Shown: positions 1 to 64,000 of the stretch, piece after piece | How the letters are laid out: each line of letters begins with the position of its first letter | Position numbering within the stretch: position 1 is the stretch's first letter | From: Takakia lepidozioides | Lineage: Eukaryota > Plantae > Bryophyta | Direction: 5' to 3' | Assembly: GCA_030704615.1 (NCBI GenBank) | Contig: CM060732.1 | Location: 32,054,001 to 32,118,000 of the forward strand | DNA length: 64,000 nt | The notes under the pieces: generated by a model | What the model was told of the DNA's origin: nothing | Seen by the model: only the letters and a program-made list of their open reading frames with translations | Database searches by the model: none | Position numbers and translations under genes: made by a program

Positions 1-1082
1 CCTTAGCAGAAGTGGCATTAGCCGCCTTCAACACGTCTTTCAATGTCCCGCCAAACTGCGCCAACAACCCTTTCCAAAAAGCTGCCGGCATGGGAGGCAT
101 CTGTTGGTCTGTCGGAGCTCTCAGGGATTCCTCGGGCTCCGACTCCTCGGATTCCTCCCGCTCTTGAGCGGCCTCGTTTTCAGAAACCTGCGTCGCTTCC
201 TCAAACGGCCGCTTCGGTGACACGTCGCCCCCATCGGGCTCACCAGGATCATCATTTTTTGGGTCGTTCCGCTTTTGCTTTGGCTTGCCCGACCCCATGA
301 AGAGGCCAATCCCAAGGACGATCGCGTACTGAACTCTAGGCTCTGATACCAAGTGTCGCGCACCTCACTTCGGTAAGCTCCCCTTCAAGTCATAGTTACT
401 CGCTTTGATGCGCGCGCCTGACTCCCAATCTGGCCGCTGGGCCAACTTGGAGCTTCGGCTGCTCACCGGGGCATAACGGTCCCCCTTTGTTCTCCCAAAG
501 AACCCTCCACCGATTTGGAACCAGCGGGAATTCCCTTTGTAGTTGGCAGTCCGGAACAGCTCCCCACTCTTTGGTCGCTTTCCGGCTCGCTCGCTACTCA
601 CTAGTTTTTGGTCACCAACGGGCTTGCACCGTTCTCGGGGTTACTACTCCCTATATATACTTCTGTAGCTGTCTGCGGGGGTTTCACAACCAGCCATGCC
701 ATTTTATGGCGAACCACCACGAAAACCCTCGACTCCCGGTGATGAGTCGCGGTGAGTCTTGGCCCACTCACCACGGCCCCCTATGGACCGTGATGAGTCC
801 CAAGACTCCCCACGACTCCTACCACGAGGTCTCCGCCCCCATGTTGAGTCCTAAGCCACCCCCACTAAGTCCCGCTAAGCTACCACCACCCCTTGTGGAG
901 CCACCCCACCGCAACCCGGTGTGCGGGGCTCCACCTAGTGAGCACCTCCGCCTCCTTGGGTGCCTTGGGCACTCAAGGGTCCTTCAGCCCCCCATACCTA
1001 TCGCTGTCGCTGCACCCACCACAGGGGCAACCCCTCATGTGTCCCGACCCCCCCCCTGCCCTCAAGGCAAAGGGCCGCGACA
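1..1082 (-). mobile_element. 5' end of an LTR retrotransposon (LTR 354-1082, tRNA-iMet PBS 339-351, start of gag-like ORF running off the window)
   Basis: GGCTCTGATACCA at 339-351 is the reverse complement of the canonical PBS TGGTATCAGAGCC. Two nt away, a 729-bp segment is bounded by the perfect 7-bp inverted termini TGTCGCG (354-360) and CGCGACA (1076-1082). TATATATA lies at ~652. A minus-strand ATG at 298 begins a charged low-complexity frame. Confidence 0.85.
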
Positions 1083-4000
1083 GCTTGCCCCGAGTGGGAG
1101 GTTGAAGATTCCCTGTGTAGGTTGGTTTCCATGCCCGTCGTTCGTCCACCCTCATGAAGGACATCCTGAAGCTGGAGGCCGAGTTTGTTCATGGGTATTT
1201 GGATGGATCCGCAGTCTTTTAACGTTTCTACAAGGGATTCCAGAGGCAATGAGCTCCTTGTGGATGAGTCAATCGTGGACTTCTGGGATCCCATTTGGAG
1301 AGAGGTGAACGAATCCTTCGAACTTCTTCTCTCCAGGAAACCTTCCACCCAGGCATTCTTAGGGAAGATGTTTCACGTTTGGGATAGCAACCACCGGTTG
1401 CTTGCATGGATGGCTGTCATTGGGAGGCTGCACTCACAGGAGGAAGAGTGACATTACTCTGTTCGATCGATGGTGCTGGATTGTGACAGGAATATGATGG
1501 GTCTTCTGACGGCAATGAATGATGTGAACAGGTTGGTTTCTCATTCTACATGTTCCACTTGTGGTTCCGTGGTTCTTTGGTTCCAGTCCTCTGTTGACGG
1601 TCCTTGAATTTCATTCTGACTTTCAGACATCATTCTGCAGAGGGACGGAGACATCACATGTCAAAACGAGTCTGGTTCACACACTGTACATGAAACAAAG
1701 GATCGGGCAGATTCCCTTGACCAACTTCAAGACCATCCTTTCAGCAAAGACGTACAAGAAGTGCGAAAGCTCCAAGACATCAGAAACGTGGTACTCATTG
1801 ACCCGTGAGGCTTTCATGGAGTATATGTACGCGGTGAGATACATCTTCCATCATCTGGCCTTTCAATATTCCTGCTTCCACATGTTTGTTTCTGTTTGTT
1901 TCCCTTGCCCTTGGGTTGATGCAACTCTCATGCATTCCCTTGCAGCAAGACATTGCAGATGCAGGAGAGCGTGGCAAACTGGAATACTACAACTCTACCC
2001 CTGAGGAGAGAAGGACAACAAAGGGTGTTGAGAGTCACATCCAGAAAGATATGACCGCCACAAGAAGGACTATTATGAGTGCTTTCGTGAAACAACTGAG
2101 AATTGCAGACCCAACCATTGGACCAGAGTTCCTTCAAGAGGTGAAAAACCATTACAACAAGTCAGGCAAGCGGAGATGGCCCAGGAGAAGTTACACAGGT
2201 TGTCTACTGCCGTTGTGTCTTCAGAACAGAAGGTGAAGTGGCTACAGATATGGAACTCCGATCCCACTGTTAGGGATACCCACATGTTCCCCAGGCCGGA
2301 GAAAGAGAAGAAGACCCAGCGTGTCATTCCTGTCAGTGACAATGTGCTGGACACATGGCTTCACAAGGCCACTTACTGGAGCCAGGTATGATGTCCTTTG
2401 TTGTGTCACTTTCTTTTCGCTTTTTCTGTCATTCTCTTTCCATGTTACATTGGTTGTGATTGTTTTTGGGTTCATTCTTGCTTTTGTATTGGTCTGCAGT
2501 TGGAGGAAAGGGCCCGGTCGATTCTACATACGCAGCTGGCTGACTATGGGATCACCATGACAAAACCGAAGGTCTCCTTCCAAGCATACATGAGGAAATG
2601 GAGAGCCACAGTGTGGCACTCTTGTTTCTTCAGAGAGTTCAGCAAGGATACTGGCATCAGTCGAACAAATGAGCTTGACCAGCAAGAGAAAGGAGATGAA
2701 GCCTGGAAACGATACCTTTACAGGTGCGAAATGGACTGTGTTTCTTTGTTTTGCATAGACACACTCTCCTCCATCCAACCTATTTTTTGCTCGCTCATAT
2801 GAGTTTGTGGTGGAGTGTACTGTGCCGCATACTCTTTTAGGGGGTCTTCGTGATGGGGTGGAAAAGCTGGGAGACAATATTTGCATTGCATAATGAGGCT
2901 GTCTCTGTTCCTGCAGGTACATAAAGTATGTTCTCATGGTAGAGAACTGCTTGGACAAACATCCTGATTTCGTGGACCTTTGGCTTGTCCCTGTTGGCAA
3001 CCAGACCATGTTTACTACGGGGATCTTGCATGATTGGGGCCCAGACCATCTTTCTGCTTGTGGTTGGTATTTGGATTGCCCTGCTTCAGAGACCCCAGCT
3101 CAGGAGGTGTCTTTGAGGAGAGAGAATGAGCGTATAGCAGCTAGCGCCGCAGCAGCCGACCTCGACATTCATGATAGAAATTTGAGGACTCTTGCAGAGA
3201 AGGAGCCTCCCGCTTAGGATACACCGGGCAAAGGTAGAAAGACAAAGGGAAAAGATGTTGCTGGTGGTGTGGGGAAAGGAAGGGGTAGGGGGAAGGGGGC
3301 ACAAGGGTAGGTAGGTGGGCAGGGAAGTGTTGCAGATACTGGCCCTCTGGTGGATGTCCAGCAGACTCCACCGCATGGTAGGGGATCCGGGAGAAAGAAC
3401 AAGGGGGTGGTTGATCCCAAGGACCCGTACCATGCAGTGGAGCATCCCACGAGGGTCATTTGCCCTACCAGGTTGGAGATGGCCAACGTCGGGTTCATTG
3501 CCATGATGGAGTCCAAGAAATCTGATTACAAGGGCGAACCATCACCAGTGTGGGAGAGGATTGTGGAGTTCATCAGCACGATGCGTGTTGTCTTTTGCTT
3601 CTTGTCTATTGTGGGCATGGATCGTTTCAATCCTCTTGAGCATTCCATTGCATGCTTGTTTGCAGGCTAAAATGACCAAATCTTGGGTCAATGGGAAGGA
3701 GAAGCCATATGCAGCCGAACTCATCATCTAGGACATCCCTGATGGGTTGCCAGTCCCGGATGTCCCTCCATCGGGTGCTTTCCAGGTTGGAATGCTTTTG
3801 ATGAGCGCTACTGGCGGTGGATTTTCTCCTTTTGCAATTCTTTCTGTCCGATGCAGGTGTTTTGGTGCTCATCCAGTCCATCGACCTTCGCTGTCGCCGT
3901 GCACTTGCCAGCTATTTGAAAGCCTCCGGTACGAGGGTCGTGAAGACATGGAATTGTGTTAACAGCGTGTACCTGACGAAGGGGGATCGTCCCGGAGAGA

Positions 4001-4740
4001 TGGTAAATTTGCCTTCTTATTCTTCTTCTTGGTGGTTCTCGGATGGAGTTGCATAAGTCGCTCAAATGAATATGTAGGGGCCTGGTTTTCAAGCTTCTTA
4101 GTTCCTTGTGTATGTCCTGTTTGCAGACTCGTTTGTTTGAAGCTGTTTGTCTCGTCCGAGTGCATCCACCTACGACTCCAGCCGTCATTAGGGAGTTCGC
4201 CATCACTCATGGGGGCAAGTTCATAGACGAGAGGACAGATCCTCCACGGATGACATGCACCACAACTACGTGGACAACAACGTGTGCTTGCGAAGGGGGA
4301 ATGGGGTTCCTTGGAGAGGGGCCAGGGAGAGGAGCCCGGCTTTCATTCAGACGATCGTGGAGTGCTGCACCTACACAGACGCCAGAGTTCTGGATTTGTC
4401 AATGGGCACAGGTTCGTCTCTTCAACATTCACATTTCATGAGGTTTGTTTGAGCTTGCACTTTCAGCTCTTCCCACCATTCCAAATGTGTCTTCAATGTC
4501 TGTTTCCTTCATTGTATTCCACTGCAGGTGCCTCGTACCACGTTTGCAAGGCCAGTGCGCGACATCTCTTTGGGATTGAAGGGGATGCCGAGATTTAGAA
4601 GAACCTCCTGATGGGTTTGGGTGGATACACTTCTCAAGTCCTTCCGAAGCCCCTACCCGCTGATATTGATTGAGGCTCCTGGACTCTAACCAGAGGAGCC
4701 TCAACGGGAAACGGATCAGGAAAGTGCAAAGGTAGTAGAG
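1083..4740 (+). pseudogene. Multi-exon ParB-like + beta-class N4-cytosine/N6-adenine DNA methyltransferase-like gene, frameshifted; 5' part cut by the LTR insertion
   Basis: FHVWDSNHRLLAW (~1370-1410) resembles the ParB/Srx DGxHR motif. ELII*DIPDG (3717-3746) resembles motif IV, followed across frameshifts by WNAFDERYWRWIF..FLSDAGVLVLI. Splicing GT-AG 4412-4527 gives ERSPAFIQTIVECCTYTDARVLDLSMGTGASYHVCKASARHLFGIEGDAEI (motifs X-I-II). Several other GT-AG introns are apparent. Confidence 0.7.
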
Positions 4741-5019
4741 TCGTCGTTTTAACTTCATGGGGTTGTGCATGTCCCTTGTGGAGACGCTGGCAGAATTGAA
4801 ACTTAACACACAAGCTAGGTTCAAGCGGGTACGTGCCTGTGAGCAGTGCTGCGGGGCCCTTATGCCGAGTTATTCACGCTGGTGGTGTTCCTACTAGTAG
4901 GGAGTTATTCTAGCTAACTTCGAGCTATAATGCCTCAGTCCCGTCATGCTCATTATGTCTATCATAGTGCACCGTGGCCTTACGTTGTCACATGAAGACA
5001 AATCTAGTTGTGAACCCTG

Positions 5020-5266
5020 GACCTCGCAAAGTTCTCACACCCTACCAGGAGTGGAACAAAGAAAGTGCTCGAGAGATCCCCATTGAGAAATTGAAGGTTA
5101 TCGGTTCCCTGGACAACTGGGCGCAAGAGAATTTGCTACCCCTTTTGAAGCCTGTAGACAAGTGCTGGCAACCCCAGGACTTCCTTCCTGAAGCTTCATC
5201 GGAAAGTTTCTTTGATGAGGTAACGGAGCTCCAAGCCTGGGCCAGGGAACTGCCTGATGACTATGT
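5020..5266 (+). pseudogene. SAD: Stearoyl-ACP (acyl-ACP) desaturase N-terminal fragment
   Basis: IPIEKLKVIGSLDNWAQENLLPLLKPVDKCWQPQDFLPEASSESFFDEVTELQAWARELPDDY matches the conserved plant SAD/FAB2 N-terminal block and stops before the LVGDMITEEALPTY di-iron helix. Confidence 0.9.
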
Positions 5267-6024
5267 GATGTGGCGTTACAGAGAGCCCAGATACTGGGCC
5301 CACTTTGGTACCCTTGGGTAATTGATAAGGTGATAGGAGCTGACCTTCTCGCCCATCATGTCTTGTAGCAGGGAAGAAGGGCTGAAGGAACTCGTCATGC
5401 TCTAATTGGCCAATGCTCCAAGTGTGTGGAAATCAGACCAGTTGTAGATCACACAGATTACTCAACTGCACGATTTTGGGAGGAACAAATGACCTACAGA
5501 TACGGCACACAAAAGGTCACATCAACAGATCAAGGCTGAGAGTGGATTAAGTGTGAGTTTCGGAGATATATGAGCGATTCAGGAGGAGGAAACAAGAGCA
5601 GTCGGCCCTATACTGGTCACAGAGCAACGGACGGATTGGATGCGTGATCAATCATTGAAGTCAAGCATCAAAGTAATCAGTGGAAGAAAGGGTGGAGAGT
5701 GTAACACAGACCTCAAGACATGGTCTGGCAGTCGAGTTGAAGTGCAGGCTGCCCGTAATCTCCCTCCATGCGAGCTGGAACTTACGGGAAACGACCTGAG
5801 AGTCAGCAATGATAAGTATGTGGGACAGACACCTGAACAAATGCAGCTGAGGGATGACGAAGCGGCAATGCGGTCCATCATGGAGGAGAAGCCGATCGGA
5901 GTTCAACAAATCGAGCTGCTCCGTGGTAATGGCGAGGCGACCCCAAAACAACAGAGAACTACATGAACATGTTCGGAACCTGTAGATAACCTGGGAACAG
6001 TTTTTAATGGTGAGAACGTTTTGG

Positions 6025-6068
<44 letters not shown>

Positions 6069-6322
6069 TTTTTTATCTAATTCAAATGATTTAGAGCTTG
6101 GTTGGTCATATCTTTGTCAAATGAACTCCGTTTGACTCAGTTTTTGGGGGGATAGCTGCAGAAAGGGGAAATCTACCTACTAGACCTGGTTTTTGTTTTT
6201 GGGACTCTGCTAAAAATCTATGGGATTTTTAGAGTGTGAGTGTGCCATGAAAGATCCACAATCCTGTTTCTAGAACCTATTCTGGTCTACATGAGAGATA
6301 AATATGGGGATGTACTCCTTGT

Positions 6323-7071
6323 ATGGCTGGGGGAAATGAGGACGTGATTGAAGGGCAGGTCTCTTCTCTTAGCCTGTGCACCAAATGGGACAAGATTTAT
6401 GTTTCCCAAGGAACTCAGACTGATTTGAGTGGAGAACAGTTGGACGAGTTGATTGCATACTGGGAGTCAGGCATTAGCAGTGGACAACAAACTGTTGTAG
6501 TTGGCGTTGAGGGCCTCAATATCGCCTTGGACAGTCAGAACTCTGTTGGAGCCAGCAGTTCTGCAGCTGTAGGTGAAATACCAAAGTGGGTGAAAGCTAG
6601 GCTTGGAACACAGCCAAAGACAGCCCTGGGGACCAAGGTGTTCAGCCACAAGGCCATGGTGTATTGGAGTAGTTAGCAGGAGCTGCACAAGTTTGTGCAA
6701 TTAGACAGTGTTGCAGCCGGACACGCTCTGCACAAGGCAACCATGAGCGGGGGTTCATTAGCAATGACATGTTTGTTGTGCGTGAAGGAGATGCAGTCAT
6801 TCGCAATGAGGACACCCGCAACCGTCTCAAAGCTTTCGAGTTGAGAGACTATCAGACCCTACCTTTGTTTTCTTTAGTGTTCAGTGAGCGGGAGATAGCA
6901 GAGTGTTGCTTTGTCTCTACCTGGCAGAAAGAGGAGGAGGGTTGGTTAGAGCGAGCTACTGTAGCTTGGGACAAGGTTAGTGGCAGGTTTCTGGACATAG
7001 ATATACCTCCTACACCTTACCATCAAGCAGAGCGAGGCACGTTGAGAGAAGTCTGGAAGTTGATAGCATAG
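6323..7071 (+). pseudogene. Extra ORF of unknown function upstream of gag (two pieces joined by frameshift/stop)
   Basis: ORFs 6323-6676 and 6769-7071 are collinear, protein-like and on the same strand as gag. No recognised motif. Confidence 0.35.
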
Positions 7072-7589
7072 ATCAGGATTAGATCTTGCTTGGGCGGGCT
7101 TTTATTCTTCCCTTCCATCTCTGTACTATTTTCATTACCTTGTACTTGTAGTTGCCAAAGCCTCTCTTGGTGGAGGCCAGTCAGTCCGGGGTTTTGGGCT
7201 GGGACATTCTGCAGGATCAGCGTTGCTGCTGGATTTTGGTGTGGGGGTGTTGATGTTTTGATTTCTTGTGTTTGGATCCCCCCCAACACCTGCATGCTTG
7301 ACTGTGCGCCATGTTGTTTTGTGTGGGCGCTTGCTTTCATAGGGATTAGGCCGGATTTGATCACCGGTCAATCCTAGAGTATGCTGTCGGTGGTGAGGCT
7401 GGAGTGATGACCAGCAAGACCACCAATGTTTCTTCTATGGTGAGGCTGGGTTGATGACCAGCCAACCATAGGAGTTCTTGCGGTGGATGCAGGTGCAGGT
7501 GCCCTGAGCCATTGGGATATGACCCTTAAACTGCAACAGGTGCCCACCCATGTCACTATTAGATTAGTACTAGAGCCTTATAGTGTTAC

Positions 7590-8986
7590 GTGGAAGAGGT
7601 GCACATTGTGAGTGTCATTACGGAGTTACCCAAGGGTTTTGAGGGGAGTACGGCTACAGGCAGTAACAGTGACAGTGGGTTCACAAGACGAGGTATTCGG
7701 TTCAGACCACCTTCACCGCCACCCTCAATTATTGTAGAGTCAGACACAGACTCGGAGGCTTCATCAACAGGTGTGCACTTTCATTTGCCATTGTTGTGGG
7801 ACGACATGGAAGAGATATATGGAGCTACCAAGGGCCTCGTAGGTACTCTGGAGCTGTGGGCACAATTGAGTTGGATGACTTTATCCAGGAGTTCGACAGC
7901 TGGTGTGATTTGCAGCAGATGCGCAATCCACAGCTATTCACCCCATTCATGGCGTGGAAGGGACTGTTCCAGCATTTGGAAGGCCCGCCTATGGACGATT
8001 ACCACGAGTTCAGGCGAGGACATGAAGCAGAGATTGAGGAGTGGATGATGTATTGGTCACCTGACTACGTCTCCATTACTCGAGGCACGACGCAACCAGT
8101 AGCTGCATCAGTACCAATAGCTCCCACTGCCAGCACTAGTAGTGGAGCAAGTAGTGCTGGTACTTCTCCAGGTGGTACCAGTTCAAAAGGTGCTACTACT
8201 CCTCCTGCCACGACTACAACACATGTGCCTAGATTCAACCCGGTGGTGGAGTTCTTCCAGGAGTTGTGGAGGAACTACCAAGGTGTACGGACAGAGAAGC
8301 TGCGAAGTTTGCAAGACTTCCAGCGCAAACCCAGTGAGAGCCTGCGAGAGGCGTACACTCGTATGAGGCGCTTGATAAGTGTGACCCAAGGGGTTACTGA
8401 AGCTCAGGCAATCCAGTTTTGGTATGGAATTCTGGACAAGGAGCTCAAGAGAAGGGTGCGAGATGCAACCCTGTTACAAGCAGCCCAACCCACATTAGCA
8501 GATGTGTTTCTGCTGGCTGAGCGGATTGAGCTCAACATGGTGGAGGAGCGAGTTGTTACAATTGGATTTGGCAAGGACATGCCTGCACGGGGCACAGCTA
8601 TCAGCCCACAGACACAAGGGACTATCCAACAGCGTGGTCAGGGGGGCAAGGTTGCCCAATCCAAGTTCCATGGAGCTTACAGGGGACCTCAGATGCAGAG
8701 GCCCGTGGCATCTTTTGCAGGCCAACAGCAACCAGGGGTGATATGTTGGACATGTGGAGGACCCCATGTCAAGAGAGATTGCCCAGAGAGTGGCAAAAGG
8801 CCGGCACAAGCACAGCTTGCACAGTTGCAATGTGGGCATTGTGGCAAGTATGGGCATGGAGATGCCCAGTGTTATGACTTGCATCCTGAGTTGCGCCCAG
8901 GCCAGTTCCAAGGGAACAATGGTGGCCGGGGGCGAGGTGGACCAGCCCAAAGAGGACGAGGTGGTCGGGCACGAGGTGCAGGCTAA
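7590..8986 (+). CDS. gag: Gag with retrotransposon capsid region and two CCHC zinc knuckles (frameshift near 7800-7860)
   Basis: ELDDFIQEFDSWC; FQRKPSESLREAYTRMRRL (major homology-like region); CWTCGGPHVKRDC and CGHCGKYGHGDAQC; RGG-rich tail. Confidence 0.9.
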
Positions 8987-9739
8987 GGGCAAGCTCCACA
9001 TGGCCAAGGACGCGGAGGTCAGGGTGTTGACCAAGGCATGGCCAATCGGCTTCAGCAGCTAGAGCAGAGGCTCGCTGCCATAGCTATAGCTCAGGCGGTA
9101 CCGGCTCCCAGGCGGGATGGTCCACCTCCTGCTCCTGCTCCTGAGGGAGGAGATATGGGAGGCATGGGATTCATGTGCGGAGCAGCACTACCACTAGAGC
9201 AGGTGGAGTCTGCTGCAGCCGTGACTCGAGGAGTAGCACGAGTTCCTGAGCCACGAGGTGCAGAGGTGGAGTTGGATCCACAACGTGGGAAGGCAAGCCG
9301 TCAGGCAAGGCTGCCTCAGTCGTTCACCTTGGCGGAGACAGTGTCAACGCTATCCATGGCACCTAGTTCTCGCCCGACTGTTACCGAGGCGGACATTACT
9401 ATGCCATTGGGGAGAGCTACACGTGCAGCACTGACACCTGCCACCAAGGCTAGTGCAGCCGGTGTGTTGTTGGGGGCAGCCACCTCTGTGTGTCAAGCCC
9501 CACTGTTCTCGGCAACCATGATTGCGACGCCGGGAGTGAGACCAGCTGCAGTGTTCAGACTAGCGGCAACACTCTGTGAGAGTGGGGAGGTCACTTCATC
9601 TTCTGCGGAGTTAGTGGAAGGTGTAGTGGCAGAGGGATCCTTGGATTTGAGGGTCAAGACTGCCACGGCAGCGCCCTGGCAAGCTGCAGCTGCCAGATTG
9701 ACGGAGCTGCCAGCTAGGCCAACCTTTGAGCGCGCCACG

Positions 9740-10200
9740 GTGACACCTGGAGTTGTCTTGTTAGACAACCAGGGAGGCATTTTCACTTTGAGTGGACTGG
9801 TAGGCAAGAAGTACCAGCCACTGCGGGTCTTGTTGAACTCGGGAGCCCAGCCACTGATGTTGGGCAGAGAGCTGCTATTGCAGGTTTGGGCCTCATGGAG
9901 GCGGATATAGAGCCTTGTCCTTTCCAGATACAGACATCTCTGGGAGGATCAGAGCAGGCTCGGGGCATGACACGGCATCAGTTGGCTATTAGACTGCAGC
10001 CGGATCATCCTGTAGATGGCTCAGTGATGCGAGCCAAGGCCATTGTGACAGACACGGTCTCTTACGATGTCCTCGTTGGTGGGGCAGTGTTATACCCCAT
10101 GGGCTTCACCCTGGACTTCTGGAGGGAGGAGTCAGCATTCTACAGGCCTGGATGGCAGTCAGGGGATGGTCGCCGTACACAGCTCCCTGTGACATTCATT
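9740..10200 (+). pseudogene. Retropepsin-like aspartic protease of pol (catalytic D appears as N; frameshifted)
   Basis: RVLLNSGAQPLMLG (AAC at 9836 where DSGA is expected) and downstream YDVLVGGAVL (ILG-like motif). Confidence 0.8.
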
Positions 10201-10549
10201 GGGGTATTGCAGCTGCCCAGCGGGGCAAGATACCAACACTAGCTGCCTTCACAGCTGCAGTTAGTTGGCCTGGAGAGTTGCTTGGAAGGCAATGCCATGC
10301 AGAGGAGGATGTGCCACCTCCAGCAGAGCAGGATTCATGCATGGTATGGTGGAGTTGCCTGCCATGGTTGCTCACACTCCATTGTGGGGTACGAGCAAGG
10401 ATTTGCAGCAAGCTGCTGATAGACGGGTGCAACAAGCTTGGATAGAAGCTTTTGTACCGTCAGGAGAGGAGGAGAGTGCGGTGATTGCACCAGGGAAACC
10501 TCAGTTGTCGCCATTGGACACCACACCTCTTGTGTGGCAGCGGCCGGAT

Positions 10550-11500
10550 GAAGGCATATGCCTTCTGGACTTATTTGGCGGGATCAGCACTGGATTGGCT
10601 TGCAGTGCTGCAGGCAGGTGTACGAGTTCAACGTTACCTGTATGTGGAGAGGGATGAGACTGCACGACGCGTCTCACTGCGCCATGTTGCTCAGATGGTG
10701 CAGCAGTACCTTGAGTTGTTGCCGGTGTCTGCAGGTCGTGGATACAGCAGGCCTTGCCAGCAGACATTGCGTTGCTGGGGGGCAGGATTTGGAGCGGGTT
10801 GGCTCCATGATCTGGTAGTGGCAGGTTGGCCCTGCCAAGGGCATTCATCAGCCGGGCATGGCAATGGATTGCGAGACTCGAGGACGGGTCTGTTTTGGGA
10901 GATGGTGCGGATTTTGCGCCACTTGCAGCTTCATCAAGCTGTATCTCCGGCATACATCTTGGAGAATGTGCCACTGATGGGTGATTCTCGGGCCAGGGTG
11001 ATGGCCAGTGTGCATCAAGTCCGGTCGTGGCTTGGGTCAGCAGTGTTGCTGGATGCAGCTGCAGTGGGGTCACGGGCTCATCGTCCACGACTATGGTGGA
11101 CTAACTTGATGCCACCCGCACTGCTCAAGCGTGCATTTGATGGGGTGCAGCGGCCAACACACCTCACGTGGATGGCATTTTGGACACAGGAAGGCAGTCT
11201 CAACGTGTGAGACACAATGACCGTTCGCCTTTGGCAGTGGTCAACAGGGTGGGTCAACCATGAGCAGCATTACCTACACTGCTCAGCTTCCCAGGATCCA
11301 TGCTTTTCGGGATGGTGGACCTGGCCTCCTGTGGGATGCTCAGTTGCAACAGTTAGTGGAGCCTAATGCCGACGAGCGAGAGCGGCTATGGGGTTTTCCA
11401 CTGGGACCACGGCGGGTGCCTTCTCTTTCTGAGGCATCACGTCGCAGGTGTTGGGGCAAGCAATGGATCTCAATTGCTTGACTGGATTATCAGCTTGGCT
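10550..11500 (+). pseudogene. DNMT3-like C5-cytosine DNA methyltransferase domain inside pol
   Basis: Motif I LLDLFGGISTG (10561); II YLYVERD; IV DLVVAGWPCQGHS (PCQ 10830-10838); GLFWEMVRIL; VI YILENVP (ENV 10962-10970); VIII SRAHRPRLWWTNL; IX ERERLWGFP; X LGQAMDLN. Broken by several small frameshifts. Confidence 0.92.
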
Positions 11501-11899
11501 ATGGCTGAGCAACGTAGAGTGCGGAGCGCACTTCCCTGGACGGTCTCTCTGCCTACCGAGACGGTACAGGCAGCGAGTGGGGGCGAGCCGGTGAGGACCA
11601 CGGGGTTGTAGACATCCATGGCACATGTGGGAGGTGCTCGAGGTTCAGAGGGAGTTGGCAGCCAAAACAGCTGTGATGGATGAGGTTGGGGATTCTTCTC
11701 GGGATGAGGAGGTTCTCAATGATGAGATGATGGGGCAGGATGAGGCCTTGTCATTGACTGAGCAGGAAGGAAGTACTGCTCAAGAGGTTGCCAGCATAGC
11801 AACCACGGGACGCGTCCTCTACCTCTAAGCCACTGGACTTAAGGTTGCAGTACGGAGGACAATTGGGAGCCTGACATTGGACCCATTGTCACCGGAGGA

Positions 11900-13330
11900 G
11901 AGAGACGACGTATACGGCGGTTCCTGAGGGCTTACAGGAATTGCTTTGCCTTCAGTTTGAAGGACTTGGGAGCACTGAAGGGTCAAGAGATCCGTATTGA
12001 GTTGGCCACTGACACGCCAATCTTTCGGAGACCCTATAGATACAGTGACATGGAGAGGTCTTTGATTCAGATGAGGACTCAAGATCTCTGGGAGGCAGGT
12101 TTGGTGGAGCTCTCTGGTGGAGAGTATGCTTCAGCCACAGTGATGCCAGCTAAGAAGGATGTCTATGGCAATTGGACGGAGAGACGTATGTGCGGTGATT
12201 ACCGGCCTGTAAATCGTCAGACCAAGTCCGATAGGTATGCCATGCCAACACCAGAGGAGATCTTTGATGCCATTGGGCATTCCAAGGTCTTTAGCACGTT
12301 GGATTTACGATCCGGATATCACTAGTTGCCGATCAAGGAGGCGGATAAGCAAAAGACGGCATTCTGGGGGATCAATGAGCACGGGAAGGATTGCCTATAC
12401 CAGTGGCGGTTCTTACCATTTGGGCTTAAAAACGCTCCCGCTGAGTTTCAAAGAGTCATGGACAGGATTCTAGCAGGGGTGGAGTTTGCTCGGTGCTACA
12501 TAGATGACATCATCATCTTTAGTGCTACGGTGGAGGAGCATGAGAGACACCTTCAGGGGGTATTTGAGCGCTTAAGGACGCACGGATTGAAGTTACATCC
12601 GGGCAAGTGCAAGTTTTTCCACAACCAGATTGAGTATCTGGGTCACATGATATATCCTGGAGGATTGGGGGTACAGCAGACTAAAGTAGAGTCCATTGTA
12701 CAGGTTCCACGCCCCACGGATATGAGCCGAGTTCGAGCTTTCATGGGGTTAGCAAACTATTACAGACGGTTGTTAAGGGATTTAGTGCCATTGCAAAGGC
12801 TCTAACCAAGCTGACCAAGGTGGACCAGGAGTGGCAGTGGGGAGTGGGAAGATGAGCAAGAACAAGCTTTTCAAGAGCTCAAGGCGAGGTTGACCTCGGC
12901 GCCCATCTTGAGACGACCTATCAGGGGGCGTTCTTTTCAGCTGCATACAGATTGGAGTATGCTGGGGCTTGGAGCGGTGCTCACACAGGTGGATGATGAG
13001 GGAAGAGAGTTCGTAGTGGCTTATGCTAGCCGCTCGAACAATGCTGCAGAGTCTAAGTATAGCTCATATGAGGGAGATGCTTAGCTGCAGTGTGGGCCGT
13101 GGCACACTTCAGGTGCTATCTATACGGCAATCTCTTCACCCTTGTCACGGATCACCAACCACTCAAGTGGTTGATGGAGTCAGACAAGCTTACGGGGAAG
13201 CTTGCACGGTGGGCACTCATCCTTCAAGAGTATGACTTTCAGGTGGTGGCATCGACCGGGTTGGTGAATCGCAATGCAGATGGGTTGAGTCGCAATCCAT
13301 GCACGAGCCAGCAGGATGACACTGGAGCTC
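11900..13330 (+). pseudogene. pol: Reverse transcriptase and RNase H of pol
   Basis: RMCGDYRPVN, FSTLDLRSGYH* (TAG 12323-12325), LPFGLKNAP, YIDD (12497-12508), YLGH. RNase H motifs LHTDWS, YASRS, TDHQPL, NADGLSR. Confidence 0.95.
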
Positions 13331-13559
13331 GGTGGCATGGTGAGACGGACGAGGAGATGGTGCCCGGATGGCATGCATCTGCATTTCTGTGTATCTTGGC
13401 AGCAGAAGGCCAGGTTGGACCTGCAACAGGGATGACTGTAGATCAAGTGTCTGAGGACCCTGAGGCAGCAATGAGCAAGGTGGCGCCAAAGATATACATG
13501 AGGATTCAGTTGTGTTGGACTACCTCCGCACTGGAGACACTGCAGCCACTGTGACTGCC

Positions 13560-14650
13560 AAGGAGAGGGATCGGATCCTACAACGAGCCAAGAGGTTCAA
13601 GTGGGAGGGGACACACCTGCTCCGAGTGGGGAGGATGGTCGAGTGAGGATTGTGCCTCACCCAACACAGCGGGCACGGTTAGTGCGGCATGCCCATGAGG
13701 AGTTGGGGCATTTTGGGGTGCGACGCACTCATAGTCTACTGCAGGGGCAGTATTGGTGGCGTGGTATGCACACAGAGGTACAACAATTTGTGGCTAGGTG
13801 CATGGTGTGTGACAGGGTGCGTGCTTCATTCAACGCCCCTACTCCACAATTGCACCCTCTTCCGATCATGGGATTGGGCTATAGGTGGAGTCTTGACTTC
13901 GCAGGGCCATTGCCACTGACCATGCGCCACAACAAGTACGTGTTGGTGATGGTGGAGCACTTCTCCAAGTGGATTGAATTGGTTCCATTGCCTGATAAGG
14001 CTAGTGAGGGAGCTGCGTATGCATTCTTGGATTGTGTGCTTAGCCGATTCGGTGCTCCAGCTGAGGTACTCACGGACCAAGGGAGAGAGTTCTTGGGGGA
14101 GTTTCAGGCTTTGTGTGACAAGGCCTTGATAGCAGAAGGGACACCTAGGAGATTGGGACCTTCAGTTACCCTGGTTAGCCATGGGCTACAGGTTCAGCAA
14201 GCAAGCATCACTTGCCTCATTCTCACCATACTTTCTTCTCTTTGGCCGAGAGCCGGATTTGCCTACATCCATTCGCAGAGAAGCTGCTACAGTTCTTAAC
14301 CTTGACGATCCGGACGTGTGGGCACGTGCATGTGAGCAGCATGCAGAGTTGTTCAAGAGAGTCATGCCCATGGCTTTCGAGAACCTTGCCATTGCACAAC
14401 ACCGTGATACGTTGAGGTATGCTACCATACGTGGTGGGGGCTATCGTCCTGGGGTTCGGAGATTCAACCCTGGTGACTATGTCTATCTGCAGCAGACTGC
14501 CCCTACGACCCTGGATGTGACTGCAGGACGTGTTATTTTGAGGGTTCGAGAGGTCTTGCCCTCATGCGTCTTGGTCTTGGAGGGTCGGGATGGCATAACT
14601 TGGAAGGACCATGTGCGTAATTGTGCGCCATGTCACCTTCCGAATGTCGA
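13560..14650 (+). pseudogene. Integrase (HHCC zinc domain and core; segment with the catalytic E is deleted near 14130)
   Basis: HEELGHFG...CMVC, WSLDFAGPLP, VLTDQGREF, SPYFLLFGREP. The usual HP..DG.AER segment is missing between DKALI and DWDLQLPW. Confidence 0.9.
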
Positions 14651-14696
14651 TGGCAGGATTGACCCAAACCTGGCAGTGGTATCTGCAGGTTTGAGG

Positions 14697-14840
14697 TGTA
14701 TGTTGTGTGGGTCTGCTAAAGGGGCAGCCACCATGCTGGTGTGCGATCGATGCTCTAGAGGTTGGCATATGGGATGCTTGACTCCACCTCTTGAGATGGT
14801 TCCAGATGGGGATTGGTTATGTCCACATTGCATTGGATAG
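14697..14840 (+). CDS. C4HC3 PHD finger at the pol C-terminus
   Basis: CMLC...MLVCDRCSRGWHMGCLTPPLEMVPDGDWLCPHC, in frame with the integrase C-terminal part (ORF 14181-14840). Confidence 0.95.
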   Translation, partial: CMLCGSAKGAATMLVCDRCSRGWHMGCLTPPLEMVPDGDWLCPHCIG

Positions 14841-15098
14841 TGGGAGTGGATACAACCATGGAAGGCTAACAAGCAACGCAAGGCCCAGCTACTAGGAGAC
14901 CTTGAACACACGAGATCCTGGCTCAAGTTCACAGATTGCAAGACGGCGGCTAACGATGGGGCTACTCTTGTACCCGGCCCCTTGGTCTATAGAGTTTGAG
15001 TACAATAGGGACAGTGATAGAGGACTTAGTACGGCTGTGGCTATTACATCTTTGCTATCTGGAGGTAGAGGGACCTATCCACCAGCTAGGGGGGCGAT

Positions 15099-15621
15099 TG
15101 TGGCAGACTACTTTATTGGGCATATATGTGTGGTGTGGTTTGGACAGCGATGTAGTTGTGTAGCGACATGTATGCGCACGACAGCTGTCAAGTTAAATAA
15201 GCACAGTGTGAAAACAGCTAGAATAAAACTAGTTATTTGTATTTAACACTTGGATTTAGGTCAAGTGTTAAATCAGGTGTCAAGTTTAGTTTGACACCTG
15301 GTCCGTCTTATCTTCACGAGAGCGGCAGTCGCGCGGCTCATCTCTCTCGAGTTGAGCCTGCGCGACCGAGCTCCTGCATGCGTTTAGATCTGAGTGTACT
15401 CATGATGGGAGTGTAGGTTGTTGTGGGGTGGAGTCCCTATAGCTTGGGGTGCCCCTGGCTCGACTACTATTTCTAAGAGTGATGGTTTGGTTTTCATGCT
15501 TTGCATCGTGTGTGTCCTTAGCTTTTTTAGCACTATTGTGGCAGACTACTTTATTGGGCATATATGTGTGGTGTGGTTTGGACAACGATGTAGTTGTGTA
15601 GCGACATGTATGCGCACGACA
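15099..15621 (+). repeat. Putative 3' LTR (523 bp) beginning and ending with the same 85-bp sequence
   Basis: TGTGGCAGACTAC...GCGCACGACA at 15099-15183 and 15537-15621, with one mismatch (CAGCG/CAACG); directly follows the PPT. Confidence 0.8.
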
Positions 15622-16811
15622 TGTCCGTTCATGGCACTCGCAGTCCAACAATCGACGGCCGTGGTAGAAGACGTGGTGTTGGGGCCGGAATTTTTGTGGA
15701 TGACATAGCACAGGAGGTCGATACTGATTCTGATGACTGTGACACTTGATATGAAGTTTTCTTTTGCTTTTATTCGGGGCCAATTTGGAAATGGGATGGT
15801 TGTGTGTCCCTGTTGTCCTGTTTGCAATGTGTGCGTGGGATGCAAATTCATGGGAACAGACTATCGTTGGAGATGGGGGTTGCATGGACTGCCCAGATTG
15901 TTCCTTCAATCTATTTAGTGTTTTGCGGAGCTCACAGGCTTGTTAGCATTGCGAAAACAAACACAGATATTTGGTTCGGGTAGAGCATTCTCGCATCATT
16001 TGCTCGTTGGTCTCCAAACCATTCCTGCTAGAAGAATGCTTGGTAAATCCATCACATTAAAGTCCACGTGATCAAAGACCGTTCAGGCATTCTCAAATCT
16101 GGTGAGTATCCATGATGCTCCCGCACATACTTGGCATGTTCGCAAGGGTGGTGAGTAAGAAAAGATTTTGCAGGGATCCGCTTTGGATGATGTGAGTGTG
16201 CACCTGCTCACGACGTAGCCACATTCCAATGCAGGGGCTTGGTATGTTTGACTTAGTTTCGGGCCACGTCAGGCAAAATCACAGGGCCCACGTAGGGCAA
16301 AAAGCAAAACCGAAACAAGCCCCTGAGTTGCCCATCACCACGGCGCCTACCCAACCGGCCGGCCAACTGCCTCACTTCCCTGCAGCATGACAAGGTCTCT
16401 CTATCTCGCCCTGTTTGAAGCTCTCTCTCACTCTCTCGTCATTACCATCCAAAACCAAAATTGAGGGGGATTTGAACCCCCTGATCTGCCCGTATGTGCA
16501 GACAGTTCCCCCCCCCCCCAAGCAGCCAGAGAACCCCCTCCAACAAGGCAACAAACCCCCATTGCAGCAACCTCCTGGAGACCCCCAAAAATCTGCAACC
16601 ATAAATGGATGCAATGGATAGTAAGGATGGATACAATGGATGTAACACAACCAGTCTGCATTCCGTGCAAATGGCTGATCAACCCGCGGTAATAGGTGAC
16701 ACCCGTGGTAATAGGCCCTGTATGCATGCTGACGTGGCGTGAGCCTGTGCTGGGCTCACGGTTTCCTGGGCTCATAGGCTCACGCCTCCGGGCTCACGGA
16801 ATAGCACCCCC
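15622..16811. mobile_element. Remnant right end of a DNA transposon (Mutator-like) with GCTCACG subterminal repeats
   Basis: Ends GCTCACGGAATAGCACCCCC (16792-16811), an inverted match to 62008-62028. GGTAATAGGCCCT (16707-16719) occurs inverted at 61216-61228. Confidence 0.5.
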
Positions 16812-18690
16812 ACTTATAAATGACCTACATAATATTGGGGGGTACAAGTACATTGTAAAAACCCTACCTGTCAACGTTTTTCATCCTGCATCATCCAATG
16901 CACCGACATCATGATGATCACCTGACATCATCCATGGACCATCCATCCATCCATCATCCATCAACCGACATCATCAATCATCCACCGACATCATCCACTG
17001 CACAAACATCATCTTGCGCACATTTAACATCCAAAGCACCTTTATCATCGTGTGCCATTTGTTTTTTATACTGCATGTTTTTTTTGGCGAAGAGACCTGG
17101 CCAACTGTAAAGATGCCTTCAGTTAGTGGTGGGTCCTCCATCATCGTGTGTCATTTGTTGTTTATACTGCATTATTTTCTGAGCACGGACCCGAACAGCA
17201 GAGATGTCTTCAATTAGTGGCAGAGATGCCATGAATCAGCGTTGGGTCCTTGATCTGGTGGTCTTTTCTGAAGCCGTTGGGGAGAAACTACTTATATCAG
17301 CCGACCATGTGCACTGCGCTTCTACAAAGGCATCGAGAAAGGGAGTTTCACGGATTGGGGCATCCCGAGTGGTACTGGTAGAAGTTCCCTGGAATGGAGC
17401 AGTTTGTCGGCAGGCAACCAGCGGAGTTTTGTGAATCGGATAGTACAAAAAGGTTGTACTTTGCAAGACTGGTGGCTGCGCACACTACTATCACTTTGAT
17501 GAATCGTGCATTTTTGGTCTCTTTCTGTATATATAGGTTTTAGAGCAAAATGCATGATTCATCAACAGAAAAGCAGTGAGTTTTGAAACTGTTGTTTGAC
17601 CACACTACTACCGGTGAGTGCTATACCAGTATGTTCCGGGATGTGAAGTAGAAATATAGGGATAGGTTCTTCAAACCTAGCCATCTTCCAGATTCTTGGA
17701 CTAATAACTATTGTTTTTTCCTCGAATTCAAGGTAGGTTCTTCACCTATCATGAAGCTCCAGATCAACCCTTCAACCTGCACAACACCTTAACAATAAAC
17801 CGTAATATCTTTTGTATATAGGCTCATAATTTCTTTAAATTCCAGTTCCCTGTCCACGTTGAACTGGGCGCCATTATGTAAAATTAAATTTGTTAAGTCT
17901 TGTATGTATTTATGAATGATGCTATATAATATTTTATATACATAAGAAAGGAATTCATAAATATTTTTAATTATTTTCTTGACAAAGAATTATTAACCTC
18001 AATAATTCATTGGAGTGGATTAGGTGACAGACATCAAGTGTTTCCTACGGATGGTTCAAAATTCAAATGCATTTTCACTACCACCCGCGACGTTGCAGCG
18101 TGGTTTTCAGTTCATATTTGTATGATGCTAAGTCCGTAGTTGATTTTGTCGCCAGGGTGTGTAGAAGAATTCCACAAATTAATATGAGCCTCGGGCCGTC
18201 CAGAAAGTTGGAGGACCAAGCTGTGTGTCAATCAGAATGTCACATGCAAAGGATGTTGCACCGGTCCCACGAGGAGTTGAAATCATGAAGAAGAATTTAA
18301 CAGGGGGCATACTCATAATCTTCTTGAATTCATGGGATACAAATAAATGATCTATATAATAATAATAGCAAGTGCGTGTATGAGTGAATATTAAATTATA
18401 AAATCTTATCTGCGATTCTGCATTTTAAAATAAATTTGATATTTTTTATAAGTGGTGTGAACAACTAAGTTGATTTGTCGAGGGACGTGGTCATACAGTA
18501 TTCCTTCGTGTACCAAATGCCTGACAAATCAAAGATGAAAGCATCTAAGCATAAATTTGAAGGATCTAAGAATCTATTAGAGAATATTCGATGAACAAGT
18601 GGGATGAAGACATGGGCATTTGGTATTCCGACGCATACTGTTTGCCCACAAAATCAACCCTGGACAAATCATCTACATCCACTAGTGGTT

Positions 18691-18777
18691 GATTTGTCGA
18701 TGGTCGTAGATGATTTGTCGATGGTCGTAGATGATTTGTTGATGGTCATAGATGATTTGTTGATGGTCGTAGATGAT
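18691..18777 (+). repeat. 21-bp tandem repeat x4 (GATTTGTCGATGGTCGTAGAT)
   Basis: Directly visible; translates as DDLSMVV repeats in a spurious ORF. Confidence 0.9.
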
Positions 18778-19688
18778 AGTAAAATTGTCGAGCATTTGGT
18801 ATTCCATAGTTTCCCTCCTGTGTGCCTAATGGCTTATCTGATAGGAGTGTTTTGCGCTCCAAGTGGTTTAGAGATGTGGAGGTGAAAGCGGCATCCCCCC
18901 CCCTGGTAATGCTCCTAGGACGGAGCCCCTTGCAAGCGGTGGCTGTGGCGCCTCCCAAGCGTTCAGGATGCCAATGACATTAAGTAATAACTCGAAACAC
19001 TCTTGTGATTTTTTTTGGGGGTCGCTTTGTTGTGTGCCGCATAGGGTCCAGGCGTTAAATTGTCTTCAGCAGAAACTATCTAATCTGGCGAAGCAAACAA
19101 TATAGTCAGACAAGGGCTATAATTAACAGCCTCGTCCTGTCGAAACGTTTGGTACATTTGGCACTTAGGTCAAGATGGGAGCATGGAAGAGCGCTGGCAG
19201 GATTTCTGTAAAGATTCTTCACAATGGTGGGATTACAGCTACGACAAGGTGCTTTTTCTTCATGTAGGATGTGAAGGAGTCTGTGGTGGGGAGGTTTGAC
19301 TGACTCTTGTATGATAATATTTTGTAGACTGGATTACCCCCCTAACTGTTAAGTTGAGTACAATTAGAATCTTGGGTTGTTCTGCGTGCTTTTGAGGTGT
19401 CACTGGCAAAGGGATTGTAGTCAATTATCCAAAAACCAAATCAGAGAGGAGAAGAATCTTTGAAAGGAATGTTTTTCAAACCCCAGTCAATGGTTGGGCA
19501 ATTGAGGCAGAAAGGTGAATGTCTGTTATGTTACAGCAGAAGTAGAAGCAGAGAGCAAGATGCATTGAAAAGTTTCCTTGCAAATTGTTATCCTCCCTCT
19601 CTCCCAACACATTTTAAAGTATTGTAAGCAGTTCAGCATAGACCCCAGTGTTTGTAGTCAGCAGGGATGGGGTGTTTTCTAGATAAGT

Positions 19689-21750
19689 TTGAGGTTGTCA
19701 TTGTCAGCGGCTATTAGCAATAAGAAGGATCTGTGCGTCATTGGTGTCGCGGCAGGGATAGCTGAAGGAGGCAGGGATGGAGTCTTGGTCCAGATCCATC
19801 CAAGCTGTTCAAATTTGAAGCACAAGAGTACCAATGAACTACTGTGGCTTGATGGCTACAGGAAAACTGCATGGGTGGATGGTCAATTGGAAGCAGCAGC
19901 AGCAGTAGAGATAATAAATCAAGGCACCTCCACCATGATGACCGCACCCAAAAGAGGACCAAGAGAGTGGGTTCACAAGATCTCTTCTGGCACCTGTGGC
20001 GCACATGTGAGGATGCTTTGTGAGGCAGGACAACTGAAAGAGGCTCTGAGCATTTTGAATCATGGAGGTATTTCAACAGATTTCGCTACCTATGTCTGCC
20101 TCTTGCGTAAGTGCACCAAGATGAAAGACCTAGCAGCAGGAAAACAGGTGCATGCCCACATTATCCAATGTGGATTCAAGCCCAATGTGTTTCTGCACAA
20201 CACCCTTGTCAACATGTATGTCAAATGTGGGAGCATTGTGGATGCACACCGAGTGTTTGCCAAAATGCCTGAACGAGGTGTGATTACATGGAACATAATG
20301 ATAGCAGGATATACCAAGCATGGGTATGGTAGGAATGCCTTGGAGACCTATGAGCAAATGATACAGGAGGGGGTGAAGCCTGACCAGGTCACATTCGTCT
20401 GCATTTGCAAGGCGTGTGCAAGCCTGGCAGCTCTTGAAAAGGGCAAAGAGGTGCATGCTGACATCATGAAATCTGGAATTGTACCACATATGGGTGTGAA
20501 CAATTCCCTCGTGGATATGTATTTCAAATGTGGGAGCATCAAAGATGCGAAGGGAGTGTTTGACAACATGGCTGAACGTGATGTGGTATCATGGAGTGTG
20601 ATGATTGCAGGATATGCCCAGCATGGGTGCGGGATAGAGGCTTTGGAGACCTATGAGCAAATGATGCAGGAAGGGGTGAAGCCTGACCAGATCACGTTTG
20701 TTTGCATTTGCAATGCGTGCGCAAGCCTGGCAGCCCTGGAAAAGGGCGAAAAGGTCCATGCTGACATCGTGAAAGCTGGAATTGTACCAAATATGATTCT
20801 GAGTACTACCCTCATGGACATGTATGCTAAATGTGGGAGCATTGAGGATGCAAAGGGAGTGTTCGACAATATGGCTGAAAGGAATGTGGTTGCATGGAGT
20901 GCGATGATCTCAGGATACGCACAGCATGGATATGAGATGGAGGCTTTGGAGACCTTTGAGCAAATGATGCAGGAAGGGGTGAAGCCGGACCAGGTCACTT
21001 TCATTTGCGTTTGCAATGCGTGTGCAAGCCTGGCAGCCCTGGAAAAGGGCAAAGAGGTCCATACTGACATCATGAAAGCCGGAGTTGTACCAAGTATGAC
21101 TCTGAACAATACCCTCATGGACATGTATGTCAAATGCGGGAGCGTCGAGGAAGCAAAGGGAGTGTTTGACAATATGGCTGCACGAAATGTGGTGTCATGG
21201 AGTGTGATGATCGCAGGATTTGCCAAGCATGGGTGTCGTAGGGAAGCCCTGCAATTGTTTGAAGGAATGCAAAAGGAAGGCTTGAAGCCGAACAATATCA
21301 CCTTTCTGTCTGTCCTCCAAGCATGTAGCCATGGGGGCCTCATTGATGAAGGCAGACACTACTTCGATTCCCTGTGTCAAGATTATGGCCTCACTCCTGC
21401 AGTGGAGCACTTTGGCTGCGTGGTGGACCTTCTTGGCCGTTCAGGGCAATTGGATGAGGCTGAGGAATTCATTAACAAAATGCCAGTCCATCCAGATGCT
21501 GTGGTGTGGAAAGCCTTGCTTGGTGCCTGCAGAATTCATGGCAATGTGGAGGCGGCTGAACGTGTGGCACAATCTATTCTCCAATGGGATCAACAGGAGC
21601 CACATCTTATGTGTTACTAGCAAATATCTATGCTGCAGCTGGCAGATGGGACGATACTGACAGGTTAGAAAAATGATGGGATTCAGGTGTCAGAATGCTT
21701 ACGTCCTCACTGCATTGAGGTTGGCAACTGCAGGCAGTTTTTGATTAACA
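19689..21750 (+). CDS. PLS-class pentatricopeptide repeat protein with E domain (organellar RNA editing factor type); E/E+ region frameshifted, no DYW seen; true start uncertain
   Basis: Intronless ORF of 643 aa with repeated triplets (LVNMYVKCGSI / VVSWSVMIAGYAQHG / PDQVTFVCICNACASL), then HFGCVVDLLGRSG and VWKALLGACRIHGN. TSYVLLANIYAAAGRWD and CIEVGN continue in shifted frames after 21600. Confidence 0.92.
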
Positions 21751-22319
21751 GCACATTGCATGAATTACCAGCCCTCAGAAAAGCCACGACCGGAATCTTC
21801 TGGTTTGGTCCTAAAGACATTATAAAAAAAGCCACAAACACCACTTCCACGAAGGCCAAAGGTCATAGTGAAGCCGAAAGAGCTCGACACATTTTAGAGC
21901 GTCTAGAGTTGGAGAGCGTTGAACGCCTGGCTCTTAGAGCTGGATGAGTATTTCCGAGCAACTAGACTTAGTGACGAGCACTGAGTGCGCACCCGATCAT
22001 ACATGGCCTTCATATCACGCGACACAACCATGCAGTCTGGCATCTCCATAAGCTTTCAAGCTTTCAATTTCCTAAAGTCCAAAACACGGCCGAACCAGAA
22101 ATAGTCTTCAACATTGTGGAGCGCGATCGACATTGTGGGCCAAACGAAAGCTATAAGAGAAGCTGCCAAAGACTTTGAAGAAAACATGGAGAATGACTAT
22201 TCATCCCATCTAGAGAAGGAGTGGGATAGCTACGCCGTGAGACTGGATCTTGGGAGCCATTTGAAGTCGACGATTTGTGGGGCGGCATGGTAAGCCTCTA
22301 CAAACGATGTCTAACAAAC

Positions 22320-22375
22320 ATGTTTCAATTGTGGGAAGCTGGGTCACTTGCAAAGAAAGTGCCCAAACATGGCAC
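22320..22375 (+). pseudogene. CCHC zinc knuckle in a degenerate gag/ORF1-like remnant
   Basis: TCFNCGKLGHLQRKCP in a frame otherwise broken by stops. Confidence 0.55.
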
Positions 22376-23066
22376 AAACGACTATGGAGTTTTCGATTGC
22401 TCTATCAACCGATTGTTGGAGGTCGCTGTGGCATAATCTTGCAAAAAGTGTCACACTTTTCCATGACTCCAGCAATGGTGCCAAAGCACGGGCTGCCAAG
22501 GATTGAAGTTGGGGCTCCCACAGAGGTATGTTTCGCAAAAAAAGAGCCACGACCAACAAGGACAAGTTTTACGACTATATGAGCCTCGAGGGATATATAT
22601 ATATATTTTCAAAATCCCGCAAAATGGCTTTGTCCACTTTTCAACCATGTTATTCACTTTAGCCAAATATAATGTTTCTGTTTACAATTATCTTTGGTGA
22701 AATGAAAACATCAAGATGACACATAGTTGTCTTATGACTCACAATATCGTAGGATTAGTCCTACTATTACATCAATATATGAAGCGAGACGTTTTGTTTT
22801 GTTTTGTAGCGTCGTTGAGATCTCCCAAACCGCGGGGCCCAGCGCGGGTATTTGGTGCCGTTGGAAAGCCCTCGAGGAGGAGGGGTGCACCGGCTTGGTC
22901 TCATGATTTTTGGACAAGCGGTGAGGGAGATGTGGAATTCCAAGTATTTTTGGTCGCTGGAGATTCACAAAAAATAGCAAAAATGGCAAAGTGGGCATTC
23001 CTGGGACAATGGTTGGAGCCTTGACGGGAGAGATATCAAGGGAAAGGCCTCCGGTTCAAATCTGGT

Positions 23067-23430
23067 GCCAGGGGGATTCAAATACAATGTAGAGGACCGC
23101 CTGCACCTTAGTTGGACTTTGGTACTGGACTCGGTACAAAGTCTATAGTTGTGGCACTGAACACATATTGGAATTGGAAACGCATAAACTTCCGGCCATA
23201 AACTTTACTCACTTTCAATAAAGGTTCCATAGCTGTAGTACAAATCCTATCTGTGATGAATACTTTGGTATTTAAAGAAGAGGCCTACTTCACCATCAAT
23301 GAAGGAGACCATATGCTTAAACAATGAGGAATGTCAGGGTTTGCATTTAGCACAATGATGTGATTGGTAAGAAGGCGCTTGTTATGAATGTTATTGTGGA
23401 CTTACTACACGGCTCCCTGCAGCCAAAGGG
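23067..23430 (+). repeat. Dispersed copy of sequence in HNH gene intron 1 (38549-38934)
   Basis: Near-identical GCCAGGGGGATTC...TACAATGTAGAGGACCGCCTGCACC...CCTGCAGCCAAAGGGAC at both sites. Confidence 0.9.
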
Positions 23431-23587
23431 ACACATGAAGAATCACTTTTGTTACTGATTGTTGGGGTCAGTCTATGGTGGATGTCAGATCCAGTATAGG
23501 GTTGCAACTTACACATGTAAAATGCCCACATGTCTGCAGATTTTGAAAACATATGGCTGTGCAGATAAGTTAGCAATCAAATTTGCA

Positions 23588-24011
23588 GGCGACCTTAACA
23601 CACAGCCATGGCAGATTCCCTGTCAGCAAAAGTAAGTACGACAAAAATGGCTGGGAATATTGTATGCAGTTAGCCATCAGTGAGTGGGATACACTCTTGA
23701 GGGACCACGAATTTGTACCATACAAAATAGTAGAAGTGGGGAATGGCAAATTTGAGGTATGTTCCAATCAGTCCCTTTGATACTCTGTTTTTGAGAACAG
23801 GTTTCATATTTGACTTTGTGCTCATGTTGGGGTGATGCTGTTAAATCCTCAACATTGATGTTTTATGTCCACTATTCTGCCTGTAAATGCATCTCAACAA
23901 AACTGCCTTGGTGATGTTATGCAGCGCCGTTTCAATTATGATGATGAGAGGTTTGTGAAGCTGAAAACAGATTTGGGTCCTGAGGTCCTCAAAACTGTAA
24001 CAGATGCACTC
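23588..24011 (+). pseudogene. XH-domain (IDN2/FDM family) gene fragment, cut by a LINE
   Basis: SEWDTLLRDHEFVPYKIVEVGNGKFE | RRFNYDDERFVKLKTDLGPEVLKTVTDAL with a GT-AG intron; paralogous to 35821-36120. Confidence 0.75.
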
Positions 24012-24378
24012 AGGATGACAACAGTGTCAAAGAGCCACATTTGGTTGGGGGCTGGCGCAGATGTATCTGTTTGCATTTGGCCTGAAGGCGGGAGGAGGCA
24101 GCCTTGCCCTTTGTCAATCTGTCCAAAGCAACCGAGGCGAAATGGAATTTGGGTGAGTGGATAACCAGATCCAGGTACTGGTACGATTTGACAATCTCGA
24201 CTTCTTGCTGGTTGAAGATGAATCTGTGGTCTGCATGGCCATTGAAAACCATGATCTTAGTTTTGCTAAAATTGACCTGCAACCCATAGTCTTTGGAGAA
24301 TTTTTCCAGGATGTGAAGATAGCGTTGTAGGAAGACAGGAGATTGTGCCAAGAGGGCAACATCATCAGCATAGAGAAA
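24012..24378 (-). mobile_element. LINE reverse transcriptase fragment
   Basis: LYADDVALLAQ (24343-24375), then GLQVNFSKTKIMVF and EIVKSYQYLDL. Confidence 0.9.
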
Positions 24379-25239
24379 TCAAATCAAATGGTACTTTATA
24401 ACGTCCATGGACAGTTCAATGAGCTTATGGGACAAAATGGAAAAAAAAAGAGAGAGGAAACAAAACCAGAGCCAAAAAACAGCCCAAAAGCTACCGAGAC
24501 TAGAAAGGAAAGGGGAGGAACTTCATAACGTCCTTGGGGGCCAGAAAAAAAGACGGAAATTTTCATAACGTACCAAGGGCCATGAGGGCCAATGGGACAC
24601 AGTAGAACAAGAAGTAACCATTTTAGAAACAGCTAAACAATGCCTGAAGACAGTGGCTCCTTGGAGGTAAGCTACTATATACATTTCAGGCCAAGTCTCT
24701 GCAAAAAGCCTGGGAATCTTCAAAGACTACAATAACTGCTCATGCCTTTTAAGACTTGAACAGTTCAGGTCTAATCACTCATCTGGCTCTGAAAGCGATA
24801 TGGTGATGAAGTAGGTCCCACCTGAGTTGACCCATGCCCATTGAGCGCTGCTTTTGCAAAGCTGAATGTGCAGATGCATATGTTTTATCACTGCATTCAA
24901 TCACAATCATATGATGGTTTCCGCTGCTCACATGTAAGAGAGTCTCGGAAGTGGATAAATCGATGTCTTAAATCCATAGCTTCATGGTACAATGATCACA
25001 TGAGAACCTGGAGATGAGTTGAGAATGTGAAGCGGGAATCCACCATTACAGGGATGCCCTGGCATGGATGGGGAGAATAAGTGGTACCTAATGCCATTTG
25101 AATCTGGCACAGTTCCAAATTTCTTATGCTCCTAGAGCAACTGCTCATCCAAGTTCTACATAACAAACACGACTTCAGTACCCGAGAGAAGATAGACAGA
25201 TTTCAAGAAGGAAAACATGACCTTGCCAGCCTTTAAAGA

Positions 25240-26130
25240 ATGTACTCATAAGACGTTTGCCGTAGCCTTGTGGCCATTGACCCCGCGCTCAGTTTGAACG
25301 GAACACAAAGGGACAGAACCTACCTCTGTCAGGGGCACGTCGATAGTAAGACTTACCTTGGTAAAGAACATTGATCCGGGTTTTCCAGATATCCTCTGGA
25401 AATCCCTTCACACAAGCATCATTCGACTGTGTGTGGTTTGCCCAGTAACTAGGCCCCAGAAGGGCCTGGGCTTTTGGCTCAGCCTCGAGACTTTCAAAGT
25501 TGGTAAACATAGGAACAGGCACAATTCCCTTGATAGATTTGAGGAGAGCGTCTCTCTGGTGAGAGTACCCTGGACAGTGTATCAGGAATTGAATATTGTC
25601 TTCGGGTTGCCCACACAACGGGCAATTGCACTCTCCCTTTCCTCTCTGCTTCTGTTTACTGTTCAAAGGTAGGCTTCCTGCCCTGAGTTTAAATTTCAGT
25701 CTAGTGCCGAGAGTGGGTAGACCCTTGAGGTCATCCATGATATCCTCCCCCATGTCACAGACTGGAAACAGGTTCAGGGAAGTTTTCTGCCTAACTTCAA
25801 TTTCATCGGACAATTTTTTGGTAACAGACATGGCTTTGGACACTACAGTCTCTAAGTCAGATTTATCCAGCAAGATCAAGACTTGCGGGTCCAGATTCAG
25901 ATCCTTGAGAATCTCTTCTACTCTCTTCTGCCAGGACTTAGCCTGTTTGACAGGGCGGTCCTGTTTGCAAGATTTAAGCGACTGGGTGCATACCGGGACT
26001 TCCCGGGAGGTCACCCATCCCAGTACTATTGCCAGCCTTTGAAGAAATGAACAGAGAGACAGAGAAATGTAGTCATTGACCTCGACTTGCTGTATAGCAT
26101 ATAGACCCTTACCAGGTTCAGACACGATCG
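25240..26130 (-). mobile_element. LINE ORF2 C-terminus (CCHC) and 3' tail
   Basis: FKLRAGSLPL...CPLCGQPEDNIQFLIHCPGY (zf-RVT-like). Ends GGCCACAAGGCTACGGCAAACGTCTTATGAGTACA, a tail shared with short copies elsewhere. Confidence 0.85.
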
Positions 26131-27378
26131 AAAAGTTGGGGGCAGGGGTGCAGAGGAAAGATATATCTTTATATCTTATATCTTTATGTAAGTTTTGTAT
26201 GGTGAAGAGTCACCCTCACCTTCCGGATGACAGGGTGGCTGCCACGTTCACTGAGGCCGTCTATGACTTCCTCATTTGCTAGAACAGTTCCGAGAGCTGG
26301 ACACCAGTTTACTGCAACCTCTGCCTGCTCCAGCCCTCATTTCCAAGACCATTTCAGTAAATGCAGTCACTGCCAGTGAATGCACTATTAGCCTTGTTAG
26401 CAAACCTCTGTTAGCAAACCTCAGTTCAGGGTTTAGGTTCTATCACGTATTAAAAAAATATATCAATTGATGATGACCAAAAACACTAGTCACCAGCTAC
26501 GTAGGAAGACAGCAGTGGAACAAACACAGAAACCTGGCTAAGTGTTACCTACAACAGAGCCTGACTTACTACAAGTGGACACAATGGATTTTGTTGCAGC
26601 TCTTTAAGAGAGGCTTGGCCCGCTCCCAAAAAAATGTAGAGATTTGTGCGGCCCCGTCTTTTCTCCAAATATCTACCCATACCTATGAGCTTACATCTGG
26701 AAATCTAGATGCTTGCATTAGTGCCTTGCAGGCCTTTTTTGGCCAACCTGGAAAAAGTGACCCCCTGGCCGGAAAACGGGCGTAATTTGCTCATGTTTCA
26801 CTTCTTAAAGAACTGACCCCGCTGCGTCGTTATCGGTGCAGGTGCTGCATCTCGAAGATTCAAATTGCCAAAGGTTGAGAAGACCAGGCAGAAGAGTTTT
26901 TCATTAGAGTGGTGCGATAGAGACCATGGGCGAGCAGATGCGGGGCGCGGAGAGCTTGCTGAGGGTGTTGCGACCTCCATATCTGGGGCGCCCGGCTATT
27001 TCAAGACCTTTCCTTGTTTCTCTTCCGGTCATGGCCTCCCCGTCTGCTTCTTGCAGTACCTGTTGGAGTGCTGCCGCTGGAATCGGAGGGTCCCATACAA
27101 GAGTCTGGAGGGTTTTTGATCCTAGGGGTGGAGTCTCATTCTTTCCTTGGAGCGTTTGGCATTGGCCAGAGCAGGGTCGGTAGCTGGCAGAGCTGGTAAG
27201 AGAGAGAAATTTGGCAGCAGCAAGTGTTAGATATGGTGTGTGGGAGAGATCAACGATTGGTATGGGAAGCACTAGGAGCGATGTTGGTATGGAGAGGAGG
27301 AACTTCCATTGCCAGGCGGCCATCGATGCTCTACTATGGAGCGAATTTTCTTCAAATCGGACACACATGGCCCGTTCC

Positions 27379-29125
27379 ATGTCGGTCTACTACTGATCTC
27401 AAGATTGACTTCCGTACACTCAGTGTCACCTTTGAGTTGGAACTAGCTTCCATTACTTTGTGTGGCGATTTATTTCCTATAACAGACGGCCTATCCGATG
27501 CTTCATGGCCGGAGATCAAGCGCGACTTGTGTGTTGCAGGAACGATAGAAGATCCTGTGATTATCAGTGGTCGTGCAATATGTGCAGTTCCTATAGGTAC
27601 GTTTTCCTTCTTCCAAGCTTAGAAGACTTCTAGCTGCTTTATTGGATAGGTTCTCCCTCTTGTACTTCCTAGAGTTGATTGTCCCTTAGGTTATGTAGAT
27701 TCTTGGCACATAGGTTACTTATGCAGTAATTCCATGGTAATAGTTTGGATCAATGCAGAGGGAGGTCCACCTTTGAAAAGGGCACGAATTGAAGATCCAA
27801 GCTTTCAGTCCTTCGTCCAATCGGCAGCAAAACATTACAGGCAGTGGGAACAAGCTGAGAAGGCTGTTGAAAAGGTTGGTGAGAAGGCTGGAGTGAGAAG
27901 GAGGAGCACAAAAATTTCTTGGCGGTGAGTGGCGATCCGTTTGGTAATTTTTCAAAAGGATTTCTTATTTGGATTCGAAAATGCTATAAAGATTTGAAGG
28001 AGATCATGGCGAAGGCGAAGGAGAGTCGAAGGTTCACTTTATTGGGTACATCGGGCATCGGGAAGTCTTTGTTTACTATTTTTTTGGATATGTTATTGGG
28101 CGACACTGAGAAAGTCGTTTGGAAAGATAAATGCTATCTCCTGGACTTCAGTGAAGAGGGTTCATTGTCAGAAAAGCAAAGGTTGCAAAGGCCTATGGTC
28201 CGTTCTTGGAGGATGGCAGTGAGCTTCGGGTAGTGTATGATGATCTTGTGGCTTGGCTTATTATAGATGGGCGACAGAGCGGTAATTTGAACCATAGGTG
28301 CCATATTTTGCTAGCATGTTCAGCTAGAAAAGAGAACTACAAGGAATTCTCCAAGAATCGGATGGTCTCAATCCAGTATATTCCTATTTGGGCAGAGGAG
28401 GAGATCATCGAATTTCTGACGACTTTGAAGTCCCTAAGGCCAACTATTCACACATGAATGTGCCTGTCAAAGATAAGGCTATTGGCTATTTTCGGCAGCT
28501 AGGAGGCGTGCCGAGGTATGTTCTATGTGCTGAGAAGACTGAAGAACTTTTGCATGAGTTAGGAGAAGCCATCGGTTTGCTTGGGAAGGACACCTGTTTG
28601 AATTTTTTTAGTGGGAGGTTTGAAGAAGAGCACATGAGTGATTGCCTCGTTCATGTGAAGTGTAGGGATGGGAGATATGACACATTCATCTATGACTTCG
28701 CATCCTTGTATGTGCGGGATGAGTTTGGAAATCGCTTTACCAAACTCAGTAAGGTTGAGGTAGTGCGATTTCTGCAGGCTAATGCAGATACCTCCTCGGC
28801 TGGGAATACTTATGGATACATCTTTGAGTTGCTTGCACACGAGGTTATGCAGCGAGGCGGAGAATTCCAGATGAAAAGAGTTGGGTTTCAGGGTAAACCT
28901 GTTGAGGCTGAAGAGGTGGGCAATCTAAAGCTGTCGGATGAAATGAAGGTTGTTCGATTTACGAAGGTAGAGGAGTTACGAGTGTTAAATCCAGAGACGT
29001 ACTACAAGCCTCGCAATGCAAACTTTGAGAGTGTTGACGCACTAGTATCTCCTGATACTTTGCTCCAGTTTTTTAGCTCCCAGAGAGGAAAGCACAGGTA
29101 CGGAATGTATGGTGGAAAAGAGTGA
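27379..29125 (+). pseudogene. Crinkler/RHS-type protein: P-loop NTPase + restriction-endonuclease-like domain, frameshifted
   Basis: IWIRKCYKDL, LLGTSGIGKSLF (Walker A), WLIIDG (Walker B-like), YIPIWAEEEI, LGGVPRYVL, DFASLYV, GYIFELLAH, YYKPRNANFESVDAL..LLQF. Confidence 0.8.
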
Positions 29126-29793
29126 TGTATGACATGTTGGCAGTGTCTGTGTTTTTTTTTTTTTTTCTTTCACAATGATACGATTGCTTGGATATGTTTA
29201 TCTAGAATGGGTGCCTTGGATACGTTTTATTTAGAATATTGGTGCTGCTGCTATAAGTCTAGGGGTAAGTGATGTTCACAAATTTGTATCGTAACCCTAC
29301 CCTTATTGTGCAGACTGGCCATTGGCAGCCTGGCCAGGTGAGGTTATGCAACCATTTGCGGAAGCGGTGGATCAAGGTGCCGGAAATGCGAACCCAAATG
29401 GAAATTATCATTTTCCATACCTGTAGAGCAGCACCTATTATCTCATTTCCCCCCTGAATTCTGTATAGTCCCAGTATTCCATGGTAGATTCATACTTCGA
29501 TAAATTTTGGTTCATGTACTTTTTCCATGGTATTAGTAAGCCTCCAGCAGCCAAGCCCTCGGGAGTTGTCGAACTGCAACAGCATCCAACTTTTGAAAAG
29601 TGGTGGTGAAGCTGTATATTTTAAAACTTTGGATCCAGTCAAAATTGGTGCAGAGTCCCTTATTGTAAATTCTCTGCCTCTTTCGTGAAGAGTGAAACAA
29701 TGAAAGGACCAGATGTGGGCATTTGACGTCTCACCAGTGTTTATTTATTTATTTTGGTTTAGGGTCAACTGAGTCCCTAACTTTGAGTTCCCA

Positions 29794-32018
29794 AGCAGAT
29801 TGATGCTTGTTTGAGTCCCTAACTTTTCTTTTCTCAAAATTGTGGGAATCAGTCAACCTCTTCCCGCAAGATTTGGAGTGGATCAAATGAAGGCTACATG
29901 AACCTGCATTAAACATTGTTCTCTCTCTCTCCTCCATCTCGAGGCTGAGCCTCAAGCCTTGGCCCTCTCGGGGTCTAATTGGTGGGCAGCTCACACAGCA
30001 GATTGATGCTTGTGTGAAGGGCTTTCCAGAGGATATGTGGAAGGCCCAAACTAATTGTTTATATCAATGTTAAGTCCCACTACTGGAGTGAGCCCTCATT
30101 AAGGTAGTGTCTAGATCCTCCTGTTCTGCCCAAACTGGCAGGCTCCATGACCACAAGGCTACGGCCAACAACGTCCTATGAGTACATTCTTTCTCTTGCT
30201 CCCACAATACATTTCTTTCTTTTTCCCGGGCTGTTTGTTGGCTTTTCTGCTCTGCTCTAGTCCCATAATCTCTTTGAGCTTCCCATGAACTCATGCAAAC
30301 CCATTCTTCCATTCTATTTGGTTTGGCAACTGCTAACCACGTGAGGAGAGATTTGTTAAGCTAGGTCAAATAGGTTAGAGGGGCTTACTCTGTCTTATCC
30401 ATGCCTCCAGTCACACAGTATTGTCCGAGTATCTTGTAGGCACAAAGATCTGCAAGGATGCAGATCCTTTTATAAGTAACAAAAGATCAGTATTTGGTTT
30501 CTCTAGCTTTAGTGTTGCATGTACTCATGTATGTGTTCTTGCCCATTCGCATGTCTTCCCAGTGTCATGACAATTGAGACTTGCATATTGACTGGTTTCG
30601 AGATGACTGAAAAGTAACAGCAACATGCTTACGAAGTGGCTTGGCTTTCACTTTTTCATTCTTTCTTGTTCTCTAATCCGTTTTCCCCCCTCCCCACCTT
30701 TCTTCATCCCAATTCAGCCTGGTATCTGCTGCCTCAGGGGCACTAAGAAAGTCTTATTAGTATGGTATGTTTCTCTCCCTCACCCACATTGTGTGTGCAT
30801 TTCTTTGATGGAATGACTTAGAGTGTTCTGATAGAGACATTTTTACTCCCACTTTTGTCCATCAATATGTTTACCCGGATGTCTTGATCACTGCATCAGG
30901 CAAGTATTTGTTTGTTTGTTGACGAGTAGGTGTTCCTCTGTAGGTTACTGCCTGCTCCACCTGTAATGTGAAGAAAGGTGACAAGACGTTGGAGGAAGCC
31001 CACATGAAGCTTATGAAGTTACCCAAGGTCAGTCCTTTTTATACAATGCACAATGCCTGGAACTTTCTAGTGCGAATGACGAGTAAGAGAGCAGGGCTGA
31101 TAAAACTGGATATGCTACTAGAAGCTGAATGAGATCAAATGTGGCACAATTGTACTTTGGTTTATGGGAAGTGCAGAACCTGCTTTTTACCCTGCTTAGA
31201 AGTCAAAACACATGGGGTATCTATTTCTGCTTTGTTGCTCATAGTTGCAGTTGACCTGGCTTCCCCATTGTGATGCACAAGTTGTGTGTGTCTGCAGGAA
31301 CCTAGGGAACTTGACAGCCTGGACCTCCCACCAAATTACAAAACCTTCCGAATTCTCACACGTCACAGATCGACACCTGTTCAATGGCATGATTATTTGC
31401 CCAACAGTCCTCCACTATTTTGAAGGATGCCGGATGCTCTCATGCTCATATTCCTGTGAGGTGATGGCATATGGGGATTTTCTTGTTCAGTATTTGGACA
31501 GCCAGTGAAGTAAAAGATCTTTGGGCTGTGGGTCAGGTGCTGATCAAGAGGGCTGGATAATTCTTTTGAACTGTAAGAATCGCCCTAATGGACATTTGTG
31601 TAAATAGTAATCTTTCTGAGTTTCTTTTTGTAATCAGCACACTTTTGGGGTGAAGAGTTCACTATCATCTTCGAGCAGAGTTTGTAACAGCAGCTGTTTC
31701 TGCGAGGGGTGTTTAGTGTGATGCTCATTTGGTACCATAGTTGAAGTCCTGAATCAAGGATATGTAGAAAGGGACTCGACAATTTGCTGCAATATGTCAG
31801 ACTTTGCAAGCTCTTCCCACTTGAGAATTGTGTTCAGGTGACACCGCAATCTGAATACTTGGGTTGCAGCCCCACAAAGATTTTTTTCAGTTCATGAAGA
31901 GGACGGTCAGAAGAAACCTTCTCAACAAGCCAGGCAGAAAGAAAAGTTGACAGTGATTGCTAAGATGGTGAAAACAACATCGAGCTCAGAAAATTCAGGC
32001 AGAAGATTTGAAAAAAAA
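29794..32018 (+). repeat. Segmental duplicate of the HNH gene 3' half (41068-43909), with orphan exons 30944-31027 and 31298-31423
   Basis: Long near-identical sequence; the ORF track shows twin peptides (31245 vs 43144; 30625 vs 42527). Confidence 0.95.
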
Positions 32019-32267
32019 ATGTTGGAGAGCACCCCACGCTAAGCTGCCCTAAGCCAATATCCTTTTCTTTCCACAGTGACGCACTGCATGCTATATAAAA
32101 TGTGTGGAAACGAGGGTACATGACAAATTAACAATTTGGCAGGCATTCACCCTGGTTACGGTTTATAAACCTGGGGAAGTAGTGCAAAAATCCAGTTGTG
32201 GGAGAGATGGTGGAGTTCTCCTGTCATGTGAACGCAGCAGCCCCACAGCCCTGACTTGTCTCCGGCT

Positions 32268-33553
32268 ATGGAGGCACCGGAGCCGCTTGGAGATGCTCTT
32301 AAATTCATGTTGCTGGCCCTCGCACAGGTAAGCGTAGTACGATCGGAGGCAGTCAATGGTCAGCTTGACGGCTTTATGGGTTGACGGTGGTAGTATTTGG
32401 GTGTGATAAGAGTGATTAACTGTCGTGAATGTGAATCTGAGGATCTCGTTCTAGTCTCCTTTCTGTGGTGGAGGTGTACAATCACAAGTTTGAGGGTTGG
32501 TGAGCTACAATGTTTGGTTTTTTACTCAATTGAGTTCCAGATTGTGTCGTGGTATGTGAGAACTGACTTGAAACTTTAACTTAGGTGTTTTTAGTTTGCA
32601 GATTTGGGTTGGGATTGGGATATTAGAGATGTTTTTTGGGGGATTGAAGGGTAGAGAAGCAATGGGTGTTGCTAAGCGTTTTCCTATTCAGAAGGGGTCG
32701 CGTTGGTGGGTCTGTTATAATTTGAAAAGCTTGGCTTGTGGAGCAGGCGAGGCAGGCACTAGCAAGACTTGAAGTGCCTGTTGGGTATGTTCATATCTTT
32801 CTCACATTTTTTCCCTGCCTCGGTCTGGAGAAAATTGCATGTAGGGCCACTGGAATGTCTTGTGTTTACCACCTTACAGGCTGAGTTCAATTACACATCA
32901 TTTGCATGTCATCTCCACAGGCTGAATTGTTCCGCACTTCAGTTTTGGAAAGAGCGGTAATTAATGACGGGGCTTAGTGTTGAAAAGGTATATGTACCTC
33001 GTGTAGTGTAAGAAGTGGTGCTAAAAGTGAGGGGATGGCCCGCAGGTGCGTGATCGTGCACAACGGGCAGGTCATTGGGATTGGCAGCAACCGCACCAAT
33101 GAGACCAGAAATGTGCATGCCCCATCTCTCTCTCTCTCTCTCTTTGCACCAGCCGGTTTCTTTCAGACCCAATTCTCTCTTATAGGCACCAGAAGCTGGC
33201 CATTCCGAAATACACTACTTCGTCTGAGTCTAAGCAGTGAGTTTGGAAACGATTCACGTTTTCCCCTTCGATGCAAGCCTTGAGGGCCTTGTGTTTGGGT
33301 GTTGGGTACGAGCAGGCAACAAGGCATGCAGAAATGGAAGCGATTGATATGGTACTTGGTCAGTGGCACAAGTCATTGGCTTCCCAAAACTGTGGTTTAA
33401 GACAAGAGCAAGTGGCTGAGAGATTTGGAAACTGTGATTTGTATGTGACATGTGAACCCTGCGTTATGTGTGCAGCAGCCCTCTCACTTTTAGGTCAGGT
33501 ACCACCTATTAATCAACTGCCACAGAAACAGTAAAACATATAACACATACGCC

Positions 33554-33585
<32 letters not shown>

Positions 33586-34952
33586 TGTGCATATATTATT
33601 GTGACATGTAGACATTCAGCTTTGTCAAGTCAAGAAGAGGGAGAGAGGGTTTTGGTCTCTAACTGCCAGACATGGGCTTTTGTGGCATATTTGTGGCTAC
33701 TGAATAGGGTGCTTAACCAACAAGATAATCCAAACTCAACTCAAGAACTAGGAGCCTGCTAACACTTCTTAGGGTTTTGTGCAGGGTTTAGGAAAGTATA
33801 CTATGGCTGTGCCAATGATCGATTTGGTGGATGTGGCTCTGTCTTACCCCTCCATTCCCATGGTTGTGTCCCTTGTGGCTCCAGGTACCCTTCTGTTGAT
33901 GACCCTCACTGTTTGTCTCTCCTCTCTCCTCGTTCTCTCTTGGTTTTCACCCAGGGCCTTCTAGCAGCTAGTAATTTGTTCTTGTGCACTAACACAGTAG
34001 TAGTTATCTCTTGTGCTTTTTACCCTCTTTCTAAACCGGGGCCGTGGCAAATCACACACAGCAGATTGATGCTTGTGTGAAGGGATTTCTAGAGGATATC
34101 TGGAAAACCCGGATTAATTCTATATATGAAGGTAAGTCTTACTACCAACGTCAGCCCCTGACAGAGGTAGGTTCTGTCCCTTTTGTTCCCGCTCAAACTG
34201 GGCGCGGGGTCCATGGCCACAAGGCTACGGCAAACAACGTCTTATGAGTACAATCTAAACCGGGGCCTGCAAGTTGCATGCTGCTGCCTCCTGACTGTGA
34301 AATGGTTCTCTGCTTTAATCACAGGTAGTTATAATCTGGTAAGGGATTAACTTGGTGGTAGGTGATGATATGGTCTTTGAAGTAGGAGTTCCTTGCCAAT
34401 GCACTCTATCGCTATGTTTGGATTTATTGATGGGTGATATGTTTGCAATGATGTCTAGCTCCAGTCTGGAAGGAGCAGAGGCAAATGGGGCAATCAAAAT
34501 CAGGGGTTTTGAGTGCGTCGGTGGTGTGATGGAGGATGAAGCTGTTTCACTACTACGTAGCTTTTATGAGCAAGGAAACCCAAATGGTTTGTGATTCTTT
34601 TTCCCTTCTTTTGGTGGGAGAAGCTTCTCCACAGCCCCCTATCTAAAATAACAGCAGGAAGAAGAGAAGGGGAAGGTTGAGGTGTGGAGAGCCCTTAGGG
34701 TAACAAGCTTGTCCTCAGATCGCACATTTTTATCAGAGTAGAGAGGCAAACGTACAGTTAGTAGTCCTATGCTTGTCAACCTTTTGTCATGTACGGCATG
34801 CCAATTGTTTCCACTAACAATTTAGAGGTGTGACAAAATCATCTTTTCCATGAACATTGCTATCTGGTTCAATTGGGAGAGAATTGATTATCAGTATTGG
34901 TGTTGCAGCTCCACGGCCACATAGGCCTGTCCGCACCGAAACGCATCACTAA
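32268..34952 (+). CDS. TAD2: tRNA-specific adenosine-34 deaminase catalytic subunit, 7 exons (32268-32327, 32747-32784, 33046-33112, 33316-33493, 33785-33884, ~34459-34587, 34909-34952)
   Basis: FMLLALAQ|[13 protein letters not shown]|[14 protein letters not shown]|[26 protein letters not shown]|..[13 protein letters not shown]|..[12 protein letters not shown]|[11 protein letters not shown] and PCxxC motifs present; all introns GT-AG. Confidence 0.95.
34040..34251 (+). mobile_element. 5'-truncated LINE 3'-end copy in TAD2 intron 5 (other copies ~29975-30187, 37810-38021, 38159-38270 minus, 41240-41380, 42205-42270, 42397-42474 minus)
   Basis: [24 protein letters not shown] matches the end of the 25289-26125 ORF; same ...CTTATGAGTACA tail. 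Confidence 0.88.
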
Positions 34953-35402
34953 CTTTGAATCGTGGTTTGGATTTTAGCTATTTTTGGCATCTTGGCGAGT
35001 TACCAAACCTAACGAGTACTGAACTTGAGTGATGATGGAGGAGTTTTGTTGAACCCAGTAGATTTGGATTTGAATCAGTGATTTTGGCTTGAGAGATTTC
35101 AGTCATGGACAAGAACCATTGAGGTTCTTGTGTGACCCCTGGAAATCACCTATTTTGAATGAGAGAGGATCTTATTATACTATGGTACATGCACAGCCAT
35201 TGGCCTTCACAAAAGGAAGTGAGAATATCAAGGGTTTGTTACAGGTGTCATGAACCTGGATCTGGCATGGGTATCTTGTCTTGGCACAATCTTTACTCTC
35301 AATACTGTGAGATGGGAGGCAGAGTGAGACACATCCAATATCAGCTGGAAAGGAGTTCACCTATGGGCTAGGACAGGAGGGAGGAAGGGTGTTTAAGTGG
35401 GT

Positions 35403-35820
35403 CTAACTTATCCCATGTCTCTTAAGTACCCGTTTGGCTGCAAGAGCTGCCACTTCTTTTGCATGCAAGCTGTTATAAGCTATTATGTTGGAAAACTCGT
35501 GCTGTATCTCCTCCTCAACACTTGTGTGGGTTTCACTGAATGAGTTTTCTGCATCTGGTGACCCTCTGCACCAACACAGAGCATTGCATGCACCAACACC
35601 AGCACCTTCCTTCTTCTTCTGCCCTTTCTTTGTGCCATGAATCTCATGGGGTGCAGGTTCAAATCCTGTACAGGCAGAGAATGGACCATGATCTCTGTCT
35701 CTCTCTCTCACACACACACACATACACACACGCACACACGGTTCCTGCACCTCTGTTCACCAACTTTCAAAATCTCGAGGCCGAGTGTAAAGCCCTGGAC
35801 CTGTTGAGGTCTAACTTTTG
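35403..35820 (-). pseudogene. 3' exons of an unidentified gene, truncated at the junction with the XH fragment
   Basis: Exon-like blocks GFEPAPHEIHGTKKGQKKKEG and DAENSFSETHTSVEEEIQHEFSNIIAYNSLHAKEVAALAAKRVLKRHGIS* with plausible splice sites; family not recognised. Confidence 0.35.
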
Positions 35821-36301
35821 GGACCACGAATTTGTACCATACAAAACAGTAGAAGTGGAGAATGGCAAATTTGAGGTATGTTCCCTCTTATACCCTCTTT
35901 CTGAGAACAGGTTTCATTTTTCACTTTGTGCTCATGTTGGGGTGAAGCTGTTAAATCCCAAACATTAACATTTGATGTCCACTCTTCTGCCTGTAAATGC
36001 ATCTCAACGAAACTGCTTTGATGATGTTCTGCAGCGCCGTTTCAATTATGATGATGAGAGGTTTGTGAAGCTGAAAACAGATTTGGGTACTGAGGTCCTC
36101 AAAACTGTAACAGATGCACTCCCAGAGGTGGAGGAGTACAATCCTAGTGGCCGCTATGTCATTGAAGTTGCTTGGAATTTTGAGAAAAACCGAAGGGCAA
36201 GTATGAAGGATATGCTGTTGCACTTATTTGAGGTGATAAAATCTACGGAGAGCAAGGTGAAAGGGGTAGGAGTGAAGCGTAATAGAACAAATAGACCATG
36301 A
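35821..36301 (+). pseudogene. XH-domain (IDN2/FDM family) C-terminal fragment, 5'-truncated
   Basis: DHEFVPYK..FE | RRFNYDDERFVKLKTDLGTEVLKTVTDALPEVEEYNPSGRYVIEVAWNFEKNRRASMKD carries the XH signature EYNPSGRY...WN. Confidence 0.85.
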
Positions 36302-37239
36302 TGCACAAGTGCATGACTAGAAATCTCTGAGGACACTATTCCGATGTAAGTTGAGAGGAAGGAGGGGTTGAAGGACAGTATCTCCCACCTCATTTGGCAA
36401 TAGCAAACAGAAAATATGGGGACCATTGTCCTACCAATTAACAAACCGCCTCTGCACACTCTCCCCAATACAAAAAATCTTCTGGAACAGTACTGGATCT
36501 GCAGTCTTCACCACCAAACCTCCCCTTGCAACAATTAAACAAGCTCTGCAGATCTCTTGCTCTTCCCGCAACGAAGCTTCCCCGCACGCACGCCAAGCTT
36601 GTCTGCACTCTGCACTCTTGTCTCCCTCTCACACCAAAAATCAAACTGCGAAAGATGGATACGGCCAGCACGTGGCACGAGCTGATACGCGACATTGCAG
36701 CACCAATATCACAACAGCCAATGCCTGCAGTCTCGGGCATCCCTAAAATGCTCTCTCGGGCAGAATATGCTGCCCGAACTTCAAACAGGCAACGTCATAA
36801 GTTAAGACGGACGACGGACGACGCCATCTGGTGACCGGTATGACCGGCAATGAAGGGTGGTGGTGGGAGGGGCTTTATAGTACCTTGTAAAGTTGTCCGT
36901 GGGAGCCGTGTCGCTCAATTCTTTGCAGCCACGCTCTCGCTCGCTTCTCGGATTATTGTTTCTGCACCTGATCTCGCATTGAGCCGCTTGCTTTAGAATT
37001 CGTCTTGAATCTTGCATCCCTCACCCTTGCTGCTGCCGGGATCCTTTGGGATTGTGTCTGCTGCCAGGAGTCGATTTCCAAGTTTGGCTCTTGGCTCGTA
37101 GCACGGAAGCAAATCAAGAATGAGACGAGGGGTTGGAGCTGCCACACTGGGGTACGCTTCTAGGGAATTCGCATGAATTTATGAGTAATTCGATCCAAGT
37201 ACAGCATCGAACCAGAGTGCTTTAAGAGGTATAATCGCC

Positions 37240-40200
37240 ATGAAGACTCAACCATTGTTTGCGCATAGCAACGTCACACAATTGTTTCTAGAACGAGACT
37301 TTCTACAAGGAACCAACAAGAGCTTAACGTTGGCTGTGCCGTTATCTATTCCTCTGGAAGAGATGGATGGAGTGGCTCGGAAAAAACACCAGAGGTACCT
37401 GTTTACGATGGAACATAGAGATACAAAAATGAAAAGCTCCTCCAATTCTGGGAAATCAGGCAAAAAGAAGGAGGCCGAAACAGCTGTTTCTAACTTGAAG
37501 CAATCCGTAAATCTGAACGACGGCTGGACAACAGAACCTTTAGCATCCCCTGCCGCGAATTTTCTGTTTGACGAGGCGGATGAGAGTGATAGCGAGGATG
37601 AGCTGCATATGTACAGGGGTCTTGTGCTTGATTTATCCTACAGGTATGTCCATGCGTCAATTTGGAATTCTGGTGTTTTTGAGGATTTCAACACAAACCT
37701 TTGTCATCTGTGGCATTTTCTTCTCGGGTATAAGTAGCTCCTAGGTTAGGAGCTTGTTGGGCAATTGTGGTCGTGGATGTTACATGTCAATAGGCTGCCC
37801 CCCATTGTTGGGTCTAATTACGTGGCAATCACAACAGCAGATTGATGCTTTTGTGAAGGGATTTCCAGAGGAAATCTGGAAAGCCCGAACCAATTGTTGT
37901 AGGTAAATCACACTATTGGAGTGCGTCCCTCACAAAGGTAGCCCCTGGTCCCATAATTCCGCCCAAACTGGGCGGGGACTCTATGGCTGCAAGGCTACGG
38001 CAAAAAAGTCTTATGAGTACATTCTCTCTTCCTCTCTCGCTCCCTTTCTTTCTTTCTTATCAATATATTAGGGCCTTTGTCCCTATCAACAGAAAAGATT
38101 ACATAATGCTTCGCTCTCCACAATGGAGAGAGAGGAGAGAGAGAGAAAAAGAGAGAATGTGCTCATAAGACTTGGCTTGCAGTAGCCTTGCGGCCATAGA
38201 CCTTGTGCCTAGTTTGGGAACACAGGCACTACCTTTGTGAGGGGCTCACTCCAGTAGTGTGACTTACCTTGATCTTTTGGTGCAGTAGTGTGTCCATGCT
38301 TTTTGTTGGTATTCCCCTTCAAGTAATTGCTGTTTGACTCAAACAGCATCTTTGGTGATTATTATTTGAGGGATAGGACTCTCGGTGACCAATTGATTGC
38401 CAATGGTCAAATCAAGATTAGTGGGAGCTGCTACAGTAGCAAATGGTGAAACATGATATGGTGAAGATGCACTATGGACACTAGTTGTTGCCAGGCATTT
38501 TCAACGTGATTGTAAGGGAATGTAGTGCAAACCAGAAGGGGCGTTCTAGGCCAGGGGGATTCTAATACAATGTAGAGGACCGCCTGCACCTTAGTTGGAC
38601 TTTGGTACTGGACTCGGTACAAAGTTTATAGTTGTGGCACGGAACATATATTGGAATTGGAAACGCATAAACTTCTGGCCAAGATCTTTAGGCACTTTCA
38701 ACAAAGGTTCCATAGCTGAGTACAAATCCTATCTGTGATGAAGACTTTGGTTTTTAAAGAAGAGGCCTACTTCACCATCAAAGAAGGAGACCATATGCTT
38801 AAACAATGAGGAATGTCAGGGTTTGCATTTAGCACAATTCAGGGTTTGCATTTAGCACAATGATGTGATTGGTAAGAAGGCTTGTTATGAATGCTATTGT
38901 GGACTTATTACACAGCTTCCTGCAGCCAAAGGGACTCTCCAAGCAGTCAAGATGTTCAGCCTGAGGCAAAATGGCATAGTATGGAGGTGTGAATGGTTTT
39001 AGATTTGCTAATCTGTGTTGATGGACCAGGCCGATCAATGTGGTGTGTTGGAAGCGGGCATTGTGCCTTGAGATATTAGAGAAGGTTAGCTTTTTGTTCT
39101 TTTTCCTTCTTTTTTTTAGTTTCAATTCTCAAAACTTCAAAAGGTCTGCTGCAAAAGCAAAGCCGCAGTTGGCAAACATATTTGAGTTGTAGACAAATAC
39201 TATCTGTTAAGTGTTTGGTTTTCTGACCTTGTTTATATTTTGGTTAACTATGGTCGTGCTTGGTTCGACTCTAGGCACTGACAAGCTGCTTCAGGCTCAA
39301 ACATCAATTGCACCAAACTATGTCAGCAGATCCTTGAAATTTGTAGAAAATCGTAAATACCTTCAGCATGTTTGCTGTGGTTGGATTCAGGAATACTTCA
39401 AATCAGCAAGACTGCTACTAGCAAGACTTTAGCACATTTTTATACATTTCATCTTGAAAGCTCTGAAATAGCATGCAAGGAAATGGAGATCTAACTACGC
39501 ACATAACTCTCATAAAATGATGGTTTCGGATACCCATTCAATCTCGTTACTGTGTTGAATTCGTGCTACTTTCTTCTTGTCAAGTATTTGCATAACCTCA
39601 AGTCCTGATGTGCAGGCAGATGTGCTTGAGTACTATGACCAAGTTGTCCATTCCCCCACCAGAGCATTCCCGATACCCGCTGTTCTTAGGGTAATTTACT
39701 GGCCTTATGTAAACATTTGACCCTTTCAATCAGGTCTGTATTAGATATGCTCGACTATGTTTGAGATGGCTCTTTCTAGGAAATGCTCATTTTGTGAGCA
39801 AAACGCTTTACTGAGTTTAGGATCTAGGATAAGTATGTCCTGATCCACTGGATGGCCTTCCAAAGCAGGGTCAGGGGAGGGGAACTTGACTTCTGAGGGG
39901 AGGGTATCGCATAATCTTGTTAATTGATGGCTCAACTTAAGGAATGAATTGGCATCATGCTAACACCATTTACAGAAAGGTTGGAGGGAGAGGGCGACAT
40001 TCAGAATGGGACTGTAGATTTCTACCAGATTCCACTCTTCATGGATGGGCACTTTGAGAAGTTTTTGAAGCCCTGCCTTATTGTTTGTAAGAGACCCTTT
40101 GGAGAATATCACTCTGGACAGATGTCAGCAAACTACCGCAGGCACGTTGAAATCAATTTTACAAAGGGATATAAGGACTTTTTTCTCTGAGAAAGGTAAA

Positions 40201-43200
40201 GGTCATTATAACACTCCAGGAGTGCAGGGTCGCATGCAACCCTTGATTTCAGCTGAGCTGTAACTTAAATGTGCTCAGGAGTCATACAATTTCTACTGTT
40301 AGCATTTAGATATTGGATGTGAATCCTCTTTTGAATAACAAGTGTATCAAACTTCACAGCCAATGTTAGCAGATGCAATCTATTTAGGAACCATGCAGTA
40401 CAAATATAGTGTCAATTTGCACACACAAATGAATGTGTCTTTGCACAGGTTAGCGGCTTTATCCATTCCCCTAAGCAGAAGACAGTGAGGCTTGGTCTCA
40501 GCCGCAACAACATTTTCTTGAGGGACAAGTTTAAATGCCAGTAAGTCCCCATTCCCAACATCTCATTGGAGGTGCCGAGTTGTTGGTTGTCAGACTGGAC
40601 ATTTGCAATTGCTTGCCCTGCACTTCAGTATATCTGTAATATCGATGGTAGTCATCACTCTCAAGTTTGTTGAGAATTGGTTAACTCTCCAATGAAGTTT
40701 GTTGCTTAAAACATGCAGAAGTTTTCAACAGCCAAAAACAGATCATCGACCTTTTTGTCAGTGAGATTGTGCTATATGCTGGTTTACAGATATTGCAATG
40801 CGCGGGAGGATTTGACAATCGATCATGTGCGGGCAGTGTCTCGTGGAGGTGGTTGGGAATGGAATAACCTTGTGAGTCCCTAACTTTTCTTCCTCAAAAT
40901 TGTGGGCACCAGTCAACCTCTTCCCGCAAGATTTGGAGTGGATCACATGAAAGCTACAGATAATGAACCTGCATTAAAACAGTGTTCTTCTCTCTCTCTC
41001 ACTCCATCTCAAAGCTGAGCCTCAAGCCTTGGCCTCCCGGGGTCTAATTGGTGGGCAGCTCACACACAGCAGATTGATGCTTGTGTGAGTCTGTAACTCT
41101 TCTTTTCTCAAAATTGCGGGAATCAGTCAACCTCTTCCCGCAAGATTTGGAGTGGATCAAATGAAAGCTACATGAACCTGCAGTGTTCTCTCTCTCTCAC
41201 TCCATCTCGAGGCTGAGCCTCAAGCCTTGGCCCTCTCGGGGTCTAATTGGTGGGCAGCTCACACACAGCAGATTGATGCTTGTGTGAAGGGCTTTCCAGA
41301 GGATATGTGGAAGGCCCAAACTAATTGCTTATATCAATGTTAAGTCCCACTACTGGAGTGAGCCCTCACAAAGGTAGTGTTTAGATGGACTAGGAACACA
41401 CGGTAGAAAATAATTGCGACAGCGCATTTTCATCGACTATGACACTTTGGATAAGAGGAACGGAAATGCGGTGCCGAATTTCCGTCCGGTCTCTTTCAAT
41501 GGAATCCAGTGGACGGAAATGAGGTTCCGCATTTCCGTCCGGTGTGCTACTTTCGATTGCTGTTGGACGGAAATACGGCGCCGCATTTCCATTTTGCATC
41601 TAAGTCATGCACCAGTGCGACGGAAATGCAGCACCGCATTTCCCTCCGGGGGAAACCTTTATACTCTCCAGAACGTAAATGCGGTGCCGCATTTCCGTCC
41701 AACAAGTACGGTATATTTCCCGGGCTGTCTGTTGGCTTTTCTGCTCTGCTTTTGTCCCATAATCTCTTTGAGCTTCCCATGGACTCATGCAGTTCCATTT
41801 TTCCAGTCTTTTTGTTTGGCAACTGCTAACCACGTGAGGAGAGATTTGTCAAGCTAGGTCAAATAGGTTAGAGGGGCTTACTCTGTCTAATCCATGCCTC
41901 CAATCAGACAGTATTGTTCAAGTATGTTATAGGCATGAAGATCTGCAAGGATGCAGATCCTCTTCATAAATAACAAAAGATCCATATTCGGGTTCTCTAG
42001 CTTTAATGTTGCATGTGCTCATGTATGTGGTCTTGCCCATTCCCATATCTTCCCAGTTTCAGCTTTCATGACAATTGAGACTTGCATATTGACTGGTTTC
42101 GAGATGACTGAAAAGTAACAACAACATGCTTACGAAGTGGCTTGGCTTTCACTTTTTCATTCTTTCTTGTTCTCTAATCGGTTTTCCCCCCTCCCCACCT
42201 ATATTTCCGCCCAAACTGGGCGGCGAGTCTATTGCTAGAAGGCTACGGCAAAAACGTCTTATGAGTACATTCTCTCAGTCTCTTTCCTTCCCTTTCTTTC
42301 TTATCAATATATTAGGGCCTTTGTCCCTATCAACAGAAAAGATTGGATAATCCTTTGCTCTCCACAAGAGAGAGAGAGAGAGAGAAAAAGAGAGAATGTG
42401 CTCATAAGACTTAGCTTGCCGTAGCCTTGTGGCCATAGACCTTGTGGGAACACAGGCACTACCTTTGTGAGGGGTGTTGGACTTGCATATTGACTGGTTT
42501 CGAGATGACTGAAAAGTAACAGCAGCATGCTTACGAAGTGGCTTGGCTTCCACTTTTTCATTCTTTCTTGTTCTCTAGTCGGTTTTTTCCCCTCCCCCTT
42601 TCTTTATCCCAATTCAGCCTGGTATCTGCTGCCTCAGGGGCACAAAGAAAGTCTTATTAGTATGGTATGTTTCTCTCCCTCACCCACATTGTGTGTGCAT
42701 TTCTTTAATGGAATGACTTAGAGTGTTCTGATAGAGACATTTTTACTCCCACTTTTGTCCATCAATATGTTTACCCGGATGTCTTGATCACTGCATCAGG
42801 CAAGTATTTGTTTGTTTGTTGACGAGTAGGTGTTCCTCTGTAGGTTACTGCCTGCTCCACCTGTAATGTGAAGAAAGGTGACAAGACGTTGGAGGAAGCC
42901 CACATGAAGCTTATGAAGTTACCCAAGGTCAGTCCTTTTTATACAATGCACAATGCCTGGAACTTTCTAGTGCGAATGACGAGTAAGAGAGCAGGGCTGA
43001 TAAAACTGGATATGCTCTAGAAGCTGAATGAGATCAAATGTGGCACAATTGTACTTTGGTTTATGGGAAGTGCAGAACCTGCTTTTTACCCTGCTTAGAA
43101 GTCAAAACACATGGGGTATCTATTTCTGCTTTGTTGCTCATAGTTGCAGTTGACCTGGCTTCCCCATTGTGATGCACAAGTTGTGTGTGTCTGCAGGAAC

Positions 43201-43322
43201 CTAGGGAACTTGACAGCCTGGACCTCCCACCAAATTACAAAACCTTCCGAATTCTCACCCGTCACAGATCGACACCTGTTCAATGGCATGATTATTTGCC
43301 CAACCGTCCTCCACTATTTTGA
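37240..43322 (+). CDS. Plant HNH endonuclease (McrA-like; resembles Arabidopsis At2g23840 type), 7 exons (37240-37643, 39030-39084, 39616-39690, 40449-40540, 40790-40871, 42844-42927, 43197-43322)
   Basis: GLVLDLSYR|PINVVCWKRAL|ADVLEYYD..IPAVLR|..LSRNNIFLRDKFKCQ|YC..LTIDHV..SRGGGWEWNNL|VTACSTCNVKKG|EP..WHDYLP. Exon phases are consistent; start codon less certain. Confidence 0.92.
41397..41705. repeat. Array of five ~28-30-bp palindromes (GGACGGAAATGCGGYGCCGCATTTCCGTCC), probably a DNA-transposon end
   Basis: Units at ~41460, 41511, 41565, 41619 and 41672, period ~51-54 bp, preceded by CACACGGTAGAAAA. Absent from the paralogous 30.1-kb copy. Confidence 0.75.
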
Positions 43323-44434
43323 AGGATGCCGGATGCTCTCATGCTCATATTCCTGTGAGGTGATGGCATATGGGAATTTCCTTGTTCAGTATTTGGACAG
43401 CCAGTGAAGTAAAAGATCTTTGGGCTGTGGGTCAGGTGCTGATCAAGAGGGCTGGATAATTCTTTTGAACTGTAAGAATCGCCCTAATGGACATTTGTGT
43501 AAATAGTAATCTTTCTGAGTTTCTTTTTGTAATCAGCACACTTGTGGGGTGAAGAGTTCACTATCATCTTCGAGCAGAGTTTGTAACAGCAGCTGTTTCT
43601 GCGAGGGGTGTTTAGTGTGATGCTCATTTGGTACCATAGTTGAAGTCCTGAATCAAGGATATGGGACTCGACAATTTGCTCAATATGTCAGACTTCGCAA
43701 GCTCTTCCCACTTGAGAATTGTGTTCAGGTGACACCGCAATCTGAATACTTGGGTTGCAGCCCCACAAAGATTTTTTTCAGTTCATGAAGAGGACAGTCA
43801 GAAGAAACCTTCTCAACAAGCCAGGCAGAAAGAAAAGTTGACAGTGATTGCTAAGATGGTGAAAACAACATCGAGCTCAGAAAATTCAGGCAGAAGATTT
43901 GAAAAAAAAGTGATGGAGAAGGACAGGAGGTTACAAAGATCTGCTGATTTCCAGCTCTCATACCCTTGGGAAAGACAACGTAGAGAGTTAGCAAGTTGTC
44001 CTGGCCACATGGTATCTTGTCTCTTACCATTTCCACAATGGTCTATCGGAACCCCAGGTAATTCAGGGTCCTGATATGTCCTGTGATACGCATACAATGC
44101 AACACCTCGTGCTGAACATGCACAGGACACATCATTTCAATTTCATTCAAATGGCTCTGTTTCTAGTTCAAAGGTGTTTTTGCTATGTGAGCACATACAT
44201 CTGTTGCCAGAAGAACATGCCCAATCTTTCATCAAGGGATGGCATGTGGAAATATATTAGTTTACGATAATATACTTATATTATAATTGCAATATAATAA
44301 TAATATACTAATATAGTACTAGTATAGTATTATACTATTATTATAATACTAATAAAAATAAACATGCTAATATTATAATATTATAATATTTGGAAAGATG
44401 GAATCTTCCCCTCGTGCAAGCCAAGCTTCTGCAC

Positions 44435-45655
44435 CAGTGTTGGACTGGTATATAGGGTCTCGCCGGGTAGCAACCAGGGTATTGAATAACCGACCCGGCT
44501 GGTATTGGCAATTCCAATACTATGGTTAATAACCGAACCGGCTGGTATTGCCAAAGCAATACCCTGGTGCATACCCATATTATGGGCAAAAACAAGGACT
44601 ATACCAGTGTTGGCCGGGTATAGCACTCTACCCCAGTTAGTGAGTCGGTTATCACCCCGGTTAGTAGGTATACATAACCGCATACATGGTATTTTTACAA
44701 GACAGAGCAAATAGATAACCGACGGTTGGGAGGTGAGTATGTATATGTACCCTATATTAAGGTTAGCACTACACTCTATACCCGGATTAGTAAAGGCGTT
44801 TTAACCACCCCTAGAACGGTTAAGTATAGGACATGCCTCCTCACACAGTGCAACTGCATTGATTGCCATGATTGCATGCCTCACTATTGGCAACTTTTGC
44901 AAAAGGTGCGTTCACATAACCATGGAGTGTGTCCATCCCAAAAATATTGAAGTAACCTTAACCGGCGGATATGTAAAATTCTTATAACCGGCCAACACTG
45001 GAATGTACCATAGTATGAATAGGAAATTGGCTCGGTGCACAATATGTCAGGGTCAGGTAAGAGGGTGCACATGTCGGAGGGCATGTCCAGCCCCAAGGGG
45101 CGCCACTATGCTTCATTTCTTACCACATGTAGGGCGGTCCCGCCCCTATTCTTTATTTTGAAGAATTGGCCAGATGATGTGCGGACGGATTGCAAGGTGT
45201 TTCGCGCGGGATCAAGGATTTCTTTTTGTCGGAAGACAATTTGATTGATGAATATGAGGACCTCATTGCAGATGCTCGTTTATTTGACGATGAGGGTTGC
45301 AATTGCTTCAATTTGGATACTAAAATCTGCAACGGTATTATTATGTAATGCAAAGATTGAATTTGCAACATAATTAATTTCTTTGTGAAATCAACTGAAA
45401 TCTTCTAAATTCAATACAGATTAATGCTTTAGTGGTTATTTTAAATTTTAAATTTTATTATTTATACCCGGGTTGATAACCGGCTGGTATTAGATTGGAA
45501 TACCCATCCTATTGATACCTGTCCGCAATTTACTACTATTGAGAACCGGCGGGTATTAAAATTAAGGGAATCTTTCAATACTATGGAACCGGTTGGTATT
45601 GCAAATTAATTTCTTTTCAATTGGCTGGTATTAGAAAAAGTAATACCCAACACTG
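44435..45655. mobile_element. Non-autonomous hAT element
   Basis: TIR CAGTGTTGG/CCAACACTG; 8-bp TSD TTCTGCAC/CTCTGCAC; ACCGG/CCGGGT subterminal motifs; residual ILKNWPDDVRTDC and acidic tail resembling a transposase C-terminus. Confidence 0.85.
44605..45000. mobile_element. hAT MITE nested in the previous element
   Basis: Perfect 13-bp TIR CAGTGTTGGCCGG/CCGGCCAACACTG; flanks GACTATAC/GAATGTAC (6/8). Confidence 0.75.
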
Positions 45656-45871
45656 CTCTGCACCCGCTCTTTTTCTTTTTTTTCTCTTTTTTTCTTTTCT
45701 AAATAAAGAAACCTTATGGTGTATTGGGGTTCCGTCCAATTTATTGACTTGGTGGCCAACCCTTGGGTCTTGAAGGTGCTTTTGCCACCATTGCTTGGCA
45801 TAATCCCACAAATAAATTTTTTCCCCACAAATAATTTATAATAAAGTTTCTCAGGGCTACAATCCGGTTTA

Positions 45872-46599
45872 CACTAGACATAGGATGGGAGTTAAATGCG
45901 CGCGTGCAAAGCTTGCCGGCACGATCCCGGAGCTAACCGGAGGGCCCCATGGGCCCGTGGCCGCACCCCCACCTCCCTTGTGTATGCTTCACGCCCATCC
46001 GAGGGTCCCACGCTCCTTGGTCCCGCTGCGGCGCTCCCATGGTCCACGCTCCTCCACTCCCCTATTATTGCTCCCCGTTCCTCTGCTCCCTTGTTCTCCG
46101 CTCCCCTGTTATTGGAGCGGCGAAGCAATAAAACAGGGGAGCAATAACACAAGGGAGCCGAGAGTAGTAACAGGGGAGCGATAACAGGGGAGCCAGGAGA
46201 ATAAGGAGCAGCGGACATTACAGGGGAGAGGTATGTATGTGGGAACAGGGGAGCAATGATTGGGAACAAGGGAGCGGAGATTTGCTTGAGGGACTTAGAA
46301 AAGTTTTGGAGATGCAAAAGTATGATGGTACCTTAGTCAAATCCTTAAATATACGATTTCCATCGCGCCATGGGCAAGGTATGAACCCAACACCCCCACA
46401 ATGATGGTCAATGCATCCAGCCACCACGCTACATGCCGCATTCTTGGCATCCCTCAGAATTTTTATATGTTGTACTATAATATAGGCAATAACGGGGGCA
46501 CGGGGGTGGGGATTTGACTGTGGCCCCCGCCAAGGGCATCCCGGCGACCGTACCGGCAGGCTGGCACGCGCGCATTCAACTTGCATCCTATGTCTAGTG
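45872..46599. mobile_element. Non-autonomous CACTA-type element
   Basis: CACTAGACATAGGATG...AATGCGCGCGTGC with an imperfect inverted copy of ~55 bp ending TAGTG; internal GCTCCCCTGTTA/TAACAGGGGAGC repeats; no clean TSD. Confidence 0.8.
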
Positions 46600-46750
46600 T
46601 GTTCCACTACAATCCCCTGTTATCTTTTATTTTTTAACTTTAAAAAAAAATTGGGGAGCGTGGTTCCTTCCCCGGTTTTATTCCACTCTGACGGATGAAC
46701 GGAGGTTAGGTAGAACTGGATGAAGCTAGGCTGGATGAACCTAATTACAA

Positions 46751-47030
46751 TTAATACCTTGTTTTATTCCAACAGTCACTTAGTGATGAGGTTGTTATCC
46801 TAAGCAGTGTCCGTGCTATTAGGGCTTGTGCTCGGAGATAACGCTCTTCTTCAAGATTCTGCCAATCTCCCGCAAGAAAGCGTCGGAGCTGGATGTGAGT
46901 CTCTCTATGACCAGCTTCGGCAGGACCAAGCACCATTGGGCAAACAACAGAAAAAGATACCACACCGACACGTCACCAGGATCTCGGGCCAATTTGTCGA
47001 GGATAGCTACCGTGTGAGCAGCTCAGGTGA
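46751..47030 (-). mobile_element. Degenerate non-LTR retrotransposon fragment
   Basis: GHRETHIQLRRFLAGDWQNL resembles the pre-RT 'RLRRFLxGDW' block of CRE/R2-like elements; short and frameshifted. Confidence 0.45.
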
Positions 47031-47195
47031 GCACGCTCACGCTTTGCACACTAATCGTGAGCAGAATCCCTTAAACGTTAGCACATTGTAAGCGTTAGCA
47101 CATTAGGGAAGCGAAGCCTACAGCCGAGGTAATATAGGGCATATTGCCATGGACGCAAACACTTCTGAATGGAAATTCACGTAGGCGGCCAGGGA

Positions 47196-47650
47196 CCAAA
47201 GATGTCGTGTTCCATGCACGCAATGTGGGAAGAATATGTGATGAAAAACTACCGAATGAAAGAAGCATGAATGAATGAAAGAAGTGAAGGGATAAATGTG
47301 GAATGAATGTGGAATGGAAATCCGCACTGATTAATGGAGCATGGATGGACTGAAATAAGGGTGATTGTACGGCAAACACGGCAAACACGACAAATTCTAA
47401 ACCCAGGGAAACACGGGAAACCCTAACCACATACACAACCAAAGATGTCGTGTTCCATGCACGCAATGTGGGATGAATACGTGATGAAAAACTGCCGAAT
47501 GAAAGAAGCATGGATGAATGAATGAAGTGAAGGGATGAATGTGGAATGGAAATCCGCACTGATTAATGGAGCATGGATGGACTGAAATAAGGGTGATTGT
47601 ACGGCAAACACGGCAAATTCTAAACCCAGGGAAACACGGGAAACCCTAGC
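47196..47650 (+). repeat. Tandem duplication, ~242-bp period
   Basis: ACCAAAGATGTCGTGTTCCATGCACGCAATGTGGGA...GGGAAACCCTA starts at 47196 and again at 47438. Confidence 0.9.
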
Positions 47651-48511
47651 CACAAACACTGATCCTGCAACCCAAACTCCAAACCCCCAAGGCAAACCAT
47701 AAGCCTAAAACCCAAGCCCGCACTGATAAATCCAAATCCCAAACCCCAAAAGAATAACGGAAACCACAAACCAAGAACGGTAACCCTAATTTGTGAAAGT
47801 GTACCTTACAAAATAAACCCCAACCGACGACAATGTAGAAGAGGTGGAGAAGCAAAAAGCGAAATGAGGCTTAAATTTAGAAGAATAGGTGGAAAAAATT
47901 CAAGTGTCATAAAGAAGCTCAACGGAAATTGTATGTGTTGTTGAGTTTAAATAAGTGTATTTTAATTTGGCAGAAGCTTAATTCCAGCCCAGAAGACCAA
48001 CTAGATTAAGCTGTCGTCAACGACACCTTAATCTAGCACATTCGGAAATATATATATATATCGGATTTTATTTTATTTTTTAATGTTTTGGTTGTTGCTT
48101 TTTTGTTTTTCAATATCCAGGGTTGGCAGTTCGTTGTGGGAGACACAGTTCGATTGGTAGAAGACGTAGCATATGGATTTGTTGTTGGTTTAAAATGGAC
48201 CAAGATTTGTGATGGGTACCCTATTGTGCCAGAAGGATACCTAGCATTACTTATTCAACAAGCTGTCATTAGAAGTACTCATTTGTTTGCAAAACCTGCA
48301 TATAAGAAATTGGGAGATAGTATAGGCAATGTAAGTCTTTGGAGTCACAAACGATTAAAAATAGACATGATGGAGGATGAGGGGATAGTGCAAGTTTACA
48401 ATGAGTGCTTAATATGAGCATATGCCCTATCGCAGAGAGCACGCTACATAAGAATGATGATATGTGGACCTTATATTTTAATCTCATCATTGTCTTGCCA
48501 TGTCTATATAC

Positions 48512-49282
48512 CAGTGTTGGGAGGGTATTGGGTACATAGAGGGTATAAACATGGGTATCAATGCGGGTATGTGGACCCGGACTCGCTAGGTACATTGTTG
48601 GATAATACCCGGTTCATAACCTACCCGCCGGTTAAGTGCCGAGCCGATATTGATGCTGAGACTCGGACCCCAGATAAGGCTTTGATGATATTGATATTGA
48701 ATAAGGGCTAAAAAAAACTAGATTTCCCATATATCAACATCAAGTGGCTGGATTTTCACATTAAATGTCACATTTTAGTGACCTTTCCCCATCGCTTCAG
48801 GGATTTAGCACCCTCTTAAAAACATATTAAACCGGTAAGTGATACTAATACTTAAATGTTGTCAAACATTGCCCAAATTTACACACCATACCTTGAAAAA
48901 TACAAGCTACTTAAAGTACTTAGGAATACTAACTAACTTTATAATTCTAGCCACCTAAATAAGTACATTAGTATTAGTATTAGTTAGTAGATAACATTCT
49001 GATTTAATTAGTTAGTCACTTTGATAAGTTTGGATAAATTTTACATGGACAAGGCGCTCTTAAAAAATGGTTGAAGAATTTTTTTTAAACCCGGCCCCGG
49101 GTTGATGACAATAGGTTATCATCCATGTTTGATTGTTATTGATATGTTGTCTAATAATTTTGATAATGGGATTGATTGATAAATAAATCTAGTATTGGTC
49201 TCCAGCGGGTATGTCCACAACCTCACACCGCCAATACCCGGAACCAGCGGGTCTTACAAAAGATAATAACCTCCCAATACTG
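48512..49282. mobile_element. hAT MITE
   Basis: TIR CAGTGTTGGGAGG/CCTCCCAATACTG (12/13) and perfect 8-bp TSD CTATATAC (48504-48511, 49283-49290). Confidence 0.92.
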
Positions 49283-52200
49283 CTATATACTAGATGATGC
49301 CATATCATGTTTTTTCGTATCTTCACTGTCTTTGTTTGCATGTTTTAAGCAATTGTTTGGTATATATTGTCAAACGTGCCACATGTCAGAGAGCAACTTT
49401 GCGAACCTTGACACCTTGTTTATTCTCACCACATGGATACTGGGTTGAATTTGCATCTGACTTTTCTAGATTTTGGACAAATGAGGGAAAACATTGGCTC
49501 AAAATCATCATATTGTGTATCATTATATGATGTCACCCATTAATATGACCAACCTATATTGTATAAAAGCAGGATTGTTGGATCAACTGACTATGTAACG
49601 TGTAGATCATATTTCCAAACTTAAAGTTTATAGATATCTTTGAGTATTGCATTTTCAACGCGATGCCAATGGTATTACAAACTGAGAACAATTTCGTACG
49701 TATCATCGTGAGCCTCTTTAAATTCCCAACCAAAAGCAAGGGTGGGTGGGTGGGTAAGGTCGAGTGGTGGAAGGAACATGAAGAGGGGTAGCGTGCCAGC
49801 CGTTAGCAGCGCCATTTGTTGTGGGTTGCGTTAATATGGTTATGACTACCATAAGGTATCACCAATATTCCAAATGGAAGACAACAAGCATAATTCGGGA
49901 AGTGAAGTGATACCATAATTAATGTTTGTTTTGGTATAACTCTTTCTTATTACTATTACTTTAAATGCACCTTGCATGCTCAATGACAAAGTCGTGGAAT
50001 ATGCTACATCTCGGGAGCACAACTCACGACAATATAGCTCAAGTAACTTACTTGCCGTGCACTCCAAATCAGTTCAATAGTCCATTGATCTTATTTTCAT
50101 GCTCATGCATTTGGCATACTGCACCTCTCGTTGTCTTTATCCAATTATACACGTTCACGAACAATTGTAACGTATATGGGATGTTGTAGCACCATCTGTC
50201 GCCATTTGCAACGTTAGCTATCGAGGTTAGACCTCATGTTGACATTGGATGATGTTGAAGTTGGAATCCAATTGTCTTATTGTATTTTTACTTTTCTTCC
50301 TTCTTTTGTTCCAGCCAATATATTTGACATAACCTCATGTAATCTAGATACCCTTGAAACCATCAGAAGATACGATCAACCACGAGTGATTTAATATGTA
50401 AAAGAATATTGGGATTTGTCATATTCCTCACCACGCCAATACAAATGCAGGGATATTATCTTTGATACTTGATTATCTTCCGAAGTGTAGGTCAGTGCGG
50501 CAAACACACTTGCCAAATTTTGAACAATTCTTATACGGAGTGTCGAATGAGGACCATATTGTCTCAACGGTGCTTTATGGAGGCATATCTATGTGCATTA
50601 CTACTACTAACTTGGCAATGTACAAGTAAGGTATTTGGAGCTAGTGATCAAGATGTTTTGCAAATCATTGTGGAAACTGTACAAGATGTAGAAGTGTCAA
50701 AAAGTGGACCAGCTGCAATATACACAACCCACATCAATTCACCGCAAAGGATCACTTGCCAACACGGGGGTATTTTTTGGGTGTTGTACCGGCAAAAGTA
50801 ATAAGTGCAGTATGTACGAGGGTCCATGATGGAGGTACAAAAATTCTTGCCTCTGTCACTGCATATGGTAAAACGGGCCTACATACTCTTCAGGTATACA
50901 TCCATAAACCATCTAGTCTATCCAATTGTTATACTAAAACACCCCATCTCCCAAATCACCAAATGTCAAATGGATTACATTAGTAATTATATTTTGTTAA
51001 GCATTGTACTTATATAAGAAAAATATAAATTTCTTCCCATTGATGATGTACATCTTATTTGCTTGTAGAGCCATGAGATTCACATCTTGGATAGCTGCTT
51101 GCATAAGAAAAGATGTTATAGGAGAACTATTGTTTATATAGCTAAAATTGATCCTTGTATCTAAAGTATGCATGGATTAGGATAGTTGGAATTGTGAATG
51201 TACATTTGAATTGAAAAGTACATGTACTTTTCTTTGGGTGCTATCTTAACTCTTGCATTGAATGAAGACTTTGCTATTTCAAGTTAGAAAAACTTGAAAA
51301 GATGCAAATCAATAAGAATTGACTATATGAAAGGCCAATTGTTACTTTTTGATAAATGTTGATGAATACAACTCTTTGGTTTGGATAATGCATTTTACAG
51401 AAGTAACAATCAACTTTATATCTTTGAATAAATATTTTTGTAACCCAGCGATGGACTCGAGGGAAGTTCTTCATATTGTTTTTCTACATTTCAGCTATAA
51501 ACCATAATATATCATGCAAACCAACATGATTTTAGTTTCTTGTATGCATGTGTAGATTATATCTATTAACGGTTGTGGTCTATCAAATGCACCAGAGGGA
51601 GTGGATATTCTTTTATCGCATGAAGGACATATTACTTTTGTATGGTATCAAAAATTTTGAGACACAACAACATGCATCAATCTACTAGTATTATCTAGCA
51701 TCATTCTGATCTCTCTTTTATATTTAATGCATTTGTTCTCTCTATTAAATGCAGTCACTCTCTAAACTTATTCTTTAAATATTAGTCCTAATTGTCTCTT
51801 TACTTAGAATTTCCTCCAAAGGCTTGTGTATTGCAACTGAGCATTGAATACCTTTATAAGGATAAGGGCCATCTCCTACAAAACGTTAAACATCTTCTTA
51901 TACTTGTGAATACTACATTAACATACTGAAAAATTGACTCATCTAAATATTTACCTTCTATGTCAACTTACTCACTTCATTTTTAATTTTAATAATCACA
52001 TTGATATTAACAAGCATTTTTTATTTTCTTCTTTCTTTTCTTTTTTTCATTTGTTGACAGTTGAAATGCAATCCATTATATACACACATCATTGGGTGTG
52101 GAATATATCAAGTGGGTGATACTTCAACAGTGTCTCCATTGAAACATGGTGGTAAGCCGGAAAAATGGATGCACAAGATTGGGTGCAAAATATTTACTGG

Positions 52201-53139
52201 ACCACTTCATGCGTTGTGTGTTGCGGATCCACACTTTTCTGGTGTAGTAATGAAACCAAAAAATGCTTCCATTGATGTGGACGTTGGCGGCACCAGCGGA
52301 GGTTGTTTCCCAGGTATGCATCTTAACAAGTCTCATTTTAGTTTAAAGCATAGATTAATCTAGAGAATGACGGTTATATATTTTCATGGTCCAAACTTGA
52401 TAATGATACTTGTCGAGTATGTGCTCCAAGACAAGTTATACGGTGAATGTACAATTAACATATAAAAGTGAAATGAAATATGAATATATATTACATATAC
52501 ATAATTTCCTATTTCGTAATTCACTGTCTCATTGGTTATATATTCAATGTATCATTGATATATGACTTCAATACTCAAACATTAGGATTGTGAGTTATTT
52601 CATTTGTGAACTTTCTTTGTGAACATGCATTGACATACCGGAAGTCGGCCTTCGGGGTCAAGAGACACCATAATTTACGCCTCCTTTCGGGAGGCGTCAT
52701 ATATTATATTATTATTATCATGCATTGATGTTGTTTTACGGGAGATGCCCTCGTCACTCTCCCAACTGGCATACAAAAGCCAATGTCACAACTCTCCATT
52801 GGAGACAAAGTATGTTGTGTTACCCAACCATCAACCAATATACTACTCATTAAGATGTGTCATTTCGATATGTAAGCTTTGTGATTTGACCAAATTACAT
52901 GTAAACGACAATTTTTGTGGAAGATAATAGGAATAATGTAAGAACTTAATGCGAGCGCATCAGGACGGTCCAGCCCTGACACCCCGTACCGCCGGTTCTC
53001 CGCCTCTGGCAGCCATCGAAGGCAGCCGGCTGGGCTTGGTCAATCCCTCCCCACCCCCACTCTCATCCCATCGGCGTCGTCGCCGCCTGCGTCGTCGTTC
53101 TGCGACACCAGTCCACCGCTTCCACCAGTCCGTCAGTTC

Positions 53140-54240
53140 CCTGTAACCCCCTGCACGTCAGCCCCTGTAACCCCCGCCCCGGGTTTAACCCTCACCCCCA
53201 TGTAACCCTCTGTAACTCTGCCGAGTGTAACCCACACCACCATGTAACCCTCTATAACACCGCAGAGTGTCACCCCCACCCCTATGTAACCCTCACTCCA
53301 TGTAACCCTCTGTAAAACTTTGCAACCCACGTGACCTCTGTAACCCATGACCCTCGTAACCCTCACCAGCTGTAACCCTCTGTAACCCTCCCTCTGTAAC
53401 CTGCCAAGTGTAACCCTCACCCATGTAACCCCTCACTCCATAACCCTATGTAACCCTTTGTAACCCATATAACCCTCTGTGACCCTCTGTAACCCATGTA
53501 ACCCTCTATGACCCTCTGTAACCCTTACCACCATGTAACCCTCTGTAACACTGCAGAGTGTCATCCTCACCTCTATGTAACCCGGACTCCATGTAACCCT
53601 CTCTGACCCTCTGTAACCCTCACCAGGTGTAACCCTCACCACCATGTAACCCTCTGTAACACCGCAGAGTGTCACCTCACCCTATGTAACCTCACTCATG
53701 CAACCTCTGTGACCCTCTGTAACCCTCACCGCCATGTAACCCTCTGTAACCCGTGTATCCCTCTGTAACACCGCTGAGTGTCACCCTCACCCCTATGTAA
53801 CCCTCACTCCATGTAACCCTTTGTAACCCATGTACCCCATGACCCTCTGTAACCCTTTGTAACCCATATAATCCTCTGTTACTTCGTGGGGTGTAACCCT
53901 CACTCCATGTTTTCCCGCATCATGTAACCCTCCCATTATGTGATCCCATGTAATCCCCACCATATGTAACCCGCATCGTGTAATCCCAATGCAAGCTTGT
54001 ATCATGTTATCCCATGTACCCCTCTCCGTGTAACTCCAGTTCCTCGTGTAACCCGATCATCCCTGTAACCCTTTGCACGTCAACCCTTGTAACTCCGCCT
54101 CGTGTAACCCTCATTGTGTAACTCTCACATTGTAACCCTACCATGTAACCTGATACTGTGTCAATCCCCTCCGTGTAACCCCCGATCGTGTCACCCCATA
54201 TCTTTTATCCCAAACGCATGTCACCCCTATTCGTGTAGCC
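53140..54240 (+). repeat. Dense TGTAACCC-based satellite (also 56030-56690 inverted, 57980-58920, 59440-59590)
   Basis: Dozens of TGTAACCC/TGTCACCC/GGGTTACA copies are directly visible. Confidence 0.9.
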
Positions 54241-54459
54241 CCTTGGTGCCCGGCAAAAATTGGCGGGCTCCGAGAGGTGTCAGATATTTTGAATTCAAAC
54301 CTGGGTTACACGATTCAGTGACATCAAAACCCACGTGTAACTCCATCATCGCACGTCATTTTCACCAGGTGCGCAGACGTCGTGCGGTCTCGAGGGCTCC
54401 GCTGCGTTGCCCGTGTGTGTTCTGCAATTTGTACTGTATTGGTGGTACTATTGCCGCTA

Positions 54460-57400
54460 ATGGCGTGTGCTGCCGCGAAGGTGCTAGACGAGGAACGCAA
54501 AGCAGCATTGGAATCAAATGGTTTGAAAGACGAGGCGGGAGAACTCTGTCATTTGCACCATTTGGTATCTCATTTGAAATGCATCCTACAGCTGACCATA
54601 GACGAGCTTTTCAATCACACAAACCTCCGTTGGATATGCCAGGTTTCCCAGGGAAAAGGGAAACGGATATCCATCGAAGTAGCTGTCGTTCCATGGTCTC
54701 GCATTCCTGATTTTCTGGAGGGAGAAAGGAGTAGAGTGGATGGGAAGACCCAATTTTATGTTCAAGATCGAAGGTACTGTGAGTTGCCAGATCTGACGAC
54801 ACCGCGTGCAAACAGTTATCGTCAGTGGCATAAGTAAGTCACTTACGAGGGTTGTATAACATTCCCAGCCCCACTCCCTTCTGTTGGCCTAGCAAAGTCG
54901 TATATGGCGATAACCCTCCTCGCTTTGTATGCTTTCTTTGCAGGTACCGCTGCTGATACGGCCCGGTAGATAGGCGCACGGACCAGCCGATTGTGAAGAA
55001 GAAGGAAAAACCGATAGCAGCCTCCGATAATCAAAAACCAGTCAAGCGAATCAGTCGTAAGGCAGCGGATTTCGGAGAGTCATACAAACGTGGGTGTACG
55101 TGTAGCTTCAAAGTTGGCCAGTGTTTTCTAGATCCAGAGTTGGCAATCATCACATACTTCCAGAAACAACATGTGGATGCAAAAGGAAAGCCATGTCATG
55201 GTTCAGCTGACCCATCTTCCCATTTCACGCGATTTGTGCATGCCTCTTGTCTCAGCCAAGATATGAAACAGTGGATCGTCGATAGTCTTCGCAGTGGCCT
55301 ATCTCCAGCTATGATTATGATACAACACACTCAACAGCCCCAGGAAGCTTGTGCGTCTCAGCCAGGCAGGGAGTGGAGTCGCGATTGTTTCTTGTTCGAG
55401 TACGACGTGAGAAACATTGCCGACAAGCTTGCGATTGAGAGTTACAAAAAACATCCAGATGATGCACAAAGTGCGCGTATGTGGGTTGATAGCAATCATA
55501 AAAGCGTCTTCTTCTACCATGAAGAGACAGCGCCAGTGGCGGGTGATTTGAAGTTCGTGATTGGAATACAAACGGAGTGGCAAAAACATAAAATGATCGA
55601 CCTGGGACACAACCGTGTGGTATCATGTGATGCAACATTTGGGACCAACGAAAATAAGGTATTCGTGTCACGCTTTACCTTCCATTGCATTCTGAAATGT
55701 GAGTGCCATGCAACTATTGCCAATATTACAATACTCACCTTATTCATTTTTGTACCATTGCGATATTGCAGTTCCCAATGTATACCATGATGGTGTTCGA
55801 CGAATGGCTCAACGGCATACCTGTTGCTTATACTATATCAGTGAGAAACAAAACGACTGACCTGAGCCCCTGGATGAAACGTCTTCAGAGCAAACCAGAT
55901 TGGAGGCCAAATGCTTTTGTTGTCGACGATGCAGACGAAGAAATCAATGCTATCAGGTACACGGCTAGAAGTTACAATGTTCTGAGTCACACAGTAATTT
56001 ACACTACAATTGCATGCATGAGGGGTTTCATGGATCGGGCTACACTGCTGCTAGTTACACTGAGAATCACAGTAAGAGTTACACTGCCAGTTACACGAGG
56101 GGGTGCATTGCTGCTTGTAAAACTTGGAGTTACACTGTCAGTTACTCGAGGGGTTACATGGATTGGGTTGCAGTGCTGTCTGTTACACTGAGGGTTACAC
56201 TATCAGTTAGACAGATGGTTACACTGCCTTGAGTTGGACGGAGGGTTACACTGTTGTGAGTTAGACCGAGGGTTACACTGCTATGAGGTAGACAAAGGGT
56301 TTTACTGCGAGTTACACTGGGAGTTATACGGCGTGTCATCTGCAGTCTTGCATGGATTAGGTTACACTACTATAGCCTGTGAGTTACACTGGGAGCATCA
56401 CAGAGGGTTATATGGGTTGGGTCGCTCTGAGAGTTACACGGTGTAACATGGATTGCGTTACAGCGCTGCGAGGGGTTATATGCGTTGGGTTACACTGCTG
56501 TGAGTTTCACTGATAGTTACATGGCCAGATGCACGAGGGGTTACATGAGTCACACTACTAAGAGTCGCACTACTAAGAGTCACTACTTGACACTGGGAGA
56601 GTTACACTGCAAGAGATAAGAGTTACACTGCTAAGAGTTCCTCTGATAAGAGTTACACTGCTAAGAGTTACACTGCAAGAAGTTACACTGATGGATTGGG
56701 TGGCATTTGATGTGTGTGCGTGCAAGGAATCGTTTGGGGACGTAGCGATATTTCTATGCCTTTGGCATGTTCGTCGCGCTTGGCTGAATCATTCGTGGCG
56801 TAAGATGCCCGATCCATACACTCGCAATGATGTTTTGAAACAGCTTGGCGACGTAATGTACGGCATTAACGCCTGTGTGGGAGTCACCCCAGAAGAGTGG
56901 GCGCTGGAGCGACTGGAAGATTTGCATTATTCCTATCCGTTTGCGCGTGACTTCCTATTACATCAGAATGGAATGGGTCCCAAAACTGAGCATGTGGATC
57001 ATGGGGCCTTGTAATATTCCCCATGCAAGTCAGGATACTAATACCGCAATTGAATCTTGGCACGGAAATTTGAAGGCTCGTTTACGCTCGGGAAAGCAAA
57101 GGCTTGATGGCAGGAGAATTGATTGGCTGATCAGTGAACTCGTGGTGATCAGTGATCGTTCTAACCCACTATTGGTATAGAGATAACTTGAAATCAAAAG
57201 GCTTCAAAAGGAATGTACGACAGGAGGAATTTATCAGCAATGTTGTTCGGACTGCGAGGGAGATCCCTGACGTCAATGTTCATTTGCCCACTATTCCTGC
57301 TCATCCGGCGATTGTGGATAGTGTTCAAACGGCCGGTCGAAGCTACACAATCTATGCACCTGCAACCACCTGGGCTTGTTGCGATTGTCCATGGGCTTTG

Positions 57401-57877
57401 AAGGGTAACTTGTGCAAACATCAAATCCGCGTTCTTCAATTGATGAAGCCAAATCTGAAGGAAAGGCTTATTGTGAAGCTATGTGGCACAAAGCTTGGGA
57501 CCATGCATGGAGGTCTTGACATGTTGATGAAATCGGAACTTCCAGATATTGATGCAGAGGAGGAAGTTGTGAATCTAGCAGAGCCTACGGAGTGCTCAGC
57601 ATCATCCCAGCGTGGTCAGCAGGAGCCGTCGGATGTTTCATCAATTGAATCTGAGATGAAGTCCCTGTCGCTTCTTGGCAATGAGAGTGAAACAATGCGC
57701 AAACATCTGCTTGCCGAGCTTCGTTGTGTTCGTGGGAGGCTGTCCACTTTACAAGTCAGAATCGATAAAGGTCTGTTGCACCCTCTTCAGGCAGTTCCAT
57801 TCATAAAAAATGATGATGGAAACAACATGTCCCTTGCCAGGAAAATGGATTTTGTAGACCGGTTCCATAGTAAGTGA
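54460..57877 (+). pseudogene. Mutator-like (MULE) DDE transposase with SWIM zinc finger, multi-exon, with stops/frameshifts
   Basis: CDATFGTN, MVFDEWLNGIPVAY, FVVDDADEE, LCLWHVRRAW (CxxH), DTNTAIESWHGNLK, CDCPWALKGNLCKH (SWIM). Confidence 0.9.
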
Positions 57878-58968
57878 CCATTGAGTCCATTGGCAATGAC
57901 ACTTATTTTGTGATCAACAGGTTTAATATGTCTGTTCATGGGTTGTTATTCACTTTGCCATTCCATCCACATTCAACCTATGTAACCCACTCAATGGGAC
58001 ACCCATGGGCCGGGGTGACACAACACAGGGTTACACCGTCTGGGGTTTCATAACATAACATAGCTCTACTTAGTGTAACTCGCATATGTGGTACTCCACA
58101 CAGTGTAACACAGACGAGTGTAACCCCCTTCAGTGTAACTCATTGTGGTGTAACTCCAAGTGTAACTACAATGTAACTATCAACAATGTAACCCAGTATG
58201 TAACCCCATAGAATATTGTTGTCAGTGGTGTAACTCTGAGAATTATAAGTCGATGACTACAGTGTGACTACAGGGTCTGGATTAGTCTGCCGGGGTTACA
58301 TGACCCTTCAATACAGAGTGGGAAGACGCTGAAGTCGAGCACCTTTAGTCGCCAACACTAGCCCCTGTATGTGTAACCCTCTATGTGCAACCCCTCTATG
58401 TGTAACCCACCCTGCATGTGTAACCCATAGCAACCCCTCTATGTGTAACCCACCCTACATGTGTAACCCATATATGTGTAACCCCTCTATGTGTAACCAA
58501 TTTAGGTGTATCCCACCCTGTATGTGTAACCCCTCTATGGTATAACTCTGAGAACTTCAGTGCACAAAAACTTCAGTGCGAAAAAAAAAAAAAAAAAAAA
58601 AAAAAAAAACAAGTGCGCATAGTCAAGGTGGGGTTACATGCCACGAAACTATACTGTTTCAGCTACGTGACCCTGACATAGCCAGGAAGGCCCAACCATG
58701 TAACCCTGAGAGGCCCATTGCATGTAACCCATAAGTGTAACCCCACGTTGTGAGACCCGGCACGGTCTAACCCATCACTTATGTGTGAACCCACAGAGTG
58801 TAAGCCCATTGCCCCAGGGCCCCAAGGTGTACCCAAGTACTTGTCTATGACTCCACTTCATGTAACCCAATAAGGTGTAACCCTATGTAAACCCATTGCA
58901 TGAAACCCAAACTGTGAAGTGTTACGAACAAACCACATAGAAGCAAAAAATGCATCAAGAGACGCTAT

Positions 58969-61040
58969 TTATTTCTTTGGCCATTTGACCAAGTCTTTGT
59001 CCATCTCGTCACACAGCCAACTAATCATATGAGTACGGGAAGCTATCATGGTTGACTCGTCGAACTAACTTGCAGTAAACGCCCGCCTATGACGGGTTGG
59101 TTTTCACATTGAACTTCCACTCCAAGTAAAATTGCACAAAACAAAGTGCATAATAGCCGCACTCCCAACAGCTCCGTTGCTGGGGGACACTGGCCTCAAA
59201 CCATTCCATCCTCTCCATGACGTAACTGAAGTCATCAGATCCAGGCATGCAATCAAAGAACGCTATGGCAAAATTTCGCAAAATTCCTTCAATGAGTTTG
59301 GGTAGGGCAATGGTTTTTTGGGAGTCCAAATGTACTATCCGACCTCGGCGCTCTAAAACAGCAACACTCTAGTGATCACTGCAACACAAACAAAGCCGTA
59401 ATGTCAGAATAGAAAAAAAAACTCTCCAATGAAACCCATTGTGGTGTAATCCTCAGTGGTGTAACCCGGCTATGGTGTAACCCAGTAGTGTAACCCTTTG
59501 TATTGTAACTCTAAACGGTGTAACACAACTAGTCAGCAGTGCAACTCCAAACTAGTGCCACTCAGTGTAGAACAGAGGAGTGTAACCCAACATGATTAGT
59601 CAACGCTCAAATTACTTACTCGAAGACAATAGGGATGACAACCACGTCCACAAGATCTTGATTCTTTGTGAACACCATCCCTCGGGCTACCTGAGTGTAC
59701 CATTCTTGCACCAACCCGAATAGCATCTGCAGATCGTTACCATTGGTACGCATGACATGCCACTAGAAAGGAGCACAGATGACAAACTCAGGTGCGATAG
59801 CCTTAAACAATTTAGCCTCCAGAAGTTTGTTGTAACCCGAGAGCAATGCATCTGTGACAGTTGCTCTTATTTTATACATCGGCTCAAAATCTGTCTCTTC
59901 CAAGTAAAACTGTAACGGGGTAGAGGCCAGGAAGGCATCGCCATAATAAAACTTCACTTCGGGCGCCCCAGGAGGGTCGGGCACCATTCTGAACTTCGTT
60001 AAGTACCGTTGTTTTAGGCTGCACAACAAACCGCACATTACGAACATTACGATGCATCATACAAGAGTTATGATCAATATTTGCAATCTGAGAGGATCAA
60101 AGTACAATGAGGTACCTCGAACGCTCCCGCAAGTGCTTGGCAAGGACCTCTTGCTGCTGGACAACGTCAACCTTGGAGACCCCTGCACTTTTGCCTTTCG
60201 ATTTGGTTCGATGTTTTTTGGGTGCGACAAGAACAGATACTTCTTTGTCAGCGCTAGGGGGTTCAGCCAACCGCTTTCTTTGAGCAGGCGACCGTTTTGA
60301 CCTCCTGGGATTTTTTGCAACCCTGACAATGCCGCCGGTAGGGGGAATTTCTGGGCCAGAGGTGCCTTGTTCTGAGTTTGTTGCAAGTGCTGAAGACTGC
60401 ACTCCCTCGTCTGAGACATGCTGGGGAGGTGACTGACCAAGGGCAGAAGTGTCACAGCTCACCTCCTCGGTGCTACCCCTGTCAGTGTCACCCTTCTGTT
60501 CAGACCCCTTGTCAGAGTCACGCTTCTCAGTGTCACCCTTCTCTTCGGCTACCTCCTCACTGTCACGCTTCTCAGTGTCACCCTTCTCTTCGGCTACCTT
60601 CTCAGTGTCACCCTTCTCTTTGGCCGCCTTATCAGTGTCACTCTTCGCAGTGTCATCCTTCTCATTGGGTTCCTTCCCAGTGTCACCCTGCTGAGTAACA
60701 ATCTTATGTGTGTCACCCTTGGTAGTGTCATAATGCTCCGCAACATCCTTCTCTTCGTGACTCTCCACAGTGAAACGCTTTTCGGTGTGACCCTGCTCTG
60801 TGTCACCCTTTCAACTGACAACCTCCTCGGTGACACCCTTCCCCGTGTCACCTATGTCGATGTCACTCTTGCGGAAGAGCGTCATCCGTCACGACTAGTG
60901 GCCGTGGCAAAGGAGTGTCACCCTCCACGACTAGTGGCAGTGGAGTGTCATCCATGGCAGTATTACACTCACGGACATCTGCCATGTGGGTTGGCTGTGG
61001 GGTGTCACCCCTACCAGTGTAACCCATGTCAATGTCACTC
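58969..61040 (-). pseudogene. Ulp1-like (C48) SUMO protease with acidic repeat N-terminus, convergent with the transposase; premature stops
   Basis: DVVVIPIVF|DH*SVAV...IVHLDS...VPQQRSCWECGYYAL shows the H, D, Q and C catalytic motifs. Introns at ~59381-59619 and ~60020-60112; KGDTEK repeats upstream. Confidence 0.85.
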
Positions 61041-61482
61041 TCAACGGAAGTTGCAGTGTTCACGGGCCAACGTAGCTACGGCGTGAGCCCAGCCCCGTGA
61101 GCCTGGGAGCTGAGCTCACGTTGTAGCTGCAAAGCGTGAGCTGAGCTCACGCTTCAAGGAAGCGTGAGCGGCACATGCTAGAGAAGCAGGTCCTATAGGC
61201 GAGGATTGCAAGAAGAGGGCCTATTACCGTGGACAAAACAAAGGGGGCCACCATGCACCATGTCTGCAATGCCTGCACAAAAAGAGGAATATGAAAATAT
61301 GGCAGAATTGAGCTCAGAATGATTGATACACTTTATTTCAATTCACAGATAGACGCTTACAATGAATGGCATGTGCATTTGCCCTGGTTCCGTGAACGAA
61401 ATGTATGTGTTTGTCCTAAATGCAAAGTCTTCACACGGTAACCTGGAAACCAGTGTGGGAAGCGGGCATGGCTCGTATGTGT

Positions 61483-61983
61483 TCAAAGAGAATTTGGCGG
61501 AGCCCTACGTGAGGTGTCCCGCTGCAGAAGGGTGATGACTTCTCCGTAGCCTAGTGTGGCTTGGTGAATGAATTGGTCTCTCTTACCGTCACAACACATA
61601 ATTACAAGGTATATGTAATATTGATGCTTGTAGGGGACCCACTTCCCTCTCATGCCGAGAGCGCCCTCACGCATCGTTACAAAATCCGGACAAGTGCAAG
61701 TAGGGAAATTCCCCACGGTAACCTGATATTCTTTGCCATGAAGAACTGAGCCAATAGACAGCACTGTGTAAATCCGTCCATACCCCGGGGCAGGGACTTC
61801 GGTGATACGAGCCACCCGAGCCTGCAAAATTCTAGCCGATTCCATCTTGCATTCGTGATCTGCACCCGAAGCGACACAGCGCACTGTTTTTCCATCTCTT
61901 TTTGTTGGGTGGGAGTCGGCACCGGGTGGAGGCATTGCTGGAGCATGTGGCACATCTGTGCCGATAGTGCACAAGGGCACCAC
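61483..61983 (-). pseudogene. SWIM zinc-finger C-terminal fragment of a second transposon-related protein
   Basis: YQVTVGNFPTCTCPDF...WVPYKHQYY (CxC...[C]xH, third Cys seen as Tyr); flanked by CGTGAGC repeats at 61080-61170. Confidence 0.7.
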
Positions 61984-62007
61984 TCGGGATCGTGCAAGAC
62001 AAAACCC

Positions 62008-62240
62008 GGGGGTTGCTATTCCATGAGCTCATGAGCGGTGAGCTCATGAGCTCATGAGCGGGCATGGCTAACCCATGAGCCGCAAAGTAACACACTTCGA
62101 ATTTCGGCAGATTTTTTTCGGGCCAAAAACTATAAAATAATCAAAAATCGAAGATTTCCGCGCTCATGCTGGAAGTACTCCGCTCATGAGTACCAGTGTA
62201 CGCTCATGACTTGGAGCCCAGGCTCATGGACCGCCAGGCC
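62008..62240 (+). mobile_element. Left end of a Mutator-like element with CATGAGC repeats
   Basis: GGGGGTTGCTATTCCATGAGC is an inverted match to 16792-16811. Confidence 0.5.
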
Positions 62241-62267
62241 AGGTCATAGAATAACAGAATTCTGGGC

Positions 62268-62745
62268 AATAACGGCACCGAAATTATCCCAGAGGCAGAG
62301 ACGCAAGCGGAATTAGGATCCGGGTTTGCAGACTCCGAAAACGCAATGGCGACCTATAACCGTGGATAGTACTATTGCAGAAGTGCAGGATGGTTGGTTA
62401 TAACGAGGCCGTAATTGGGAACAGGAAAAGAAATAGCGCGCTGAAGGCTCGGGAGTGAAGCCAACAACGGTGGTGAAAGTAATTGGGCTCTGCCAACCAA
62501 ATACCCGGCTGCATCCTCCGGAGTGCAGGCGATAACGGCGCCGAAATGGGCCCCGGAAACCAAATACTCGGCTGAAGCCACCGGAGTGCAGCCGATAACG
62601 GCGCCGAAATTGGGTCCGGAAACCAAATACCCGGCTGAAGGCTGGGGATTGCAACCAATAACGGCGCCGAAATTGACCTGCGGAAACAAAATTCTCGGCT
62701 GAAGCTTCCGCACTCCATGTAATAACGGCGCCGAAATTGGGCGTC
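62268..62745 (+). repeat. ~63-66-bp tandem array with ATAACGGCGCCGAAATTG core
   Basis: Clear cores at ~62270, 62532, 62595, 62658 and 62722, with degenerate ones at ~62400 and ~62465. Confidence 0.85.
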
Positions 62746-62811
62746 GGAGAGCAAATACCCGCCTTACGGTGAGGGAGGCCTTGCTCTCATTTTGCTCTTC
62801 ACTCTTCTCTG

Positions 62812-63411
62812 TTGTGCCCATCTCCTCCCTGCTTTGAGTTCGTGTTGTGTCGTGAGGCCATGTCGTGCCCGAATCACATCTATCGACGCCAGACGGGAGT
62901 CATTTTCCCGAAAGCAGACGACATCATTGTCTTCCTGGATGTTTACAGGGACGATCCTCGACTTGTCCAGCTGAGAGCAATGGAGTTTCTTCCAGGATTG
63001 CACGATTCTCCTGGACCCCGGCTGGGGAGCAGGTGGTTCCTACGCATCATGGACCTGGACTTTCCGCATGTGTGGGAGCCGAACAGATCACGCACAGCGT
63101 TGCTGTATCGCTGGAATTGTTGCGAGTGGACGTATGATGAGTGCATAGGTGAAAACTTTACGCGTGGACGGACTGGCTCGGAAAGTGGGGACATTCTCTT
63201 CAGTTATGAGGATGAGGAGGAGGGGAACACAGGGCCCACTGTGAAAATGTCCTTCTACCAAGGGGGCGCTATCGATAAACACGACATCCTCGTTAGTTTC
63301 AACCGGGCGACAGAAACCACTGACATTTTGTTCAAATATAGGCACCCGGTCACTCAGGAGGTCCTTGAGAGGCCAGTTCGAGTTCCTTCTTCTTGGGCGA
63401 GGGGACCATAG
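62812..63411 (+). CDS. Intronless hypothetical protein (likely ATG 62860), unknown family
   Basis: Uninterrupted 199-codon ORF with globular, beta-rich-looking composition; no motif recognised. Confidence 0.45.
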   Translation: MCPSPPCFEFVLCREAMSCPNHIYRRQTGVIFPKADDIIVFLDVYRDDPRLVQLRAMEFLPGLHDSPGPRLGSRWFLRIMDLDFPHVWEPNRSRTALLYRWNCCEWTYDECIGENFTRGRTGSESGDILFSYEDEEEGNTGPTVKMSFYQGGAIDKHDILVSFNRATETTDILFKYRHPVTQEVLERPVRVPSSWARGP

Positions 63412-64000
63412 GTCTTGCATGCTAGAGTAGACATGTTTCAACTTGCTGACACTCATGGCACATACATTTTCATTCAGAAATCAAGCAGCTTCCCTGTGCC
63501 ATATGGGGAATATACAGGCTTCGATAATCTTCTGTTAATGTTATTTGCAATTCACTGCCAGTATGCTGGGACGTGTCCTTTGTCGTATGGATTGCTGTTT
63601 GCACAAGGTGCAGTATGCAAATGCTGGAATGTGCAGTAGGACCCTTCCCACTGGGACACAGAACTAGCAATCTTGTAAAGGCATCACATTTGCAGAACAG
63701 TAACAATGTATTTGTAGCAAATTGGAGTCTTCATAAAGGTGGACGAAATTCACATGTAGCCATGGCGATGCGGCACCACCAAGTGTATAATTCCTCACAA
63801 AAAAATAGGGTGCAAGAAGATGAATGTAATATAATTGCCACTTCTCCTTCCCGAATGTGGAATGTCAAGCAGTCCGACCAGTATCCTGCCGTAGGGCCTT
63901 GTGCAGCTCGTTGAAACTCAGTGTTGGAGCATGGATGAAGACGTCCACTGCGGATATGCAACTCATGCGCTTCATAAAAATGTAATAAAGGTGTTTGCAG

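Follow-up and report, generated by a model that had tools for sequence, protein, structure and literature searches.

The element and its parts

The window, by which we mean the whole 64,000-nt stretch of DNA analyzed here, carries a decayed copy of a Gypsy retrotransposon, all parts of which lie on the + strand in the order gag, protease, DNMT3-like methyltransferase (MTase), reverse transcriptase (RT), RNase H, integrase and PHD finger (Pfam searches of open reading frames; protease by tblastn). It extends from about position 6080 to 15621 and so is wider than the 7590–14840 of the initial annotation. The 5′ leader (6080–7805, start approximate) appears to be high-copy DNA; in run X2 contig depth rises from about 900–2200 to above 230,000 at 6004–6504, summed contig depth being a poor measure that we take only as a rough sign. 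Comparison with 80 related loci revealed no conserved open reading frame in this leader.

The gag gene (7806–8983, probable start ATG 7806) has a weak match to Pfam Retrotrans_gag (E 0.007), two Cys/His knuckles at 8744 and 8831, and 60–75% identity to the N-terminus of Marchantia protein P0006, from gene model Mp4g09160; an early frame change breaks it. The aspartic protease (9754–10200), found by tblastn with P0006 and giving no Pfam detection, is also broken, and its motif LLNSGAQ at 9830 has Asn for the catalytic Asp of the LDSGA or LDTGA found in relatives. The DNMT3-like C5 cytosine MTase domain follows at 10550–11500 (PF00145, E 9.6e-13 in the ORF at 10485–11207) and is frameshifted. 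Beyond it, at 11797–11805, TAG CAA CCA, a stop in TMV-type leaky context, occupies the position where relatives end ORF1.

The RT (11852–12800; RVT_1, E 8.5e-25; YIDD at 12497) contains one in-frame stop and is followed by RNase H (12815–13350; Pfam RT_RNaseH/RT_RNaseH_2). P0193, a close relative, has Ty3 Gag-Pol as its top PDB match (E 9.7e-92), and this Ty3-like RT together with the PR-RT-RH-IN order places the element among the Gypsy elements. The DDE integrase with its C-terminal extension (13637–14690; Integrase_H2C2, E 6.9e-17; rve, E 1.2e-12) has HHCC at 13694, a core at 13886–14130 and a deletion near 14132, and is about 95 bases short relative to a related contig. The C-terminal PHD finger and stop codon end the coding region (14697–14840, PHD 14697–14831; PF00628, E 4.4e-11); PDB matches assign the finger to the CHD4/KDM5-PHD1 type, and the cage-Trp position is Gly in 176 of 188 relatives. 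The main text of a REXdb-related paper (PMC6317226) mentions neither PHD nor Marchantia. What the window holds is a dead copy, whose best alignments shift frame eight times across gag-PR-MTase and four times across RT-PHD and which has in-frame stops as well.

A PPR gene also lies in the window and matches Diphasiastrum at 52–57% and Ginkgo at 53–55% (C-terminal part), and Sphagnum at 47% over the whole. No tRNA genes were found in the window.

Split direct repeats and termini

Two identical terminal LTRs are not present; split direct repeats are found instead, with the layout A-internal-B-GC-A-B in relatives, of which the window retains B1-A2-B2. A polypurine tract (15088–15096), present also in nine related loci, lies directly 5′ of B1 (15097–15183), an 87-nt repeat ending in CACGACA. 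A2 (15186–15534, about 350 nt, assigned by position) begins TGTCA, and B2 (15535–15621), 99% identical to B1, forms the 3′ end of the element. Repeat A measures 282–363 nt at the same place in eight related loci, six loci having a second copy 5′ of gag; the window lacks the 5′ A repeat, 15186–15534 being without a second match anywhere in the 64 kb. The B/A junction (15177–15192) is palindromic, CGACA-GC-TGTCA, and its halves are the outer ends of complete relatives.

With the 5′ end missing from the window, termini and target duplications were taken from related loci. Complete relatives have TG...CA ends, and four of five (L031, L049, L064 and L073, the exception being L070) have 4-bp target duplications. 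The split repeats and these duplications together indicate an element that has DIRS-like ends and yet is inserted by a DDE integrase. A simple pattern search gave no TGG-type primer binding site after the 5′ repeat in six of six loci. The A2/B2 joint was heterogeneous in only one of nine cases (L031). Such variation would speak for end-joining in each cycle, and a circular-permutation model is therefore not established. An element of the order DIRS was considered and is ruled out by the DDE integrase, by the target duplications, and by the failure of Pfam to find a tyrosine recombinase in the 17 ORFs scanned.

The methyltransferase

The DNMT3-like C5-MTase motifs reported at 10550–11500 in the initial annotation are borne out by PF00145, the motif table, the DNMT3A profile and the fold. 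They lie at 10565 (LDLFGG), 10641 (YVERD), 10824 (GWPCQG), 10956 (ILENV), 11076 (AHRPRLWW), 11359 (EPNADERER) and 11454 (GQAMDL), in unpermuted order in an intronless domain; we take them to correspond to motifs I–X of the usual nomenclature, and alignment to DNMT3A supports this. Against PDB the family MTase profile matches DNMT3A best (E 3.3e-25), then DNMT3B/C (1e-22), DRM (6e-16) and HhaI (4e-8), and its match to DNMT2 (8e-9) is far weaker than that to DNMT3 (3e-25); a structure model of the relative P0002 matches DNMT3A/B (Foldseek, E 6.5e-20). The window fragment alone matches DNMT3A and HhaI equally, both at about 1e-4. By profile and modeled fold, then, the predicted enzyme is a DNMT3-like C5 MTase.

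Among representatives at 50% identity the catalytic Cys is kept in 144 of 146, the Glu in 150 of 150, and the two motif VIII Arg residues in 147 of 148 and 146 of 147; the window MTase also keeps all four. At motif IV, 78 of 146 representatives have Glu where Pro is expected. Between the window and its relatives synonymous sites are saturated (median pS 0.77), with pN of 0.25 for MTase, 0.29 for protease and 0.17 for RT. Median MTase dN/dS is 0.17 (66 pairs, pS 0.60–0.74); close copies give higher values (0.48–0.82), as they do for RT (0.35–0.73). The MTase is thus under purifying selection, the protein being conserved though synonymous sites are saturated, and the neutral evolution that would have told against the initial annotation is not found.

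Within the window there is no sign of a self-methylation footprint (CpG or CHG depletion of the element relative to its surroundings), because CpG depletion is no stronger in the element than around it; CG observed/expected is 0.49 in the element, 0.55 in the rest of the window and 0.37 in the PPR gene. In yeast, a dinoflagellate retrotransposon DNMT3 methylates CG, and the KnitGypsy-Dnmt3 enzyme, the closest one assayed, gave no methylation, a result that its authors called inconclusive (PMC5890265, in part).

Relatives and phylogeny

Relatives occur in Marchantia, Calypogeia, Riccia, Sphagnum, Closterium and chlorophytes; in the chlorophyte relatives the MTase lies between RNase H and integrase instead. 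We surveyed 80 loci picked by an MTase query, a set that cannot reveal copies without the MTase: among loci long enough for the test the order PR-MTase holds in 57 of 64 and MTase-RT in 51 of 57, and RT/RNase H is immediately upstream of the MTase in none of the 80. A few long relatives found by integrase, P0266, P0270 and P0278 among them, have no MTase in the same protein. MTase depth equals gag and RT depth in two studies, and a single contig from a second organism, about 95% identical, runs from the MTase as far as the 3′ end. Dozens of loci share this architecture and depth is even; the MTase is thus a family trait and no one-off insertion. The family appears to be very high-copy in the host, a rough judgment, like that of host copies, made from contigs of public runs only.

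The MTase and RT trees have 32 of 80 splits in common, where shuffling predicts 0.18; of the 41 MTase splits with good support, 11 are contradicted by the RT tree. In both trees the window groups with Marchantia and moss copies (SH-aLRT 99–100), apart from Klebsormidium, and a branch of the MTase tree (SH-aLRT 95) sets the 22 MTase-first elements, without exception, apart on one side. As judged from these sequences, the element is a homolog of KnitGypsy-Dnmt3 that was inherited with its RT, with no new acquisition. The evidence supports a land-plant host, as first thought, and places it among the non-flowering land plants, with no sign of algal chimerism.

A conserved stop between MTase and RT

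An in-frame stop lies after the MTase and before the RT in all 42 testable relatives (loci with an RT anchor), mostly as TAG CAA CC; at 1,075 other codon positions the stop fraction is at most 0.32. Two more diverged families have a stop at the same site (L024, TAG CAA CCA; L052, TAG TAG CCA), and the Marchantia and Calypogeia gene models terminate 98–100 residues beyond motif X. There is no such stop in the Klebsormidium and Closterium proteins or in the second moss family (L058, L064, L073, L074), in which the DNMT is in the same open frame as RT. The initial annotation had the MTase inside pol and proposed a check for one open PR-MTase-RT-RH-IN-PHD frame. Its place between protease and RT stands; the single open pol frame does not hold for this branch, and the conserved stop makes Gag-PR-MTase the ORF1, with RT-IN-PHD likely a readthrough product.

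Leaky-stop signals are also used in other plant LTR elements (Sireviruses). The TMV-type (type I) consensus is UAG CAR YYA (PMC2754532, in part); all six bases after UAG fit it in the window and L024, and the main moss family has CAA CCC (five of six). Since TAG CAR YYA occurs seven times on the window + strand, only the position of the stop is informative. We found no literature linking CARYYA, readthrough and retrotransposons. Judging from stop context and frame, it is quite likely that readthrough at UAG CAA CC yields RT-RNase H-integrase-PHD and leaves the MTase at Gag-like, not Pol-like, abundance. Reinitiation at a later start codon, or else a spliced or subgenomic RNA, is a rather unlikely source of these downstream proteins in the same element. 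In its favor, an ATG stands three codons past the stop in the main moss family and several predicted RT proteins begin with Met 40–50 residues ahead of RT, but the codon aligned to that ATG is GTG in L024 and CGG in the window, though both keep CAA CC, and in unbroken loci the downstream RT frame is in phase with ORF1.

Proposed role of the MTase

We think it probable that this locus derives from a high-copy Gypsy element of the KnitGypsy-Dnmt3 lineage and is now dead, that ORF1 of the element encodes Gag-PR-MTase and the rest is likely made by readthrough, and that the MTase would be abundant in the particle and would likely methylate the element's own cDNA. This draws on the domain order, family status, conserved catalytic residues and stop, and the split repeats with 4-bp duplications. 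The protease would free the MTase, which would methylate cDNA at C5 in the particle or at integration, and the new copy would arrive resembling host methylated DNA; we incline slightly towards such release and disguise by this putative activity. On balance, from its class, the PHD finger would be expected to steer integrase to nucleosomes with unmethylated H3K4, a state also read by animal DNMT3. We infer that the integrase would act on ends derived from the internal junction CGACA-GC-TGTCA, whose 2-nt spacer would be lost in 3′ processing.

Less probable than reinitiation is action of the MTase mainly after integration, or in trans on its own repeats or host chromatin, as self-restraint instead of cDNA disguise. 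If the enzyme were expressed like Gag, much of it would be free, the PHD finger belongs to a class that reads chromatin, and the discussion in PMC5890265 (in part) raises this option; against it, the MTase has been retained in the polyprotein across the green plants, at either of two positions, as suits an enzyme delivered with the particle, and the family is, roughly judged, very high-copy in the host. We doubt more strongly that the domain persists in a non-catalytic or RNA-directed role, for nucleic-acid binding or RNA methylation in the particle: the inactivity of the Klebsormidium enzyme in yeast (PMC5890265, in part) and the frequent motif IV Pro to Glu change are consistent with this, but the catalytic Cys and Glu and the two Arg hardly vary, window included, and profile and fold are nearest DNMT3 and far from DNMT2. 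A chimera, whether a host DNMT3 retrocopy within a single Gypsy copy or a contig fused with algal DNA, could be suggested by the heavily broken window copy and by our seeing no long read that spans the element and the PPR gene, but is refuted in substance by depth, by both trees and by the locus survey with its named bryophyte proteins, and no DUF3444 is seen with the MTase.

Cautiously, the preferred cDNA-methylation reading might be extended to a so far unrecognized, green-plant-wide clade of DNMT3+PHD Gypsy elements that has had an active de novo MTase since before the chlorophyte/streptophyte split, moved it once in the polyprotein, raised it to capsid level by a leaky stop in land plants, and integrates by DDE integrase opening circularly permuted cDNA at the palindromic junction; we regard this as possible rather than likely. 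If true, bryophyte genomes, that of Marchantia included, would have in this clade a mobile source of de novo methylation, and so possibly would a vascular plant, should the host turn out to be a lycophyte.

DNA methylation is the main weapon of plants against retrotransposons. Bryophytes harbor the family in abundance, and in the model plant Marchantia its members are listed as hypothetical proteins; with the knockout lines and methylomes available there, the role of a retrotransposon DNMT, a question left from 2018, can be tested directly. An unusual stoichiometry, with enzyme at Gag level, would follow from the leaky stop, and the split ends and target duplications suggest a mode of integration intermediate between those of LTR and DIRS elements; LTR-finding pipelines may have missed the family because of these split ends. 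One published view is that land plants have no transposon-encoded methylases (PMC6338049, in part). We found no published description of land-plant elements of the KnitGypsy-Dnmt3 kind, in agreement with the initial annotation; they are in print only from algae.

Comparison with known systems

SymbioDIRS-Dnmt3 of Symbiodinium likewise has a DNMT3-type domain in its polyprotein and A-coding-B-A-B repeats, and was shown to methylate CG in yeast, but it has a DIRS RT and tyrosine recombinase, whereas the window family has a Ty3-like RT, DDE integrase and target duplications (PMC5890265, in part). DIRS/PAT/Ngaro-type elements have the same A1-internal-B1-A2-B2 layout without target-site duplications (PMC8969392, in part), in contrast to the 4-bp duplications and TG...CA ends here.

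Host plant DNMT3 and human DNMT3A share with the element the DNMT3-type, unpermuted catalytic domain, unlike DRM. Host plant DNMT3 (PpDNMT3a/b) carries DUF3444 (PMC6453930, in part), none being seen in the element, and the trees built here cover element sequences; the element says little about the history of plant DNMT3, on which it had been thought to bear. EpiLTRs/DAM-LTRs, which are LTR elements from green algae, likewise have an MTase and chromatin-reader domains, but their DNMT is sister to DNMT4 and accompanied by DAM and a chromodomain, and their authors consider it distinct from the streptophyte Gypsy-DNMT3 (bioRxiv 10.64898/2026.05.21.726589, in part).

The closest system is KnitGypsy-Dnmt3 of Klebsormidium nitens, with direct matches among Klebsormidium proteins P0048, P0205 and P0310. 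It has the same Gypsy domains, a homologous, intronless and unpermuted DNMT3-like domain between protease and RT, a DIRS-like repeat layout and purifying selection, and the published tree has the Klebsormidium elements as Dnmt3-related (PMC5890265, in part). The window element differs in its land-plant host, its apparently very high copy number and the conserved MTase/RT stop: its branch has the DNMT in the same phase as RT and separated from it by that stop, instead of in the RT frame. The available part of PMC5890265 does not mention 4-bp target duplications or a palindromic internal junction like those found here. There KnitGypsy-Dnmt3 was treated as an acquisition of the K. nitens lineage (de Mendoza et al. 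2018), whereas the relatives found here span bryophytes, Closterium and chlorophytes.

Structure and decay of the window copy

On the + strand of the window, the Gypsy copy (~6080–15621) encodes, in order, gag, protease, C5-methyltransferase (MTase), reverse transcriptase (RT), RNase H, integrase and a PHD finger. Pfam matches among the 17 ORFs scanned are DNA_methylase (E 9.6e-13), RVT_1 (8.5e-25), RNase H (8.2e-24), integrase (6.9e-17 and 1.2e-12) and PHD (4.4e-11), and the MTase motifs lie at 10565–11470 in unpermuted order; the initial annotation of a Gypsy retrotransposon with an MTase between protease and RT is thus borne out. This copy is dead, because it carries frame changes (8 over gag-protease-MTase, 4 over RT-PHD), in-frame stops, Asn where the catalytic Asp of the protease is expected, and an integrase about 95 bases shorter, seen as a gap against a related contig. 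A stearoyl-ACP desaturase gene fragment (PF03405, E 1.9e-17) at 4968–5321 (+), shortly before a poly(A) run (6029–6063), is possibly a retrocopy.

The MTase as a family trait

The MTase fragment matched 68 longer proteins at up to 68% identity over almost the whole query, with Marchantia, Calypogeia, Riccia, Sphagnum and Klebsormidium among the named sources. A metagenome scan confirmed 256 stretches, the best 80 of which, chosen by MTase match, were used as loci; some duplicate each other as two assemblies of one insertion (at one site, 50 loci reduce to 41 distinct ones), and the main group is nearly letter-identical to a Sphagnum gene model. Among these 80, protease lies upstream of the MTase in 57/64 loci long enough to test and RT downstream in 51/57, and 16 have all six domains from protease through PHD. 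The MTase is thus a family trait and not a one-off insertion, as far as MTase-chosen loci can tell. A 5,009-base contig from another organism covers 10245–15103 with 246 letters differing. Contigs from public sequencing runs of the window's organism give a summed depth over 6004–15522 that is some hundreds to about a thousandfold that of the flank (17026–18027), with MTase depth similar to that of gag and RT; a second study repeats this pattern. Contig depth is not copy number, and we take it as a sign only that the element belongs to a high-copy family. By sequence, the MTase lineage is large, since 505 clusters (50% identity) match its profile (E up to 1e-30).

A profile built from 22 relatives finds DNMT3A first (E 3.3e-25) and DNMT3C/B next, with DRM below these (5.7e-16) and DNMT2 and HhaI lower (~1e-8); the window fragment by itself gives ~1e-4 against HhaI and DNMT3A alike. 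The Foldseek matches listed for the predicted model of the related protein P0002 (pLDDT 83.7) are all DNMT3A/B (best E 6.5e-20). Among 150 MTase representatives the catalytic Cys is conserved in 144/146, the Glu in 150/150 and two motif VIII Arg in 147/148 and 146/147; the residue preceding the Cys is Glu in place of Pro in 78/146. Neutral evolution of the MTase is not borne out by simple NG86 counts, in which window-versus-locus comparisons (non-independent pairs) give a median pS of 0.77 and an MTase pN of 0.25 over 80 pairs, with pN 0.29 for protease and 0.17 for RT. Ratios are higher among close copies in every domain, as expected because of neutral decay.

The solved structures closest to the PHD finger are the fingers of CHD4, PHF12, KDM5 PHD1, ATXR5 and DPF3, and 176 of 188 PHD relatives have Gly at the cage-Trp position of H3K4me3 readers. 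Fingers of this class bind unmethylated H3K4, as does the ADD domain of DNMT3.

A conserved stop between MTase and RT

The single open frame from protease to PHD that had been anticipated is not what relatives in this branch contain. Translation from motif X into RT meets a stop at a single position, 14–17 codons upstream of the RT start anchor, in 42/42 loci with the anchor (TAG CAA CCC 25, TAA CAA CCC 14, variants 3), and the stop fraction is ≤0.32 at every other codon of five domains, decay-prone CAG/CGA sites included. Diverged loci have TAG CAA CCA (L024) and TAG TAG CCA (L052). The window has TAG CAA CCA at 11797, at a distance matching its relatives, the frame not being directly readable in this broken copy. 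Liverwort proteins end correspondingly, 98 residues past motif X in Marchantia P0006, P0007 and P0010 and 100 in Calypogeia P0003; the stop has no counterpart in a second, diverged family or in algal proteins. UAG followed by CAR YYA is given as the TMV readthrough signal, and wild-type viral contexts as allowing 9–32% readthrough in a plant reporter (PMC2754532). We infer from these sequences that RT-RNase H-integrase-PHD would be made by readthrough of the conserved stop; reinitiation downstream of it is the rival route.

Split-repeat ends

An 87-nt repeat (B) lies at 15097 and 15535 in the window, after the polypurine tract (PPT). Related loci are laid out A-internal-PPT-B-GC-A-B, and their outer ends, TGTCA and CACGACA, each correspond to one half of a palindrome inside the element, CGACA-GC-TGTCA. 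The window retains this palindrome at 15177–15192; the 5′ A repeat was not found in the window. Since both B copies begin at the PPT edge, conventional reverse transcription would leave both ends as B-GC-A. Joining of these ends, followed by opening at the internal junction, might then yield the genomic A-internal-B-GC-A-B form, a route we propose tentatively and at somewhat less than even likelihood. The alternative is DIRS-like template switching on an RNA template that includes B2. DIRS-type split repeats are described as lacking target duplications (PMC8969392), whereas 4 of 5 related loci with both ends have 4-bp duplications (TCTC, AAGG, GGTC, CCAA; two were found by hand, having been missed by the pattern search).

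Breadth and history

The integrase-PHD end matched 138 longer proteins, with Marchantia, Calypogeia, Klebsormidium, Pleodorina, Volvox, Tetrabaena and Astrephomene as named sources; 30 proteins looked up added Closterium, Coleochaete, Scenedesmus, Tetradesmus and Cymbomonas. Two architectures occur, with the MTase either preceding RT or between RNase H and integrase. The latter is found in chlorophyte P0223, P0226, P0260, P0271, P0327 and others (sources Pleodorina, Volvox reticuliferus, Tetradesmus, Tetrabaena and Scenedesmus) and in 61 of the 83 elements in our trees; in Cymbomonas P0418 the MTase is immediately upstream of integrase.

The 83 elements with MTase and RT (73 length-filtered proteins, 9 chosen loci and the window) were placed in quick-search, unrooted trees without host enzymes. 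The MTase and RT trees have 32/80 splits in common, against 0.18 with shuffled labels, and 11/41 strong MTase splits conflict with RT. In the MTase tree a single branch (SH-aLRT 95) sets all 22 MTase-first elements apart from the rest, and in the RT tree these 22 belong to a group of 24 on the same side of a branch; the window clusters with Marchantia and moss-type copies (support 99–100). This pattern fits a single old MTase acquisition and a later move within the element.

The second family (~40% identity, same metagenome loci: L058, L063, L064, L067, L068, L070–L074, L076–L080) has motif IV GWEC where read (L074) and split ends like those of the main family. P0488, a member of the plant retrotransposon lineage, is labelled uncultured cyanobacterium in NCBI/UniRef, probably a binning contaminant.

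Other features of the window

The PPR gene at 19683–21620 (+) is of PLS type and has an E-like end as well as 303-nt repeats. Those of its relatives that carry names come from land plants (top identities Diphasiastrum and Ginkgo), in agreement with the initial reading of the flank, and the nearest named relatives of the element are liverwort and moss. Together these relatives indicate a non-flowering land plant as host, either bryophyte or lycophyte. A degenerate inverted fragment of a PPR-like gene lies at 15921–16206. SWIM-finger, Mutator-like transposase remnants lie at 54957–57877 (+; weak PF04434 at 57149–57874) and 61483–62028 (−). A 1.45-kb direct repeat (30578–32028 and 42480–43919, 98% identity), with smaller repeats nested at 25235–42474, perhaps represents LTRs or a recent duplication. 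An ORF at 37189–37737 (+), terminating in RGLVLDLSYRYVH, has no Pfam match; we take it to resemble plant HNH-endonuclease family proteins.

Comparison with known elements

Term look-ups in PMC10952607, PMC11982613, PMC9033089, PMC6317226, PMC9915684, PMC8226279, PMC6453930 and 10.1101/2021.11.30.470311 returned neither a land-plant description of the element nor the stop, and a full-text search, whose coverage excludes subscription papers and repeat databases, likewise found neither. Streptophyte retro-DNMT3 comes up in Sarre 2025 (PMC12344493) and in a 2026 preprint (10.64898/2026.05.21.726589) by way of the 2018 citation; the supplements of either might list land-plant members. Morozov 2019 (PMC6338049) states that land plants have no such methylases. 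Within the open full-text literature searched, the absence of a known land-plant description, noted in the initial annotation, stands. The nearest published element, KnitGypsy-Dnmt3 of Klebsormidium nitens, was, according to De Mendoza 2018 (PMC5890265), acquired within the K. nitens lineage; the authors note its DIRS-like repeats and found no activity in yeast. Marchantia has 0 mentions in the main text and three supplementary files of that paper, figures being outside the text search. The element is real, and the headline of the initial annotation holds as a range extension of a known kind of element. What this analysis adds is the stop conserved between MTase and RT, the combination of split ends and target duplications, and the architecture found in chlorophytes.
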